The notes below the pieces were generated by a model. The model worked only from the letters and a program-made list of their open reading frames with translations. It ran no database searches and was not told the origin of the DNA. Below are positions 1 to 54,244 of a stretch of DNA of 54,244 bases, piece after piece. The stretch is from the NCBI GenBank assembly GCA_964351165.1, contig CAYGNN010000001.1, forward strand, positions 1 through 54,244. The letters run 5' to 3'. Origin of the DNA: an uncultured Phycisphaeraceae bacterium (GTDB taxonomy: Bacteria; Planctomycetota; Phycisphaerae; Phycisphaerales; UBA1924). Made by a program: the position numbers and the translations under genes. Position 1 is the first letter of the stretch. The number at the start of each line of letters is the position of its first letter.

Positions 1-551
1 GCAGGGGCCAGGCGGTGGTCGAGGAAGGCCTCAGGGCCGGCTGGGTCAACGCAGGCATGGACGATCTCGACAGGGCCGGCGACGCAGGTGTCGCCCTCGG
101 CCATGACCTGGGCAACACCGGGGTGGGCGCTGTCGGTCGTGCGGAAGACGTTGGGGATCTCGAGGTCCTTGTCGTGGGCGAAGACCTCTTCGACGGTCAT
201 GATCGCCTGCAGGACCTCCTGCCCTGTGGAGGGGGCGGTCGCGTAGAGGGCGACGCGCTCGCCGACCTTGGGGGCATCGGCGCTGTCCACGCTGAGCAGG
301 ATCGGGATGGGCCAGATGTCGCCGGAGGCGAGCTTCATGTCCTTGCAGACGGACTCGAAGTCGGCCTTGGCCATGAAGCCCTTGAGGGGGCTGAAGGCGC
401 CCATGCCGATCATCTCCAGGTCGCAGGACTGCTTGGCGGAGAGGTCGATCCGCTGCAGCGAGCTGGCCTCGCTCTTGAGGGCGTCGCGCTTGGAGTCATC
501 GGCGATGCAGTTGACGAGCTCGCCGCCGTGGGGGGTGATCAGTCCTGACAT
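1..551 (-). CDS. sat: sulfate adenylyltransferase (ATP sulfurylase), N-terminal part; the C-terminus lies beyond the window start
   Basis: Reverse-strand frame is open from the ATG at 551 to the window edge, so it is absent from the ORF track (no stop in the window). Translation MSGLITPHGGELVNCIADD...DLEMIGMGAFSPLKGFM...DIWPIPILLSV matches the N-terminal PUA-like domain of ATP sulfurylases. AAGGAAG RBS sits just upstream. Confidence 0.85.
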   Translation of the reverse strand, partial: MSGLITPHGGELVNCIADDSKRDALKSEASSLQRIDLSAKQSCDLEMIGMGAFSPLKGFMAKADFESVCKDMKLASGDIWPIPILLSVDSADAPKVGERVALYATAPSTGQEVLQAIMTVEEVFAHDKDLEIPNVFRTTDSAHPGVAQVMAEGDTCVAGPVEIVHACVDPAGPEAFLDHRLAP

Positions 552-840
552 GGTTCTCGCTTCCTTGGTAGGGCTTTGGTGGGGCCTGGTTTGGGCGAAG
601 TCCACCCGCGCCCGGGGCTGGTCATTGGGGGTCGTTCGGTCACGTTGGCCGGTGATTGGTTGAGCCCGGCCAGAATCAGGACGATAGGATCGAACCGACC
701 GCTCCCAGACGACGTTTGATGGTCGGCACTGTAGGACGCCTCTCCCTCTGGGGCAGGCGAAAATGACCATTTTTCACGCTGATCGGCGTGGCGCCAGGCC
801 GCCCCGGCGACCTGATTTTCAGCACCAATTGGAGACTTCG

Positions 841-1899
<1,059 letters not shown>

Positions 1900-1944
1900 C
1901 ACTTCCCGCCCGGCCTCGGGCGTTCAACGACGACGGAGTTTCGA

Positions 1945-2931
1945 GTGACGGACCTGACCAAGCAACGGATCGTGGTCACCGGTGGCGACGGCTTCCTCGG
2001 GCGCGTGCTGTGCCGGACCTTGCGTGATCGGGGCGTCCCCGATGACTCCATCTTCGTGCCTACGTACCCAGAGTACGACCTCACGGAAGTGGAGGCGTGC
2101 AAGGCGCTGTACCGCGACGCCTTCAATGGCGAGCCGGTCGATCTCGTGATCCACCTCGCCGCGGAGGTGGGGGGCATCGGCGCCAACCGCGAGAACCCAG
2201 GCCGCTACTTCTACGCCAACATGGCGATGGCCCTGCACCTCATCGAGCAGTTCCGCGCGATGGGGCTGGGCGAGACCGGCAAGTTCGTCCAGATCGGGAC
2301 CATCTGCGCCTACCCCAACCTCACGCCAGTCCCCTTCAAGGAGGACGATCTGTGGAATGGGTATCCGGAGGTCACCAACGCGCCGTACGGCATCGCCAAG
2401 AAGGCCGCGTGGCAGATGCTCGACGCGTACAAGCTCCAGTACGGCATGAACTCGTCGTACGTCCTCCCGGTGAACCTCTACGGCCCAGGCGACAACTTCA
2501 ATCCGAACTCGAGCCACGTCATCCCGGCGCTCATCCGCAAGTGCTGCGAGGCGATCGACGCCGGCGCTGACCACATCGAGTGCTGGGGCACCGGCAGCGC
2601 GAGCCGCGAGTTCCTCTACGTCGATGACGCGGCCGCCGGCATCGTCCGGGCCGCGGAAGTCATGGACGACCCGACCCCGATGAACCTGGGCGCGGGATTC
2701 GAGATCACGATCAAGGACCTCATCGAGCTGCTGGTCGAGCTGACCGGCTTCGAGGGTGAGATCCGCTGGGACCACACCAAACCAGATGGCCAGCCCCGAC
2801 GCTGCCTCGACACCAGCCGCGCGAAATCGCTGCTGGATTGGGAGGCGAAGATGGACTTCCGCGAAGGGTTGAAGCGTACCATTGAGTGGTGGCGCACCGT
2901 CGGGGCGCCGGCGCAGGAGGTCCGCTCGTGA
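1945..2931 (+). CDS. fcl: GDP-L-fucose synthase (GDP-4-keto-6-deoxymannose 3,5-epimerase/4-reductase)
   Basis: GTG start. Blocks [50 protein letters not shown] and [27 protein letters not shown] are typical of Fcl/WcaG. It sits directly downstream of gmd. Confidence 0.9.
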
Positions 2932-3989
2932 AGATCTGTGTGACAGGCGGCACCGGGTTCATCGGACGCTGGATGTGCGAGCGCCTCCTCAAGGACGGGC
3001 ACGAGGTCATCCTCTTCGATCTCTGGGAGCCGGACTGGGAGCTCGAGTCCGGCAGCACGTACTTCTACGGCGACATCCGCGACAAGAACGCGCTCATCGA
3101 GGCGTGCGAGGGCTGCGACGCGGTCTTCAACCTCGCCGCGGCGCACCACGACTTCGGCATCGACGAAGAAACGTTCTACGCCGTCAACGAGCACGGCTCG
3201 CAGATGGTGTGCGAAGCGGCGGACGAGTGCGGCATCACCGACATCGTCTTCTACTCCACCGTCGCGATCTTCGGCGACGCCCCGGAGCCCCACACCGAGG
3301 ACGCGCCCACCGCGCCCAACAACCCTTACGGCGCCAGCAAGCTCGCAGGCGAGAAGGTCTTCGAGCGCTGGGCGGCGCAGGGCGGTGATCGCAAGGTCGT
3401 CGTCATCCGGCCGACGATCACGTTCGGGCCGCGCAACTTCGCCAACATGTACTCGCTGATCCGCCAGATCGATGGCGGCAAGTACCTCAACGTCGGCAAC
3501 GGCAAAAACATCAAGAGCCTCTCGTACGTCGAGAACCTGGTGGACCTGACGGTCTTCATCTGGAACAAGCAGGGCCGCGAGAGCGTCAGCACGCTCAACT
3601 TCATCGACAAGCCGGACTTCACGGCGCACGAAACCGCCAACACGATCTTCCGCTCGCTGGGCAAGAACCCGCCGAAGATCAAGGCGCCCCTCTGGTTCGC
3701 GGTCCTCGCTGCAGGACTCCCCTTCGACATCCTCATCAAGCTGACCGGGAAGAACTTCCCGATCTCCTCGATGCGTCTGAAGAAGATGTGCACGCAGACC
3801 AAGTTCGAAGCGGAGCGCGTGCAGTCCAGCGGCTACCAGCCGGTCTGCTCGCTCGAGGAAGGCATCGACCGCATGGTCAAGTGGTACAAGGCCGAGGGCC
3901 AGTCGCAGGAAGCGGTCTGGCGCCGCCCGCCGAAAGAGACGCAGTTCCGCGCGTCGAGCAAGCCGCAGAAGGTCGGCGCTGCCTGCTGA
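2928..3989 (+). CDS. NAD-dependent epimerase/dehydratase (extended SDR), sugar-nucleotide modifying, specificity unknown
   Basis: The GTG at 2928 overlaps the fcl stop (GTGA), which suggests translational coupling. Rossmann motif [14 protein letters not shown] and catalytic YGASK (YxxxK) are present. The 42 nt upstream in the 2886 ORF overlap fcl and are unlikely to be coding. Confidence 0.8.
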
Positions 3990-4039
3990 TCCCCGTATCA
4001 ACAAATGTGATCTGATCGGTTGTCAGGCCTGGTCTGGGT

Positions 4040-5290
4040 TCAGACCTGGTCCTGCTCGACCTTCGCCTTGGCCGCGGCCCGGTTGAGCACCTTGGCGTAG
4101 CTGTGCGCGGAGATCGCCCTGGTGAAGCGCTCCTCGAAGAGGACCCGGGCGTTGGCGCCCTGCTCGGCGCACTTCTCGGGGTTCGCCATCATCTCGCGGA
4201 TGCCGTTGGCCATGCCCTCGCCATCGCCGATCTCGAACCAGCGGCCGATGTCGCGCTCCTCGACGATGTCGCGGAGTTCGGACTTGCTCTCGGAGATCGC
4301 GATCACAGGGCAACCCATCGCAACAGACGAGTACAGCTTGGAGGGGTAGCTCATGCCCTCGACGCCCTGCGCGATCGTCACGAGCGACGCGTTGCACGCC
4401 GCGAGCGAGTCGCGGAGCAGGTCGAAGGGCTGGTAGGGGTGCAGCGAGGTGTTGGTCAGGCCGCGTTGCTTGACCTGATCGAGCAGCCACTGGCGGTTGC
4501 CGCCGGAGCCGACCCAGACGAGGCGGAAGGGCTCATCCAGCAGCAGCTCCGCCGCCTTGAGGATCGTCTCGTACTCGTAGCACAGCCCCAGGTTCCCGGA
4601 GTACATCAGGGTGAAGGGCTCGACGAGGTTCTGCGCGTTGGCGAACTGGCTCTCCGACTTGGGCATCGGTTTCAGCAGCGAGCCGTCCGCCCAGTTGGGG
4701 ATCACGTGGACCTTCTCAGGGTCGATCCCGTACTCGGTGCAGACGAGTTCCTTCGCCGCCTGGCAGAGGACGATCGTTTCTTTCGAGCGCCGGTACGCGA
4801 ATCGGTTCGCCTTGTGCCAGATCTTCTCGATCATCCCGCCGGACTTGATCGCGCCGACCCACACCGCCAGCTGGGGGTACGCGTCGTGCAGCAGCACGAC
4901 GTAGTTGTGCCTGCGGAAGAGCGAGACGAACGCCCCGATCACGCCCAGGAAGGGCGGGTTCGTGGTGTAGAGGTACACCTTCTTGGGGCTGGACGTGAAG
5001 AGCATGCGCAGCGCCAGCTGCGTGATGAACGTCAGGTAGTTGATGCTGCGGCCGACGTAGCTGTCCTTGCGGAAGCGCGTCGTCCACATCCGGCGGACCT
5101 TCACCCCATTGAGGCGCTCCTTCAGCGGGCAGTCCACCCAGGAGTCCTTGGGGCCATACGAAGGGCGGCACGTCGTCGCGCTGACGTCGTAGCCCAGCTT
5201 GACCAGCTCCGTCGCGAGCTCGTGCAGCAGGTACCCGGTCGAGGCGACGTCCGGGACGTAGTACTGGTTCAGGATGACGATGGGCGCCAT
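4040..5290 (-). CDS. glycosyltransferase family 4 (WcaI-like)
   Basis: MAPIVILNQYYVPDVASTGYLLHELATELVKLGYDV is a WcaI-type N-terminus. A GT-B C-terminal block (YSGNLG...PSKLYSSVAMGCPVIA) is also present. The ATG at 5290 is preferred, but a TTG at 5404 would add 38 low-complexity residues, so the start is uncertain. Confidence 0.8.
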   Translation of the reverse strand: MAPIVILNQYYVPDVASTGYLLHELATELVKLGYDVSATTCRPSYGPKDSWVDCPLKERLNGVKVRRMWTTRFRKDSYVGRSINYLTFITQLALRMLFTSSPKKVYLYTTNPPFLGVIGAFVSLFRRHNYVVLLHDAYPQLAVWVGAIKSGGMIEKIWHKANRFAYRRSKETIVLCQAAKELVCTEYGIDPEKVHVIPNWADGSLLKPMPKSESQFANAQNLVEPFTLMYSGNLGLCYEYETILKAAELLLDEPFRLVWVGSGGNRQWLLDQVKQRGLTNTSLHPYQPFDLLRDSLAACNASLVTIAQGVEGMSYPSKLYSSVAMGCPVIAISESKSELRDIVEERDIGRWFEIGDGEGMANGIREMMANPEKCAEQGANARVLFEERFTRAISAHSYAKVLNRAAAKAKVEQDQV

Positions 5291-5439
5291 CGGCTGCGGC
5301 TTGCTGCCCTCGCCCTCTTTGACTTCCTGCACCGTCTCGGCGTGCGCAATCGGCTGCGCCGCGACAACATTCGGGTCACTGGTTGTCGTCGGGTTCGCGC
5401 TCAATTCCGATATTGATCCGTTTCAAGGTGCAAGGGACG

Positions 5440-6348
5440 CTACCACGTATCGTCATTTTCGTAGCCTGTTTCGATCAGAAATCCGCCGATCGAGGCTTTG
5501 TATACCGCTTTCGTCGTGTCGTCGAACTGGTTCTTCCAGTCGCCGGCCTTCCCCTTCCGGGCGAAACTCTTCGAATCCCCCTCGCCCGGTTTCCGGCCTC
5601 CGGTCATCCGCTGGAAGCTGTTCCGGTCCACGATCTCGCGGATCCGCTCCTCGCTCGTGTCGAGTCCGAATAACGTCGCGACCTGACGCATCGTATCCAC
5701 AGGCGCCTCCAGGATCTGCTCGTACCGCAGCTCCAGGGTCGTCTCAGGGTCCCGGTTCTGCCGCCACGATCGGATCCAATCGACGTACGCCCCCAGGCTC
5801 CGCTCGGCGAAGACCCGCAGGCCCTCGTTCAGATCCACGTCCTTGTAATGCTTGTATTCAGGGTGCCACTTCGTCCGGCGGACGTAGAAGTAGTTGCTCA
5901 CCGCGATATCGCGCAGGTCCCGGTACAGCACCACGCACCGGACGCCCGCCTCGCGGAGCACCTTGACGTTCTGGGGCGAGCCGTGCGAGTGCAGCTTCAT
6001 CACCGCCAGCCGCCGATCGAACCGATCGAAGACCCCATCCGGGAGGTCGAAGTCGTGGCTCCCGCCGGTGCGGAGCTCGTGGACCTCCGCCTCCGGGATC
6101 CGGACCTGATTCTCGAACCCAGGGTAGCTGGCGATCATCCGCTCCAGCCAGGTCGTCCCGCTCTTGGGGAGCCCCGCGACGAAGAGGATGTTCTGTTCGT
6201 ACGCGCTCCCATGCTCGAGCCAGGCCTGCCGGCAGGCGCGCATCTGCAGCCAGTAGCTCGGCCGGATGGCGAGCCTCTTCATCGCGATCGCGGCTGGCGC
6301 CGGAAACCGCGTTTTGATCGTCCTTTTGATCGAGGCTGTGAGGGGCAT
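5440..6348 (-). CDS. PAPS-dependent sulfotransferase (Sulfotransfer_1-like)
   Basis: 5'-PSB loop GLPKSGTTW (Lys codon about 6163-6165). 3'-PB-like block VVLYRDLRDIAVSNYFY. C-terminal FARKGKAGDWKNQF resembles the RKGxxGDW motif of cytosolic and carbohydrate sulfotransferases. No signal peptide or TM segment is evident. Confidence 0.85.
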   Translation of the reverse strand: MPLTASIKRTIKTRFPAPAAIAMKRLAIRPSYWLQMRACRQAWLEHGSAYEQNILFVAGLPKSGTTWLERMIASYPGFENQVRIPEAEVHELRTGGSHDFDLPDGVFDRFDRRLAVMKLHSHGSPQNVKVLREAGVRCVVLYRDLRDIAVSNYFYVRRTKWHPEYKHYKDVDLNEGLRVFAERSLGAYVDWIRSWRQNRDPETTLELRYEQILEAPVDTMRQVATLFGLDTSEERIREIVDRNSFQRMTGGRKPGEGDSKSFARKGKAGDWKNQFDDTTKAVYKASIGGFLIETGYENDDTW

Positions 6349-6496
6349 GGGATGGCACTATCGGCGAAGCGGTGCAGCGAACCAAGCAGGATACCCCCCG
6401 GAACGCGAACGGTAGAGCCCCGCGTCCCGTATGCCGATGAGATGAAGGCATCCGCCCCTCGCCCGCGTCCACGCCCGATAAACTGGACCCCTCCCT

Positions 6497-7201
6497 GTGA
6501 CCGCCGCCACCACCGAAACCAGACCGGGTCCCCCAGCGGACGACACCGCGGCCGCCGCCCTGGCGCGCTCGGCTTCCGATCCGTCGGTCCACCCGGAGGG
6601 CTCGGTCGTCGGGTTCTTCACGACGAAGCAGAAAATCGGCCGCCTGCTCTGGGGATTCGTCCAGGCCACGCTCTTCCGCTGGTCGCCCAGGAGGGCGAAC
6701 AACTGGCGGGCGATGCTCCTGCGCTGCTTCGGCGCCAAGGTCGGCCGGCCAAGGGTCCTGCGCAACACCGCCCGGTTCGAGGTCCCCTGGAACGTCGTCA
6801 TCGGCGAGGGCGCCAGGATCGGTGATGGCGCGTACTTCTATTCGCTCGGCACGATCACCGTCGGCGACCACGCTGTCATCAGCCAGTTCGCGCACCTGTG
6901 CGCCGGGACGCACGAGCACGAGTCCACCGCGTTCACGCTGGTCCGCGTCCCGCTCTCGATCGGCGACTACGCCTGGATCGGGACGGACGTGTACGTCGCG
7001 CCAGGAGTCACGATCGGCGATGGGGTCATCGTCGGCGCGCGCTCGAACGTCGTGAAGGACCTCCCCGCCTGGCGCATCTGCGTTGGGAGCCCCGCCAAAG
7101 CGATCCGTCCCAGGATCCTCCGCGACCACACCACCGGCAAACGCCTCGACACCAACACCGACGAGGTCCCTGAGCCGCCGCAGCAGGGCGAGACCGCATG
7201 A
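6497..7201 (+). CDS. hexapeptide-repeat acetyltransferase (WcaF-like)
   Basis: GTG start. KIGRLLWGFVQATLFRWSPRRANNWRAMLLRCFGAKVG followed by left-handed beta-helix repeats (IGDGAYF, IGDYAWIGTDVYVAPGVTIGDGVIVGARS) resembles colanic-acid WcaF-type O-acetyltransferases. Confidence 0.8.
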   Translation: MTAATTETRPGPPADDTAAAALARSASDPSVHPEGSVVGFFTTKQKIGRLLWGFVQATLFRWSPRRANNWRAMLLRCFGAKVGRPRVLRNTARFEVPWNVVIGEGARIGDGAYFYSLGTITVGDHAVISQFAHLCAGTHEHESTAFTLVRVPLSIGDYAWIGTDVYVAPGVTIGDGVIVGARSNVVKDLPAWRICVGSPAKAIRPRILRDHTTGKRLDTNTDEVPEPPQQGETA

Positions 7202-7761
7202 CCGGCGAAGCGCTCGACATCTCCAACAAGCCCTCGCCGCACGGCTTGAAGAACAAGCTCGGCCGCCTCACCTGGGGCATCGTGCAGGGGACGCTCTTCC
7301 GCTTCTCGCCCAGGCCCTGCAAGAAGTGGCGCGTCTTCCTGCTGCGCTGCTTCGGCGCCAAGGTCTCGTGGAAGGCGCGCATCATGCCCAGCGCCACCAT
7401 CTGGGCGCCGTGGAACCTGGAGATGGACGATTACGCCACGCTCGGTGACGGCGTCATCTGCTACTGCGTCGATCGCACGCGCATCGGCCGCCAGTCCACG
7501 ATCAGCCAGTACTCCTACCTCTGCGGCGCTACGCATGGTTTCGAGGACCCCAACTTCCCGCTCACGCCGATGCCCATCACGATCGGCGCTGATTGCTGGG
7601 TCGCCGCGGATGTCTTCGTAGCGCCAGGCGTGACGATCGGCGATGGGACCGTCGTCGGTGCGCGCTCGTCGGTCTTCGGCGACCTGCCCCCTGGCAAGGT
7701 CTGCATCGGCTCGCCCGCCAAGCCGGTGCGCGACCGCGTCATCGCAGGAGCGACGGACTGA
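7198..7761 (+). CDS. hexapeptide-repeat acetyltransferase (WcaF-like), tandem paralogue
   Basis: ATGA overlap with the preceding gene. Same architecture (KLGRLTWGIVQGTLFRFSP...LLRCFGAKV...ITIGADCWVAADVFVAPGVTIGDGTVVGARS). By eye it is about half identical to the upstream copy. Confidence 0.85.
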   Translation: MTGEALDISNKPSPHGLKNKLGRLTWGIVQGTLFRFSPRPCKKWRVFLLRCFGAKVSWKARIMPSATIWAPWNLEMDDYATLGDGVICYCVDRTRIGRQSTISQYSYLCGATHGFEDPNFPLTPMPITIGADCWVAADVFVAPGVTIGDGTVVGARSSVFGDLPPGKVCIGSPAKPVRDRVIAGATD

Positions 7762-9086
7762 TGCGCTCCAGGCGATGCCCTGTCGAGTGCGTGACGCCGG
7801 CTGAAGGCCAGTGGTTCGTCGGGTACTACGACAAACGCCCCTGGAGCGCCGACGGGAATCGCCTGCTCGTCCACCGCGCGCAGATCCTCGACCGCGTCCC
7901 GACGGAGAGCGACCTCGTCGAGATCGGGGTGATCGACCTCAGCGATCCGGGATACCCATTCTCCCCGATCGCGCAGTCGACACTCTGGAACTGGCAGCAG
8001 GGGGCGATGCTCCACTGGCTCCCCGGCGATGCGAACACCGTCATCTACAACTGCCGCATGGGCGATCCAGGGACTGACGACCTGAACGTCTGGCAGCTCG
8101 GCGGAGGCGTCGTGCACGACCTGACCACCGGCGAGCGGCGCACGCTCGAGCGCCCCATCTACACGCTCAGCCCCACCGGCGACACCGCGCTCTCGCTCAG
8201 CTTCGCCCGCCTGCACGAGACCCGGCCGGATTATGGGCACGCAGGCGTCGAAGACCCGACCGTCGAGGACGCCGCCCCCGACGACGACGGCGTCTACCGC
8301 ATCGATATCGCAACAGGCGAGGCGACGCTGATCCTCTCGATCGAGGACGTCGCGCACTTCGATCCTCCGGAGTTCTCGAAAGACCGCAAGCACTGGGTCA
8401 ACCACCTGATGTACAACCCGTCCGGTGATCGCTTCTGCTTCCTGCACCGCTTCTGGCGCGAGGACGGCAACATCCACACGCGCCTCTTCACGGCGAATGT
8501 CGCCGATGGCTCAGACCTCCGCCTCGTCTTCGAGGGGATGATCTCGCACTTCGATTGGATCGATGACCACACGCTCGTCGCCTGGGCCGGGCAGCGGAAG
8601 CTGCTCGCGCCGGACGCGTCTGGGAAGAAGGGCCTCCGCCACCACGTGCTGCGGAGCCTCAAGCCGATCTATTACGCGATGGGCAAGCCCCGCTGGCTGA
8701 TGAGCAAGGTTGTCGGCGATTCGTACATGATCCTCCGCGACGACGATCAGCCCAACGAGCAGTTCGCCAGGGGTGTGCTGACAACCGATGGGCACTGCAC
8801 GCTCTCGCGCGATGGCCGGTGGATGCTCACCGATGGCTACACCGACCGGATGAACAGGCTGCCGCTGTATGTTCTGGAGATGGAGACCGGCGCCGCGACG
8901 CGCGTAGGGCGGTTCCCGACACCCAGGCGCCTCGATGGCCCGACGAGGTGCGACCTGCACCCCAGGTTCAGCGACGACGCGAGGACGGTGTGCATCGATT
9001 CCGCGATGGGGGGGCAGCGGAACGTCTATCTGGTCGATGTGTCGCAGGTGACCAGCCAGGCTGCGAACGAAGGGAGCGGGGCGTAA
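7761..9086 (+). CDS. hypothetical protein, TolB / oligogalacturonate-lyase-like beta-propeller (tentative)
   Basis: The ATG at 7761 overlaps the upstream stop (TGATG). Repeated propeller-like blocks appear (WSADGNRLLV, LSPTGDTALS, YNPSGDRFCFL, LSRDGRWMLTDG, LHPRFSDDARTVCIDS...NVYLVDV). No signal peptide. The first 56 codons of the 7593 ORF overlap the acetyltransferase gene and are rejected. Confidence 0.55.
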   Translation: MRSRRCPVECVTPAEGQWFVGYYDKRPWSADGNRLLVHRAQILDRVPTESDLVEIGVIDLSDPGYPFSPIAQSTLWNWQQGAMLHWLPGDANTVIYNCRMGDPGTDDLNVWQLGGGVVHDLTTGERRTLERPIYTLSPTGDTALSLSFARLHETRPDYGHAGVEDPTVEDAAPDDDGVYRIDIATGEATLILSIEDVAHFDPPEFSKDRKHWVNHLMYNPSGDRFCFLHRFWREDGNIHTRLFTANVADGSDLRLVFEGMISHFDWIDDHTLVAWAGQRKLLAPDASGKKGLRHHVLRSLKPIYYAMGKPRWLMSKVVGDSYMILRDDDQPNEQFARGVLTTDGHCTLSRDGRWMLTDGYTDRMNRLPLYVLEMETGAATRVGRFPTPRRLDGPTRCDLHPRFSDDARTVCIDSAMGGQRNVYLVDVSQVTSQAANEGSGA

Positions 9087-9090
9087 CACG

Positions 9091-9921
9091 ATGCCGGTGT
9101 CGATCTTCATCCAGACGCTCAACGAGGAGGACAACCTCCCCTCGTGCCTCGACAGCGTGTCGTGGTGCGACGACATCGTCGTGCTCGATTCGCTCAGCAC
9201 CGACACCACCAAGCAGATCTGCGAGGACCGGGGCTGCCGATTCTTCGAGCGCGCCTACGACGGCCGTGGCCCCCACCAGAACTGGGCGATGGAGAACATC
9301 GACTTCAAGCACAAATGGGTCTTCTACCTCGACGCCGACGAGCACATGACCCCCGAGCTCCGCGCCGAGATCGAGGCGATCGCCGATGACGAGAACGAAC
9401 GCCGCGTCGCGTTCTACTGCGGCCGCCGCAACATCTTCATGGGCAAGTGGCTCAAGCGCGCGATGCCCCCAGGGCAGATCATGCGGTTCTTCCAGCCCAG
9501 GCACATCCGCTTCGCCCGCCTCGCCAACCCGACCCCGACCATCGATGGCGAGCACGGCTACCTCAAGCAGCACTTCATCCACTACAACTTCAGCAAAGGC
9601 CTGACGGAGTGGTTCCAGCGCCACAACAGGTACTCCAGTTACGAGGCGACGGAGACCGTCAAGGCGCTCCGCGAGAACCCGGTCAACTTGGGTGACCTCT
9701 TCGCGCGCGACCGCATCAAGCGCAGGTACGCCCTCAAGAACCTGAGCTTCCGCATGCCCGGAAGGCCCTTCTTGAAGTTCATCTACATGTACTTCCTGAA
9801 GCTGGGCCTGCTCGATGGCCGCGCAGGGCTGACGTACTGCACGCTCCAGGCGATCTACGAGTACCAGATCGTGCTGAAGGTCCGCGAGATCAAGCGCCAC
9901 GAACGCGGCGAGACGACCTGA
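9091..9921 (+). CDS. glycosyltransferase family 2
   Basis: VSIFIQTLNEEDNLPSCLDSVSWCDDIVVLDSLSTDTT...FYLDADEH shows a GT-A fold with a DxD-like DAD motif. It starts 4 nt after the preceding stop. Confidence 0.85.
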   Translation: MPVSIFIQTLNEEDNLPSCLDSVSWCDDIVVLDSLSTDTTKQICEDRGCRFFERAYDGRGPHQNWAMENIDFKHKWVFYLDADEHMTPELRAEIEAIADDENERRVAFYCGRRNIFMGKWLKRAMPPGQIMRFFQPRHIRFARLANPTPTIDGEHGYLKQHFIHYNFSKGLTEWFQRHNRYSSYEATETVKALRENPVNLGDLFARDRIKRRYALKNLSFRMPGRPFLKFIYMYFLKLGLLDGRAGLTYCTLQAIYEYQIVLKVREIKRHERGETT

Positions 9922-9950
9922 CCAGACAACGTCTCAGGATCATTGCTGAA

Positions 9951-11498
9951 TCAGTCGCAGAACGTGCCGAACTGCGCCAGCAGGATCCCAAGGTCCGCCG
10001 TGTCGATGAACCGGTCGAGGTTCAGGTCCGTTCTGGCGCCGACCGATCCGAAATCGGAGAGCAGCAGGCCGAGGTCCGCGGTGTCCACGACGCAATCGCC
10101 GTTGATGTCCGCGGAGAGCTGCCGATCGATCGCCTGCAACTCAAATCGCGAGATGACCTCGTACCCGAGCGTGGAGAGGTGCGCGCCGGTCGGGAAGTCG
10201 TACCAGCCGCTCGAGAGCATCTCCGGCTTCGTCGCCAGCCGGTAGTGGTTCACGAACGCGATGTTGGGCGCATCGGCGGTGACCTCGCTCAGCGCCTGCC
10301 GGAACCCATAGGGGTCGGGCTCCGGCTCGAGCCGCTCGTGGCAACCGACGAGCAGGAAGACCAGCTCGCTGTGGTCCCACCCTGCGAGCGTCCAGACCTC
10401 GTTGATCTGCGCGATGATCTCCCGCGTGTTGTCCGCCACCGCAGCGCCGGTCCCGCCTGGCTGCGGCGCATCCGGGCCGATCGAGAAATCGAGCTCGGTG
10501 AAGTCATTGGCGCCGAACGCGATCCGGACGAGGATCTTCTTGTCGCCGGCCTGCTTGTCGCGGATCCGCTCGAAGAACGTCCGGAGCTGTTCCTCCGGTG
10601 TCGTGCGCAGCGCCATGGCGCAGTCCCGCGCCGTCGCGCCGCCGACTCCGAAGAGCGTGCTCACGCTCTGCCCTGCCAGCTGATCGGTGTCCTCGACCCG
10701 CATGTAGAGCGCGTGCACAGGACCGACGCCGTCCGGAGCGCCGCTCGCGAACCATCGGAAGCGGATGTCGCCGGACGTGCGCACCGCAGCAGGGAGATCG
10801 ATGAACGACGACGCGATCCCGAACGCCCCGGTCTGCGGCGAGATCGGCGCGTGCGTCGGGCTGAACCCTCCCGGCTGCGAGATCCCAGGCTGGAAGACCG
10901 CGCCTGGCGCGACGTCGAACGTGCCGTAATCAAAGTGGAACCGGAGGTTGCTCTCGATATCGAAGTTGTTCTGCGACCACTTGGCGTTGTGCGTGCTGAA
11001 CCGCATGCCGATGTTCGAGCCGCCGGCGATCATCTGCCCATCCGGGAGGTACGCGTAGGGGGTGACGTCCACGCCCTGCGATGGGAAGCTGTACGCCAGC
11101 AGCGGCGACGGCGCGCCGCTTGGCGGCATGCTCGCCGAGGCCATCGTGTTGAGCGCGATGCCGATGTCCTTGTTGTCGCCGGCGCCCAGCAGGGGGGTGG
11201 CGTACATCGGGTAGCGCTCGCCCAGCGCGACGGTCCAGCCGTCCTGCCAGCCGACGCTGCTGAAGAGCTGGTTGCTGTCGCCCAGCTGCACGATGTCGAT
11301 CCGCCTGGTCGCCGCTTCCGCGAGCAGGTCGCGGACCACGCCGGCGTTGGCCGTGATGGGGCCCTCGCCATCACCACCGGCGTGCGACGGCGCAGCAGCG
11401 CACAGCGCCGCGAGCAGGCAGGCGGAGACGGTGCAGCTCGTGACAGATCGGTGCATGAGAAAGCGGTTGGGATTCAACGTGTGGTTCGGCAGGTTCAC
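9951..11498 (-). CDS. secreted SGNH/GDSL-family hydrolase with C-terminal dockerin-like repeats
   Basis: Signal-peptide-like N-terminus (MHRSVTSCTVSACLLAALCAAAPSHA; an alternative ATG is at 11456). SGNH blocks are IVQLGDSNQ (I), IAFGANDF (III) and GAHLSTLGYE (V). The C-terminus DINGDCVVDTADLGLLLSDFG...DLNLDRFIDTADLGILLAQFG is a duplicated Ca-binding dockerin-type repeat. Confidence 0.7.
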   Translation of the reverse strand: MNLPNHTLNPNRFLMHRSVTSCTVSACLLAALCAAAPSHAGGDGEGPITANAGVVRDLLAEAATRRIDIVQLGDSNQLFSSVGWQDGWTVALGERYPMYATPLLGAGDNKDIGIALNTMASASMPPSGAPSPLLAYSFPSQGVDVTPYAYLPDGQMIAGGSNIGMRFSTHNAKWSQNNFDIESNLRFHFDYGTFDVAPGAVFQPGISQPGGFSPTHAPISPQTGAFGIASSFIDLPAAVRTSGDIRFRWFASGAPDGVGPVHALYMRVEDTDQLAGQSVSTLFGVGGATARDCAMALRTTPEEQLRTFFERIRDKQAGDKKILVRIAFGANDFTELDFSIGPDAPQPGGTGAAVADNTREIIAQINEVWTLAGWDHSELVFLLVGCHERLEPEPDPYGFRQALSEVTADAPNIAFVNHYRLATKPEMLSSGWYDFPTGAHLSTLGYEVISRFELQAIDRQLSADINGDCVVDTADLGLLLSDFGSVGARTDLNLDRFIDTADLGILLAQFGTFCD

Positions 11499-11550
11499 GG
11501 ATCATTTCTTCGATCCGATCCAGACTGGTATACAGCCGGAATGCCCCAGT

Positions 11551-12480
11551 TCAAGGCTGATTCTGCAACTTCGCCAGCTGCGCAGGGCTGATCGATCGGT
11601 CGGGAACGCTCCCTGCATCGAGCTGGACCACCACGAGGTCATCGAAGCCCCGGAGGTCCTCGATCCGCTGCACCGGTGCGAGGCGGACGCGCAGCAGGCG
11701 CTTCTCCAGACCGAAGACCGCCATGGCTGGTCCGTCGTCGTTATCGAGGATGGCGCGCCGGACGAACTCCCGCGTGGAGTCCCGGTTGCATTCGAAGAGC
11801 AGGAACCGGAGGCCCTCGCGTCGCAGCAGCGAGGGGATGATCCGTTCTTCAGCGCCCTCGACATCCACCTTCGCGCCGAACGCACCGGCGCCCGCCGTCT
11901 CGTCCAGGAACGCGTTGATCTCGCGCACGCGGACGCGCACCGTTGTACCGTCTGCGTTCTCCGGCTGATCAACGAGGCTCGCGGCGCCGGTGTGCCTGGC
12001 TGCGAGGCGCAGCTCGAACTCGCCGTCCTCATCGAGCAAGCCGATCTGGTGCACCGTGCTGCTGCAGCGCAACGCGGTTGAGGCGTTGCGGATCCCCTCG
12101 CACAACTCCGGTTGTGGCTCGACAAAGTGAACCGCGCCGGATTCCCCGACCGCCGCGGCGCAGAGCAAGCCCACAACGCCGTGGTTGGCGCCGATATCGA
12201 GCAGCGTGTCGCCCTCGCGCAGCAGGGCCCTGCAGGTCCCGACGATCTTGGGGTCCACCGTGCCGAAGAAGAAGAGCATCCGGCCGTTGAAATCGCTGAG
12301 CCGCACCGGCAGGGTGGCGCCCGAACGCAGCCTGGCCGTCACCGGCTCGTCGAACCGATCGAGCCGGAAGATCCGCAGCAGGTAGTAGCAGACTTGCCCG
12401 TGCCTGGTTTTGATCGGGGCGAGCCGCAGCGCCAGCGCGATGGCTCGCAGGATCGGCATGCTTGCGGTGGGGCGGCTCAT
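11551..12480 (-). CDS. FkbM-family methyltransferase
   Basis: LLDIGANHGVVGLLCAAAVGESGAVHFVEPQPE and GAKVDVEGAEERI blocks are typical of FkbM-type SAM methyltransferases. ATG at 12480 is preferred; the 12591 extension overlaps the upstream paralogue. Confidence 0.8.
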   Translation of the reverse strand: MSRPTASMPILRAIALALRLAPIKTRHGQVCYYLLRIFRLDRFDEPVTARLRSGATLPVRLSDFNGRMLFFFGTVDPKIVGTCRALLREGDTLLDIGANHGVVGLLCAAAVGESGAVHFVEPQPELCEGIRNASTALRCSSTVHQIGLLDEDGEFELRLAARHTGAASLVDQPENADGTTVRVRVREINAFLDETAGAGAFGAKVDVEGAEERIIPSLLRREGLRFLLFECNRDSTREFVRRAILDNDDGPAMAVFGLEKRLLRVRLAPVQRIEDLRGFDDLVVVQLDAGSVPDRSISPAQLAKLQNQP

Positions 12481-12502
12481 CTTCAGGATCTGTTCCGGTT
12501 CG

Positions 12503-13402
12503 TTACAGACGATCAGGGTGCACCGGCGCGCTGGTTTGCTTGAACTGCCCACCGGCGAGCACGACGATGTCGTGGAACTGCGTGAGGTCATCGTCCTTGC
12601 TCAGGGGGCGCAGCCGGACGGTCCAGAGGTTCTTCTCGATCCCGAAGAGCTGCAGGTCGCGTTCCTCCGCGGCGCTGTGGACGATGTCGCGCACCGAATC
12701 CCGGTTGCACTCGAAGACCGCGAAGCGGAACCCATCGTGGCGGAGGATCGCAGGGAGGATCTTCACTTCCGCGCCCTCGACATCGATCTTCGCACCGAAC
12801 GAACCGGACCCGACCGTGTCATCGAGGAACGAATCGATCTTCCGCGTCTTGACGGTGATTCCTTTCCCGTCGCCATGCTCAGGGGTATCAGCCAGGCTGG
12901 CGGCGCCGGTGTGCCCACCCTCGAGCTGCAGCGTGAACTCGCCGTCCTCGTCCCACAGGCCGATCTGGTGCACCGACGCGTTGCTCGCGCCGACCGACTT
13001 GATCGCGTCGCCGATCACGCCGCACAGCTCCGGCTGCGGCTCGACGAAGTGGACGCTGCCGCCGCTGCCGACGCGGCCGAAGCACTGCAGCCCCACCGCG
13101 CCGTGGTTGGCGCCGATATCCAGGAACGCGTCGCCCTCGCGCAGCAATGACTTGCACGTGCAGACGACCTTGGGATCGACGGTCCCGAAGAAGTACAGCA
13201 TGCGGCCGTTGTAATCGCTTAGCCGCACGCGGAGCGTCGCGCCGCTGCGCAGCCTGGTGGATACGAGGTCGGTGTGCCGATCGAGCTTGAAGACCTTGCG
13301 CATCAGGGTGCTCACGCCGCCGAGCCTGGTCTTGATGGGCGTCAGGCGCAGCCCGAAACCGATGAGCCGCAGCAAGGGCGCCGCGATGGTGGGGTGGGTC
13401 AT
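12503..13402 (-). CDS. FkbM-family methyltransferase, tandem paralogue
   Basis: FLDIGANHGAVGLQCFGRVGSGGSVHFVEPQPE and GAKIDVEGAEVKI. The ATG at 13402 overlaps the stop of the upstream GT4 gene (ATGA). It is collinear with, and clearly similar to, the 11551-12480 copy at both protein and DNA level. Confidence 0.8.
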   Translation of the reverse strand: MTHPTIAAPLLRLIGFGLRLTPIKTRLGGVSTLMRKVFKLDRHTDLVSTRLRSGATLRVRLSDYNGRMLYFFGTVDPKVVCTCKSLLREGDAFLDIGANHGAVGLQCFGRVGSGGSVHFVEPQPELCGVIGDAIKSVGASNASVHQIGLWDEDGEFTLQLEGGHTGAASLADTPEHGDGKGITVKTRKIDSFLDDTVGSGSFGAKIDVEGAEVKILPAILRHDGFRFAVFECNRDSVRDIVHSAAEERDLQLFGIEKNLWTVRLRPLSKDDDLTQFHDIVVLAGGQFKQTSAPVHPDRL

Positions 13403-14667
13403 TGCACAGGCTCCGATGCTCGGGCGCCGGCCGCGGTGCGCTGGGGCCGGTCGTTGTCGTTGGGTTTGGAAGTTGGGCCGGTGCGCACCAGCTCGCGGAT
13501 CGCCGCCGCGGCCTGCTCGCACACAACGCCCCAGTTGGTCCGGTCGGTGAAGTCCGCGAAGGCCGATCGCGCGATCGCCGCGTACTGCGCCCGGTCCTTG
13601 AAACAGGATTCGATCCGATCAGCGTACGCCGAGGGGGGCTCTTCCGGCGGGAGCGTCCATCCGGTGACGCCCTCGCGGATCGCATCCCCTGTGCCGCCGG
13701 TCCTCGTGGCGATGGAGGGCAACCCGAAGGATGACGCCTCGCAGAAGACGATCCCGTACGCCTCCGCCTGCGTGGGGAGCAGGAAGAAGTGCGACGACGC
13801 GAAGAGACCGTCCAGCGTGGCGCGCTGCGCCGGGTCGCGTTTGTCGAGGTAGCCGTGCAGCGTGACCCACGATGGCAGGTCGATTCCAGCCGGAGGCTGC
13901 ACCCCCACGATGTGCATTGCTACATCGATCCCGCGCTCGCTGAGCAGGCGCGCCGCGTCGAGCGCGATGCCGCCCCCCTTGCGTTCCCAGTCCACGCCGA
14001 CCCAGAGCAGCCGGCAGGTGTCCTCAGGGCGCGCTTCGATCAGGCGTTCGATGTCGTCCGCTGTCCGGTCGCACGCAACACCAGCGCCGCGCGAGATCAG
14101 CCGCACCTTCTCGCGGGGGAACCCATACGCGTCCGCCGCGGTGGCGCGCGCCCATTCCGATGGGAAGATCGCCATGTCGATGCGATCGAAGAGCGACTGA
14201 TCACAGGCGTGGCCGTCGCGCTCGGTGCGTGCGGAAAGGTTCGAGTACTTCGCGTAGTAGTTCAGGAGCCCTGCGAACGTGCAGTCCGTCCACAGGACCA
14301 TGGGCAGGTCCGTCCGCAGGTAGGCCAGCGGGAGACCGCCAGCGCCAAGCACGACCTGTGCATTCGATTGTTCGAGCGCCCGCTCCACCTGCCTCGCGTA
14401 ATTCCGGAGGAACCCCGGATCGCGCTGCGGGTGGTCGTTGAGCCCCCGGACCTTGGCGTTCCACAGGTACCGGAGGATGTTGATCGGGTTCCGCTGCGGC
14501 TTGAGCGGCCCGATCCGCTCGATCGTCAGCCCCGCCTGCTCCAGGCCCTCGGCCATGTGGTACCCGGTCCCGGACGCCTTGCGGATATCCCGCGAGTCGT
14601 AGGGCGACACCATCGCGACGATCAGGTTGTCAGGCTTTTCGGGATTCACCAGAGACTCAATCGGCAC
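13399..14667 (-). CDS. glycosyltransferase family 4
   Basis: GT-B signature LWVGVDWERKGG...FLLPTQAEAYGIVFCEASSFGLPSIATRTGGTGDAIREGVTGW (an EX7E-like region). The start is uncertain: GTG at 14667 gives VPIESLVNPEKPDNLIVAMVSPYD, while the ORF maximum extends to 14763. Confidence 0.8.
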   Translation of the reverse strand: MPIESLVNPEKPDNLIVAMVSPYDSRDIRKASGTGYHMAEGLEQAGLTIERIGPLKPQRNPINILRYLWNAKVRGLNDHPQRDPGFLRNYARQVERALEQSNAQVVLGAGGLPLAYLRTDLPMVLWTDCTFAGLLNYYAKYSNLSARTERDGHACDQSLFDRIDMAIFPSEWARATAADAYGFPREKVRLISRGAGVACDRTADDIERLIEARPEDTCRLLWVGVDWERKGGGIALDAARLLSERGIDVAMHIVGVQPPAGIDLPSWVTLHGYLDKRDPAQRATLDGLFASSHFFLLPTQAEAYGIVFCEASSFGLPSIATRTGGTGDAIREGVTGWTLPPEEPPSAYADRIESCFKDRAQYAAIARSAFADFTDRTNWGVVCEQAAAAIRELVRTGPTSKPNDNDRPQRTAAGARASEPVQ

Positions 14668-14807
14668 AGTCAGGGAGCGGCATTGGCAGGGAAGAAACGG
14701 TTTATCCGATGACCATGAAGGCTCGATAGTGCAAGGGTAGCGTCTCCGTCTCCCCATGAGCACGAGGCGTCCGCCGCTCCGCGCCCCTCCAAAGTACCAT
14801 CCAACCT

Positions 14808-16004
14808 GTGCGAATCGTCCAATACACCAAAGGGCTGAACGTCGAATCCGGCGGCGTCGTGCGGGCCGTGCTGAACCTCAGCCGATCCCTCGCCGAGTCG
14901 GGGCACGACATCGTCCTGATGACGCCCAACCCAGGCGATGCGCCCCAGGCGTGGATCGATGGCGAGCCTGGCGTCCCGAAGATCGTCCCGCTCCCGCCGA
15001 CGTCGCGCCCGCTCAACCGCCTGAACGCCGAGGCGAGGCGGATCGCCGCAGAGCACATCGAAGCGGCGGACCTCCTGCACATCCACGCGGTCTGGCACCC
15101 GAGCAACACCCAGCTCGCAGGCATCGCCCGCGCGACCGGAACACCCTACGTCCAGAGCCTCCACGGCATGCTCGACGATTGGTCCATGTCGCTGAGCACC
15201 ACCAAGAAACGCGTCTTTCTTGCGATGGGGGGACGCCGAACATTGCAGGGCGCCGCGGTCGTCCACTGCACCGCCGAGGCGGAGCGCGAGCAGTCGATGC
15301 CTCGGATCCCCGGCGCTACATCGTGCGTCGTGCCCCTGGCGATGGACCTCGCGCCCTTCGAATCGATGCCCGCCCCTGAGGTCGCGCACGCCGCCTTCCC
15401 AGGCGCCCACTGGAACGGTGATCCGGTGGTGCTCTTCGTCGGCAGGCTCCACCCGGTCAAGGGCGTGGACCTGCTGCTCCAGGCGTTCAAGCGGACCCTC
15501 GATGCAGGCATCGCCGCGAACCTGCTGATCGCCGGCTCCGGCGATGCGGACGAAGAACGATCCCTGAACAGTCTCGCTCAGGAACTCAGCCTGGGCGACC
15601 GCGTGGCCTTCCTGGGTCATATCCGGTCGGAGGCAAAGATTGCGCTCTACGGCGCAGCGGATCTCTTCGTCCTCCCATCGCTCCACGAGAACTTCGGATT
15701 CGTGCTCCCTGAGGCGATGGCCGCCGGGACCGCCTGCTGCACCACGCCAGGGGTCGCGATCTGGAAAGAACTCGAAACCTGCGGCGGCGCCCTGATCGTG
15801 GACCGCGATCCCGGATCGATCGCGAACGGCCTCTCCGAGTTGCTCGCGGATCGCCCCAGGCTCGACGCGATGGGTGCATCCGGCAAGGCCTGGGCATTCG
15901 AGAACCTCGCCCGAGACCGTGTCGTAGCAGCATTCGAGGCGATGTACCGCCAGGCGATGGGAGCATCGTCAGGGGCGGAAACGCCGCCATCGAGAGGGGC
16001 CTGA
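14808..16004 (+). CDS. glycosyltransferase family 4
   Basis: GTG start. MRIVQYTKGLNVESGGVVRAVLNLSRSLAESGHDIVLMT, VLFVGRLHPVKGVDLL and FVLPSLHENFGFVLPEAMAAGTACCTT. Divergent from the 13399-14667 gene. Confidence 0.85.
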   Translation: MRIVQYTKGLNVESGGVVRAVLNLSRSLAESGHDIVLMTPNPGDAPQAWIDGEPGVPKIVPLPPTSRPLNRLNAEARRIAAEHIEAADLLHIHAVWHPSNTQLAGIARATGTPYVQSLHGMLDDWSMSLSTTKKRVFLAMGGRRTLQGAAVVHCTAEAEREQSMPRIPGATSCVVPLAMDLAPFESMPAPEVAHAAFPGAHWNGDPVVLFVGRLHPVKGVDLLLQAFKRTLDAGIAANLLIAGSGDADEERSLNSLAQELSLGDRVAFLGHIRSEAKIALYGAADLFVLPSLHENFGFVLPEAMAAGTACCTTPGVAIWKELETCGGALIVDRDPGSIANGLSELLADRPRLDAMGASGKAWAFENLARDRVVAAFEAMYRQAMGASSGAETPPSRGA

Positions 16005-16050
16005 GGACGCCAAAATTACTGGAAGTCCCCGTTCTTCCTGCCGATGATCC

Positions 16051-17571
16051 GTGCTGAGACCGGCCCCGGTCCCAGAACCCACTCCCAGGGCCCCCGGCAG
16101 GGATGACGCCCGTTCAGAGATCGATGCGCCCGCCGTGTTCAACGATGTCACACCCGAAATCCTGGCCGCGATCGTCATCGGGTTCCTGTTCATCCATACA
16201 GCCCTGGTCATCGTCTCCAAGTGGGTGAACCCGCTCTTCGTGATCGTGATGGGGTACATCGCCCTGACACCGATCGCGGTCTCCGAATTCGGCTTCGCGA
16301 ACCTCGCCAAGCTGGGCCGGGTCTACTTCACCGTGCTCCTGCTCATCACCGCGGTCTTCTTCAAGAAAGGCTGGCGGCTGAAACCGACGACCGTCGCGTA
16401 CATGTGTTTCGTCTGCCTGTACGTGCTTGGCGCCCTCTGGAGCGATCAGGTCATCGGCGCCTTCATGTACAAGGGGCTCTACTTCACGCTCGCGCTCGCC
16501 GGCGCTGCGATGGCGGTCGGCGTGGACGGCCCCTGGGACTACCGCAAGGGGATGCGGCTGATGACCATCTCCGCGATCGGGTTCGCCGGGATCATGCTCG
16601 CGGAGCTGGTCCGGAACCCTGCTGCGATCAGCTCCGTCGGACGCTTCCAGCCCTGGGACATCAACCCCAACCGCGTCGCGCAGATCGCTGCGCCGCTGCT
16701 GATCATGTGCGGCTACGTCGCGCTCAACGACCACAACAAGCGCTGGAAGATCGTCGCGTGGAGCACGATGGCGATCCTCTCGATCATCATCATCTACACC
16801 GGCAGCCGCGCCGGGCTCTTCATGTGCTTTATCGGCGTCTCGGTCGCCGCGGTCCCGCTGGTGAAGCGGCCCATCGCGCTGATCGTCTCAGGCCTGCTGA
16901 TCTCAGCGATCGTCTTCGTGGTGATGGCCGTCGTCGATTCAGGCGAGGCCACCGAGCGGCTCTTCACGTTCAACCTGATCGAATCCCGAGAGGGCAAGCT
17001 GCAGGACGCGTTCGAGCTCATCGGCGAGTCCCCGGTCTTCGGGAAGGGCTGGGTCTACGAGATGGTCGGCGCCACCGACAAGGGTTCCACGATGAACCTG
17101 CACAACATGTACATGCAGATCCTCTCGGAGATCGGTTTCTTCGGAGGGCTGGTCTTCGTCGTGGTGATGCTCGTCGCGTTTACCAGAGGCCTGCTGCTGC
17201 TCAAGCTCCTGCGTGAGTCCCGCGGCTACTGCACCGACATCGCGCACCACTGCGTCGGCATGACCCTCGCCGTGCTGGGGCAGGGCGTCTCCGAGTCGTC
17301 CACCATGATGGGCTCGACCGTCAACGGACTGATGCTCACCTTCGGCTTCGGGATGATGGAGCAGACGATCTTCTTCATCAAGAGGGAGCTCGACAACGAG
17401 CAGACCGAGGGCTGGCACGCCTGGGACGAGGGCGGCGACGACTTGTGGGACGACGAAGGCGGCGCGTATCCTGACCCGGACGGCGGGTACAGCGATCACT
17501 CCGGCGGTCATGAGTACGACAACGAGCACACCGACGGCGACGAGCATGATCACGAACTGGCCTACCACTAG
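16051..17571 (+). CDS. O-antigen polymerase/ligase-family membrane protein (Wzy-like)
   Basis: About 10-12 hydrophobic segments. IIIYTGSRAGLFMCFIGVSV resembles the conserved block of the O-antigen ligase/Wzy domain. It is followed immediately by a flippase gene. There is an unusual acidic, His-rich C-terminal tail. The start (GTG 16051) is uncertain. Confidence 0.7.
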   Translation: MLRPAPVPEPTPRAPGRDDARSEIDAPAVFNDVTPEILAAIVIGFLFIHTALVIVSKWVNPLFVIVMGYIALTPIAVSEFGFANLAKLGRVYFTVLLLITAVFFKKGWRLKPTTVAYMCFVCLYVLGALWSDQVIGAFMYKGLYFTLALAGAAMAVGVDGPWDYRKGMRLMTISAIGFAGIMLAELVRNPAAISSVGRFQPWDINPNRVAQIAAPLLIMCGYVALNDHNKRWKIVAWSTMAILSIIIIYTGSRAGLFMCFIGVSVAAVPLVKRPIALIVSGLLISAIVFVVMAVVDSGEATERLFTFNLIESREGKLQDAFELIGESPVFGKGWVYEMVGATDKGSTMNLHNMYMQILSEIGFFGGLVFVVVMLVAFTRGLLLLKLLRESRGYCTDIAHHCVGMTLAVLGQGVSESSTMMGSTVNGLMLTFGFGMMEQTIFFIKRELDNEQTEGWHAWDEGGDDLWDDEGGAYPDPDGGYSDHSGGHEYDNEHTDGDEHDHELAYH

Positions 17572-17588
17572 CAGCGCGACCACCAACC

Positions 17589-19214
17589 ATGGCCAGTGAG
17601 CTCAAACGGCACGCCGTCCGCATCTTCGCCAACTACATCCGCCTGGTTTCCGGGTTCGTCATCGGCATCGCCATGGTCCCGATCCTCCTCCGCTCGACCG
17701 GCGAGGATGGTTTCGGCGTCATCGGCCTGCTCGGCGGCGCGACCGGCATCCTGCTGATCATCCGGGAGGTCGTCACCAACAGCCTCACACGCGAGGTGGG
17801 CGCCGCCTACCACGAGGGCGAGAATTCGTTCCGCGAGACCTACGCCTCCGCGACCGCGCTCTCGATCGGGGTCGGGTTCCTGACCTTCCTGCTCTACCAG
17901 GGGCTCATCTTCGCGCTCCCGCTGCTGAAGATCCCCGACCACCTGATGCACGCCGCCATGTGGATGATCATCATCCAGTCCTTCGAGGTCCTCTTCCGCA
18001 TCGCGACCGCGGCGCAGTTCAACCTGCTCCTGGTGCAGGAACGCTTTATCGCGCACAACATCGCCAACTTCGTGCGGAAGATCGCCGACCTCGCGACCGG
18101 CATCACCGTCCTGCTGACGTACCAGCAGATCAGCCCCAGCGCCGTGCTGATCCTCTACGCGATCGTCGTCTCGGCGCTCAACGTCCTGCTCCAGATCATC
18201 GTGGTCGGATGGCTGTGCTCCGTGGACCGCAGGGCGATCCCCAGGTTCAGGTCCGCCAACAAGACCGCCGGGCGGCGCATCTTCCACACCGCCAAGTGGA
18301 ACATCGCTGTCGCCTGCGCCACGACGCTCCATCTCCGCATCGACGTCATCCTGATGAACCTGCTCTTCGGGATCGTCGGGACCTCGGTGATGGTCGTCGG
18401 CATCCGCCTCACCGGGTACATGCGCCAGCTCGTCTTCGGCATGACCGATGGGCTCGACGCGGTCGCAGTCCGGATCCACCACGAGGGCGGCGCGGACGCC
18501 ATGCGCACGCTCATCCGGCACACCACACGCATCCACGCGATCGTTGTCGTCCCGGCGGCCGCGTTCCTGCTCTGCTTCGCAGAGCCCATCATCCGCGTCT
18601 GGATCACGAGCTCGCTGGATAATCCGGAAGCCTTCATCCGCGACGCCACCCTCGTCATCCAGGCGCTGACCATCGGCTTCGCCTCGCGCGCCATCGCCGA
18701 TTCCTGGATGCACCTCATGTACGGCGCAGGCTTCGTCCGCAAGTACGCGCCGATGATCGCCTTCGGCGCTGCGCTGAACCCGCTGCTTGGTCTCCTGTTC
18801 TACTGGCTGCTGCCGGAGCAGATCCGAATCACGTCGGTCGCCGCAGGCACGAGCGCCGTCTTCTTCGTCGTCCACTTCATCGGCTTGCCCATCATCCTCC
18901 GCCGCACGCTGGGCGTCCCGGTCCGCGAGGCGTACGCCCCGCTCATCCGCCCGACGCTGCTGGTCCTGATCGCGCTCCCCGCCGCGCTCATCTTCCTGTT
19001 CAAGGTCGAGCGCTGGAACATCTGGTGGCTGCTCGCCACGATGGCCACCTTCGGCGCGGTGTACGGCGGGCTGATCCTCTCCTTCGCGATGGACCGGTCC
19101 GAGCGCTCGCTCTTCCTCAACGCGCTGCGCCGCCGCCTGCCGACCTCCATCGGCGGGACCAGGGGCCGCGAGCGGTTCCCCGAGCAATCCCCCGAACAGC
19201 CAGTCGATTCGTAA
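17589..19214 (+). CDS. oligosaccharide flippase (Wzx / MOP-superfamily polysaccharide biosynthesis protein)
   Basis: 541 aa, polytopic (about 12-14 TM segments), with a basic cytoplasmic tail. Its position between the Wzy-like gene and GT genes fits a Wzx. The assignment rests on architecture and context rather than a sharp motif. Confidence 0.7.
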   Translation: MASELKRHAVRIFANYIRLVSGFVIGIAMVPILLRSTGEDGFGVIGLLGGATGILLIIREVVTNSLTREVGAAYHEGENSFRETYASATALSIGVGFLTFLLYQGLIFALPLLKIPDHLMHAAMWMIIIQSFEVLFRIATAAQFNLLLVQERFIAHNIANFVRKIADLATGITVLLTYQQISPSAVLILYAIVVSALNVLLQIIVVGWLCSVDRRAIPRFRSANKTAGRRIFHTAKWNIAVACATTLHLRIDVILMNLLFGIVGTSVMVVGIRLTGYMRQLVFGMTDGLDAVAVRIHHEGGADAMRTLIRHTTRIHAIVVVPAAAFLLCFAEPIIRVWITSSLDNPEAFIRDATLVIQALTIGFASRAIADSWMHLMYGAGFVRKYAPMIAFGAALNPLLGLLFYWLLPEQIRITSVAAGTSAVFFVVHFIGLPIILRRTLGVPVREAYAPLIRPTLLVLIALPAALIFLFKVERWNIWWLLATMATFGAVYGGLILSFAMDRSERSLFLNALRRRLPTSIGGTRGRERFPEQSPEQPVDS

Positions 19215-19230
19215 CCGCGGAGCGCTCCGA

Positions 19231-20412
19231 ATGAACCGCCTCGTCACGCACAACACAGACGGCGTTACTCCAGGCACGCTCCCGCCGCTCCAGCGCGAGC
19301 AGGGGAAAACGCGCATCCTCTTCATCAGCAGCGTGATCCTTGGGTTCAAGCGCTACGCCGAGAGCCTCGAGCGGTTCACCGCAGACCGCGACGACATCGA
19401 CGCGGTCCACGTCCGGATCAGGAACCCCTTCCCGATGCGCGTCGCCTCGATGACCTGGCCGCTCCCCAGAGGGTGGGACTTCCACAGCTACCGCTACCTG
19501 ATGCTCAGCGACTGGTACATCCGCCGCTGGTTCCGCAGCGCGATCGACCCCGACCGCTTCGACCTGATCCACTGGATCACCCAGGGCAACGCCCGACCGA
19601 TCAACGCGATCAAGCGCCGATCCAAAGTCCGCCACGCTGTCAACATCGATACGACCTCGATCCTCGACCTCTCCGAGTACGGCTATTCGCCGCTCGCGCG
19701 CAAGCCGTTCATCCGGGAAGAGCGCCGCATCTTCGACCTCGCGGACGCCGTCGTCTGCAGGAACCATTGGGCGACCCAGTCGCTCCGCGATGATTTCAAC
19801 CTCCCGGAATCGAAGATCATCGCCGCCCCCAACTCGATCGACCTCCCAGAGGCGCACCGATGGGACAATGTCGACCGGGGCGTGCCGCACGACAGCCTCC
19901 CCCGCCTGGTCTTCGTGGGCAACGACTGGGCCCGCAAGGGCGCCGACATGCTCCTGCGTGTTCATCAGCAGCGCTTCGCCGGTCGCGCGGAGCTGCACTT
20001 CATCGGCGATCGCCACGAACGCGACGACAACGCGAAGAACGTCGTCTGGCACGGCAGGCAGGACCACCTCCGCGTGCGCAACGAGCTGCTCCCCTCGATG
20101 GATGTCTTCGTCTTCCCGACCGTCGAGGACATGATGCCCTGGGCAACGATCGAAGCCGCCGGCGCAGGGCTCCCGTCCATCGCCTCCCGCGTCGCCGCGA
20201 TCCCCGATGTCATCCTCCACGAACAGACCGGCCTGCTGCACCCACCCAGGGACGAGCAGGGACTGGCGGACGCGATCGAGACCATGATCGGCGATCCCGC
20301 CCTGCGCGAGCAATACGGCAGAGCGGCCCGCGCGCACATCGAGCAGGGTTTCAACGCGAGCCGGACCTACCCCATGCTGCTCGACCGCCTCTGCGAGATC
20401 GCCGGCGGTTAA
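19231..20412 (+). CDS. glycosyltransferase family 4
   Basis: RLVFVGNDWARKGADMLL...VFVFPTVEDMMPWATIEAAGAGLPSIASRVAAIPDVILHEQTGLL is a GT-B C-terminal domain. Confidence 0.8.
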   Translation: MNRLVTHNTDGVTPGTLPPLQREQGKTRILFISSVILGFKRYAESLERFTADRDDIDAVHVRIRNPFPMRVASMTWPLPRGWDFHSYRYLMLSDWYIRRWFRSAIDPDRFDLIHWITQGNARPINAIKRRSKVRHAVNIDTTSILDLSEYGYSPLARKPFIREERRIFDLADAVVCRNHWATQSLRDDFNLPESKIIAAPNSIDLPEAHRWDNVDRGVPHDSLPRLVFVGNDWARKGADMLLRVHQQRFAGRAELHFIGDRHERDDNAKNVVWHGRQDHLRVRNELLPSMDVFVFPTVEDMMPWATIEAAGAGLPSIASRVAAIPDVILHEQTGLLHPPRDEQGLADAIETMIGDPALREQYGRAARAHIEQGFNASRTYPMLLDRLCEIAGG

Positions 20413-21461
20413 TCCGCAGGCGGAATGACGAGCGGGATGTTCAGATCGATGCGCACGAGCGAGTGATCCCCCCCCTGCACCGGCGCTAAGGTGTGCCAGT
20501 CGCTGACCGTGATCCCATCACTGACGAGCGCATCATCGATCGCAAGCCGAGCAGGCCAGGGCAGACTCCCTGGCCAGGTGCCGTCGAGGGCGAGCAGCGG
20601 CTTGGCGCGGCGCATCCCAGCGACATCGCGCAGCGATCGGCTCCTGGCGCCAGTCGGTGTGGAATTGAAATCCCCGCCGAGCACGATCGGCAATCCCATC
20701 GGCGCCAGCTCGTCCCGGATCATCGCGCCGAGCTGCTTCACCGCCTCGTTCCCGTCCTCCCACGCCTGCTGGCTCCTGGGCGAAGCCGGGTGCGTCGCGA
20801 TCAGGATGAAGTGCCCGCCCGGTCGTCGCACCACCGCGATGCTGGGCGACATCCCTGGGTTCCCATCGCCCGATTCCGCCTGCGTGTAGTGCAGGACGAT
20901 CGGCTCGAGCGGCCACCTGCTGATGACCGCAGGCTTCGCCGCCCAGGGGCGCTGCGGCACGCTGTGGGGGTACCGTTCTCTGAACGCATCGCTGCGCAGC
21001 AGCGTCACCACCTCAGGGTTGGGCTCGACGATCGTCATCACGTCCACGTCCATGCCGTCGAGCAGCGCCACGACCTCAGCGCGGCCGGCGCCCCGGTTGA
21101 AGACGTTCATCGTCAGCATGCGGACCTGCTCGCCGGCCACCGGCGCTGACCCCGGCGCGCGGCCCTGGGTCAGCCCGGCCAGCTGCACAGCCAAAGCCAC
21201 GATCAGGACGACGCCAACAACCCAGCGGCGCAAGGCCAGCGTCAGCGCGAGCATCAACAGGGTGACGAGCAGCAGCTGCGCCGTCAGGTTGGCGATGAGG
21301 TCGATCCGCCATCCAGCTGCGCCGAACATCCAGGCCCCGCTCGCGGCGAGCACGCACAGCCCCAGAACCGCGAGCATCACCGTCAGCGATCGACCGAGAA
21401 TGCGCGCGCGAAGCGAGGCCTTCGTATCGGACGCTGCGTTGTCGTTCGGTGCGTCGGTCAT
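20409..21461 (-). CDS. membrane-anchored endonuclease/exonuclease/phosphatase (EEP) family protein
   Basis: ATG at 21461. Three N-terminal TM segments, then EEP blocks (MLTMNVFN, DVDVMTIVE, LGGDFNSTP, GGDHSLVRIDL). Only the distal 350 codons of the 786-aa track ORF are coding. Its stop overlaps the stop of the convergent GT4 gene. Confidence 0.75.
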   Translation of the reverse strand: MTDAPNDNAASDTKASLRARILGRSLTVMLAVLGLCVLAASGAWMFGAAGWRIDLIANLTAQLLLVTLLMLALTLALRRWVVGVVLIVALAVQLAGLTQGRAPGSAPVAGEQVRMLTMNVFNRGAGRAEVVALLDGMDVDVMTIVEPNPEVVTLLRSDAFRERYPHSVPQRPWAAKPAVISRWPLEPIVLHYTQAESGDGNPGMSPSIAVVRRPGGHFILIATHPASPRSQQAWEDGNEAVKQLGAMIRDELAPMGLPIVLGGDFNSTPTGARSRSLRDVAGMRRAKPLLALDGTWPGSLPWPARLAIDDALVSDGITVSDWHTLAPVQGGDHSLVRIDLNIPLVIPPAD

Positions 21462-21698
21462 TGCGAGAAAAACGTGAGCGAGGATGGGTGCAAGCGGAAA
21501 CCTCAAAGAACAGGGGTTTCGACCGGAGATGCGCCGCGAAAGCGCACCGATCGGCGCCCGAGTCAGGATCGGCCCGGGCCGTGGATCCCCTCCAGATTGC
21601 CCATCGTCAGTCGAAATACAGGGGCCGGACCTGATCCAGGCGCCCATCGATCCGATCCTCACTCTGGACCTGTACGGATACGACGGAGGATCGCTCAA

Positions 21699-22910
21699 AT
21701 GAAGCCGAAGCACAACGTCACCATCGGACTCGCTGTTGGATGCCTGCTGATCGCCGGGACGGCGATGGGGAACTCCAGAGACCGCCGGGGCGACTCCGGC
21801 GCCGGAGACAGCGGCGGCAACAACAACGGCAGCCAGCAGGCGCCGCAGGGCTCCGACTCCACAACGGCGGATCCGATCTACTTCAACGCGCTCACCGGCA
21901 TCCACGCCGGCGATGTCGATCTCTCCGGCGCCCCGGTCTCGGACGAGATCGTCGTGGTCTACCAGCACAACTTCGGGATCTACCCTTACATCAACAGCTC
22001 CGAGGTCCACTTCAACGGGAGTGTCCCGCAGAACATCAACATGCAGGAGCACCTCCGCGAGCTGGCGATCGATATCGAACGCTACATCCCGGACCCCGAT
22101 TTCGACGGCTTCGTCTCCATCGACTACGAGGAATGGCCGCCCTTCTGGGAAGACTGCATGGAGCGCTACCGCGAGTACTCGCGCGAGCTGGTCCGCGAGG
22201 CGAACCCGAGCTGGGACGACCTCAAGGTGGAGCGCAAGGCGAAGCGCGAGTTCGAGAAGGCCGCCAAGAAGTACATGAAGAAGACGCTCAAGAAGTGCCA
22301 GCAGCTCCGCCCCAAGGCGAAGTGGGGGTACTGGGCGTACCCGAAGGAAGCGCACCACGACAACAACGCCAACTGGCTCTGGAACGCCCAGGACGCCTTC
22401 TTCCCCGACCTCTACATGCCGTACCGACTCCGCCCCGATGACGCGACGGACATGATCCTCGGCGAGATCGGCGAGAGCTGGTACATCACCAACCGCCTCG
22501 AAGGCCGCGTTGGGTACGCCAGGGAACTCGCAGGCAACAAGCCGGTCCTCGCCTTCACGTACCCGAGGTACGAGAACCGCAACCCGAACCAGTGGATCCG
22601 CCTGCGGCCGCTCACGCCGTCCGACCTGACGATGTGCATGGAAGGCCCGCTGAACCACGGCGCTGACGGCATCGTGCTCTGGGACAACGTCCCCCAGCCC
22701 TCTGTCGCGGACGCGTTCCAGATCTATTACGACGACATCATCGCGCCAGAATTCAACCGCGTGCTCCAAAGCCGCGGCCTGCCGTTCGGCCCGGCCGATG
22801 GCGTGATCGATCCCGGCGAGAACGACGAGGGTGACTCCGAACCGATCGCCGGTGTCGATGATGATGTCACGGATGTGAACGAGGGCGACGACGTCCGCCG
22901 CGGCGGCTGA
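21699..22910 (+). CDS. secreted glycoside hydrolase family 56 (hyaluronidase/chondroitinase-like) homologue
   Basis: ATG at 21699 with a GGAGGA RBS 8 nt upstream. Signal peptide MKPKHNVTIGLAVGCLLIAGTAMG. Four blocks match GH56 as I recall it from bee-venom hyaluronidase and human HYAL1/PH-20. These are GFVSIDYEEWPPFW (catalytic D-x-E), REFEKAAKKYMKKTLKKCQQLRPKAKWGYWAYP, ANWLWNAQDAFFPDLYMPY and GADGIVLWDN. The C-terminal tail is acidic. Confidence 0.8.
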   Translation: MKPKHNVTIGLAVGCLLIAGTAMGNSRDRRGDSGAGDSGGNNNGSQQAPQGSDSTTADPIYFNALTGIHAGDVDLSGAPVSDEIVVVYQHNFGIYPYINSSEVHFNGSVPQNINMQEHLRELAIDIERYIPDPDFDGFVSIDYEEWPPFWEDCMERYREYSRELVREANPSWDDLKVERKAKREFEKAAKKYMKKTLKKCQQLRPKAKWGYWAYPKEAHHDNNANWLWNAQDAFFPDLYMPYRLRPDDATDMILGEIGESWYITNRLEGRVGYARELAGNKPVLAFTYPRYENRNPNQWIRLRPLTPSDLTMCMEGPLNHGADGIVLWDNVPQPSVADAFQIYYDDIIAPEFNRVLQSRGLPFGPADGVIDPGENDEGDSEPIAGVDDDVTDVNEGDDVRRGG

Positions 22911-22925
22911 ACCGGGCCGCTGGGA

Positions 22926-23930
22926 TCAATCCCTGGCTTCCAACGCAGCCAGACGCTGCGCATACCACGACCATTGCTGCCGGAGGCCCTCCTTGAAGGG
23001 GGTCTCCGGTTTGTAATCCAGCTCGGCGCTGCTCCGCGTCAGATCGGCGTACGTGCGCTCGACATCGCCCATCTGGCTCGGCTGGTGCTCGATGATCGCC
23101 TCCTTGCCGACCGCCTCGGCGACCGACGAGATCATCTCATCGAGCGTGACAGGGCTGCTCCCGCCCAGGTTCCAGACGCGGTAGCCGTGCGCATCGATCC
23201 GGTCCATCGCCGCGAGCACCCCATTGACGATGTCGTCGATGTACGTGTAGTCCCTGCTCGTGTCGCCGTTGCCGAACATCGGGATCGCCTCGCCTGCGTG
23301 GATGAGCCGCATGAATTTCGCGATCGCCAGGTCCGGTCGCTGCCGGGGGCCGAAGACCGTGAAGAACCGCAGGCACGCGACCGGCGTGTTGTAGAGCTGG
23401 TGGTGGACGTGGCACAGGTCCTCCGTCGCGCACTTCGTCGCGGCGTAGGGGCTGATCGGCTTGCTGATGTCGTCCTCCTCGGAGAACGGCACGCGCGAGG
23501 CGTTCCCGTACACGCTGCTCGATGACGCGACGACGAGCCGCTCCGTACCGACCGCGCGCGCTGATTCCAGGATGTTGGTGGTGCCCTCGACGTTGACGCG
23601 CGCATAACCGGCCGGGTCCTCGATGCTCGGCCGGACGCCGGCGCGCGCCGCGAGGTGGATCACGCTCGTCGGGCGGTGCTTCTCGAAGACATCGAGCAGC
23701 GGCGCCTGCTCGCGGATATCGACATGCTCGAACACAAAGCGATCACCATCGCCGGTCGCGCGGACCTCTTCGAGGTTCGAGCGTTTGATCGATTCGTCGT
23801 AGAAGGGATCGAAGTTGTCGATGCCGACAACCCTTGTCTGCGCATCGCGCGCCAGCAGCGCCTCGCAGGTGTGCGAACCGATAAACCCAGCGGCCCCTGT
23901 GACAAGCACGGTCTGTGGTTTGGCGGACAA
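22926..23930 (-). CDS. NAD-dependent epimerase, probable UDP-glucuronate 4-epimerase
   Basis: VLVTGAAGFIGSHTCEALL, VIHLAARAGVRPSIEDP, SSSSVYG, SPYAATKCATE and LRFFTVFGPRQRPDLAIAKF are characteristic of the UDP-GlcA 4-epimerase (Cap1J/LpsL/Gla) subfamily of extended SDRs. Apparent TTG start at 23930. Confidence 0.75.
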   Translation of the reverse strand: MSAKPQTVLVTGAAGFIGSHTCEALLARDAQTRVVGIDNFDPFYDESIKRSNLEEVRATGDGDRFVFEHVDIREQAPLLDVFEKHRPTSVIHLAARAGVRPSIEDPAGYARVNVEGTTNILESARAVGTERLVVASSSSVYGNASRVPFSEEDDISKPISPYAATKCATEDLCHVHHQLYNTPVACLRFFTVFGPRQRPDLAIAKFMRLIHAGEAIPMFGNGDTSRDYTYIDDIVNGVLAAMDRIDAHGYRVWNLGGSSPVTLDEMISSVAEAVGKEAIIEHQPSQMGDVERTYADLTRSSAELDYKPETPFKEGLRQQWSWYAQRLAALEARD

Positions 23931-24013
23931 CGGATCGTCTCCCTCGGTGCTCGCTTAGTCCGGTCGATGCTATCTCAATGTCGGTCGGAGCCAAGCCGGG
24001 ATCGATTGCAGGC

Positions 24014-24053
24014 AAAAAATAAGCAGGGCGCCATCGTGAAACAGCGCCCCGCT
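24014..24053 (-). terminator. putative intrinsic terminator downstream of the SLC13 permease gene
   Basis: On the minus strand: AGCGGGGCGC, 12-nt loop, GCGCCCUGCU (10 bp with one G-U pair), followed by UAUUUUUU. It lies about 150 nt after the permease stop and upstream of the epimerase gene. Confidence 0.45.
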
Positions 24054-24204
24054 GGAGGAGAGAGAGATCCGTTGCAGCATACCGCTTATCGGGTTGATCG
24101 GTCGCAGGCGATTGAATTTCGGAGCGCTGTGCAAACCCGCCTGACGCCACGCATCAGGTGTTTTCCCCATCACCATCGATGACATGCGGCGGATCAGCCT
24201 GTAT

Positions 24205-26079
24205 TCAGCCAAATACCAGCGGCGCGAGAAACACGCACACGATCCCGGTGAGGATCACCAGCGGCGCCCCGAATCTGAGGAAATCGAAGGGCTTGTAGCC
24301 GCCCGGTCCCATAACCATGAGATTCGTCTGGTAGCCGATGGGGGTCATGAACCCTGCCGATGCAGCGATCGCGATCACCGCAGCGAACGGCATGAATGGC
24401 CAGTCGGCGCCGGCGCGCCACGCTTCGAGCGCGATCGGGAACATCAGCACCGCCGCGGCGTTGTTCGTGACGACGTTCGTGAAGAGCGCCGTGATCAGGA
24501 ATAGCACACCCAGCACCGCGTACAGCCCCATCGGCTGCGCGACATCCAGCATGATCCCTGCGATCAGCTCCGCCAGTCCAGAACGCTCCATCGCAGCGCC
24601 CAGGCCGAACGCAGCGCCGATCGTCAGGAAGACCTGCCAATCGATCGAGGCGCGCGCCTGCGGCCCGGTGCAGCAGCGCAGCGCGATCATCGCCAGCGCC
24701 GCGATCAGCGCGACGGTCATCGTGTGCGACGAGAAGATCGTCATGCCCAGGATCAACCCGACCAGCACGAGCAGCGCCGCCCACGCCAGGTGGTGCCCCG
24801 GCGCTGCGGAAGAATCGAGCTCGCTGACGAGGTAGAAATCGTTGGAGTCGGCGTGCGCGCTGACGAAGTCGCCCGGCGCTTCCAGCAGCAGCGTGTCGCC
24901 GGCGCGGAGCCGGATGTCGCCCAGCTTGCCGGCGATGCGTTCACCGGAGCGGTGTGCCGCGATCACGACCGCGCCGTACCTGCTGCGGAACTCGCCTTCC
25001 CGGATCGAGATCCCGAGCATCGGCGACGACGACGAGACGACCGCCTCGATGAGCTTCGCGCGGTGGCGGGGGGTCAGCCCCTTGCGAAGCTCCTCGCTGG
25101 TGACCGGCTCGATGCCCTTCATGCGCAGCAGGTCCGCGACGGACTTCACGTTCCCAACGAAGATCAGCACGTCCCCGCCGTGGAGGATGGTGTTGGGATC
25201 CACCGCCAGAATGTGCTCGCCCTCGCGCTCGATCCTGGAGAGGTACAGACCAGGCAGGTGCCGCAGGCCGGCCTGCTCGATGGACTGCCCGCCGATCGAG
25301 GCGTTCTCCGCAACACGGACGGAGGTCATGTACTGCCGGGGGTCCTCGACGCTTGGCATCTGCGATTCGGTGTTGCGCAGCAGTTTCCGCCCCGCCAGCA
25401 GCATGTACGCGACGCCGACGAAGGTCAGCGGGATGCCGATCCACGCGAGCGTGAACATGCCCAGCTGCGGCAGGTCGTACCCCTGCTCGTTGTGCTGCTG
25501 GATCATGCCGTGGACGACCAGGTTCGTGCTGGTGCCGATGAGGGTGCAGGTGCCGCCCAGGATCGCTGCGAAACTCAGCGGCATGAAGAGTCGAGACGCC
25601 TGGATGTTGTTCCGCGCCGCCCAGTCCTTCAGCACCGGCAGGAACATCGCGACGATCGGCGTGTTGTTCATGACGGCGCTGGCGCCGGCGACCGGGAGCA
25701 TGATCCTGGTCTGGGCGCCTGCGGTGGTCTTGGGTCGCCCCAGCCCCCACGCCGTGATGGAGGAGAGCGCGCCGGTGTGCCGCAGCCCAGCAGCGACGAT
25801 GTAGAGCAGGACGACGGTCCAGACCGCAGGGTTGGCGAACCCTGAGATGGCCTCCGCCGTGTCGATCACGCCGAACGCGAGCAGGATGGCGAGCCCGAAG
25901 AGCAGGACCAGGTCCGCGCCGAAACGCCCTGCGCCCAAACCGACGACGATCGCCAGCAGCACACCGCCGGTGATCCAGACGTCCGCGTCACCCCACGATG
26001 GGTCCGACGCAGCAGGCGAAGGCGCCTGCTGCGCGAGCGTCAATGCCTGGCCCTGGATGGTGTTGAAGAGTTGGAGCAT
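24205..26079 (-). CDS. SLC13/DASS-family anion permease with two central TrkA-C (RCK_C) domains
   Basis: 624 aa. Polytopic N- and C-terminal halves with SLC13-like blocks (SAVMNNTPIVAMFLP, FTNVVTNNAAAVLMFPIA) flank two soluble TrkA-C-like repeats (ILHGGDVLIFVG..., LRAGDTLLLEAPGDF). Substrate (sulfate?) is inferred from neighbours only. Confidence 0.8.
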   Translation of the reverse strand: MLQLFNTIQGQALTLAQQAPSPAASDPSWGDADVWITGGVLLAIVVGLGAGRFGADLVLLFGLAILLAFGVIDTAEAISGFANPAVWTVVLLYIVAAGLRHTGALSSITAWGLGRPKTTAGAQTRIMLPVAGASAVMNNTPIVAMFLPVLKDWAARNNIQASRLFMPLSFAAILGGTCTLIGTSTNLVVHGMIQQHNEQGYDLPQLGMFTLAWIGIPLTFVGVAYMLLAGRKLLRNTESQMPSVEDPRQYMTSVRVAENASIGGQSIEQAGLRHLPGLYLSRIEREGEHILAVDPNTILHGGDVLIFVGNVKSVADLLRMKGIEPVTSEELRKGLTPRHRAKLIEAVVSSSSPMLGISIREGEFRSRYGAVVIAAHRSGERIAGKLGDIRLRAGDTLLLEAPGDFVSAHADSNDFYLVSELDSSAAPGHHLAWAALLVLVGLILGMTIFSSHTMTVALIAALAMIALRCCTGPQARASIDWQVFLTIGAAFGLGAAMERSGLAELIAGIMLDVAQPMGLYAVLGVLFLITALFTNVVTNNAAAVLMFPIALEAWRAGADWPFMPFAAVIAIAASAGFMTPIGYQTNLMVMGPGGYKPFDFLRFGAPLVILTGIVCVFLAPLVFG

Positions 26080-26138
26080 CAGCGTGCAGGGTCATCCCAA
26101 CATCGGCGCAGAAACCGCGCTACATGACGCCGCGCTGG

Positions 26139-27164
26139 TCAGTCGGCGTCCAGATCGACCCGCATCCCGAGGGAGTCGATCGCCTCGATGATCGAGCCGT
26201 GGAGGCCCGGGGCTGCACAAACGATGCCCCGGTTCATCTTCAGGGTTGATCCGTGCGAGAAATCGAGCCCGTTGTCGTTGATGTCGCTCACCGGGCGGCC
26301 GGCCTCGGTCGCGATGATCATCCCTGCCGCGTGGTCCCAGATCTTCTCGCGGTAGCCAGGCCTGGTCGGCATCCGGAGGTACGCGTCCGCCTGCCCCCTC
26401 GCGACGACCGCGTACTTGCACTGGCTGTCGAGCCGGACGGAGTCGTACCCATTGGGCGCGATCCGCTCCATGATCTTCGCCGTCGCGTCGTGCTTGGAGT
26501 GCGCCGCCTCGACGGATTCGCACATCCGGATGGGCTCGTTCTCGTCGCGTTCGAGCGGCCTGAGATTGACGCCGGCGTCGTCCGGCTTGTCGGCGCGCTG
26601 CTCCCAGACGCCGGTCCCGCCGTACGCGGAGTACATCGTGCCGACCGGGTCAGGGTCGTCCATCGGTCGCGAGAAATCGGCGGAGAGGTTGGGGCACCCC
26701 AGCACACCCAGCACGACGTGCTCGTGATCGATCCACGCGAGGCTGACGGCGTACTGCTGGCCGCGGAGGAAGCCCTTCGTCCCGTCGATTGGGTCGAGCG
26801 TCCAGAACGATCGCGCCGCGCCGTCGTCGTTGCCGATGTCGATCGCGCCCAGGACATCATCGGTCGTCGCGTCGGTCCACACAGTGCGCACCGCCTCGAC
26901 CACCTCGCGCAGGCGCTCGGCGTTCTCCGGCGTGCGGAGTGAAGCGGAATCCTCTTCCGCGACCAGCCGGAACGGTCCGATCGCCTCCGTCATCCGGTGC
27001 GCGATGACCGCCTGGCTGGCGAAGTCCGCGATGGTGACCGGGCTCCGGTCGTCCTTGGTGATCGAGCGGATGCGCTCGAGGTCCTTCTGGACGACTCGGC
27101 ACACGGTCGAAGCCTCGGCGACCGCCCTGCGTGCGGCGGTCAGCGCGTGATCCAGATCAACCAT
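26139..27164 (-). CDS. cysQ: 3'(2'),5'-bisphosphate nucleotidase (PAP phosphatase, HAL2/CysQ family)
   Basis: ATG at 27164 (MVDLDHALTAARRAV). Inositol-monophosphatase-fold motifs are VAEEDS, FWTLDPIDGTKGF and WDHAAG. The WTLDPIDGTKGFLRG block is typical of the HAL2-type subfamily. The upstream 47 codons of the track ORF are rejected. Confidence 0.85.
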   Translation of the reverse strand: MVDLDHALTAARRAVAEASTVCRVVQKDLERIRSITKDDRSPVTIADFASQAVIAHRMTEAIGPFRLVAEEDSASLRTPENAERLREVVEAVRTVWTDATTDDVLGAIDIGNDDGAARSFWTLDPIDGTKGFLRGQQYAVSLAWIDHEHVVLGVLGCPNLSADFSRPMDDPDPVGTMYSAYGGTGVWEQRADKPDDAGVNLRPLERDENEPIRMCESVEAAHSKHDATAKIMERIAPNGYDSVRLDSQCKYAVVARGQADAYLRMPTRPGYREKIWDHAAGMIIATEAGRPVSDINDNGLDFSHGSTLKMNRGIVCAAPGLHGSIIEAIDSLGMRVDLDAD

Positions 27165-27247
27165 CGGGCGTATCTCCTGCGAGGGCGCGCCGCGGCGTCG
27201 GGCGCCGAACGGCGCGGTGTCGTTCAAGGTGTGTTCGTCGGTCCGCG

Positions 27248-27868
27248 TTACGCGGGGCGGATAGCGCCGGTCTCGACGAGGTAGTCGATGCACGCCTCGA
27301 CGCACTCTTCGAGCGACTTCTCGGCGGTCTTGAGCGTCAGCTCCGCGTTCTTGGGCGCCTCGTACGGATCATCGATCCCTGTGAAGCCCTTGATCTCACC
27401 GGCGCGGGCCTTCTTGTACAGGCCCTTGGGGTCGCGCTCCTCGCACACCTCCAGCGGGGTGTCCACGTACACCTCGACGAAACGCAGGCCGGCGGCCTGG
27501 TGCAGCTCGCGGCTCGCGTCGCGATCGGAGAGGTAGGGGCTGATGAAGCTCGTGAGCGTCACCGCGCCGGAATCGGCGAAGAGCTTGGCGACCTCGCTGA
27601 TGCGGCGGATGTTCTCGGCGCGATCCTCGGCGGAGAAGCCCAGGTTCTTGTTGAGGCCGAAGCGGATGTTGTCGCCGTCGAGGCGGTAGCAGTTGTCGCC
27701 GCGGTTGATCAGCGCCTGCTCGAGGGCGGAGGCGATGGTGCTCTTGCCGCTGGCGCTGAGGCCGGTGAACCACATCGTCAGACCCGTCGTGTTGAGCGCG
27801 GCCCAGCGCTCGTCGCGGGCGATGTCGCCCTCGTGCCAGGTGATGTTCGTCGCTTTCTGCTGGGTCAT
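27248..27868 (-). CDS. cysC: adenylylsulfate (APS) kinase
   Basis: P-loop [42 protein letters not shown] and ISPY blocks are canonical CysC. AGAGGAGA RBS lies 7 nt upstream of the ATG. Confidence 0.95.
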
Positions 27869-27889
27869 CCGCGGGTCTCCTCTGGGATC

Positions 27890-27910
27890 AAAAACGCCCC
27901 CTCCGGGGCG
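27890..27910 (-). terminator. putative intrinsic terminator or attenuator hairpin between the kinase gene and cysC
   Basis: On the minus strand: CGCCCC-GGAG-GGGGCG followed by UUUUU. It lies about 100 nt after the kinase stop and only 6 nt before the cysC RBS. Confidence 0.5.
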
Positions 27911-28008
27911 CGGTTTCTGTAGGAGCGACGGTAGCGGTGGAGCGTGATCCGGACCAGTCTCCCACGCGGATTTATGGGTGTTTTCCCGGCGAGAACAGTG
28001 TCCCCGGC

Positions 28009-30573
28009 TCAGCGGCTCTTGCTGAAGACACGCTCCACCCGGCGTTCCGCCCGGCGGCTGCCCATCAGCACCAGCGGGTCGTCCAGCGGGCGGTCCCGGC
28101 TGATCCAGACCAGGCCGCTCAGGTCGTCGCTCGAATCGGCGATCCAGCTCTTCAGCCGCTTGATGGTCTTCGGATCATCAGCGGCGCCCAGCCCGATCTC
28201 GTGCAGCGCCGCGCCGGCCAGCTCGATGTCGTCGTCGGAACCACCGAGCCCGACAAGCTGGTACCCCAGCTCCTGCAGCCGCTCCAGGGATTCCTCGATC
28301 GATTCGGTCGTCGCCTCGTCGGCGCTCTCGTCGTGCGCGTTGATGACGAGCAGGCGGCCGATCACCGGCGCCGCAGGGGGTTCAGGGGTCTGCGCCGAGG
28401 CGAGCAGGGCCTCGCGGACACCGTCGTTGGGCGGCGCTTCGCCGGCGCGGAGCCAGGCCGGCGCCTTGATCGTAAAGGTGTTGCCCTCGTCCTCGACGAA
28501 GGTCAGGACACCCTTGTCCTCGTCGTAGATCCCTGCGTCCTCGAGCGCCTCGACGAGCTGGCCGTGCATCCCGCGGAGGCCGCCCAGTTCCTTGAGGTCG
28601 TCGAAGAGGCGCATCGCGTCCATCGACTCGCCGTTGAGGGTGAGGTTGATCTCGTCCTGCGTCGCCCGGTCGTTCGCGGCGTTCCGCGCGTCCTTGTCGA
28701 TCGCGAGGTTCACAACCGCAGCAGCGCCGCCAACGCACGCGGCGAGGAAGATGAAGAGCGCCACGGCGACGCCGGGGTTGACCTGCTTGTGGCTCTTGTC
28801 GCGCGCGCGCCGCTTGCTGTGGACCTTGTCCCTGGCGGCGTGCGCACGCTTCCGCGCCGCTGCGGCGCGGTTCCTGGCGTTGCGCAGCTGCACGTCCGCC
28901 GAGGGGCGCGAGCCGCGCGGTGTTTCCTTGTTGATCAGCGGTTCGTCGCTGCCCTCGCGCCAGGGGCGCCAGCCGTCAGCGTTGCCCTCGTCATCGACAG
29001 CAGGGCCTGCAGGACCAGCGGGGCTGGCAGGGCGGTCCGGCTTGGGAACGTACGAACCGGTCCACCAGTTCACGAGCGACAGCTTGGGCTTGGCGCGATC
29101 GCCGCTGGGCGATGCGGCAGCAGCGCCGGCTGCGGCCGCAGCAGCAGCAGGGGGGGGGACGGTCTCCGCGGCAGGACGCGCCGCAGGGCGCGGAGGCTCG
29201 GGGACCGCCTTGGGCGCGACCGGCGTGCCTGCAGCGATCGCCACGCTCGCATCGTCCAGCGTCGGGTCGTCGTGCGCCGAGGCATCGACGCCGCCCTTGA
29301 CGCTGGGCAGGTCCGCCGGCATCAGCTTGAACATGTCGTCCGCCGCGAGGACCGCTTCCAGGTCGGCGTACATCTCGTACGAGGACGCGTACCGCTGGTT
29401 GTACTCCGCCATCGAGCGGCGCACGACCCAGCGGATCGCCTCAGGGCAGCGGTTGTTCAGCAGCGACATCCCGCCGTGCGCCGGGAACTGGTTCTCCAGC
29501 AGCGAGTACAGCACGGCGCCTGTCGCATAGACATCAAACTTGGCGCCATCGACCTCGTGGACCTTCACGCCCTTGAGCGCCATGCGCACCATTTCAGGGT
29601 CGCGGAAATACTCAGTGCCGTGCGTGGTGAGCGTCATCGCGCTGCGCAGCGGCGTCACGAGGCCCAGGTCGACCAGGTGCGCCTCGCCATCGGAGACGAT
29701 GATGTTGTCCGGCTTGATGTCCTTGTGCCAGAGCCCGGCGCGGTGGTACGCGGCGATGGTCTTGAGCAGGTCGGAGACGTACCCGATCGCCTCGCGGAGC
29801 TTGGCGTCGTTCAGGCCGTTGCCCTCGGAATCCTCGTGCAGCTTCCGGCCGACCACGCCCAGGCTCTCGCCGGGGACGTAGGGCATGACGTAGTGGAAAC
29901 GGTGCTCGGTCAGCTCGTGCTCGAGGACGAGACCGATCTTCTTCGCCGCTTCGAGCGCGCGGCTCTCGCGGATGATCTGCGGCAGGCTGGAGCCGTCCTT
30001 GAGGCTGAACGACTTGATGATGACCTTGTCGATGCCTGGGGCGCCCTGCCTCGCGAAGACCGCCAGGCGCCGCTCGTCGGGTTCTGCGATGTACAGCTTG
30101 GCGCCGGAGCCGCCTGTTGGCAGCGAGCCGACGATCTTGTATCCCTCGAAGGAGCCGGTCTTGCGCGACGGCTTGTCAGCGCCAGGGACGTGCGCCATCG
30201 CCTGCGGGACGCGCTGCTCGACGCCCTCGAGCATCGGACGCAGCAGCAGCAGGCGCGCCGGGTGCCCCAGGAAGACGCGGTAGAGCGAACGGCCGAAGGC
30301 GTGCATCTCGTCCTGGATGGAGCGGCCGAAGTGCCCTGCGGCGGACCAGCGCCCGATGATGATGTTCAGGATCACGAAGGGGACGAAGACGGCCATCGTG
30401 ATGATCGCGCCCAGCGCGCGGAGCGAGTCCCCGATCACGCCGCCGATGAAGCGGAAGACGTGCGCGAACGCCATCCCGATCAGCTTGAAGGTGGGGGCGA
30501 CGATGAAGACCACGACCACGACCAGCAGCGCGATCGCTGCGGCAGCCGCCAACATTGCAAGGAGGATTGACAT
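28009..30573 (-). CDS. membrane-bound Ser/Thr protein kinase with extracytoplasmic C-terminal domain
   Basis: Three N-terminal TM segments, then Hanks kinase motifs: GSGAKLY with a downstream Lys, [14 protein letters not shown] and [10 protein letters not shown]. These are followed by a Pro/Ala- and Arg-rich linker, one more TM ([20 protein letters not shown]) and a C-terminal domain of about 220 aa with no motif I recognise. Confidence 0.85.
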
Positions 30574-30651
30574 CCCGAAACTCCTGGCCGTCCATCCGAT
30601 CGCGATCTGACCCGAGCGTGTCAGCGGAGGGCGGCGTCGTCCGTGGACCGG

Positions 30652-31410
30652 CTATTCCATCATTGCCGCCTGGTCCCGGCGCCGCAGCTCCTGCTGCGTG
30701 TGATAAATCTCGGCGATCGCCTCATCAAAGAGGGCATCGTCGGCATTGGTCGGATTCAGGGCGAGCCCATTTCGCTCCGCCTCGTCCCGCTCGTCCTCGG
30801 TGAACGAATACGTGGCGATGACCTCGCACAACTGCTCGCGGACCATGTCCCGGACCTTGCTCAGCCGGCGGCTCACGGTCGGCTCGCTGGTCCCCAGCTG
30901 CGCCGCGACCTCCTTGCCGCTGATGCATTCGAGGACCCGCATCCGGTAGATCGTGAAGTCGGTGAACTCGCAGCCGCGTTCGACGATGCGGATCGCCGCT
31001 TCCACCTTGGCGCGGAAGACCGCCGCTTCGTACTCGCCATCTGGGGATTTGGCCCCTGGATGATCGGCGTACATCCATGATTCCTCGAGATTCAGGGCCT
31101 TCACGCCCTTGCCTCGCTTGAGCGCCATCCGGCGGTCGATCTCGTCGCCCAGCGTGTGCTTGGCGATCGCGAGCAGCCACGTCGAGAACCGGGCGCCGCG
31201 GTTGGGGTCGTAGGTTTCGATCGAATTGGAGAGCGCCGCGAGGGTCTCCTGCGAGAGGTCGCGGACCGTTTCAGAGCCGATCCGCCCCTTGCCCCACTTG
31301 GAGAGTTGGGCGCGGATGACCGGGCCGAAGGTCTCCCACAACTCGAACCACGCCGCTTCGTCGCGGCATCGGAGTCGGCCGATGAAGTTGGTGGTGAGGT
31401 TGTTGAGCAT
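30652..31410 (-). CDS. ECF-type RNA polymerase sigma factor with C-terminal extension
   Basis: ATG at 31410. Region 2 (DLSQETLAALSNSIETYDPNRGARFSTWLLAIAKHTLGDEIDRR) and region 4 HTH (ISGKEVAAQLGTSEPTVSRRLSKVRDMV) are present, plus about 55 extra C-terminal residues. The upstream 72 codons of the track ORF are rejected. Confidence 0.8.
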   Translation of the reverse strand: MLNNLTTNFIGRLRCRDEAAWFELWETFGPVIRAQLSKWGKGRIGSETVRDLSQETLAALSNSIETYDPNRGARFSTWLLAIAKHTLGDEIDRRMALKRGKGVKALNLEESWMYADHPGAKSPDGEYEAAVFRAKVEAAIRIVERGCEFTDFTIYRMRVLECISGKEVAAQLGTSEPTVSRRLSKVRDMVREQLCEVIATYSFTEDERDEAERNGLALNPTNADDALFDEAIAEIYHTQQELRRRDQAAMME

Positions 31411-31651
31411 GACCGTCCTGGCCCCGATCGAAGTAGAGTCCCGACCCGTCCGATAGCCGCGCGCCCGGCCTGTGGAGGCCCGGTCTGCGGGAGCGCAACC
31501 GGCGCCCATCACCGAGGATAAGGCCAATTCCAGCATGCACAGGATACGCCCAGCGGCGCCCTGCGGCGTGTCCGGATTGTGATTTTGGGGGACGGGATCC
31601 CCCCGGACCGCCTTGTAGGGGCTCAAGAGGCGTTGCTTTCAGGACCCGCCG

Positions 31652-31691
31652 GCGCCCAGGCAGGTCGGAAGAGGCCGGGGCGCACTTTTTT
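31652..31691 (+). terminator. orphan intrinsic-terminator-like hairpin with a T6 tract in a divergent intergenic region
   Basis: GCGCCCAGGC, 12-nt loop, GCCGGGGCGC (10 bp, one mismatch), then AC-TTTTTT. No plus-strand CDS ends upstream of it. Confidence 0.4.
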
Positions 31692-31826
31692 CGTGTTCTT
31701 TTGGTTCAGGCGCCGCCCGGCATGAAATCGGCCGGGACGCGCCCCCAACAAGTGAACCGGAAGGCGCCCCGAACGAGTGGTTCGGATCGGGGCCCCACGA
31801 AACCACTTGTTAGAGAGGTATGAACT

Positions 31827-32810
31827 ATGGCCGGCATCGTCAAGACAGTGATCCGCCTCGGTGTGATTGGCGCCCTGGTGACCGGCGGAGCGGTCGTGAT
31901 CGCCGGTCCGCACCGCGTCGTCGCCCTGGGCCACCAGATGCAGTCGAAGATCGTCAACGTGATCGACGCGAACATCGATGACCCTGTCGCCCTGCGTGCG
32001 CAGCTCCGCGACCTGCAGGCGCAATACCCGGAACGCATCGCGGAAGTCCGCTCGCAGCTCGCCGAGCTCGTCGAGCAGGTCCGCCAGATCCACCGTGAGA
32101 AGGCCGTCAGCGAGAAGGTCGTCACGATGGCGACCGCTGACCTCGAGGACCTCTCCTCGCTGCTCGCTCGCGCCGAAGAGGCCCGGACCGAGTTCGCGTC
32201 CGACGGCTCCTACCGCACCGTCTCGATCTCGTTCAACGACGAGTCGATGAGCATCGACGAGGCGTACTCCAAGGCCAACTACATCACCGAGCTCGTCCGC
32301 TCGTACGAGGGCCGTTCGATGGACGCCGCCAACGACCTGGCGAACCTCGAGCGCGATCAGGAGCGCCTGACCTCGCTGCTGGCCAAGCTCGAGTCGGAGC
32401 AGACCCAGTTCCAGGCGCAGCTCGCGCAGCTGGATCGCCAGATCGACTCCGTCGCCCGCAAGGAGCGCATGGTCGATGTGATGGAAGAGCGTGCCGAGCG
32501 CATCGACGAGCTGAGCCGCTACCACGTCGCCAGCCTCGACCAGTTCAAGTCGGTCCTCGCCAAGAGGCAGGCCGAGCTGGAGAGCCGCATCTCCTCGATC
32601 TCGCAACGCGAGCACCAGATCGACTACGAGGACAAGGCCGCGTTCCAGATCGACACCGCGACTTACGGCGCCTTCTCGACCTCGACGCACACCACGATCC
32701 GCAAGCCCCGCACCAACGGCGCCAATGTTGAGATCCGCATCGAGAACGAGAGCAAGAACGACTGCGGCGCCAAGGAGAAGGTCTCCGGCCCGGTCGCTTC
32801 GAGCCGCTGA
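31827..32810 (+). CDS. membrane-anchored coiled-coil protein (distantly PspA/IM30-like, tentative)
   Basis: ATG with AGAGAGG RBS. N-terminal hydrophobic segment (VIRLGVIGALVTGGAVVIAG), then about 230 aa of heptad-rich sequence. IVNVIDANIDDPVALRAQLRDLQ resembles the start of PspA-family proteins. Confidence 0.5.
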   Translation: MAGIVKTVIRLGVIGALVTGGAVVIAGPHRVVALGHQMQSKIVNVIDANIDDPVALRAQLRDLQAQYPERIAEVRSQLAELVEQVRQIHREKAVSEKVVTMATADLEDLSSLLARAEEARTEFASDGSYRTVSISFNDESMSIDEAYSKANYITELVRSYEGRSMDAANDLANLERDQERLTSLLAKLESEQTQFQAQLAQLDRQIDSVARKERMVDVMEERAERIDELSRYHVASLDQFKSVLAKRQAELESRISSISQREHQIDYEDKAAFQIDTATYGAFSTSTHTTIRKPRTNGANVEIRIENESKNDCGAKEKVSGPVASSR

Positions 32811-32878
32811 GTTTCCCACAACTGCATTCGCTCGGTCCGCCTCTGCAAGGGCACCTCGGATCAAGCGTCTCCTCACGA

Positions 32879-32928
32879 CACCCGCCGCCGGGACCGCTCC
32901 AAACGGTCGCCGGCGGCGGTGTCGTTTT
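32879..32928 (+). terminator. putative intrinsic terminator after the coiled-coil gene
   Basis: Long GC hairpin: CACC(C)GCCGCCGG-GACCG, loop CTCCAAA, CGGTC-(G)CCGGCGGC-GGTG, about 17 bp with two bulges, followed by TCGTTTTG. Confidence 0.5.
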
Positions 32929-32984
32929 GCGTGCTGGACGCACGCTGCGCCGACACACCGGCGCGCACCGGGTACGCTGCACGC

Positions 32985-33749
32985 GTGCCCCCTGTCACCG
33001 ACGATGCGTATGTCCTCCGGCACTGGCCGTACTCCGAGACGAGCCAGACCGTCGCCCTGTTCGGCCGCGACCTGGGCGTCATCCGGGGCCTCGCCAAGGG
33101 CGCCAGGCGTGAGAAGGGCGCCTTCTCAGGCGGCTTCGAGACGCTCGACCGAGGGCAGATCGTCACGATCATCAAGCCGAACGCCGACCTGGCGATCCTG
33201 ACCGAGTGGGACCTGACCAGGCGGCCCACGTCGATCTACCGGAACCTGCAGGCGCACCACGCGGCGCTGTACCTCGCGGACCTCGTCCGGCACACGCTCA
33301 CCGACGCTGATCCGCACCCTGCGCTGTGGGATTCGATGGACGCCGCGATGACCGCGCTCGATGGGGGGGCGGACCCGATGCGCGTCGTGCTCCGATTCCA
33401 ATGGGTGACGCTGGGCGAGACCGGCCACCGGCCGGACCTGCGAGAACTGGCGGCGGTAGGTCCAGACGCCAAGGTGCTCGGCTTCGACCCGGCCGCAGGT
33501 CGGCTGCTGCCAGATCCAGGCCCAGATCATTCAGGACCAGAGGTCTGGCGCATCCGCTCGTCCACGCTCACGCTCCTCCGCGGCATCGATCAGGCAGAAG
33601 AGCGAGAGGCCGAGCAGACGCCCCAGGGCGCGAGGGCGGATTCGAAGGCCGATTCGCTGCTCAGGGCCAACCTCTTCCTCGCTTCGTGCCTGCGCTACGT
33701 TCTCGGACGGGAACTCCCCACGATGACGGCGCTCTTCGGGCAGGGATAA
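32985..33749 (+). CDS. recO: DNA repair protein RecO
   Basis: VTDDAYVLRHWPYSETSQTVALFGRDLGVIRGLAKGARR is the RecO N-terminal OB-fold signature. The in-frame GTG at 32985 is preferred over the ATG at 32919, which lies inside the upstream terminator hairpin. Confidence 0.85.
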   Translation: MPPVTDDAYVLRHWPYSETSQTVALFGRDLGVIRGLAKGARREKGAFSGGFETLDRGQIVTIIKPNADLAILTEWDLTRRPTSIYRNLQAHHAALYLADLVRHTLTDADPHPALWDSMDAAMTALDGGADPMRVVLRFQWVTLGETGHRPDLRELAAVGPDAKVLGFDPAAGRLLPDPGPDHSGPEVWRIRSSTLTLLRGIDQAEEREAEQTPQGARADSKADSLLRANLFLASCLRYVLGRELPTMTALFGQG

Positions 33750-33863
33750 CACCGGCGCGTCGAGGAATCGCAGGGCCCATCAGCACTTTCTTCAGATCAA
33801 GTGACCGGGATACCGGGACGATGAAGTCGGCAGCCGGCGCGGTCGCTGTACGACGCCCGGCGA

Positions 33864-35426
33864 TTGTGTAGCCAGATAGCGGAGCTGCCAGCAGCGCCGT
33901 CGCCAGAGGTGATCCCGTTGAACGAACGGCTCCTGGAAAAGGTGCTCGACTGCCCCAAGATCCCGTCGCTGCCAGCGATCGCGCTGCAGGTGATCGATCT
34001 GACAGCGGACGAGAACATCACCATGGCGCAGCTGGCCGCCACGATCCAGAACGATCAGGGCCTCGCAGGGAAGATCCTCAAGACGGTCAACTCCGCGTTC
34101 TATGGGTTGTCCAAGCCCTGCACCACCCTCGCGCAGGCGCAGATCATGCTGGGGCTCAACGCTGTCAAGACGCTCGCCCTGGGCTTCTCCCTGGTGAAGG
34201 TGGTCAAGGACGGCGAAGAAGAATCCTTTGATTACGAGACCTACTGGCGAAGGGGCCTGTATTCAGGGATCGCCTCGCGCATCATCGCGAACTCCACGAG
34301 GGTTGCCGATCCTGAGGAAGCGTTCCTCGGCGGGCTGATGCAGGACATCGGGATGATCGCGCTCAACGCCGCGATCGGCCCTTCGTACGCGAAGCTGGTC
34401 AACAGCGTTTCCCACGAGCGGCTGCTCCGCGCCGAACTCGAAGAGATGGAGATCACGCACCCGCTCGTCGGCTCGATGCTCGGCGCCCGGTGGCGGCTCC
34501 CGGACTCGATGAAGATGTGCATCAAGCACCACGCGCAGCCCTCGACCGCGCCTCCGGAGTATGCGCAGATCGTCCAGTGCGTCGGGATCGGCAACCTCGC
34601 CGCGGCGACGCTGATGGCCGAAGACCCGGTCAAACCGATGCAGCTGTACCTCGACAAGTGCGAGCAGTGGTTCAGCATCCCGAACAAGCAGGCGGAAGAG
34701 CTCCTCGACGAGATCGTCAGGGGCGCCAAGGAAGTCTCGAAGCTCCTCGAGTTGCCAGGCGGCCAGTTCCCAGACGCCGCGGACATCATCGAGAGGGCCA
34801 ACGACCACCTCGTGGACATGGCGCTCCGCAACGATCAGGAAGTGGAAGAGGCCGCCAGGCGGAACGCGATGCTCGAGCAGGCCGTCCTCAAGGACGAGCT
34901 GACCGGCCTCGCCACGCTGCACAAGTTCACGACCGATCTGCAGGCCAGGTTCGAGACCAGCCAAGCCGATGAGGACGGCTGGTTCTCGCTGCTGATGTTC
35001 GACATCGATTCGCTGGGCGAGATCAACGACCAGCTCGGCCGCGAGGTCGGAGATCGTGTCATCAAGGGCTTCGCCGAGCAACTGGCCGCAGCCTTCGAGC
35101 CCCGGAAGAACCCGGTCGCGAGGATCGGCGGCGACGAGTTCGGCGTCATCCTCGGCGGGATCACCAAGCTGGAAGCCGCCAGGAAGGCGGAGGAATTCAG
35201 GCAGATGATCGCCGATTCGCCGCTGGAGATGTCCGGCTGCGACGCGGCGCCCGCGGAGCTGAAGATCAAGGTCAGCGTCGGCGCGACGACCCTCGATCAC
35301 GACACCGCCGAGGTCTTCACTCGGATCGAGCAACTCCTGCACGCGACAGACTCCGCGATGCGGATGGCCCGCAAGAGCGGGGGCAACTGCGTGAAGGTCT
35401 TCTCGCCCCGCCGGAAGGCGGCCTGA
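33864..35426 (+). CDS. HDOD domain / GGDEF diguanylate cyclase signalling protein
   Basis: N-terminal HDOD blocks (LPSLPAIALQVIDL, LAATIQNDQGLAGKILKTVNSAFYGL, LGLNAVKTLALGFSL). C-terminal GGDEF domain (DELTGLATL, FDIDSLGEINDQLGREVGDRVIK, ARIGGDEFGVIL). Apparent TTG start, uncertain. Confidence 0.85.
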   Translation: MCSQIAELPAAPSPEVIPLNERLLEKVLDCPKIPSLPAIALQVIDLTADENITMAQLAATIQNDQGLAGKILKTVNSAFYGLSKPCTTLAQAQIMLGLNAVKTLALGFSLVKVVKDGEEESFDYETYWRRGLYSGIASRIIANSTRVADPEEAFLGGLMQDIGMIALNAAIGPSYAKLVNSVSHERLLRAELEEMEITHPLVGSMLGARWRLPDSMKMCIKHHAQPSTAPPEYAQIVQCVGIGNLAAATLMAEDPVKPMQLYLDKCEQWFSIPNKQAEELLDEIVRGAKEVSKLLELPGGQFPDAADIIERANDHLVDMALRNDQEVEEAARRNAMLEQAVLKDELTGLATLHKFTTDLQARFETSQADEDGWFSLLMFDIDSLGEINDQLGREVGDRVIKGFAEQLAAAFEPRKNPVARIGGDEFGVILGGITKLEAARKAEEFRQMIADSPLEMSGCDAAPAELKIKVSVGATTLDHDTAEVFTRIEQLLHATDSAMRMARKSGGNCVKVFSPRRKAA

Positions 35427-35510
35427 GCCCGGCCCAAGGGTGAAATCGCAGGGGGGCAACTCCCTCCAACCCATGGTGGCGATGGGTCCACCGCCCCGAT
35501 ACGATCAGGC

Positions 35511-36464
35511 TTGGAATCGGTGAATCCCACCGCACGCGCGTTGTCCTGCGCCTATTTCTCTGACCGACCGGCCACCGACCGGAGCCCTCCGCCCTTGCCA
35601 GGAACCGAGCCCCCAACCAGCAACGTTCGCGCCATCTTTGGCGAGGCGGCTCAGCGTTCGTCGATCGCGCACCCCACCCTCGACGAGTTCCACCTCACCG
35701 TGGAGGAAGCGGGCAAGGGCGAGCCGGTCGTCTTCCTGCATGGATTGCTGGGCCTGAACGAGCATTGGATCCCCGCTGTCGAGACACTCTCGAAGCGCGC
35801 CAGGTGCATCATGCTCGAGTTCCCATTGGCCGAGATCCCGCACAAGCTCTGCTCGATCGACGCGGTCACCGCGATGGTCAAGCGCGAGCTCGCCGGCCTC
35901 ATCGATGGCCCAGCGATCTACATCGGCAACTCGCTCGGCGGGCACCTCGCGCTGCGCCTGGCGCTCGATCACCCGGAGGCGGTCCGGGGCCTCGTCCTCG
36001 CCGGCTCCTCCGGCCTCTTCGAGCGCGAGATCGTGGTCGGCCGAACGGCGCAGCACCGACCAAGCCGCGACTGGCTCCAGCAGAAGATCGAAGAGCTCTT
36101 CAGCGACCCGGCGAACATCCCGGATGGGATCGTCGATCGCGTCTACAACGAACTCTCCAACCGCCGCGCCGCGCGCGCGCTGGTGCGGCTCTCTAAGAGC
36201 GCCAAGAGCGACAACCTCGCCGCCCATCTTTCCGAGATCCAGGCGCGCACGATGCTGCTCTGGGGCCGCGACGACACCGTGACGCCGCCGCGCGTCGCCG
36301 AGGAGTTCAAGGACTTCCTCCCCAACGCGTTCATCCACTGGCTCGACAACGCCGGCCACGCGCCGCAGATCGAGCAGGCCGCCGCCTTCACGAAGGCGAT
36401 CGATGATTTCCTCAGCGAGTTCGACTCCTACGACACGTCGAAACCGAGGCAGGAGGTCGCGTGA
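35511..36464 (+). CDS. alpha/beta-fold hydrolase
   Basis: VVFLHGLLGLNEHW, nucleophile elbow GNSLGG, LWGRDDTVTP and NAGHAPQIE. The start is either the TTG at 35511 or the GTG at 35520. Confidence 0.8.
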   Translation: MESVNPTARALSCAYFSDRPATDRSPPPLPGTEPPTSNVRAIFGEAAQRSSIAHPTLDEFHLTVEEAGKGEPVVFLHGLLGLNEHWIPAVETLSKRARCIMLEFPLAEIPHKLCSIDAVTAMVKRELAGLIDGPAIYIGNSLGGHLALRLALDHPEAVRGLVLAGSSGLFEREIVVGRTAQHRPSRDWLQQKIEELFSDPANIPDGIVDRVYNELSNRRAARALVRLSKSAKSDNLAAHLSEIQARTMLLWGRDDTVTPPRVAEEFKDFLPNAFIHWLDNAGHAPQIEQAAAFTKAIDDFLSEFDSYDTSKPRQEVA

Positions 36465-38104
36465 TGGGATGGACCGCCCTGATCGGGGCGGGCCTGAACG
36501 CCGGGCTCAGGCTCCGCATCGACGCGCTCAACGACACGCAGCGCTGGTCCCTCGGCGCCGGCCGGATCCAGCGCGAGCAGCTCCGCTGGCTCCTCACCCG
36601 CGCCGCGGATACCGAGTTCGGACGATCCAACGACTTCGCGCGCCTCGCGCAGCTCGATGACGACGAGATCGTCCCCGCCTACCAGCAGGCCTTCGCGATC
36701 TCCGATATCGAGGCGTACCGCGCGATGCTCGCCAGGATGCGCGAGCAGGCGGAGCCCGACCTGCTCTGGCCAGGTGTCGTGCGCAACTGGGCGCAGACCA
36801 GCGGCACCACCGCCGGCGACAAGTTCATCCCCGTCTCCGACGAGATGCTCGCGCACAACCGCAAGGCGGGCTTCGACATCTTCGCGCACTACGCGCGCCG
36901 GGGCTGCTCCCTCGCGGACCTCTTTGGCGGCAAGCTCCTCTTCCTGGGGGGCTCCACCGCCTACGACACCAACGAGCACGGCATCAACACCGGCGACCTC
37001 TCCGGCATCGTCACCCCGATGATCCGCTGGCCCATCTCCGCGGCGCACCTGCCAGGGCGCGAGATCGCGCTGATGTCCGACTGGCCTGCGAAGATCGACG
37101 CGATGGCCGAGGTCTGCCTCCGCGCCGACGTCCGCTTCATCAGCGGCATGCCCTCGTGGTCCTCCGTCCTCTTCGAGCGCATGCTCGATCTCGACCGCGA
37201 GCAGGGGGGCAGCGCAGCGACCATCCGCGACCTGTGGCCCAACCTGCGGCTCTTCGTGCATGGGGGTGTGAAGTACGCGCCGTTCGAGCCGCGCATGCGC
37301 GGGTTCTGGTCCGGTGATCCATCAGGCGATGACATCCCCCAGCGCCTGGAGGTTTATCCAGCGAGCGAGGGCTTCATCGCGATGCAGGACACCCCAGGCG
37401 ATCCAGGCCTGCGCCTGCTCACCGATCACCGCGTCTTCTACGAGTTCGTCCCGCTCGAAGAGATCGACAGCCCCGACGCGCGCGCCTTCACCTGCGAGCA
37501 GGTCGAGCGCGGTCAGCGGTACGTCGTCGTGATGAGCACCTGCGCAGGCCTCTGGCGATACATCATCGGCGATGTCGTCGAGTTCGACACGATCCCCCCC
37601 GATGGACCTCCCAGGCTGCGCATCGTCGGCCGCCACCGCCACTTCATCAACGCGTTCGGCGAGAACATCATCGTCGAGCACATCGAGAACGCCGTCGTCG
37701 AGGCGGCGCGCGCCGTGGACGCCAACATTGGCGAGTTCACCGCAGCGCCGGTGTACCCAGGGCCGAGCAACCCTGCTGGTTTGGAACTCGCGGTGGAATG
37801 GACGCCGGCGGACGCCGAACAACTGCGTGTGTTCCAGGGCGCCTTCGACCGATCGATCAAAGCGCAGAACGTCGATTACACGACCAAGCGCACCGATGAC
37901 CTGGGGATGGCGCCCCCGACGATCACGCCGCTGCCCATCGGCGCCTTGCACGACTGGATGCGATCCAAGGGCAAGCTGGGGGGCCAGCACAAGGCGCCCC
38001 GCTGCGCGAACCACCGCGACATCATCGACGGCGTGCGCGCGATCGCAGGCGTCTCCGAACACGCTTCGATGCCGCAGCACGCAGCAGCAGGGAGCGCCCG
38101 GTGA
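36461..38104 (+). CDS. GH3-family (auxin-responsive-promoter family) adenylating acyl-acid amido synthetase homologue
   Basis: GH3 motifs are QTSGTTAGDKFIPVS (P-loop-like), VYPASEGF and CAGLWRYIIGDVVEF. Its start overlaps the upstream hydrolase stop (GTGATG). Confidence 0.85.
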   Translation: MMGWTALIGAGLNAGLRLRIDALNDTQRWSLGAGRIQREQLRWLLTRAADTEFGRSNDFARLAQLDDDEIVPAYQQAFAISDIEAYRAMLARMREQAEPDLLWPGVVRNWAQTSGTTAGDKFIPVSDEMLAHNRKAGFDIFAHYARRGCSLADLFGGKLLFLGGSTAYDTNEHGINTGDLSGIVTPMIRWPISAAHLPGREIALMSDWPAKIDAMAEVCLRADVRFISGMPSWSSVLFERMLDLDREQGGSAATIRDLWPNLRLFVHGGVKYAPFEPRMRGFWSGDPSGDDIPQRLEVYPASEGFIAMQDTPGDPGLRLLTDHRVFYEFVPLEEIDSPDARAFTCEQVERGQRYVVVMSTCAGLWRYIIGDVVEFDTIPPDGPPRLRIVGRHRHFINAFGENIIVEHIENAVVEAARAVDANIGEFTAAPVYPGPSNPAGLELAVEWTPADAEQLRVFQGAFDRSIKAQNVDYTTKRTDDLGMAPPTITPLPIGALHDWMRSKGKLGGQHKAPRCANHRDIIDGVRAIAGVSEHASMPQHAAAGSAR

Positions 38105-40821
38105 TCCGCAGGCTCGCACGCTGGATGCAACGCAGGCGATGGTGGATCCTCGCCTACATCCTGCTGCTGGCCGCCTCCAACATCTTCGTGCTGATCCCCG
38201 GGACCGACGCGTGGACGCCCCCCGATTCCAGGGTCGCCGCCGGCGCCGAGCGCATCGACCTCGAAGTCCCGGCGATGCGCGATGGCGGCGCGATCCCTGA
38301 ACGCAGCACTACGGTTTCCGTGCTGCGCTGGACGCCATCGACGCAGCAAGCGAACCCCAACCCGGTCATCCTCCTGCACGGCTCCCCAGCCGGCGGCGCG
38401 ACGGACTACGCGAAGCTCGGCCCCAAGCTCGCCGAGCGCGGCTACGACACGATCGCGATCGACTTCCCAGGGTTCGGCCATTCTGACGCCTGGGTCCCCG
38501 GCTATTCCATCATCGCCAACGCGCGGTACACGCTCGCCGTTATGGACAGGCTGGGCATCGACCGCGCGCACGTCGTCGGCTGGTCACAAGGCGGCGGCAG
38601 CGCGATCTACGCGACGCAGCTCGCGCCGGAACGCACCGCGACGATGACGCTCATGGGCGCCATCGGCGTGCAGGAAGCGGAGGGCTCCGGCGATTACCAC
38701 TTCGAGCACGTCAAGTACGCGCTGGGCTACGCCGCGGTCGTCGCGCTGCCCGAATTGATCCCGCACTTCGGTTTGCTCGGCCCCCGCGGCGTCCGCCACG
38801 GGTTCATCCGCAACTTCTACGACACCGACCAGCGACCGCTCCGCGCGATCATGGAGTCGATGACGACGCCCACGCTCATCCTGCAGGGGCGCCACGACCC
38901 GCTCGTCCCGGCGTGGTGCGCCGAAGAATCCCACCGGCTCATCGGCCCAAGCCGCCTGGTCATGCTCGACGCCAGCCACTTCTTCCCATTCGGCGGCTTC
39001 ACCGGAACGCCAGAGCAGCGCGAGGCGAAGCTCAACCAGACTACGGAGCTCCTCGCGGGTTTCTTTGAACGGCACACAACGCCAGGCGTCCCGGCGCTCG
39101 TCGGGATCGCTGACTTCGCGCCGGTCGATCCAACGAAGGAGATCGGCTCGCTCGGGCCCTTCGAACTCGTTCGCGGCACACACTGGGCGGTGCTGATCCT
39201 CTTCATCATCCTCGCGACCTTCATCAGCGAGGACGCAACGGTCATCGCGGTCGGACTGCTCATCGCGTCCGGTCGCCTCGACTTCGGTGTCGGCCTGCTC
39301 GGCTGCTTCATCGGGATCACCGTCGGCGACGGCGCGCTGTACATGATCGGTCGGTTCGTCGGCCGCCCGGCGCTGCGCTGGCCCTTCGTGCGGAAGCTGC
39401 TCCCGGAGTCCTCGCTCGAACGATGGGGCCGCTGGTTCGACAAGCACACGATCGCCGCGGTCTTCATCGCCAGAGCAGCGCCAGGGACGAGGCTCCCGAC
39501 CTACCTCGCCGCCGGCATGCTCTCGCGCCGCACGCACCACTTCCTCTTCTGGGCCGGAGTTGCGGCGGTGCTCTGGACGCCCCTGCTGATGGGCATCGCG
39601 ATCGTCGCAGGCCCCAAGCTGCTCGGCGCCCTCCACGACAAGCTCGGCGGGCCGCTCTCGATCATCGTCGCGCTCGTCGTGATCCTCGTCATGGTGCGCA
39701 TCGTCATGTCGCTCTTCACGTGGACCGGGCGCCGCCGCCTGCTCGTCGGCGTGCTGAAGATCGGCCGTTCGGAGTTCTGGCCCTCGTGGGTCTTCTACAT
39801 CCCGCTGGGGTTCTACCTCGTCTTCCTCGCGATCCGGCGCGGCGGGCTGATGACGTTTACCTGCTTGAACCCCGGCGTCCCCCACGGCGGCGGCGTCGTC
39901 GGCGAGAGCAAGAAGGTCATCATCGAGGGCCTGCTCGAAGCCGGCGCGAAAGACTGGATCGTCCCGACCGAGTTCCTCGAAGAAGGCCCCTCGCCAGAAG
40001 ACCGCGCCGATCGTCTCGACGAGATCGTGCGCACCAACGAAGACTTCGGCGGCTACCCGGTCATCTGCAAGCCGGACCAGGCCCAGCGCGGCCACGGCGT
40101 GAAGCTCGCGCGCACCAAAGATGATGCGCTCGAATACTTCCAGCAGATGACCCGCGACGCCGTCGTGCAGGGGTATCACGCAGGTCCCAAAGAAGTCGGC
40201 GTCTTGTGGGCGAGGCACACCACCGGCGAGCACGCCAACGCAGGCCGTATCCTGTCGATCACGAAGAAAGAGTTCCCGGTCATCACCGGCGACGGCAAGC
40301 GGACCCTCGAACGCCTCATCTGGCGCCACCCGCGCTACCGGATGCAGGCGGACGTCTTCTGCAAGCGCTTCGACGGTCAGCTCGACCGCGTCCTCGAAGC
40401 AGGCGAGACGCTCCGCCTCGCGGAGGCAGGCAACCACGCGCAGGGGACCAAGTTCCTCGACGGCGCTGACCTCATCACCGACGAATTGACCGCACGGATC
40501 GACGCGATCGTCCGCGACTACCCAGGGGGGTTCGACTTCGGACGCTTCGATATCCGCTACGTCAGCGACGATGCCCTCCGCCGCGGCGAGCAGTTCGCGA
40601 TCATCGAACTCAACGGCACGATGAGCGAATCGTCGAACATGTACGATCCGCGCCGGTCGCTGCTGTGGACGTACGGCGTGCTCTTCACGCAGTGGCGGCT
40701 CATGTACCGCCTGGGCCATCGCCGCAGGAAGCAGGGCGTGAAGCCGATGTCGATCCCGGAGATCATCCGCATCGCGCGCGAGCACTACCACACCCGGCAG
40801 GGCTCGACGGTTTCCGATTAA
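38101..40821 (+). CDS. three-domain fusion protein: alpha/beta hydrolase, DedA/VTT membrane domain and ATP-grasp ligase
   Basis: The GTG overlaps the GH3 stop (GTGA). After an N-terminal TM segment comes a hydrolase domain (VILLHGSPAGG, GWSQGG). A VTT/DedA-like block follows (FISEDATVIAVGLLIASG...GITVGDGALYMIGRFVGRP) with further TM segments. The C-terminus is ATP-grasp-like (YPVICKPDQAQRGHGVKL...FAIIELNGTMSESSNMYDP). Confidence 0.75.
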   Translation: MIRRLARWMQRRRWWILAYILLLAASNIFVLIPGTDAWTPPDSRVAAGAERIDLEVPAMRDGGAIPERSTTVSVLRWTPSTQQANPNPVILLHGSPAGGATDYAKLGPKLAERGYDTIAIDFPGFGHSDAWVPGYSIIANARYTLAVMDRLGIDRAHVVGWSQGGGSAIYATQLAPERTATMTLMGAIGVQEAEGSGDYHFEHVKYALGYAAVVALPELIPHFGLLGPRGVRHGFIRNFYDTDQRPLRAIMESMTTPTLILQGRHDPLVPAWCAEESHRLIGPSRLVMLDASHFFPFGGFTGTPEQREAKLNQTTELLAGFFERHTTPGVPALVGIADFAPVDPTKEIGSLGPFELVRGTHWAVLILFIILATFISEDATVIAVGLLIASGRLDFGVGLLGCFIGITVGDGALYMIGRFVGRPALRWPFVRKLLPESSLERWGRWFDKHTIAAVFIARAAPGTRLPTYLAAGMLSRRTHHFLFWAGVAAVLWTPLLMGIAIVAGPKLLGALHDKLGGPLSIIVALVVILVMVRIVMSLFTWTGRRRLLVGVLKIGRSEFWPSWVFYIPLGFYLVFLAIRRGGLMTFTCLNPGVPHGGGVVGESKKVIIEGLLEAGAKDWIVPTEFLEEGPSPEDRADRLDEIVRTNEDFGGYPVICKPDQAQRGHGVKLARTKDDALEYFQQMTRDAVVQGYHAGPKEVGVLWARHTTGEHANAGRILSITKKEFPVITGDGKRTLERLIWRHPRYRMQADVFCKRFDGQLDRVLEAGETLRLAEAGNHAQGTKFLDGADLITDELTARIDAIVRDYPGGFDFGRFDIRYVSDDALRRGEQFAIIELNGTMSESSNMYDPRRSLLWTYGVLFTQWRLMYRLGHRRRKQGVKPMSIPEIIRIAREHYHTRQGSTVSD

Positions 40822-40837
40822 AACTTGCGGTGCGTTC

Positions 40838-42127
40838 TCAGCGTGACGCGGTCGAGTCGTCCGCGATCCGGATCGCAGCGCCATCGGCGAGCATCGTCTG
40901 CCCCTCGATCACCAGCCCAACGCCGGTGGGCGCTGTGTCCAGCAGGTAGTACTGGTCATCGCTGGCGATGGGGTTGATCGGCGTCAGGTCCGCGACGAGG
41001 TCGCCCCCTGCGTTCTCCTGCGCGAGGAAGACGTACAGCTGGCCGTCCAGATCCAGCGCGCACTCTTCAGGGACGAGCATCAGCGGCCTCCTGGCGAGTT
41101 CGATCGACGCGCGCCCGATCATGCCTGGCCTGAGCCAGCCGCGGCCGCCGGCATCGGCGTCCGCGTTGTTGTTGATCGTGATCTCCAGATCGAAGAGCCC
41201 GGTCGTCCGGTCGGCGCTGGGCGCGACGAGCGTCACCTCGCCATCAATCGATTCCGGGATGCCGCTGCTGACGAGCGACGCCTGCCCTTCGAGGGCGCGC
41301 ACCTCGATGCTCGCCCGCTGGCCTTCTTTGATCAGCGGCGCCTTGCGCTCGACGATCCCGGCACGCAGGCGCACCGAGCGGTCATCGATGATCGAGAGCA
41401 CGATCGCCCCTGGGGAGACCGTCTCGCCAGGCTCGACGTTCAGCTCCGCGATGACCCCATCAAAGGGGGCCCGGAGCGTCGCGTCCTCGCGCTGGGCCTC
41501 CGCGGTCGCCACCATCGCCTCCGCGGCGCGGATCTGCGCCACGTCCGCCGAGCGCTGCGCCTCGACGCTGGTGCGCCGCGCCGTCGCTGCCTCAGCGTTG
41601 CGCTGCGCCCGGTCCACGTCGCGCTCCGTGCCGGCGCCCCTGCTCAGCGCGGTGCGCGTGCGCTCCAGTTCGGTCAGCAGGTCGTTCTCGAGGACCCTGG
41701 CCTCGTCGATCTGCGAGTTCGTCCTGGCGAGCGTCGCCTCCGCCCTGCTCAGTTCCGCGAAGGCGGACTTCACCGCAGCGTCGTAGCGGTCGGGGTCGAT
41801 CACGGCCAGCGCATCGCCCCGGTTCACCCTGACTCCCTCGTCGATGGTCTTGGGGTTCTCGCTCGTCGCGTTGGGGCCAAGCAGGCTGATGCGCCCTGCG
41901 ATGATGAAGCTCATGTCCACCGCCGCTCGCGCCTCGATGATGCCGTACAGGCGTTCCTTGAGCGCGTAAGGCTGCGTCTGCAGCGGTGCGAGGCGGACCG
42001 GGATCGCCTCCGCGGTGGTCGCCGACGCCCTGGCCTGCTGCCTGGCGTCCAGCCTCGCGATCGCGATCACACCGACGATCACGAAGAAGACGACGAAGAC
42101 GAGGACGATGACGAGGCGTGTTTTCAT
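40838..42127 (-). CDS. HlyD/RND-type periplasmic adaptor (membrane fusion protein)
   Basis: ATG at 42127, then an N-terminal TM segment (MKTRLVIVLVFVVFFVIVGVIAI). It has lipoyl/barrel-sandwich blocks, a central coiled-coil hairpin (AELSRAEATLARTNSQIDEARVLEND...) and LRAPFDGVIAELNVEPGETVSPG. No transporter partner gene is adjacent. Confidence 0.8.
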   Translation of the reverse strand: MKTRLVIVLVFVVFFVIVGVIAIARLDARQQARASATTAEAIPVRLAPLQTQPYALKERLYGIIEARAAVDMSFIIAGRISLLGPNATSENPKTIDEGVRVNRGDALAVIDPDRYDAAVKSAFAELSRAEATLARTNSQIDEARVLENDLLTELERTRTALSRGAGTERDVDRAQRNAEAATARRTSVEAQRSADVAQIRAAEAMVATAEAQREDATLRAPFDGVIAELNVEPGETVSPGAIVLSIIDDRSVRLRAGIVERKAPLIKEGQRASIEVRALEGQASLVSSGIPESIDGEVTLVAPSADRTTGLFDLEITINNNADADAGGRGWLRPGMIGRASIELARRPLMLVPEECALDLDGQLYVFLAQENAGGDLVADLTPINPIASDDQYYLLDTAPTGVGLVIEGQTMLADGAAIRIADDSTASR

Positions 42128-42263
42128 GGTCGGTGCGCGGTTCTCGATGCCGCAGGTGGACACCGGCGGTGGGGGCCTGCCGAGGGAACAGATGCTGCGT
42201 AGCATAGGCGTCGGCGCGGGCCGGAACGCCAGCCAGCGAACCGACGCCAAGGAGAACGCAACG

Positions 42264-42683
42264 ATGCCGCGGCGGATGGAGTTATCCCGGATCCTGATCC
42301 ACGAGCTCAAGGACCATCAGCTCATCGAACTCCGCGAGGTGGAGGGCCACCGCACCTTCCCCATCATGATCGGCCTCCCGGAGGCGCAGGCCATCGAACG
42401 CCGCATGAAGGGGCAGCGCGTCAAGCGCCCGCAGACGCACGAGCTGCTCGCGAGCGTCATCGAATCGCTGGGGGGCGAGCTCGAATCCGTCACCATCTGC
42501 GACCTCTCCGAGCACACTTTCTTCGCGACGCTCGACATCCGCCTGCAGAGCAACGGCCAAGCCGGTGAGCTCCAGCACATCGACGCGCGGCCCAGCGACG
42601 CCATCGCGCTGGGCATCGCCAGCGACGCCCCCATCTATTGCGAGGAGCACGTCCTCGACGGCGCCCAGCCGGACGCGCACTGA
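42264..42683 (+). CDS. bifunctional nuclease family protein (BFN/DUF151)
   Basis: ATG at 42264 with AAGGAGA RBS. FPIMIGLPEAQAIERRMKGQRVKRPQTHELLASVIESLGG...IDARPSDAIALG is the BFN-domain signature. The upstream part of the 42015 ORF is antisense to the adaptor gene. Confidence 0.8.
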   Translation: MPRRMELSRILIHELKDHQLIELREVEGHRTFPIMIGLPEAQAIERRMKGQRVKRPQTHELLASVIESLGGELESVTICDLSEHTFFATLDIRLQSNGQAGELQHIDARPSDAIALGIASDAPIYCEEHVLDGAQPDAH

Positions 42684-42692
42684 TCCGAACCG

Positions 42693-43985
42693 ATGACGAC
42701 CACCATCCAACCAGGCGAGGGCGCCCTGCTCACGCGATCCATCCCGGGCGTCGGCGGCGTCATCAAGCAGCACGCCGAGGACTTCATCGTCGAGGAGATC
42801 CCCAGCTACGAGCCGGTCGGCGAGGGCGAGCATCTCTATCTCTTCATCGAGAAACGCGACCTGACCACCACGCAGGCGGTCGGCATCGTCGCGCGCCGCT
42901 TCGGCGTTCGGAGGAACGCGGTCGGTTACGCCGGCATGAAGGACAAGCGCGCCATCACGCGGCAGTGGCTCAGCGTGCACCTGCCAGGCCACGACGAGAC
43001 AACGCCGATGGAGGTTACCGACGAGCGGCTCACAACGCTCAAGGCCGACTGGCACGCGAACAAGCTCCGGGTGGGGCACCTCGCAGGCAACCGGTTCACG
43101 ATCACGATCCGCGAGTGCGATCCGGACCGCGTGGACGATGCGAAGCACACGCTGGAGTCGCTCGCGGCCACTGGTTTCGCCAACCGCGCGGGCGAGCAGC
43201 GCTTCGGCTCGACGGCGCGCAACCACCTGCTCGGCCGGTCGGAGTTGCTGGGCGATCACCAGCAGACCCTCGACCTGCTGCTGGGTCCCACCGGCGCTGA
43301 AGGCAGGGCCGATGAGCGCGCCAGGGAGTGCTACGCCGATGGCGACTACGCAGGCGCCTTCGCGCTCTTCCCCAGAACTGCAAGAGCCGAACGGCAGGCG
43401 CTGCGGGCGTTGATCGATGGCGGCGACGCGGAGCGCGCCGTCCGCACGATCGACATGACGCAGCGCCGTTTCTGGGTCACCGCGTTCCAGTCCGCTGTCT
43501 TCAACCGCGTGCTCGACCTCCGGATCGATTCCGGCGAACTCGCGACGCTCCGCGAGGGCGACCTGGCGATCAAGCAGCGCAACGGCGCGGTCTTCGCGGT
43601 GGACGCCGAGACGCTGAACGACCCCGACACCCACACGAGGCTAGCGGATCTCAAGATCTCTCCGACCGGTCCCATATGGGGCTCGTCGATGACCACCGCC
43701 AGCGGCGCTACAGGCGAGATCGAACGGAACGCTCTCGCCGAGACCGGCGTCACGCTCGAGCACATCGCCGGGTTCGAATCCCGCACCAGGCAGCCAATCG
43801 CAGGCGCCCGCCGCGCGCTGCGCGCGCCGATGACCAACCCCAACGCAGAAGCGGGCTCAGACGAGCACGGCCCATTCATCCGCTGCCGCTTCGACCTCCC
43901 CAAGGGCGCCTTCGCGACGGAGATCATGCGCGAGGTCATGACCAGCGCCGACCACACGAGCACCGACGATCATGCCGACGCCTGA
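42693..43985 (+). CDS. truD: tRNA pseudouridine(13) synthase
   Basis: GVGGVIKQHAEDFIVEEI, GEGEHLYLFIEKRDLTT, VGYAGMKDKRAITRQWLSV and NRAGEQRFG are TruD blocks, including the catalytic Asp in GMKDKRA. Confidence 0.9.
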   Translation: MTTTIQPGEGALLTRSIPGVGGVIKQHAEDFIVEEIPSYEPVGEGEHLYLFIEKRDLTTTQAVGIVARRFGVRRNAVGYAGMKDKRAITRQWLSVHLPGHDETTPMEVTDERLTTLKADWHANKLRVGHLAGNRFTITIRECDPDRVDDAKHTLESLAATGFANRAGEQRFGSTARNHLLGRSELLGDHQQTLDLLLGPTGAEGRADERARECYADGDYAGAFALFPRTARAERQALRALIDGGDAERAVRTIDMTQRRFWVTAFQSAVFNRVLDLRIDSGELATLREGDLAIKQRNGAVFAVDAETLNDPDTHTRLADLKISPTGPIWGSSMTTASGATGEIERNALAETGVTLEHIAGFESRTRQPIAGARRALRAPMTNPNAEAGSDEHGPFIRCRFDLPKGAFATEIMREVMTSADHTSTDDHADA

Positions 43986-44634
43986 ACAACCGCCACGCAT
44001 CATCTGTTTCGATCTTGGGGGCGTTGTCGTCCGCATCTGCGATGGCTGGGAGCAGGGCTGCGCCGCAGCAGGGCTGGACGTGCGCACAGGCGAGGTCACT
44101 CCCGACTCGATCGACGCGAAGTCCAGCATCGTCCACGACCTGACCACCGGCGCGATCGATGGCCCAGGCTTCTTCCGCGCCCTCGCCGAGGGCGTCCGCG
44201 GTCTTTATGACGAGGCGGAGTTCGAGCGCGTCCACCGCGCGTGGATCCTCGGTGAGTACGACGGCGTCGCGGAACTGATCGTCAGGCTCCGCGACCATCC
44301 CCGATGCACCGTCGCCTGCCTGAGCAACACGAATCACGTCCACTGGGAGCAGCTCCACGGCGAGGGCGGCGTGCACTACCCAGCCTTCCTGTCGCTCGAA
44401 CGCAAGCACGCCTCGCACCTGCTCCGCAGCGCCAAGCCGCACGAGAGCATCTACCGCGCCTTCGAGGAAGACCTGGGCGCCGCAGGTGATGAGATCCTCT
44501 TCTTCGACGACCGGCAGGAGAACATCGACACTGCCAACGCCATCGGCTGGCGCGCGCAATTGATCGATCCCACAACAGAGACAGCTCCGCAGATCGAAGC
44601 GGCGCTGACCGCGCACGGCATCCTGTTCAGTTGA
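43972..44634 (+). CDS. HAD-superfamily hydrolase (subfamily IA-like)
   Basis: Motif I FDLGGVV, motif II LSNTN and motif IV FFDDRQENI. It overlaps the truD end by 14 nt. Confidence 0.8.
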   Translation: MPTPEQPPRIICFDLGGVVVRICDGWEQGCAAAGLDVRTGEVTPDSIDAKSSIVHDLTTGAIDGPGFFRALAEGVRGLYDEAEFERVHRAWILGEYDGVAELIVRLRDHPRCTVACLSNTNHVHWEQLHGEGGVHYPAFLSLERKHASHLLRSAKPHESIYRAFEEDLGAAGDEILFFDDRQENIDTANAIGWRAQLIDPTTETAPQIEAALTAHGILFS

Positions 44635-47395
44635 CCTTGACGATCCCGTTCAGGCGCCCAGGGCCATCGACCTCGGTCAGCCCCACGCGGATGATCTCGC
44701 CACGCAGCCTCGTGGCGTTGCCCCGGAAGTAGAACCGGCGGATCGCAGACTCGTTGGGCGCCAGCCTGCTCACCGGGGCTGACTGCCGAGGTCTGTCGGG
44801 CGCCATCGCGTACGCCTCCAGCGACTGCGGCCGGTCGCTCAGGTTCCGGATCTGCAGCGTGACGACGACGCGGTCCTTCACCGTGTCCACGAGGACAGAG
44901 GGCAGCATCTCCAGATCGCTCAGGCCGACCTCGACATTCGATCGCAAGGTGATCCTTGGGTACGTCTTCGTCGCGGCCAGATCGACATCCAGCGACACCG
45001 GCTTTACGCCAGCGATCTCCGCGACGCCGAACGAGACCTCCGCCGGGAACCGCTGCTCAGCGCCAGGGCCGATGCTGAAGCGGTGCACCCTGGGGTTGAT
45101 CTTCCAGTCGCTCGGCTCATCCACCCGGAACCGGCCGACGATGGATGTCGGGAATGGGTTGCGGATGACGATCTCGACATCGTGCACTGTCGCGGAGGAG
45201 CGGATCAACGAAGGCTCGATGCGGAACCCGGCGTGGAACAGGATCAGCCCCGGATCTACGCCCTCGATGAAGATCGGCGAATCGGTTAATTGGATCGTGT
45301 GCAGACCATCGATCATCTCGATCGTGCGCGCGTTGCCGAAAATGTCCACGGCTTCGATATCGTCGTCGCCCAGGTGCAGGCGGATGGTCGCGTCGTCGGA
45401 CTCGGCGTTCTCGTTCCACGCGGCGATCGCGCAGCGCGTCCCGCTGGGATCGACCAGGATCTGCGCACGCACGCCGTCAACGATCGGGAGGCTGCCCGCG
45501 TAGCTCCGGCCCTTCAGGTGCTCGCCCATCGTCCGCCAGACCGCGAGGTTCGGTGAAGGATCCGCCTGCCCCGGCGCTTTGCCGGTGTGCGTCCACGGCT
45601 GGATGATCGAGAGCTGCCGAGCGCCGGCGCTCCAGGCGAGGATCGTGCGCTGCGCCAGCGCGATCGCAGCGGATTCACTGCCGTACATGCCGGCCTGGTG
45701 GGTTTCGAGGACGAACTCCGACAGCATCGCCGACGTGTGGTCTTCATCCTCAGGCTCGATCCAGCGCCGCACGAGCGCGCCGATGGAATCGTTCGGCGCT
45801 GCGATGGGGAGCATGACGCTGAAGGCGTTGCTCTCGTGCAGCCCTGGGTCGATCGTCTGGTCGGCATCCGCCGGGAGCACCCACATCGGCGACGGCGCGT
45901 ACCGGGAGAGCCGATCGAGGCTCACCGCCAGCGCCTGAGCGACGCCCTGCGTCCAGACGATGTCGCGATCTCCCGCGGCGCCCAGGCGCCACAGGTGGAC
46001 GCGCTGGCCGAACCGCGCCACCAGCGGGTCGAGCGCGATGTCCCACAGCTCGTCCCGCCCCAGCAGGTCGATCAGCCGGCGCCCGACGAGGCTCGACGCG
46101 TCGCCCTTGCCAGGCACGTCGCGCAGCGCGAACGTCGTCTGCCGGTTGTCGTCGAGGAGCTTGTCAACCGCAGGCTCGATCTCGGTGGCGATCGAGTGCG
46201 CGCTCCCGGTGTGCATCCACTCGTCCCAGACAGTGAGCGTCATCGCGCCTGCGCCGATCCGCTGCGCGATCGCCGGCAGCAGCGCCGTGCGATCGGGGGG
46301 CGTGGTCTCGGCGATCAGGCCGAACCAGCCCTGCTCGTCCTCATCGAGCAGGGGATCAACCGGCGGGACCCAGCAGTACGACACCGTGCCCTGCTGCAGG
46401 ACCACACCCTCGGCGACGATGTTGAGCACCGCCCGGCGCCAGCCGAACCCGTTGGGCTCCGGCGACCAGACGATCTCGCCGCCGCCTGGGGGCGTCGTGA
46501 TCGTGTCGCGCTGGACGACCGCGCCGGATTCATCCATGAGCGACAATTCCCCGACGAGCGAGTCGCCGGTGAGATCGCGCAGCACGAAGGTGAACTCCGG
46601 GGTTTCCGGCGCGACGAAGATATTCGTGGGTGTCGCCGAGGCGACGTCGAGCCTCGGGATGTGCCGGACCGCGACATCGTCGAACCAGACAGCGCCGCTG
46701 AGGTCCTCATCGTCCACCAGGTGCGGCTGCACGTGCGGCATCTGCAGCGCCAGATCGTCCGGCGGGAACTGCGATGGCTGGAGCAATTCCAGATCGATCT
46801 GGATCCACGCGGCGTTCGGGAAGTCGCCCTCGAGCGTCGCCTCGACCATCCGCCAGCCCTGCTCTGACTGGATCAATCCGGAGTTGGCTTCACTGCCCTC
46901 GATGACCGCGCCGTCGGCGTCGAGCAGCCTGGCGACCAGCCGACCCCTCGCGGATTGCAGGCCCTTCGTGCGCGCGAAGGCGGAGACCTGGTAGTCGCTC
47001 CCTGGGATCGCCGCGAGCACGCCGCTGACGAGGCGGGCGCTGACGCTCCCGCCGCTGGTGGGGAGCATGAACGATTCATCACCGCTGTGCGCGAACTCGC
47101 TGCTGAACGAGCTGTGGTTCCAGTTAGGGAAGCCGGGGCGTTCGCGCATGCCCTCGACATGGTGCGCACGGATCCAGTGCATCGGGACGGGGTCGAGGTT
47201 GAACGCGCGCTCGTCGAAGTCGAAGACCCGGACCACCCGGCCAGAGGCTTCAGGGCGCTCGACCTGCTGCCCATCCTGTGGTTGGGCCTCCGCCAGGTCT
47301 GCCTGCTCCGGCGCGGCGATGGCCGCTGTTGTCGCCAGCGCCGCGAGCAGCGCGGCGCCGCAGCGGGATCGGGTTGGCGCAGTGATGCCTGGCAT
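44627..47395 (-). CDS. large secreted hypothetical protein with an N-terminal CBM4/9-like beta-sandwich (tentative)
   Basis: ATG at 47395 gives a Sec signal peptide (MPGITAPTRSRCGAALLAALATTAAIAAP); a GTG alternative is at 47419. Residues about 50-200 (FDFDE...GDESFMLPTSGGSVSARL...GSDYQVSAFART...ARLLDADG) resemble a carbohydrate-binding jelly roll. I recognise nothing in the remainder. Confidence 0.6.
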   Translation of the reverse strand: MPGITAPTRSRCGAALLAALATTAAIAAPEQADLAEAQPQDGQQVERPEASGRVVRVFDFDERAFNLDPVPMHWIRAHHVEGMRERPGFPNWNHSSFSSEFAHSGDESFMLPTSGGSVSARLVSGVLAAIPGSDYQVSAFARTKGLQSARGRLVARLLDADGAVIEGSEANSGLIQSEQGWRMVEATLEGDFPNAAWIQIDLELLQPSQFPPDDLALQMPHVQPHLVDDEDLSGAVWFDDVAVRHIPRLDVASATPTNIFVAPETPEFTFVLRDLTGDSLVGELSLMDESGAVVQRDTITTPPGGGEIVWSPEPNGFGWRRAVLNIVAEGVVLQQGTVSYCWVPPVDPLLDEDEQGWFGLIAETTPPDRTALLPAIAQRIGAGAMTLTVWDEWMHTGSAHSIATEIEPAVDKLLDDNRQTTFALRDVPGKGDASSLVGRRLIDLLGRDELWDIALDPLVARFGQRVHLWRLGAAGDRDIVWTQGVAQALAVSLDRLSRYAPSPMWVLPADADQTIDPGLHESNAFSVMLPIAAPNDSIGALVRRWIEPEDEDHTSAMLSEFVLETHQAGMYGSESAAIALAQRTILAWSAGARQLSIIQPWTHTGKAPGQADPSPNLAVWRTMGEHLKGRSYAGSLPIVDGVRAQILVDPSGTRCAIAAWNENAESDDATIRLHLGDDDIEAVDIFGNARTIEMIDGLHTIQLTDSPIFIEGVDPGLILFHAGFRIEPSLIRSSATVHDVEIVIRNPFPTSIVGRFRVDEPSDWKINPRVHRFSIGPGAEQRFPAEVSFGVAEIAGVKPVSLDVDLAATKTYPRITLRSNVEVGLSDLEMLPSVLVDTVKDRVVVTLQIRNLSDRPQSLEAYAMAPDRPRQSAPVSRLAPNESAIRRFYFRGNATRLRGEIIRVGLTEVDGPGRLNGIVKVN

Positions 47396-47452
47396 GGCCA
47401 AAATATCGGCCAAAACCACGCGTTTTCTGCACGTTGCCTGTAAGAGCGCTGA

Positions 47453-50380
47453 TTACGGCCTGACCGGGTGATCGGCGCCCATGCCTGGCCCCAGGATCAT
47501 CGCGTTCATCAGGATCCGCTCTGTCCCACGAGTGGCGCCGCGGAAGTTGGGCTGACTGGCGAAGCAGATGACCTGCCCGTTCCCGCTCCGCTCCCTGGTG
47601 ACGTACGCGCTGTTGGCGATCCGCTGCGCCGCTTCCGGCCAGAGCAGCCCGCTCATGCGGAGGTGCAGCTGCACGTTCTCAGGGAGCAGCGACCAGCCGA
47701 AGCGCCGCCAGCCGGCCTCGCCTCCTGCTTCGAGGTGTCCAAGCCGGACCGGGGCTTCGACACCAGCGCCGGCCATCAGCGCATCGTCCGCCTGATAGAC
47801 AACCGGGACGTACTCGCCCAGACCGCCGGTCAGCCAGTGCTTGTCGTCAACCCGGCCTGCGAGGATCGCGCCTTGTGGCATGAAGACTCGGTTCCAGTCG
47901 TCCTGCCGCTTGAGCGTGTCAGGGTCAGGCAGGCTCAGGTTCGGCGCATCCTCGTCGTCATCGCCGGGCGGTGAGAGCCATGGGTATTCGGCGTCCTGCG
48001 TCGTCGGGTCGTGCGCCCAGACGCGGTCGGTGTTGACGGTCGCCTGCTGCGCCGCCCAGCCGCGCAGGACAGCCAGCTCGTGCTCGTCGAGGTCTTCGAG
48101 CGAGCCGGAGAGCAGCGTGGCGTTGCTGAGGCCGGAATCCTCGTTGGCGATCGACTCAGCGGAAGAGCCGATCGTGATGAGCGTCCCGCCGGCCTCGACC
48201 CAGGTCTTCAGCGGCTCGGTCATGTTCGCAATCCCTCGACCGCCGAAGGAGTCCGGCGCGATGATCACGTTGTACTGCCGCAGGTCGCTGAATCCTGCGA
48301 ACTTCGCGTCGAGGTACGACGCCTCGATCCCCAGCCGCTGGTCGATCGTGAACCACGTCGCGCCGGCGCTGTAGGGGCTGAACATACCTCGCGTCAGGAC
48401 CGCGATGCGGGGCTGCTCGAGCAACTCGAAGAGGCCGCCGCCCAGGTCCGGGTTCTCGTTGCCCTCGCCCAGGCCGGAGTCCTCGCCGACCGCGAGGATC
48501 CCAAGATCCGAGCACACCTCGCCGATCCTGCGGACGAGCTCGCCGTTGAGGTCCCGGTTGTCATCGCGCGTGACCGCGATCGAGCCTCTGGGGTACACGC
48601 GGCCGTTCCAGTCGAATTCCTTCTCCGCGGCGCGCACCTTGACACCCATGTGCATCAGGCGCCCTGCCGCGGCGACCGACTTGTCGTCGGCGCCGTCGAT
48701 GATGTACGCCACGCGCGCATCAGGACGATCGACGCCGACGCGCGTGACCGCGAACCGGCCCTCCTCCAGAGGCTCCGCGACGCTGGGGAGCCCCGAGTTC
48801 ATCTGGTACGCCTCCAGGTCGTGCATCATCGTGGTGTTCCACGCGGTGACGTCGTAGAGCTTGGACCCGCCGTTGCGGAGCAGCTCGCGCCGCTCGATCG
48901 TCAGGAACTCGTCGCTCATGCGAGGATCAAAGGAGAGCATCGCGGCGACCAGCGGCGCGTCGGGCTGCCTCGTGCTGATGAGGATCGTCCCGGCGGGCAA
49001 TTCCTTGCCGCTGACATCACGGCCCAGGCGATCGACGCCCTGGCCGATCGTGAACGCTCGGCTCGCGGTGTGGACCTCGATGCTCTCGAGGGACATCAGC
49101 TCCAGGAAGTTCAGCAGCCGCGAGCGGTTGTCGCCTGGCAGGATCGCCCAGGACCGCAGGGGGATCTCGCCCTTGCCGGAGACGTTGTCGCGGCGCTCGC
49201 GGACGAACTCGCGCATCATCACCGCGCGGTTCTGGTGCAGCGATCGCGCGTTGGCCAGGATCGAGATCACGTTGTGGTGCACCGCCTCGGCGTAGGTGTG
49301 CAGCTGCCCATTGGGCATGCGCACCGCGTCCTCTGTCCAGCCGGCCTGCTCGTACAGGATGCCCAGCGCGCCGCGGTAACCGGCCCAGGAGCTGGAATAC
49401 CCTGGGTACCACTCCTCGTTCCACTCGCCGGTGTAGTACGTCCAGCCGAAGCGGTCGAAGGCCTGCGCCTGATCCTTCGCGAAGACGTCCCACCACTTCT
49501 TGCGCATCTCCGGCAGGAAGATGTTCAGCGGCTCGCGCGAGGGCGAGAACAGGAACGTGTCGTGTGTGCCCATCTCGTGCGCATCGATGAAGAGCAGGGG
49601 GCGCCATTCTTTGAGCGCGTTGAGCCTGGCGCGCGTCTCAGGGTTCACGCCAAGGATCCAGTCGCGGTTGAGGTCGAAGCCGTAGTGGTTCGTCCTGCCC
49701 CAGGGCCAGAAGCCGCCGTGCAGCATTGACTGCGCATCGACGTTGGGCGCCGCGGAGCGCACCTGCTCGATCTGCTTGAGGTACCGGTCACGCCCATCGG
49801 GGTTCATCAAAGGATCGATGACGATCACCAGATCGTTGAGCATGTCGGTGACGTCGCGGTCGAGGCACGCCGCGAGGTGGTACGCCGCGGCGACAGCGCC
49901 ATCAGCAGGGGAGGTCTCATCGCCGTGGATGGAGCAGCCGAACCACGCGACCGCCGGGAGGCGATCGACGAGCGCGTCGATCTCGCTTGCCGGCTCGTCC
50001 CTGGGGTCCGCGAGGCGGGCGAGGTTCGCCTTGATCGCGTCGAGCCTCCGGATGTTCTCAGGCGATGAGATCACGACAGCGATCAGCTCGCGGCCCTCGA
50101 ACGATTCGCCCATCTCGATCAGCTGGACGCGGTTGCTCCACTGCGCGAGGGCCGTCATGCACTCGACGATCTGCCCGTGCGTGGCGGCGCGGGCGCCGAG
50201 GCGGAATCCGAGGATGGACTCCGGCGTCGGGACGTCCGGGTCGTACTGCCCGCCTGGGAGGATGCGGCCCTCGTACGCGACCCGGGCGTCGAGCGCCGGG
50301 TTGGGGTCCCTGGGGAGCTGCCCGAGCGCAACCGCCGCGGTCATGGACACAAGAAGGGCGCCGAGAACGATCGAACGCAT
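47453..50380 (-). CDS. M14-family zinc carboxypeptidase-like protein, large multidomain, secreted
   Basis: ATG at 50380 gives the signal peptide MRSIVLGALLVSMTAAVALG. Zn-binding blocks are CSIHGDETSP (HxxE) and FIDAHEMG. The first 175 codons of the 1150-aa track ORF are a rejected extension that overlaps the next gene. Confidence 0.75.
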   Translation of the reverse strand: MRSIVLGALLVSMTAAVALGQLPRDPNPALDARVAYEGRILPGGQYDPDVPTPESILGFRLGARAATHGQIVECMTALAQWSNRVQLIEMGESFEGRELIAVVISSPENIRRLDAIKANLARLADPRDEPASEIDALVDRLPAVAWFGCSIHGDETSPADGAVAAAYHLAACLDRDVTDMLNDLVIVIDPLMNPDGRDRYLKQIEQVRSAAPNVDAQSMLHGGFWPWGRTNHYGFDLNRDWILGVNPETRARLNALKEWRPLLFIDAHEMGTHDTFLFSPSREPLNIFLPEMRKKWWDVFAKDQAQAFDRFGWTYYTGEWNEEWYPGYSSSWAGYRGALGILYEQAGWTEDAVRMPNGQLHTYAEAVHHNVISILANARSLHQNRAVMMREFVRERRDNVSGKGEIPLRSWAILPGDNRSRLLNFLELMSLESIEVHTASRAFTIGQGVDRLGRDVSGKELPAGTILISTRQPDAPLVAAMLSFDPRMSDEFLTIERRELLRNGGSKLYDVTAWNTTMMHDLEAYQMNSGLPSVAEPLEEGRFAVTRVGVDRPDARVAYIIDGADDKSVAAAGRLMHMGVKVRAAEKEFDWNGRVYPRGSIAVTRDDNRDLNGELVRRIGEVCSDLGILAVGEDSGLGEGNENPDLGGGLFELLEQPRIAVLTRGMFSPYSAGATWFTIDQRLGIEASYLDAKFAGFSDLRQYNVIIAPDSFGGRGIANMTEPLKTWVEAGGTLITIGSSAESIANEDSGLSNATLLSGSLEDLDEHELAVLRGWAAQQATVNTDRVWAHDPTTQDAEYPWLSPPGDDDEDAPNLSLPDPDTLKRQDDWNRVFMPQGAILAGRVDDKHWLTGGLGEYVPVVYQADDALMAGAGVEAPVRLGHLEAGGEAGWRRFGWSLLPENVQLHLRMSGLLWPEAAQRIANSAYVTRERSGNGQVICFASQPNFRGATRGTERILMNAMILGPGMGADHPVRP

Positions 50381-50508
50381 GCTGAATCTCCGGATGGGAG
50401 TTGGGTCGACTGGGGTGACACGAAGTGATGTCAGGGGCCGCAAGTGTCCGCCGAGACCACCGGCGCTGCAAGTGCAACCGATCCAGCAGAGCCGCGATGC
50501 GGTGTTGT

Positions 50509-50832
50509 TCAGCCGGTGAAGGTGCGCCCTGAATCGGGGTCCATCAGCGCCCAGCCGTTCTTCTGGCACATCCGGCCCAGCACGGCCCAGGCGATGTCCT
50601 CGTCGGTGACGCTGATCAGCGCCTGGAAGACCTCGTCCTTGTCGTCCACCATCGGGAATTCGACCGTGATGCCGGGGCCGTACGCGACTGTGCCGCCTGG
50701 CTCCTGGGAGCCATCGGGGGAGGTGTTGAGCGTCGCGAGCGTCTTGAGCAGGTCGCGCTTGATGCCCAGCGACGCGGCGGTCTCGCCTTCGGCTGGGCTG
50801 TTGAGCAGGATGAGTTGTCGTCCTGATGGCAA
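50509..50832 (-). CDS. small hypothetical protein (107 aa)
   Basis: ORF with host-like G/C-rich third positions. It fills the gap between the LpxL-family and M14 genes on the same strand. No recognisable motif. Confidence 0.5.
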   Translation of the reverse strand: MPSGRQLILLNSPAEGETAASLGIKRDLLKTLATLNTSPDGSQEPGGTVAYGPGITVEFPMVDDKDEVFQALISVTDEDIAWAVLGRMCQKNGWALMDPDSGRTFTG

Positions 50833-50924
50833 GCGCTGGCGCTCCTGGTGGTCGTTGGGCGGGAAATCGCCCGGCGAGTATGGGCGGTGAACCGGGCAAG
50901 GTCAATGCGAAGGCGATCGGGCGG

Positions 50925-52019
50925 TCATCCCTTGGCCGCCTTCCGCTCGGCGGCTTCGATCGTGTCCTGCGCCGATCGGGCGATGATCCGGTCCAGCGAT
51001 TCCTGTGTCATCCAGGGCAGCGTTTCCAGTTTCGCCCTGAGCGAATCCGGGAAGGGCTTCCCCTGCACTTCGAACCGGGGGCGGGACTTCCACGCCCTGT
51101 GCATCCAGAGGTACTGCTCCGGCGCCTGCATCACGAGGTTCTCGATCGAACGCCGGTACCGCGCCGTGATGTAGAAGAGCGGGTCCGGCTGATCCGCCCA
51201 GTCGTCGGGCGTGATGATGTCGTCGATGCCGACGTGGTACCGGAGCTGCTGCTCGCCGGGAACGCCCAGCCTCTGCGCACCGCCGCAGATGATCGGGATC
51301 TCGTACTCCATCGCCATCAGGCCGATCGACTTGTACGACGAGGCGAGGCGATCGAAGAAAGGGACGAAGACGCCGCGGTCGCCGGCGTTCTGGTCGGCGA
51401 TGAACGCGACAGAATCGCCGCGTGCGAAGTACTCCGGGATCAGTCGGAAAGCGCCGAACTTGTCGATCAGGCCCAGGCCCCGGTACTGCCTGGTGCGGCG
51501 GAGCCAGCGGTCCAGCGGCGCGAGGTCCAGCGGCCGGTACAGCGCGTGGATCGGGATGCCCAGCGAGGCGACCCAGGCGCCGAGGATCTCCCAGTTCCCG
51601 CAGTGTCCGGTGATGAGGATCGCCGGCTTGCCGCTGAGGAGCCGACCGACCGCGTCTTTCATGTCGCCGACCTGGATCCGCCGGGCCCAGCCATCTGGAG
51701 TGACCATCCGCGGCGTGCAGGCGACCTCCATCGCGAGCGTGATCAGGTGCCGGTACGCATCGACAGCGGTCTGCTCGACCTGCTCCTCGGTCCAGTCTGG
51801 CCGGACCCAGCGGAGGTTGGCGCGCGCCCGATCGAGGCGTTTCTTGTTGAACGACGCCTTGGCGTACGCGCCGCCAACGACGCGCGCCGAGCGCACGCTC
51901 GATTCGAGCCCGGCGATGTTCACGCCAGCGGCGAATCCGCGCACGGCGCTGTAGACCAGCGGCTGCGTGATGGCCGCGCCGATCTTCTGCCCACGGCTTT
52001 TCGGTTTCCGCTTGCTCAC
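50925..52019 (-). CDS. lipid A biosynthesis (LpxL/HtrB/MsbB-family) lysophospholipid acyltransferase
   Basis: HX4D-type catalytic block ITGHCGNWE, FIADQNAG and VPFFDRLASSYKSIGLMAMEYEIPI are typical of the Lip_A_acyltrans family. GTG start. Confidence 0.8.
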   Translation of the reverse strand: MSKRKPKSRGQKIGAAITQPLVYSAVRGFAAGVNIAGLESSVRSARVVGGAYAKASFNKKRLDRARANLRWVRPDWTEEQVEQTAVDAYRHLITLAMEVACTPRMVTPDGWARRIQVGDMKDAVGRLLSGKPAILITGHCGNWEILGAWVASLGIPIHALYRPLDLAPLDRWLRRTRQYRGLGLIDKFGAFRLIPEYFARGDSVAFIADQNAGDRGVFVPFFDRLASSYKSIGLMAMEYEIPIICGGAQRLGVPGEQQLRYHVGIDDIITPDDWADQPDPLFYITARYRRSIENLVMQAPEQYLWMHRAWKSRPRFEVQGKPFPDSLRAKLETLPWMTQESLDRIIARSAQDTIEAAERKAAKG

Positions 52020-52065
52020 GTCGGTGACGAGGGTACCCGGATGTCAGAACAGCAGCAGTCTCGGA

Positions 52066-53442
52066 TCAGCGGTCCGCGTACAGCCCGGTCAGGGTGTAGA
52101 AGCGGTTCTCGTTGAGCACCGGGATCCCGGTCTGCGTCGCCTGACGGAAGAGCTGGTCGTACTTCTGCACGAGACCCTGCTTGCGGATGTACTCCTGGAT
52201 CAGCGGCAGCGGGGCGTCGGGGCTCGGCGCCGGCGGCAGCACCGGGCGATCGCCCAGCACCACGAAGTCGGTCCGGCCGGTCAGCTCTTCCTCGACCTCG
52301 CCACCCCAGTCGCGGATGAGCGAAGCGATCGCGCCGCGCTCGGCGCTGGTGGGCTGCCCATCGTGGTTCGCGTCGAAGTCGCCGAATACGACGAAGGAGT
52401 AGATCTTGTCGGGGTCGTACGCGGCGTTGGCGATGACATCGCCCTCGACGACCGGCTGGCCGCGGGACTCGCGGATCACGCGGGCGCTGGAGGTGTTGTC
52501 GCCAACGCGGGTCACCTCGATCGTCGCCTTGCCGGCTGGGAAGTCGCCGTCAGCGTCGGGGCGGATGTCGGTGCCGCTGCCGTAGACCTCGAAGGTCATG
52601 CCCAGCACGATGCGCTGGTCGTGGCCGAGATCGATGAAGACCTGACGATCAGCGACGGAGGCGCCGACGATGCGGCCGTCCGTCAGCGAGTGCTCGGGCA
52701 GCGGCTCGAGCTTGAAGACGTCCTGCTCGGCGCGGAGCTCGTCGATGACCTGCTGGAGGATCAGGCCCTCCTGCTCGAGCTCAGCGATCCGGTCCTGCAG
52801 GTTGGATTCGCGCTCGTTCGACGTGCGGCGGATCGACTCGACCCTGCTGTTGTTGGACGCGACGACGCTGTTGACGTTCGTGCCGTAGCTGTCCACCTCG
52901 TCGCTGAGTCGGCCGATCTCGTCGCCGAGGGCGGTGACGGTGGCGCGGTGCTCGGTCGCGAGGGTGGTGTTGCGATCGACCTCCGCCTGGAGGTCGCTCT
53001 GCGCCGCGTCGCGCGCCTGGTAGGCGTCTTCGAGGCGGTTCTCGAGGGTCTTGATATCGCGTTCGCGCTGGGCGATGACCATCAGCATCGGGAGCGAGTC
53101 GGCCCCTTCGATGTCCGCGAGCTTCGTTTCCAGATCGGTGAGGGTGTCCTCGTTGGCGCCGGTGACGCGACGCATGGACTCCTCGAAGGAATCCTTGAGG
53201 TACATCACAACGCTCTTGCGCTCGCCGCGGGCGAGGTCGAGGTAGCGGACGACATCGTCACGCTGCCGCTCGGACTGCGGGATGAAGTCCTGGAGCGCAT
53301 CGTTCGCCTGCTGCAGGTCGGCCTCCGCCTTCTGCTTCTGGCCGTAGAACATGATCGCGAGGATGAAGGCGGCCAGCAGGAGCACACCAAGGATGGTGAC
53401 CGTAACTCCAAGCCCAACATTGCCGCTCGTGCGTGACGCCAT
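52066..53442 (-). CDS. membrane-anchored coiled-coil protein with C-terminal BRCT-like domain (tentative)
   Basis: ATG at 53442, then a TM segment (VGLGVTVTILGVLLLAAFILAIMFY) and about 230 aa of coiled coil. The C-terminal WGGEVEEELTGRTDFVVLGDRP...GIPVLNENRFYTLTG resembles a BRCT fold pattern. The upstream 75 codons of the track ORF are rejected. Confidence 0.55.
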   Translation of the reverse strand: MASRTSGNVGLGVTVTILGVLLLAAFILAIMFYGQKQKAEADLQQANDALQDFIPQSERQRDDVVRYLDLARGERKSVVMYLKDSFEESMRRVTGANEDTLTDLETKLADIEGADSLPMLMVIAQRERDIKTLENRLEDAYQARDAAQSDLQAEVDRNTTLATEHRATVTALGDEIGRLSDEVDSYGTNVNSVVASNNSRVESIRRTSNERESNLQDRIAELEQEGLILQQVIDELRAEQDVFKLEPLPEHSLTDGRIVGASVADRQVFIDLGHDQRIVLGMTFEVYGSGTDIRPDADGDFPAGKATIEVTRVGDNTSSARVIRESRGQPVVEGDVIANAAYDPDKIYSFVVFGDFDANHDGQPTSAERGAIASLIRDWGGEVEEELTGRTDFVVLGDRPVLPPAPSPDAPLPLIQEYIRKQGLVQKYDQLFRQATQTGIPVLNENRFYTLTGLYADR

Positions 53443-53683
53443 GACAACCTGCTCCCGATGCGTACGCGTCTGGGGGAACGCGAGTAAGAACCAAACCGAA
53501 CAATGAACACCCACGCCGGCACAGTCCCCACCGCGGCCGCAGCGTTCCCGATGCAACAGGCCCCGACCGAAATCGAGGCCCGCACCGGACCGGCAAGGAT
53601 ACGCACGCCCGAGGGGGCGGGTTCCGGCCAGGAGGGACAGTCTCAGGGGGCCGGCGTCGATCGTCAACCGGACGGGACCCGGC

Positions 53684-54244
53684 CTACCCGGCCCCGGCGG
53701 GCATCAGCCAGCTCTGGAAAAGGAACGCCAGCCCCAGGAAGGCCGCGAATGCGGCCGTATCCGTGAGCATCGTCAGGAAAATCGACGATGCCGTCGCCGG
53801 ATCGAGGCCTAGCCGGTTCATGATAAGCGGGATCCCGGTCCCGATCAGGCACCCCACAGCGAGGGCCCCGGTCATGGCGCCCATCGCCACGAGCCCGACC
53901 CGGGGGTTGATGTCGATGACCCCAAGCGACGAGCAGAGGTAGATCACCAGCGCCATCGCCCCGCCGGTGACGAAGCCGGTGATCAGCCCCAGCGTGGTCT
54001 CGCGGATGAGCAGCGGCGTGATGCGCTCCCGGCTGACATCGCCCAGCACCAAGCCCCGGAGCGTCACGGCGAGGCTCTGCAGACCCGCGTTACCCGCCTG
54101 GTTGGCGATCATCGGCATCAGCACCGCCAGGATCGCGATCTGCCCGATCAGGTCCTCGAATTGAAACACCACCGCCGCCGCGATCGCCGCGGTGACGAGG
54201 TTCAGCAGCAGCCAGGGCAGCCGGGATTTGATCTTCTTCCCCAG
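53684..54244 (-). CDS. mgtE: magnesium transporter MgtE, C-terminal membrane domain; the N-terminus lies beyond the window end
   Basis: Frame is open to the window end. LPWLLLNLVTAAIAAAVVFQFEDLIGQIAILAVLMPMIANQAGNAGLQSLAVTLRGL and DPATASSIFLTMLTDTAAF are canonical MgtE TM-domain blocks. Confidence 0.9.
   Translation of the reverse strand: MGKKIKSRLPWLLLNLVTAAIAAAVVFQFEDLIGQIAILAVLMPMIANQAGNAGLQSLAVTLRGLVLGDVSRERITPLLIRETTLGLITGFVTGGAMALVIYLCSSLGVIDINPRVGLVAMGAMTGALAVGCLIGTGIPLIMNRLGLDPATASSIFLTMLTDTAAFAAFLGLAFLFQSWLMPAGAG

Follow-up and report, generated by a model that had tools for sequence, protein, structure and literature searches.

A GH56-family glycoside hydrolase in a sulfated-polysaccharide biosynthesis locus of a Phycisphaeraceae bacterium

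Introduction

To our knowledge, all biochemically characterised enzymes of glycoside hydrolase family 56 (GH56) are from animals, namely the venom spreading factors, sperm PH-20 and the lysosomal HYALs. A stretch of 54,244 nucleotides from an uncultured Phycisphaeraceae bacterium (hereafter, the window) contains a gene that a sequence-only reading had described as an animal-type GH56 hyaluronidase homologue in a bacterial polysaccharide locus. This raises the questions of whether the protein belongs to GH56, whether the gene is native to the bacterium, and which polymer the protein would act on. No characterised prokaryotic GH56 was found in the literature searched (bacteria, Planctomycetes, metagenome, PF01630 and HGT), which yielded dbCAN-type counts only, and none is listed in a 2024 review of microbial hyaluronidases. 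The family is already known; its prokaryotic variant appears to be new to the characterised literature.

The GH56 Gene and Its Composition

The GH56 gene is located at 21699-22910 on the forward strand, and it encodes a protein of 403 amino acid residues from an ATG start to a stop codon. The proposed ribosome-binding site, GGAGGA, is visible in the sequence at 21685-21690 (+), and 8 nt separate it from the ATG. The first methionine was kept as the start because the N-termini of all eight clade members compared, each short and basic and then hydrophobic, align with it. A longer, GTG-started frame from 21474 was rejected, as it overlaps the start of the divergent neighbouring gene and has no support from homologues. 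The translation contains all four motifs on which the family resemblance had been based, GFVSIDYEEWPPFW, LRPKAKWGYWAYP, NWLWNAQDAFFPDLYMPY and GADGIVLWDN.

The GC3 of the gene (0.90) lies among the values of its neighbours (0.83-0.94), and its codon-usage score is likewise inside their range. Together with the collinearity of the surrounding block in two other Phycisphaerales genomes, this host-like codon usage shows that the gene is native to the bacterium, as had been proposed. Scans for promoters and terminators around the gene gave nothing above chance, and an Rfam scan of the whole window gave no match.

Family Membership, Fold and Domain Architecture

The protein matched the Pfam family Glyco_hydro_56 (PF01630) with E=2.6e-54 and 184.8 bits, far above the curated cutoff of 23.2 bits, over profile positions 44-305 of 335. 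When the PDB was searched with phmmer, bee-venom hyaluronidase, PH-20, HYAL1 and Ves v 2 were matched at 1e-26 to 1e-31 (1fcq, 3.5e-31; 9jub, 5e-28; 2pe4, 3.7e-27; 2atm, 3e-26). A profile of eight bacterial relatives matched 1fcq at 7.7e-52 and 2pe4 at 9.6e-51, and the PDB sequence matches that passed the threshold were GH56 structures only. No family was matched in an NCBIfam scan of the protein. In the AlphaFold model the pLDDT of the core was about 90 (mostly 85-98), and the top six Foldseek matches in the PDB were all GH56 structures (E 6.6e-23 to 3.3e-18, probability 1.0, target-normalised TM 0.59-0.74), with HYAL1 (2PE4) first at E=6.6e-23. The best match outside the family was the Clostridioides difficile wall protein Cwp19 (E=2.5e-5, TM 0.33, 8% identity). 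The profile, sequence and structure searches agree, and the D-x-E pair of the family is present, which confirms the protein as a bona fide GH56 homologue with a distorted (beta/alpha) TIM-like barrel.

Four regions were distinguished along the protein, all on the forward strand. A predicted Sec signal peptide occupies residues 1-24 (21699-21770); it was read by eye from the sequence and from homologue N-termini, and consists of MKPKHN, an 18-residue hydrophobic stretch and A-M-G. The basic and hydrophobic architecture is common to the N-termini of eight aligned homologues, which would suit export of the protein via Sec. A lipoprotein reading of the sequence AVGC was rejected; a lipobox is unlikely because its Cys is not conserved in this alignment. 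Residues 25-56 (21771-21866) form a low-complexity linker rich in Gly, Ser, Asp and Asn that is predicted to be disordered (pLDDT <50 over residues 1-56), and the catalytic barrel follows at residues 57-364 (21867-22790). The acidic tail noticed in the sequence-only reading was recovered as residues 365-403 (22791-22907), which are disordered in the model (pLDDT <50). The alignment of the tail with the dockerin region of two paralogues (P0006 and P0007) takes in a DVNxGDD-type loop; the tail is possibly a decayed dockerin.

The closest solved relative in sequence is the GH56 prototype, bee-venom hyaluronidase Api m 2 (1FCQ/1FCV), with which the protein shares the barrel (Foldseek E=4.5e-22, target-normalised TM 0.70) at about 28% identity. 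The disordered linker near the N-terminus and the acidic tail are additions relative to Api m 2. A shorter segment stands in place of the ~45 N-terminal residues of the bee enzyme, and the bee Cys189-Cys201 loop (16-18 residues) is deleted. The missing EGF-like domain had been put forward as a difference from the animal enzymes. None was found in a Pfam domain search of the protein, so the absence stands; it makes no difference from the insect venom enzymes, however, since 1FCQ, like the window protein, is a single domain without an EGF-like module. In human HYAL1 and PH-20, an EGF-like domain at the C-terminus, several disulfides and N-glycans are present. All of these are missing from the window protein, in which no cysteine is conserved, so that folding in a bacterial host is to be expected.

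Catalytic and Substrate-Positioning Residues

The residues expected to form the -1 subsite were compared with those of the bee enzyme by alignment to 1fcq. Asp142-Tyr143-Glu144 (codons 22122-22130, +, calculated from the ORF start) aligns with bee Asp111-Phe-Glu113, for which the HYAL1 equivalents are Asp129 and Glu131; the motif reads DYEEW in the window protein and DWEAW or DWEEW in HYAL1 and PH-20 (SPAM1, 9JUB). In the model, the three residues lie at the C-terminal end of the strand formed by residues 138-142. Tyr239 and Trp328 correspond to bee Tyr227 and Trp301, both of which position the acetamido group. Among 145 aligned family members, Asp142 was conserved in 144, Glu144 in all 145, Tyr239 in 140 and Trp328 in 131, the remainder at the last position being mostly alignment gaps. 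Arg204 and Trp209 of the catalytic set are also conserved in the window protein. The alignment thus shows conservation of the -1 subsite, and its register with the secondary structure would place the active-site residues in the substrate cleft.

At the D-x-E pair and the substrate-positioning Tyr and Trp residues, the bee enzyme is thus matched by Asp142, Glu144, Tyr239 and Trp328; the exception is bee Tyr184, which is replaced by another aromatic residue, Trp212. Within the prokaryotic clade described below, this position is Tyr in 35 sequences, Phe in 17 and Trp in 11. The Arg that follows the DxExW motif in 50 of 71 animal-like sequences (bee Arg116) is Pro147 in the window protein. Owing to these two replacements, hyaluronan is not implied as the substrate, and the activity could differ from that of the animal enzymes or be lost.

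The latter bears on a non-hydrolytic role, in which the protein would be a transglycosylase or remodeller that rebuilds exopolysaccharide (EPS) chains, or would bind glycans as a catalytically dead protein. According to the review of microbial hyaluronidases, animal GH56 enzymes transglycosylate. The replacement of Tyr184 by Trp212 and the missing Arg could alter how far such an enzyme hydrolyses or transfers. No sequence feature specifically favours transfer over hydrolysis, however, and a dead enzyme is argued against by the conservation of the complete set of Asp142, Glu144, Tyr239, Trp328, Arg204 and Trp209. A non-hydrolytic role was therefore considered very unlikely.

Relatives and Origin of the Gene

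Word-index protein searches with the single sequence and with a 32-sequence profile returned 11 proteins, which give no taxonomic census. Given this small number, an exhaustive HMMER search was needed to reveal the extent of the prokaryotic family: at least 64 clusters at 50% identity were present among the top 150 matches. GH56 clusters number ~1100 in all. The window protein belongs to a deep, diverse and low-cysteine prokaryotic radiation of GH56, in which the named members are from Phycisphaerales or Planctomycetota MAGs; this taxonomy rests on few Planctomycetota and Phycisphaerales labels and on a GTDB scan with patterns specific to the query subclade. Some of the prokaryotic relatives are already labelled hyaluronoglucosaminidase by JGI.

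In a neighbour-joining tree of 145 domains, the window protein did not group with the animal sequences. It fell in a prokaryote-type clade, within subclades supported at 93% and 98.5%, and this clade was split from the animal-like and pilin-signal clades with 75% bootstrap, a value that is indicative only, as the tree was built by a distance method with no outgroup. Mean identity inside the prokaryotic clade was 33%, and the median number of cysteines per domain was 3, versus 7 for the animal-like domains. No cysteine position is shared by eight aligned clade members, and the disulfides of the animal subgroup (bee Cys22-Cys313 and Cys189-Cys201) have no counterpart in the window protein. The label 'animal-type' is an overstatement, as the protein sits in a deep prokaryotic radiation.

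Eukaryotic contamination, or very recent acquisition from an animal, might be suspected from the purely animal record of characterised enzymes, and one database relative, in a sturgeon assembly, is flagged UNVERIFIED_CONTAM. Both had been dismissed in the sequence-only reading, rightly so: the codon usage is host-like, the bacterial block is collinear in three genomes, the gene has a bacterial ribosome-binding site and a predicted bacterial signal peptide, and its clade is split from the animal-like one. Contamination or recent transfer is refuted by these results and retains next to no probability.

The existence of the deep prokaryotic radiation, with phage-borne and archaeal-type copies, reopens the question of where the animal hyaluronidases came from. 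It may be speculated that GH56 is not an animal invention, that the radiation (Planctomycetota, an archaeal-looking lineage and at least one phage) represents a dedicated turnover enzyme of sulfated, glycosaminoglycan (GAG)-like EPS with uronate and HexNAc, and that the metazoan hyaluronidases descend from it by ancient horizontal transfer. This scenario is unlikely. If it were true, planctomycetes would have a matched toolkit for synthesis, sulfation and hydrolysis of a GAG-like matrix older than, or parallel to, the extracellular matrix of animals.

The Surrounding Polysaccharide Locus

The GH56 gene is flanked by two genes on the reverse strand. The divergent one (20409-21482, -) encodes a membrane-anchored phosphoesterase of the endonuclease/exonuclease/phosphatase (EEP) family (PF03372, E=1.7e-14) for which no sequence relative was found in the PDB. 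The other (22926-23930, -) encodes an SDR epimerase (PF01370, E=1.3e-61). Its closest functionally named relatives in the PDB are the UDP-glucuronate 4-epimerases 6zl6 (1.4e-56) and MoeE5 (8.8e-51), in agreement with the earlier assignment of this neighbour.

Upstream lies an assembly core (13399-20412) that is collinear in two Phycisphaerales MAGs (L001 and L002). By Pfam, it contains three GT4 glycosyltransferases (13399-14763, -; 14808-16004, +; 19231-20412, +) and a Wzy-type polymerase (16051-17571, +); a 541-residue multi-TM Wzx-like protein (17589-19214, +) was recognised by its strongly hydrophobic, polytopic-looking sequence and had no Pfam match. Genes for precursors and decoration were assigned by Pfam and NCBIfam at 3-13522: an ATP-sulfurylase fragment, a GDP-mannose dehydratase, a GDP-fucose synthase-like protein, an SDR, a GT4, two hexapeptide acyltransferases, a 497-residue unknown protein, a GT2, a GDSL esterase and two FkbM methyltransferases, in addition to a sulfotransferase at 5440-6357 (-). 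The glycosyltransferases of the locus thus comprise one GT2 and four GT4s. Beyond the epimerase, a DASS/CitMHS anion transporter with TrkA_C domains, assigned to sulfate supply (24205-26079, -; Pfam), and a 3'(2'),5'-bisphosphate nucleotidase (PAP phosphatase; 26139-27305, -; Pfam, and TIGR01330 with 290.2 bits against a cutoff of 267) were found. Both genes are conserved in L001 and L002; L010 and L011 likewise have the phosphatase.

With the sulfotransferase, ATP-sulfurylase fragment, DASS-type transporter, PAP phosphatase, GT4s and Wzy all present, the proposal of a sulfated-glycan locus held. The locus is biosynthetic, not catabolic: it is a Wzx/Wzy sulfated-polysaccharide cluster, and no sulfatase, GH88, GH2, GH20, PL8 or other lyase, SusCD or sugar-acid catabolic gene was found in the 54-kb window. 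No dedicated HexNAc-nucleotide gene is present in the locus; beta-HexNAc in the polymer is assumed to derive from housekeeping UDP-GlcNAc.

Recurrence of GH56 in Biosynthetic Loci

About 12 of 16 independent GH56 contexts were Wzx/Wzy polysaccharide-biosynthesis loci, most of them with sulfation genes, so that the linkage of GH56 to EPS biosynthesis is recurrent. Loci with Wzy, Wzx and GT4 genes comprised the window, L001, L002, the P0018 contig, and L010, L011, L015, L016, L018 and L019, in the last six of which GH56 adjoins Wzy, GT4, sulfotransferase and epimerase genes. The GH56 identity in linked loci drops to 30-37%. The divergent EEP/GH56 pair was found in L001, L002, L005, L006, L010, L011 and L016, and in the same seven contigs an epimerase orthologue (56-77% identity) adjoins GH56; the shorter L005 and L006 hold this triad. 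The module of membrane phosphoesterase (-), GH56 (+) and UDP-GlcA-4-epimerase-like gene (-) recurs down to about 31% GH56 identity (L006).

The collinear block that the window shares with L001 and L002 runs from the GDSL gene to a FapA-like gene. Within this block, the GH56 proteins share 57% and 48% identity, respectively, versus 70-85% for most neighbours; values as low or lower were seen only for its EEP partner (55% and 52%) and, within L002, for Wzy and the Wzx-like protein. The copy number also varies, with a tandem triplication in L011 and a duplication in L018. An enzyme that keeps pace with a variable glycan is expected to show such fast divergence and copy-number change. The family is not restricted to EPS loci, since two homologues occur in housekeeping contexts (L009 and L013) and a paralogue with a dockerin (L003/L004) is not in an EPS locus.

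These contexts bear on a foraging role, in which a secreted hyaluronidase or chondroitinase would degrade exogenous GAGs or algal or animal sulfated glycans and its position in an EPS locus would be incidental. The characterised GH56 enzymes all degrade hyaluronan or chondroitin, planctomycetes are known degraders of sulfated glycans, and the dockerin-bearing paralogues P0006 and P0007 (L003/L004) resemble secreted, anchored degradative enzymes. In a preprint, GH56 is counted among the expanded degradative CAZymes of soil Acidobacteria. Against this stand the lack of catabolic genes in the window, the predominance of biosynthetic contexts with a conserved divergent partner and epimerase, and the absence of both the animal Arg after DxExW and the bee Cys189-Cys201 loop. 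Foraging is accordingly regarded as unlikely.

Proposed Role in Polymer Processing

Secreted enzymes encoded in the biosynthetic cluster of their own polymer are known from ExoK (GH16) and ExsH of Sinorhizobium meliloti succinoglycan, PslG (GH39), BcsZ (GH8) and AlgL (PL5), and ExoK is part of a Wzx/Wzy-dependent pathway, as would be the window protein. The GH56 gene likewise lies inside, and is conserved with, a cluster for an exported polysaccharide, and the likeness would extend to a secreted endo-glycanase that cleaves the polymer of its cluster. These enzymes differ from GH56 in family, fold and mechanism, and GH56 needs a 2-acetamido sugar at subsite -1.

We infer, with a probability of about 0.62, that the protein is secreted and, as a retaining endo-beta-N-acetylhexosaminidase, processes the sulfated HexNAc/uronate EPS of its own locus. 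The earlier idea that the enzyme processes a self-polymer is strengthened by the recurrence in such loci. Glu144 would act as the general acid/base, as in the animal enzymes, and the 2-acetamido group of the substrate itself would serve as nucleophile, with Asp142, Tyr239 and Trp328 keeping it in place; such substrate-assisted chemistry would make the enzyme a retaining one. The protein would be Sec-exported and independent of disulfides, with its signal peptide, flexible linker, (beta/alpha) barrel and acidic tail. Its substrate would be a sulfated HexNAc/uronate heteropolysaccharide made by the surrounding Wzx/Wzy locus, and not host hyaluronan; the polymer is probably also fucosylated and either O-methylated or O-acetylated. 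GH56 may trim or release the nascent polymer in the periplasm or at the cell surface, possibly in cooperation with the divergently transcribed EEP phosphoesterase, and the outcome may be chain-length control, clearance of mis-exported polymer or dispersal. That the protein is exported and active, that the polymer is of this kind and that GH56 processes it are all deduced from the comparisons above.

The recurrent placement of GH56 predicts that some Phycisphaerae make a GAG-like sulfated matrix polymer with beta-HexNAc, and that GH56 is its processing enzyme; the setting differs from that of Api m 2, a venom spreading factor. PH-20, in recombinant form, is in wide use as an excipient for drug delivery and has to be expressed in eukaryotic cells. 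A native bacterial branch with neither the animal disulfides nor the EGF-like domain represents an unexplored part of this medically and commercially important family.

A Homologue on a Phage Genome and the Cell Wall as a Possible Substrate

One GH56 homologue (P0043, L012) sits on a phage genome. It has 343 residues and an N-terminal signal anchor as in a SAR endolysin, and its gene lies outside any tail module. An IMG/VR scan gave one weak match with 20% identity (L014); a tblastn search of INPHARED with the phage homologue gave no match, BFVD contained no GH56-like fold, and PHROGs had no family for it.

The small, signal-anchored phage protein suits a peptidoglycan beta-N-acetylglucosaminidase, which would open the sacculus locally for polysaccharide export or act as an autolysin or endolysin, with substrate-assisted cleavage of GlcNAc-beta-1,4-MurNAc. 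Peptidoglycan offers beta-1,4-linked GlcNAc, and the best structural match outside GH56 is a wall protein, Cwp19. That match is weak, however (TM and identity as above), and the small ORFs that flank the phage gene lack transmembrane segments, so that no holin-like membrane ORF lies beside it. In the window protein, no LysM, SPOR or PG_binding domain was detected. Few genes of the block diverge as fast as GH56, which also varies in copy number, whereas peptidoglycan is conserved; the linkage of GH56 is to Wzy, glycosyltransferase and sulfotransferase genes, not to cell-wall genes. A cell-wall substrate was judged quite unlikely.

A phage-borne GH56 also fits a bacterial surface glycan as the substrate, in line with the preferred reading of an EPS-processing enzyme. 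HylP (PL16), the hyaluronidase of streptococcal phages, is a lyase with a triple-stranded beta-helix that forms part of the tail fibre. It is a phage-borne enzyme directed against a GAG-like bacterial capsule, and the phage GH56 may act analogously; P0043, by contrast, is of GH56 hydrolase type, small and signal-anchored.

The GH56 gene and its product

The GH56 gene (21699-22910, +) starts with ATG and runs for 403 codons before its stop, and a GGAGGA ribosome-binding site, as claimed in the sequence-only reading, was read at 21685-21690 (+), 8 nt before the ATG. The four motif blocks reported there were all found in the translation, with D142-Y143-E144 at codons 22122-22130. The protein matched PF01630 with 184.8 bits (E=2.6e-54; gathering cutoff, 23.2), while no model matched in the NCBIfam scan. 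When PDB sequences were searched by phmmer, the only significant matches were four GH56 enzymes, namely bee-venom hyaluronidase (1fcq, 3.5e-31), PH-20 (9jub, 5e-28), HYAL1 (2pe4, 3.7e-27) and Ves v 2 (2atm, 3e-26), and a profile of eight bacterial relatives improved the E-values to 7.7e-52 (1fcq) and 9.6e-51 (2pe4). The GH56 likeness is real. All of the membership tests that were run placed the protein in GH56; the conserved disulfides, the EGF-like domain and the phylogenetic grouping of the animal subgroup were not found for it.

The fold is that of GH56. In an AlphaFold2 model (input alignment, 11 sequences), the pLDDT of residues 57-364 was mostly 85-98, and residues 1-56 (signal peptide and Gly/Ser/Asp/Asn linker) and 365-403 (acidic tail) were disordered. 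As shown by Foldseek, the six best PDB matches were all GH56 enzymes (E 6.6e-23 to 3.3e-18, probability 1.0, TM to target ≤0.74), and the seventh was the distant Cwp19 of C. difficile (E=2.5e-5, TM 0.33).

Residue equivalences were counted along the HMMER alignment to 1fcq. D111, E113, Y227, W301 and Y55 of the bee enzyme correspond to D142, E144, Y239, W328 and Y88, and Y184 and R116 correspond to W212 and P147. Conservation was scored in 145 alignable domains, taken from the top matches of an exhaustive HMMER search of 1.84 billion representatives. E144 was present in all 145 domains, D142 in 144, Y239 in 140 and W328 in 131 (the remainder mostly gaps), and R204 and W209 were close to invariant. 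At position 147, 50 of 71 animal-like sequences have Arg, which does not predominate among the prokaryotic ones; at position 212, Tyr occurs in 69/71 animal-like sequences, whereas the prokaryotic clade has Y (35), F (17) or W (11). The 16-18-residue loop of the bee enzyme with its C189-C201 disulfide is deleted in the window protein, and its close relatives have zero conserved cysteines. Since the -1-subsite residues are kept, the machinery of substrate-assisted catalysis is conserved, although the distal and plus subsites differ. Judging from the alignment and its position at the end of strand 138-142 of the model, the D-x-E pair would lie in the cleft. The protein is probably exported via Sec, and the conserved residues suggest a retaining endo-beta-N-acetylhexosaminidase, in which E144 would be the acid/base and the substrate acetamido group, positioned by D142, Y239 and W328, the nucleophile. 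That it is a transglycosylase or a dead enzyme seems very unlikely.

A native gene of a prokaryotic GH56 branch

The gene has a GC3 of 0.90 (neighbours, 0.83-0.94) and in codon usage scores mid-range for its locus, so the host-like codon usage noted earlier was borne out. Contamination was excluded, as had been proposed, and so was a recent animal origin; contamination or recent transfer is a refuted explanation with virtually no probability left.

In a GTDB scan (one genome per species), eight related loci were found, seven in Phycisphaerales/Phycisphaeraceae MAGs and one in an unclassified "bacterium", and two MAGs held two GH56 paralogues each. A word-index protein search gave only seven non-self bacterial clusters, followed by animal sequences, and the exhaustive HMMER search gave 1129 clusters at E≤1e-3, 695 at ≤1e-10 and 65 at ≤1e-30. 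Of the 145 domains, 64 fell in low-cysteine clades with Ala-rich bacterial signal peptides, whose named members are Planctomycetota or Phycisphaerales MAGs (two clusters carry the JGI label "hyaluronoglucosaminidase"); 10 formed one clade with archaeal-pilin-like signal peptides, and 71 were animal-like and cysteine-rich. In an NJ tree (200 bootstrap replicates), the window protein grouped with its EPS-locus orthologues at 93%, and with these plus the dockerin paralogues and P0012 at 98.5%. The bacterial clades were split from the animal-like and pilin-signal clades at 75%, in a tree that is unrooted, from a sample biased towards the query, and so gives no direction for an ancient transfer. 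Mean identity was lower in the bacterial group (33%) than in the sampled animal-like group (37%).

A literature search for a characterised prokaryotic GH56 enzyme found none. In a 2024 review of microbial hyaluronan-degrading enzymes, GH56 comprises only enzymes of mammals and venoms (PMC11669647); in a paper on planctomycete genomics, the family is named solely as absent (PMC5352709); and the 29 characterised GH56 enzymes of ez-CAZy are all single-domain (PMC12229491). GH56 in soil Acidobacteria was counted by dbCAN in a preprint (10.1101/2021.04.09.439258), and bacterial sequences are already in the databases, mostly unnamed, so their mere existence is not new. What is new is that the prokaryotic branch is deep and diverse, that it occurs repeatedly in sulfated-exopolysaccharide (EPS) biosynthesis loci with an EEP (endonuclease/exonuclease/phosphatase-family) phosphoesterase gene and a UDP-GlcA-4-epimerase-like gene, and that it extends to a phage and an archaeal-type lineage.

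NCBI has flagged P0031 (NCBI MGH0188091.1), a 654-aa relative from a sturgeon (Acipenser sinensis) assembly, as UNVERIFIED_CONTAM, perhaps over-cautiously, since P0031 is rich in Cys and has a DWEEW motif, as do the animal-like sequences.

The polysaccharide locus and its counterparts

The sulfated-glycan locus of the sequence-only reading was recovered by Pfam and NCBIfam as a single Wzx/Wzy-type polysaccharide locus from 1 to about 27300. It contains, in order, an ATP-sulfurylase fragment, a GDP-mannose 4,6-dehydratase, a GDP-fucose-synthase-like protein, an SDR, a GT4, a sulfotransferase, two hexapeptide acyltransferases, a 497-aa protein, a GT2, a GDSL esterase, two FkbM methyltransferases, two GT4s, Wzy, a 541-aa multi-TM Wzx-like protein, a GT4, the membrane-anchored EEP phosphoesterase (-), GH56 (+), an SDR epimerase (-), a DASS/CitMHS anion transporter and a HAL2-type PAP phosphatase. 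The epimerase had been called a UDP-GlcA 4-epimerase, and its closest functionally named solved relatives are indeed UDP-glucuronate 4-epimerases (B. cereus 6zl6, 1.4e-56; MoeE5, 8.8e-51). Its top PDB match, 5u4q (3.1e-71), was deposited as a dTDP-glucose dehydratase and is much nearer to it than genuine RmlB entries (about 1e-32).

In tblastn of window proteins, L001 and L002, contigs of other genomes, proved collinear with the window over the stretch that runs from the GDSL gene to the FapA-like gene. GH56 ranks with the least conserved genes of this block: its identity is 57% (L001) and 48% (L002), and that of most neighbours is 70-85%. Equal or lower values occur only for the EEP gene (55%, 52%) and, in L002, for Wzy and the Wzx-like gene. 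L005 and L006 also have the triad EEP(-)/GH56(+)/epimerase(-) (GH56 identity, 35% and 31%). L010 carries GT4s, ATP-sulfurylase, GT4, Wzy(-), EEP(-), GH56(+), AsnB-like, epimerase(-) and PAP phosphatase; L011 carries two GT4s, Wzy(-), EEP(-), three tandem GH56 copies (L011:6708-10408), AsnB-like and epimerase(-); L015 carries acyltransferase, two GT4s, Wzy(-) and GH56(+); and L016 carries ATP-sulfurylase, GT4, sulfotransferase, Wzy(-), an unknown, EEP(-), GH56(+), GT4, sulfotransferase and epimerase(-). L018 has GMD, Wzx (Polysacc_synt) and two tandem GH56 copies (L018:8001-11543), the P0018 contig has GH56, a 542-aa unknown and a sulfotransferase, and L019 has GT4, acyltransferase, several sulfotransferases, CDP-glycerol genes, GT4, sulfotransferase, GH56, Wzy and GT4. 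The tandem copies, both in EPS-type loci, suggest diversification of specificity. EPS-biosynthesis loci make up about 12 of 16 independent GH56 contexts; the exceptions are L009 and L013 (housekeeping), the dockerin paralogue of L003/L004, the phage contig L012 and the archaeal-type contig L017, and the context of L007/L008, where a 22%-identical GH56 adjoins a Wzy_C protein and GH15, is ambiguous.

Pfam and NCBIfam scans detected no sulfatase, lyase, GH88, GH20 or uptake system in the locus, which is biosynthetic rather than catabolic. A foraging hyaluronidase or chondroitinase would be chemically plausible and is favoured by the dockerin paralogues, but this context and the absent catabolic partners make it unlikely. 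These paralogues (L003:2084-3415, L004:9863-11140) are the second GH56 of two Phycisphaerales MAGs and end in a type-I dockerin; that of L004 adjoins an FG-GAP-repeat protein, and the L003 arrangement is similar. The acidic tail of the window protein (22791-22907), which can be aligned to the calcium loops of the dockerin, may have decayed from one.

We infer that the substrate is the sulfated HexNAc/uronate polymer made by the locus, which GH56 would trim, release or recycle on the model of ExoK/ExsH. These enzymes process succinoglycan, which is also Wzx/Wzy-dependent, and PslG, BcsZ and AlgL act likewise in other systems. The rapid divergence and tandem amplification of GH56 fit an enzyme co-evolving with a variable glycan.

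Phage and archaeal-type homologues

P0043 (L012:8001-9032; ENA ERZ27309396 k141_251720, a 56.7-kb contig) is a 343-aa GH56 homologue with an N-terminal signal anchor in a phage genome. On one side of its gene is a replication module (helicase, DNA polymerase, pyrophosphatase), and on the other a head module (portal, protease, major head). Its role may be that of an EPS depolymerase or of an endolysin-like enzyme; no GH56 was found in PHROGs, INPHARED phages or BFVD. Hints of a peptidoglycan N-acetylglucosaminidase come from this small signal-anchored homologue and from the weak likeness to Cwp19, but we regard this role as quite improbable for the window protein, given that no holin-like ORFs lie by the phage gene, that a peptidoglycan-binding domain is missing and that the conservation is unlike that typical of wall enzymes.

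P0065 (L017:8001-9599; GCA_964578845.1, contig CAZOEF010000002.1) forms a separate clade with P0089, P0095 and P0147, all with archaeal class-III (pilin-like) signal peptides. Its neighbours are archaeal-type (HVO_A0261_N, YGR210-like GTPase), and it lies two small genes upstream of a protein of >4664 aa with Laminin_G_3 repeats.

Other features of the window

The EEP phosphoesterase (20409-21482, -) has three predicted TM helices and PF03372, and at least seven loci have its gene and GH56 as a divergent pair; neither PDB sequences nor NCBIfam gave a match to it. Speculatively, it may cut a phosphodiester in the polymer or in a lipid-linked precursor. The intergenic region (21483-21698) shares several conserved blocks with that of L001, including GGTGCAAGCG, TCAGGATCGGC and CAGATTGCC, possibly a shared regulatory site; neither a sigma-70-like promoter nor an Rfam match was found in it.

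The 497-aa protein (7593-9086, +) could be assigned to no family and has only a sub-threshold Pectate_lyase22 match, and the 541-aa polytopic protein (17589-19214, +) was taken as a Wzx-type flippase, with no Pfam flippase-family match. The PAP phosphatase (26139-27305, -) passes the TIGR01330 equivalog (HAL2, yeast/plant-type; 290 bits, cutoff 267) rather than the bacterial CysQ model, and it also adjoins the EPS locus in L001, L002, L010 and L011. An 854-aa Ser/Thr protein kinase and an ECF-type sigma factor (28009-31626, -) directly follow the EPS/sulfate genes and, from this position, collinear in L001/L002, are candidate regulators of the locus. A bacterial protein (36461-38104, +) has all three domains of the GH3 family, that of the plant auxin-amido synthetase/JAR1-like acyl-acid amido synthetases.

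Follow-up and report, generated by a model that had tools for sequence, protein, structure and literature searches.

The window analyzed here is a 54,244-nucleotide stretch of DNA from an uncultured Phycisphaeraceae bacterium (GenBank assembly GCA_964351165.1, contig CAYGNN010000001.1). Three open reading frames were found on its plus strand at positions 35511 to 36464 (gene 1), 36461 to 38104 (gene 2), and 38101 to 40821 (gene 3), all with a third-position GC content of 0.88 to 0.89, which is high, as in the real genes of the window. At the first junction (36451 to 36466), an AGGAGG motif at 36451 to 36456 is followed by a GTG at 36461 and an ATG at 36464, which overlap the TGA stop codon of gene 1 (...GCG TGA). 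At the second junction (38091 to 38104), a GGAG at 38091 to 38094 precedes the GTG start codon of gene 3 at 38101, overlapping the stop codon TGA of gene 2 at 38102 to 38104. Gene 3 ends with a TAA at 40819 to 40821 and is followed by a convergent gene. Direct reading of the sequence bore out the gene boundaries and the stop/start overlaps (GTGATG and GTGA) given in the preliminary description, the domain calls of which also all held in Pfam or, for the ATP-grasp domain, in a profile search of PDB sequences and with AlphaFold and Foldseek. The locus is at a conserved, housekeeping position of the chromosome and not in a variable biosynthetic island.

Gene 1 encodes a soluble, OlsI-like alpha/beta-fold hydrolase of at most 317 amino acids with an uncertain start codon, because its relatives align only from about residue 28 to 65. 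It matched Abhydrolase_1 (76.6 bits) and Abhydrolase_6 in Pfam and the OlsI model NF052614 of NCBIfam with 75.7 bits at a cut-off of 385; several unrelated alpha/beta hydrolases of NCBIfam scored equally well or higher. Alignment to a true OlsI (locus L084) gave 27% identity over 246 amino acids (E = 2e-14). The catalytic residues are Ser141 in a GNSLG motif (nt 35925 to 35939), Asp255, and His283. Ser141 and His283 were invariant and Asp255 was at least 95% conserved in 34 relatives, which include two OlsI proteins, one above the cut-off and the other slightly below it. A sequence scan of the protein revealed no hydrophobic segment. Judged from its sequence, the product is a candidate O-acyltransferase adding a second acyl chain.

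Gene 2 encodes a GH3-type adenylating amido-synthetase of 547 amino acids with the Pfam domains GH3, GH3_M, and GH3_C. OlsH (NF052613) was its sole NCBIfam match, whereas OlsI was one among several for gene 1, and this match covered the full length with 363.5 bits (E = 1.6e-108) at a cut-off of 620. The identity was 36% over 510 amino acids (E = 2e-88) to P0150, an OlsH equivalog above the cut-off with 852.7 bits, whose gene belongs to an olsI-olsG-olsH locus in which, as for genes 1 and 2, the hydrolase gene comes before the GH3 gene. Motif I (T113-SGTTAGDK-121, nt 36797 to 36823), motif II (Y299PASE303, nt 37355 to 37369), and motif III (G363LWRYIIGD371, nt 37547 to 37573) were closer to the published OlsH motifs than to those of plant GH3 enzymes, with YPASE instead of YPCSE and GLWRYIIGD instead of GMWSHLIGD, and the essential Ser115 of OlsH is kept as S114. 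Of the two motifs named before, YPASEG is present as such, but the motif given as SGTT.G..K actually reads SGTTAGDK and is SGTT.G.K. The nucleotide-binding residues are indeed kept in both ligase domains of the locus, all three GH3 motifs in gene 2 and the invariant ATP-grasp residues in gene 3. The product of gene 2 is a candidate N-acyl amino acid (lyso-aminolipid) synthetase, as suggested by these similarities.

The GH3-like OlsH and the alpha/beta-hydrolase OlsI of Singulisphaera were shown in 2025 in JBC to make ornithine lipid, which was the first description of this pathway to ornithine-type lipids, the phosphorus-free membrane lipids (PMC12493201). OlsH uses free fatty acids, neither acyl-ACP nor acyl-CoA (PMC12493201), and its authors expect different amino-acid specificities outside the OlsH clade. 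The assignment of the locus to no described pathway is outdated, since genes 1 and 2 match the OlsI/OlsH pathway, and after the OlsH work of 2025, the bacterial homologues of GH3 can no longer be called uncharacterised (PMC12493201). The proposed amide-linked amino-acid decoration of a lipid by this locus is supported by the OlsI/OlsH homology. We infer from the sequence comparison that genes 1 and 2 represent a divergent OlsI/OlsH module with the same gene order. As in Singulisphaera, a GH3-fold enzyme is encoded immediately downstream of an alpha/beta hydrolase on one strand, gene 2 is homologous to OlsH over the full length (36%) and has all three nucleotide motifs as well as the essential serine, and the host phylum is Planctomycetota. 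In contrast to OlsI/OlsH, both proteins of the window are below the NCBIfam equivalog cut-offs (75.7 versus 385 and 363.5 versus 620 bits), with gene 1 just 27% identical to OlsI; no olsG methyltransferase gene is located between genes 1 and 2; and the host class is Phycisphaerae, which is absent from the list of OlsH-bearing orders in a 2026 review. Moreover, a third, translationally coupled gene is present in the window but neither in the published pathway nor in L084, a true OlsH locus. The known part of the locus is the OlsI/OlsH-like pair, and the new part is gene 3.

Gene 3 encodes a three-domain inner-membrane protein of 906 amino acids. It has more than 1,300 relatives, the 120 listed being full-length; the relatives are spread over 410 species genomes and 351 metagenome contigs. 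The mean column identity was 59% in an alignment of 22 sequences, and the AlphaFold model of the full-length protein reached a pLDDT of 83. An arginine-rich tail, MIRRLARWMQRRR, precedes an N-terminal membrane anchor at residues 13 to 31 (38137 to 38193), which is indicated by hydropathy, charge count, and a helix of the model at residues 13 to 31, and in which Y19, L22, L23, and S26 are nearly invariant in the alignment. The serine hydrolase domain (residues about 50 to 325, 38248 to 39075) matched Abhydrolase_1 at residues 87 to 297 with 91.7 bits, and its triad of Ser162 (GWSQGG), Asp266, and His293 was invariant in the 22 sequences. Foldseek matched it to esterases, among them PlaF (6i8w), a phospholipase with a membrane anchor. 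This domain is probably periplasmic because of the anchor and the N-out/C-in topology of YqjA; many relatives of gene 3 possess no hydrolase domain at all.

The central DedA/VTT membrane domain (residues about 360 to 540, 39178 to 39720) was found by Pfam at residues 381 to 497, with 51 to 54 bits for VTT_dom at a cut-off of 33.9. Conserved in the 22 sequences are E377, D378, G409-D410, R418, R458, P461-G462, R464, and P466. NCBIfam gave 45 bits for UptA, at a cut-off of 250, and 34 bits for DedA of E. coli, and the nearest named relatives are undecaprenyl-phosphate transporters. A predicted cytoplasmic basic loop and a proline- and aromatic-rich hydrophobic helix follow at residues 541 to 579 (39721 to 39837), with positively charged flanks on both sides, model helices at residues 541 to 555 and 562 to 579, and invariant residues E558, W560, Y566, and P568; this helix is probably interfacial and not membrane-spanning. 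The remaining residues 582 to 906 (39844 to 40818) form a probably cytoplasmic ATP-grasp carboxylate-amine ligase domain, which is barely visible to Pfam and absent from public annotation. In the profile search of PDB sequences, cyanophycin synthetase was the best match (E = 3.7e-5) and all other matches were ATP-grasp proteins. The AlphaFold model of the domain (pLDDT 87) was most similar to CphA1 (7wae, E = 3.7e-11), followed by CphA2, GshAB, and Ddl. K657 (VICKPD), the R663-G664 loop, R815, D817, E836, and N838 (ELN) are invariant. The ATP-grasp fold and the Mg/ATP residues were confirmed by the alignment, the profile search, and this predicted structure, with cyanophycin synthetase as the closest relative.

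The genes around this hydrolase-DedA-ATP-grasp fusion were compared in 68 well-flanked loci, 45 from species genomes and 23 from metagenome contigs, whose upstream and downstream flanks span at least 4 kb and at least 3 kb, respectively. An Ols-type synthase gene was present within 6 kb in 51 of them (33 from species genomes and 18 from metagenome contigs), and no Ols gene was within this distance in 17. The type of the synthase, OlsHI-like, OlsF-like, or OlsBA-like, differed by lineage, and its position and orientation varied. In one clade, the fusion is adjoined by the GH3 and hydrolase genes; in others, by a gene for an OlsF-like bifunctional synthase (405 to 416 bits over the full length), which is convergent, divergent, or directly downstream; an olsB-like gene followed by an olsA-like gene was near the fusion in roughly 30 metagenome loci. 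In loci L101 and L166, the hydrolase-GH3 pair is downstream and not upstream of the fusion, and the GH3 protein of L101 is a true OlsH equivalog (695.6 bits). Three non-homologous synthase systems with a common product, arranged in various ways around the fusion, indicate that the shared product is the common factor.

The tightest partners of the fusion are a DinB-like (“DinB2”) and a TANGO2-like gene, which usually precede it and are both absent from the window. The hydrolase-GH3 junction was tight in about 30 related loci or species (−8 to +12 nt, with a single exception of +39). A 4-nt overlap of the GH3 and fusion genes is possible also in L004, L007, and L051; other lineages have 24 to 150 nt or the DinB2 and TANGO2 genes between the two. 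Instead of one unit of three genes, the hydrolase-GH3 pair and DinB2-TANGO2-fusion are separately conserved modules, merely juxtaposed in the window. A check for co-conservation of all three genes, named in the preliminary description as a possible refutation, had a mixed outcome: many fusions occur without GH3, but these then adjoin another type of aminolipid synthase. In the clade of the window, the unrelated flanking genes for RecO, GGDEF, TruD, and HAD proteins are equally syntenic, so that the adjacency could be inherited gene order and not selection.

Together, these data favor as a reasonably probable explanation that the locus serves membrane aminolipids of the ornithine-lipid type in this Phycisphaerales planctomycete, with two modules and gene 3 acting on the lipid product. 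In the first module, the GH3 enzyme would yield an N-acyl amino acid, by homology to the characterised Singulisphaera enzymes, and the product of gene 1 would then esterify a second fatty acid onto it. Gene 3 would be a conserved accessory acting on the finished aminolipid, irrespective of the synthase, for which a three-step mechanism appears most likely to us. The membrane-tethered cytoplasmic ATP-grasp domain may add, via an acyl-phosphate, a second amide bond to the head group, either by joining an amine or amino acid to the free alpha-carboxylate or by acylation of a side-chain amine. The DedA domain would carry this lipid to the periplasmic leaflet, where the anchored serine hydrolase may transfer or remove an acyl group. 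The presence of gene 3 beside all three known types of Ols synthases across different bacteria points to an undescribed step in aminolipid modification or movement; no lipid data for organisms carrying gene 3 were found in the literature.

Alternatively, the locus may serve a salvage or repair cycle, close to the earlier proposal of building and removing a decoration and with a logic analogous to that of LplT/Aas in E. coli. The periplasmic hydrolase would deacylate aminolipids or phospholipids of the outer leaflet, the DedA domain would return the lyso-lipid or fatty acid inward, and the GH3 enzyme, using free fatty acids, and the ATP-grasp domain would rebuild the lipid. The use of free fatty acids instead of acyl-ACP or acyl-CoA by OlsH is consistent with this, as are the placement of the hydrolase domain outside and the ligases inside, the phospholipase A PlaF among the structural matches, and the TANGO2-like partner, whose N-terminal cysteine and NRDE motif suggest a Cys-Ntn hydrolase. 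However, the fusion is equally associated with OlsF- and OlsBA-type synthases, acyl-ACP users that need no free fatty acid, and the hydrolase domain is missing from many relatives. To our knowledge, no ATP-grasp enzyme activates long-chain fatty acids, which also counts against a salvage cycle and leaves it unlikely. Similarly improbable is a non-membrane N-acyl amino acid as the product of genes 1 and 2, for example, a lipoamino acid that serves as a signal or surfactant and whose head group is not ornithine; gene 3 would tailor and export it. The score of gene 2 below the OlsH cut-off, the continuum formed by the bacterial GH3 families, and the amino-acid specificities anticipated outside the OlsH clade would agree with such a product, but the housekeeping position of the locus, the partnership of the fusion with true OlsH/OlsI in L101, and the best matches of its OlsF- and OlsBA-like partners, which are ornithine-lipid enzymes, argue against it. 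Least probable is that gene 3 has a general function in the cell envelope without a link to aminolipids and merely lies beside the GH3 pair, for instance, as a handler of undecaprenyl phosphate or of a peptidoglycan precursor with a Ddl-like ligase, as might be suggested by UptA and E. coli DedA as best named matches, Ddl among the structural neighbors, an ftsW-murG pair preceding the fusion in L057, the co-syntenic housekeeping flanks, and the quarter of well-flanked loci lacking an Ols neighbor, because the UptA score is just 45 bits at a cut-off of 250, the ftsW-murG context was seen only once, and an Ols-type synthase is encoded within 6 kb in 51 of 68 loci, which represent three non-homologous systems and five or more different arrangements.

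The preferred reading of gene 3 as an aminolipid accessory can be compared with known systems; no description of its hydrolase-DedA-ATP-grasp architecture was found. Gene 3 passes the Pfam cut-off for the DedA superfamily, which contains the undecaprenyl-phosphate flippases UptA/PopT, YqjA and DedA of E. coli, and the eukaryotic TMEM41B/VMP1 scramblases; its alignment spans nearly the whole UptA model, and both re-entrant loops retain their acidic and basic residues. It differs from these proteins by scores far below every equivalog cut-off, by the position of its VTT domain between a hydrolase and an ATP-grasp domain, and by aminolipid synthases instead of cell-wall genes as genomic partners. 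With three peptide-bond-forming ATP-grasp ligases, the G domain of cyanophycin synthetase, D-Ala-D-Ala ligase, and the C-terminal domain of GshAB, it shares the fold (E of about 1e-11 to 1e-8 in Foldseek), the lysine strand with KP, the glycine-rich loop, and the Mg/ATP residues of R-x-D and E-x-N. The identity is about 15 to 20%, and in contrast to these ligases, the ATP-grasp domain of gene 3 is attached to a membrane domain and has a reduced N-terminal subdomain with a family-specific invariant NPG...GGG.VGESK motif.

MprF is an aminoacyl-phosphatidylglycerol synthase fused to a flippase, and its periplasmic hydrolases (AcvB/VirJ type) are separate proteins. The predicted logic of gene 3 may be analogous, with a cytoplasmic enzyme for head-group amino acids, a lipid translocation domain, and a hydrolase on the outer side. 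No homologous domain is shared, and MprF uses aminoacyl-tRNA, a non-DedA flippase, and phosphatidylglycerol, whereas gene 3 contains ATP-grasp and DedA domains. For cerilipin, taurine is transferred in an ATP-dependent reaction onto the carboxyl group of ornithine lipid in a bacterium named “Gluconacetobacter cerinus” in a review (PMC12971839). Such ATP-requiring formation of an amide bond at the free carboxylate group of this lipid is a reaction of the kind that an ATP-grasp enzyme encoded beside Ols genes could catalyze, and if it exists in Phycisphaerae, the amine may be a different one.

The three reading frames of the locus lie on the forward strand at 35511-36464 (gene 1, 317 codons), 36461-38104 (gene 2) and 38101-40821 (gene 3, stop codon TAA at 40819-40821), and their third-position GC of 0.88 to 0.89 is like that of the other credible genes of the window, which has a G+C content of about 66%. 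The gene overlaps claimed in the preliminary description are real, because overlapping stop and start codons were found at both junctions: direct reading of the first gave GAG GTC GCG TGA, with GTG at 36461, ATG at 36464 and AGGAGG at 36451-36456, and at the second the start codon GTG at 38101, with a GGAG 7 nt upstream, is overlapped by the stop codon TGA at 38102-38104. The start of gene 1 is uncertain since the alignment of its relatives begins only around residue 28 to 65. A consensus scan turned up no sigma-70-like promoter, nor any terminator-like site between genes 1 to 3, and gene 3 is followed by a convergent HlyD-family gene. The flanking order of protein kinase, ECF sigma factor, RecO, HDOD-GGDEF, genes 1 to 3, HlyD, TruD and HAD hydrolase is that of Phycisphaerales chromosomes such as OZ245745, and MAGs of Phycisphaerales and Phycisphaeraceae contain the nearest relatives of gene 3. 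The locus is in a housekeeping chromosomal position and not on a mobile island.

Several neighbors deserve mention. The HDOD-GGDEF (diguanylate cyclase-type) gene at 33864-35426 (+) is on the same strand as gene 1, is syntenic across most relatives and stops 85 nt short of the earliest start codon that gene 1 could use. Genes for a Ser/Thr protein kinase and an ECF sigma factor are located upstream in the window (28009-31626, minus strand) and in relatives, and zf-HC2 anti-sigma genes follow the fusion or GH3 gene in other lineages; such kinase, sigma or anti-sigma sites are at 1-663 in the related locus L165, at 1-363 and 11088-11336 in L166, and at 1-91 and 8650-8889 in L167. These neighbors suggest that the locus is regulated by envelope stress. 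A BFN-domain (bifunctional nuclease-like) gene was seen by tblastn at 42276-42690 (+), just upstream of truD and overlapping the end of the convergent HlyD reading frame call, and a 930-aa reading frame at 44627-47419 (-) has gene-like codon GC and no Pfam match at E ≤ 0.001.

Pfam assigned gene 1 to the alpha/beta hydrolases and gene 2 to the GH3 proteins, in agreement with the preliminary description. The gene 1 product is without a hydrophobic segment and has a conserved Ser-Asp-His triad (S141, D255 and H283), of which Ser and His are common to both aligned OlsI proteins. With PF03321, PF23571 and PF23572 all above their Pfam cut-offs, the gene 2 product has the complete three-domain GH3 fold. 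Its nucleotide-binding motifs I to III (TSGTTAGDK, YPASE and GLWRYIIGD) are all kept and are closer to those of OlsH (TSGTTQGATK, YPCSE and GMWSHLIGD in the comparison) than to plant GH3, and S114 is the equivalent of the essential OlsH S115. Motif I is indeed intact but had been misread as SGTT.G..K; the actual SGTTAGDK corresponds to SGTT.G.K.

The biochemistry of OlsH and OlsI has been established in Singulisphaera acidiphila by Rivera-Najera and coworkers (J Biol Chem 2025, PMC12493201). GH3-like OlsH forms N-acyl ornithine from ornithine and a free fatty acid with ATP and Mg, OlsI, an alpha/beta hydrolase, attaches the second acyl chain, and olsH and olsI of planctomycetes are always in a common operon (PMC12493201). 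The locus had been said to have no described pathway, which does not hold for genes 1 and 2, since they match this one. OlsH (NF052613, "lyso-ornithine lipid synthetase") was the sole NCBIfam match of gene 2, at 363.5 bits, E 1.6e-108 and over the full length, compared to an equivalog cut-off of 620 bits. This cut-off was passed by P0150, a GH3 relative of gene 2 (852.7 bits). The library of cluster representatives contained 4006 GH3 relatives of gene 2, and model scores plus pairwise identity were used to place gene 2 with respect to OlsH: it shares 36% identity over 510 residues with P0150, the locus of which (L084) contains olsI (427.5 bits), olsG and olsH with the hydrolase before the GH3 gene as in the window. 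Gene 1 and the true OlsI of that locus are 27% identical over the entire catalytic domain. OlsI (NF052614, "ornithine lipid biosynthesis O-acyltransferase") ranked sixth among the NCBIfam matches of gene 1, with 75.7 bits versus a cut-off of 385; orthologues of gene 1 in related loci had OlsI scores of 70 to 102 bits, and OlsI was the top match only in L001. As in the shared operons of OlsH, an OlsI-type hydrolase gene is located directly upstream of gene 2, with a 4-nt overlap. Because the NCBIfam matches, the identity to P0150, the gene order and the motifs agree, both genes were filed as putatively OlsI/OlsH-like in function, outside the curated equivalog families. The pair is new and divergent within a pathway that was first described in 2025. 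A 2026 review names Isosphaerales and Gemmatales for OlsH homologues and does not list Phycisphaerae (PMC12971839), to which the OlsHI-type module is extended here.

Gene 3 encodes a protein of 906 aa, in which Pfam recognized Abhydrolase_1 at residues 87-297, with the Ser-Asp-His triad S162, D266 and H293 kept, and VTT/DedA at 381-497, with 51.2 to 54 bits at a cut-off of 33.9. The acidic and basic residues of the two DedA re-entrant loops are kept; E377, D378, D410, R458 and R464 were invariant in 22 sequences and, mapped by motif, are presumably of the YqjA E39, D51, R130 and R136 type. The model of the undecaprenyl-phosphate transporter UptA (NF052604) gave 45 bits versus a cut-off of 250. 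The C-terminal third is almost invisible to Pfam, with CPSase_L_D2 at 19.8 bits on the isolated domain (cut-off 19.8) and 17.2 bits on the whole protein, and a single-sequence PDB search with this domain yielded marginal matches only. A profile of residues 575-906 aligned with 16 relatives matched cyanophycin synthetase at E 3.7e-5, and the remaining matches were also all ATP-grasp enzymes. The AlphaFold model of the domain (pLDDT 87, pTM 0.85) had 499 Foldseek matches in the PDB at E ≤ 1e-3, and all 50 listed were ATP-grasp enzymes, including cyanophycin synthetases 1 and 2, the ATP-grasp half of GshAB and D-Ala-D-Ala ligases (E 4e-11 to 1e-8). K657, R663-G664, R815, D817, E836 and N838 are invariant and the ATP/Mg set is present by motif (Lys on the KP strand, Gly-rich loop, R-x-D, E-x-N); R815, D817, E836 and N838 are taken, also by motif, to be equivalent to Ddl R255, D257, E270 and N272. 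Pfam VTT on the one hand and profile search and AlphaFold/Foldseek on the other thus confirmed the DedA and ATP-grasp assignments of the preliminary description, and both ligase domains keep their nucleotide-binding residues as it had claimed, in GH3 motifs I to III and in the invariant ATP-grasp set. The cyanophycin synthetase model TIGR02068 covered only the ATP-grasp core, with 24 bits versus a cut-off of 850, and the three-domain CphA architecture was not found in gene 3.

The full-length model of gene 3 (pLDDT 83) gave only generic esterases in Foldseek. Model and hydropathy indicate, from the N to the C terminus, an Arg-rich N terminus, a membrane helix at 13-31, the hydrolase at about 50-325, a low-confidence linker, DedA helices at 362-537, a basic loop, a Pro- and aromatic-rich helix at 562-579 and the ATP-grasp domain. 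According to cysteine-accessibility data, E. coli YqjA has a periplasmic N terminus and a cytoplasmic C terminus. Because of this topology and the positive-inside N terminus of gene 3, its hydrolase domain is inferred to be in the periplasm and the ATP-grasp domain in the cytoplasm, where ATP is available. A short form of about 545 aa, DedA plus ATP-grasp without the hydrolase domain, is 44% identical to residues 366-906; such two-domain forms are encoded at 112-1953 in the metagenome locus L101, at 9806-11668 in L103 and at 7001-8668 in L165 to L167. The search behind this comparison gave more than 3000 relatives, and among the 120 listed most were of the short form, with only a DedA or VTT annotation. 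The short form is very common, and DedA plus ATP-grasp is therefore the conserved core, with the hydrolase domain as an optional addition. The ATP-grasp part is absent from the precomputed Pfam domains of long and short forms alike, and public annotation has overlooked the ATP-grasp domain of several thousand proteins.

More than 1300 relatives of the fusion protein (gene 3 and its homologues) were obtained in the first protein search, the 120 listed being all full-length, and relatives were present in 410 of the species-level genomes scanned. Co-conservation of the three genes, on which the proposed operon depended, was found in part: 31 of the 57 genome loci that had 5 kb or more of upstream sequence had a GH3 gene within 6 kb, but elsewhere OlsF-like or OlsBA-like genes, of the two other ornithine-lipid synthase types, are present instead. 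At 22 of the 57 loci only a DinB_2 and/or TANGO2-family gene is directly upstream, and 4 have neither. The gaps are -8 to +12 nt from hydrolase to GH3 (one exception, +39), -7 to +16 nt from TANGO2 to fusion, and -4 nt to 2.2 kb from GH3 to the next gene; these junction lengths show two tight modules, hydrolase-GH3 and TANGO2-fusion. No match to DinB2 or TANGO2 genes occurs anywhere in the window, and the GH3 gene abuts the fusion gene here and in a few relatives because these two genes were lost.

In most lineages, even where all other neighbors differ, a DinB_2 gene (about 170 to 200 aa) and a TANGO2 gene (PF05742, about 250 aa, with a Met-Cys start and an NRDE motif) are located immediately upstream of the fusion gene, and the stop and start codons of the three often seem to overlap (L001, 6730-7998; L066, 8621-9950; L145, 8716-9962; L165, 5704-7004). 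Reports on human TANGO2 describe it as a protein that binds acyl-CoA and as a putative Cys-Ntn hydrolase. The bacterial lipid-locus context ties bacterial TANGO2 homologues to a lipid pathway and may bear on the human function. At least 13 loci have a redox-type cluster beside the DinB2-TANGO2-fusion module, which contains a ferric-reductase-like membrane domain fused to Rieske, an unannotated protein of about 250 to 270 aa, AhpC/Redoxin and sometimes DoxX (L058, 5708-8146; L153, 6064-7880; L165, 2292-5707), and which lies between GH3 and DinB2 in L016 and L017 (6500-8400). This cluster may represent a system for lipid hydroxylation or desaturation. In L056 (Leptospirales), DinB2 and fusion genes without TANGO2 are followed by a co-directional adenylate/guanylate cyclase-domain gene at 12495-13940; L078, from an unclassified bacterium, has the same DinB2-fusion layout and, at the corresponding position, a reading frame of similar size (474 aa, 12740-14164).

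The adjacency of GH3 and fusion genes had to be downgraded as proof of a functional link. Within the clade in which they are neighbors it says little, because unrelated flanking genes (RecO, GGDEF, TruD and HAD) are equally conserved in order, and the functional argument rests on loci with a rearranged context for this reason. A recurrent radical-SAM neighbor is an RlmN-like rRNA methyltransferase with a housekeeping function. Phycisphaerae lineages without a nearby GH3 gene encode beside the module a protein of 598 to 629 aa with LPLAT acyltransferase and OlsB-type Acetyltransf_5 domains, the best NCBIfam match of which was OlsF (405 to 416 bits, full length). Its gene is convergent and just downstream of the module in L060, L066, L068, L074 and L165, divergent upstream in L048, and at a distance of 2.3 kb in L062. 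With distant fusion proteins as seeds, a scan of metagenomes gave 351 relatives, and 80 loci were kept. About 30 of these 80 carry olsB-like, olsA-like, DinB2, in some cases TANGO2, and fusion genes in a co-directional, tightly packed array; the best NCBIfam matches of those scanned were OlsB with 131 to 143 bits and OlsA with 134 to 157 bits. An OlsF-like gene is divergent upstream in L095 and L136 and downstream in L133, where it overlaps the fusion stop codon. The hydrolase-GH3 pair is downstream of the fusion gene in L101 and L166; in L101, GH3 (695.6 bits) exceeds the OlsH cut-off and the hydrolase nearly passes that of OlsI (375 versus 385 bits). When the count was restricted to loci with 4 kb or more upstream and 3 kb or more downstream, an Ols-type synthase was within 6 kb of the fusion gene at 33 of 45 genome loci and 18 of 23 metagenome loci.

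Three routes of ornithine-lipid synthesis are known. Because OlsHI, OlsF and OlsBA share their product class and are neighbors of the fusion gene in various arrangements, the most straightforward interpretation is that the fusion protein deals with the aminolipid product, which genes 1 and 2 would make in the window. A salvage cycle, which would supply the GH3 enzyme with free fatty acids, fits less well, as does a lipoamino-acid product that does not reside in the membrane, or a role of the fusion protein in the cell envelope that is unrelated to aminolipids; none of the three accounts as well for the association with all three synthase types. A role in the cell wall, which the UptA-like DedA domain and the upstream ftsW-murG genes of L057 had suggested, was rejected since the ftsW-murG context was seen once.

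With the fusion protein acting on the finished aminolipid, five steps can be proposed. The GH3 enzyme would make an N-acyl amino acid, which the gene 1 enzyme would O-acylate, and the sequence comparisons support a supply of these two steps by genes 1 and 2. Purely as proposals, the ATP-grasp domain may then add another amide bond to the head group, the DedA domain may flip the lipid, and the periplasmic hydrolase may remodel or remove an acyl group. A literature search on DedA with ATP-grasp, on Phycisphaerae aminolipids and on ATP-grasp in lipoamino-acid synthesis gave nothing relevant, and the fusion protein and its DinB2/TANGO2 partners are, as far as could be found, undescribed. The available part of the 2026 review reports an ATP-dependent transfer of taurine to the ornithine-lipid carboxylate, for which the gene is not known, and di- and tripeptide head groups, for which it identifies no enzymes; it makes no mention there of a flippase, DedA protein or transport step for ornithine lipids (PMC12971839).

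A tentative possibility, to be held with considerable doubt, is that the DedA-ATP-grasp protein, here with a periplasmic hydrolase, couples a ligase dedicated to aminolipid head groups to a flippase and is responsible for a so-far-unassigned ornithine-lipid step. In this step, the head-group carboxylate may be amidated in an ATP-dependent reaction (cerilipin-type); alternatively, di- or tripeptide head groups may be assembled, along with export to the outer leaflet. Ornithine-type aminolipids substitute for phospholipids under phosphate limitation and influence stress and antibiotic tolerance. With a lipid-transporter domain and an amide-forming ligase in one membrane protein, and with all three synthase types as neighbors, the fusion is a concrete candidate for one of the missing steps, be it head-group amidation, peptide head groups or transport. 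If the ligase-flippase assignment is true, the near-constant TANGO2-like partner would offer a bacterial, lipid-centered way into the function of human TANGO2, which is disputed. The closest structural relatives of the ATP-grasp domain are peptide-bond-forming ATP-grasp ligases. Among ATP-grasp enzymes, cyanophycin synthetase activates the C-terminal carboxylate of its chain, and the free alpha-carboxylate of an aminolipid is the chemical analogue of this group.
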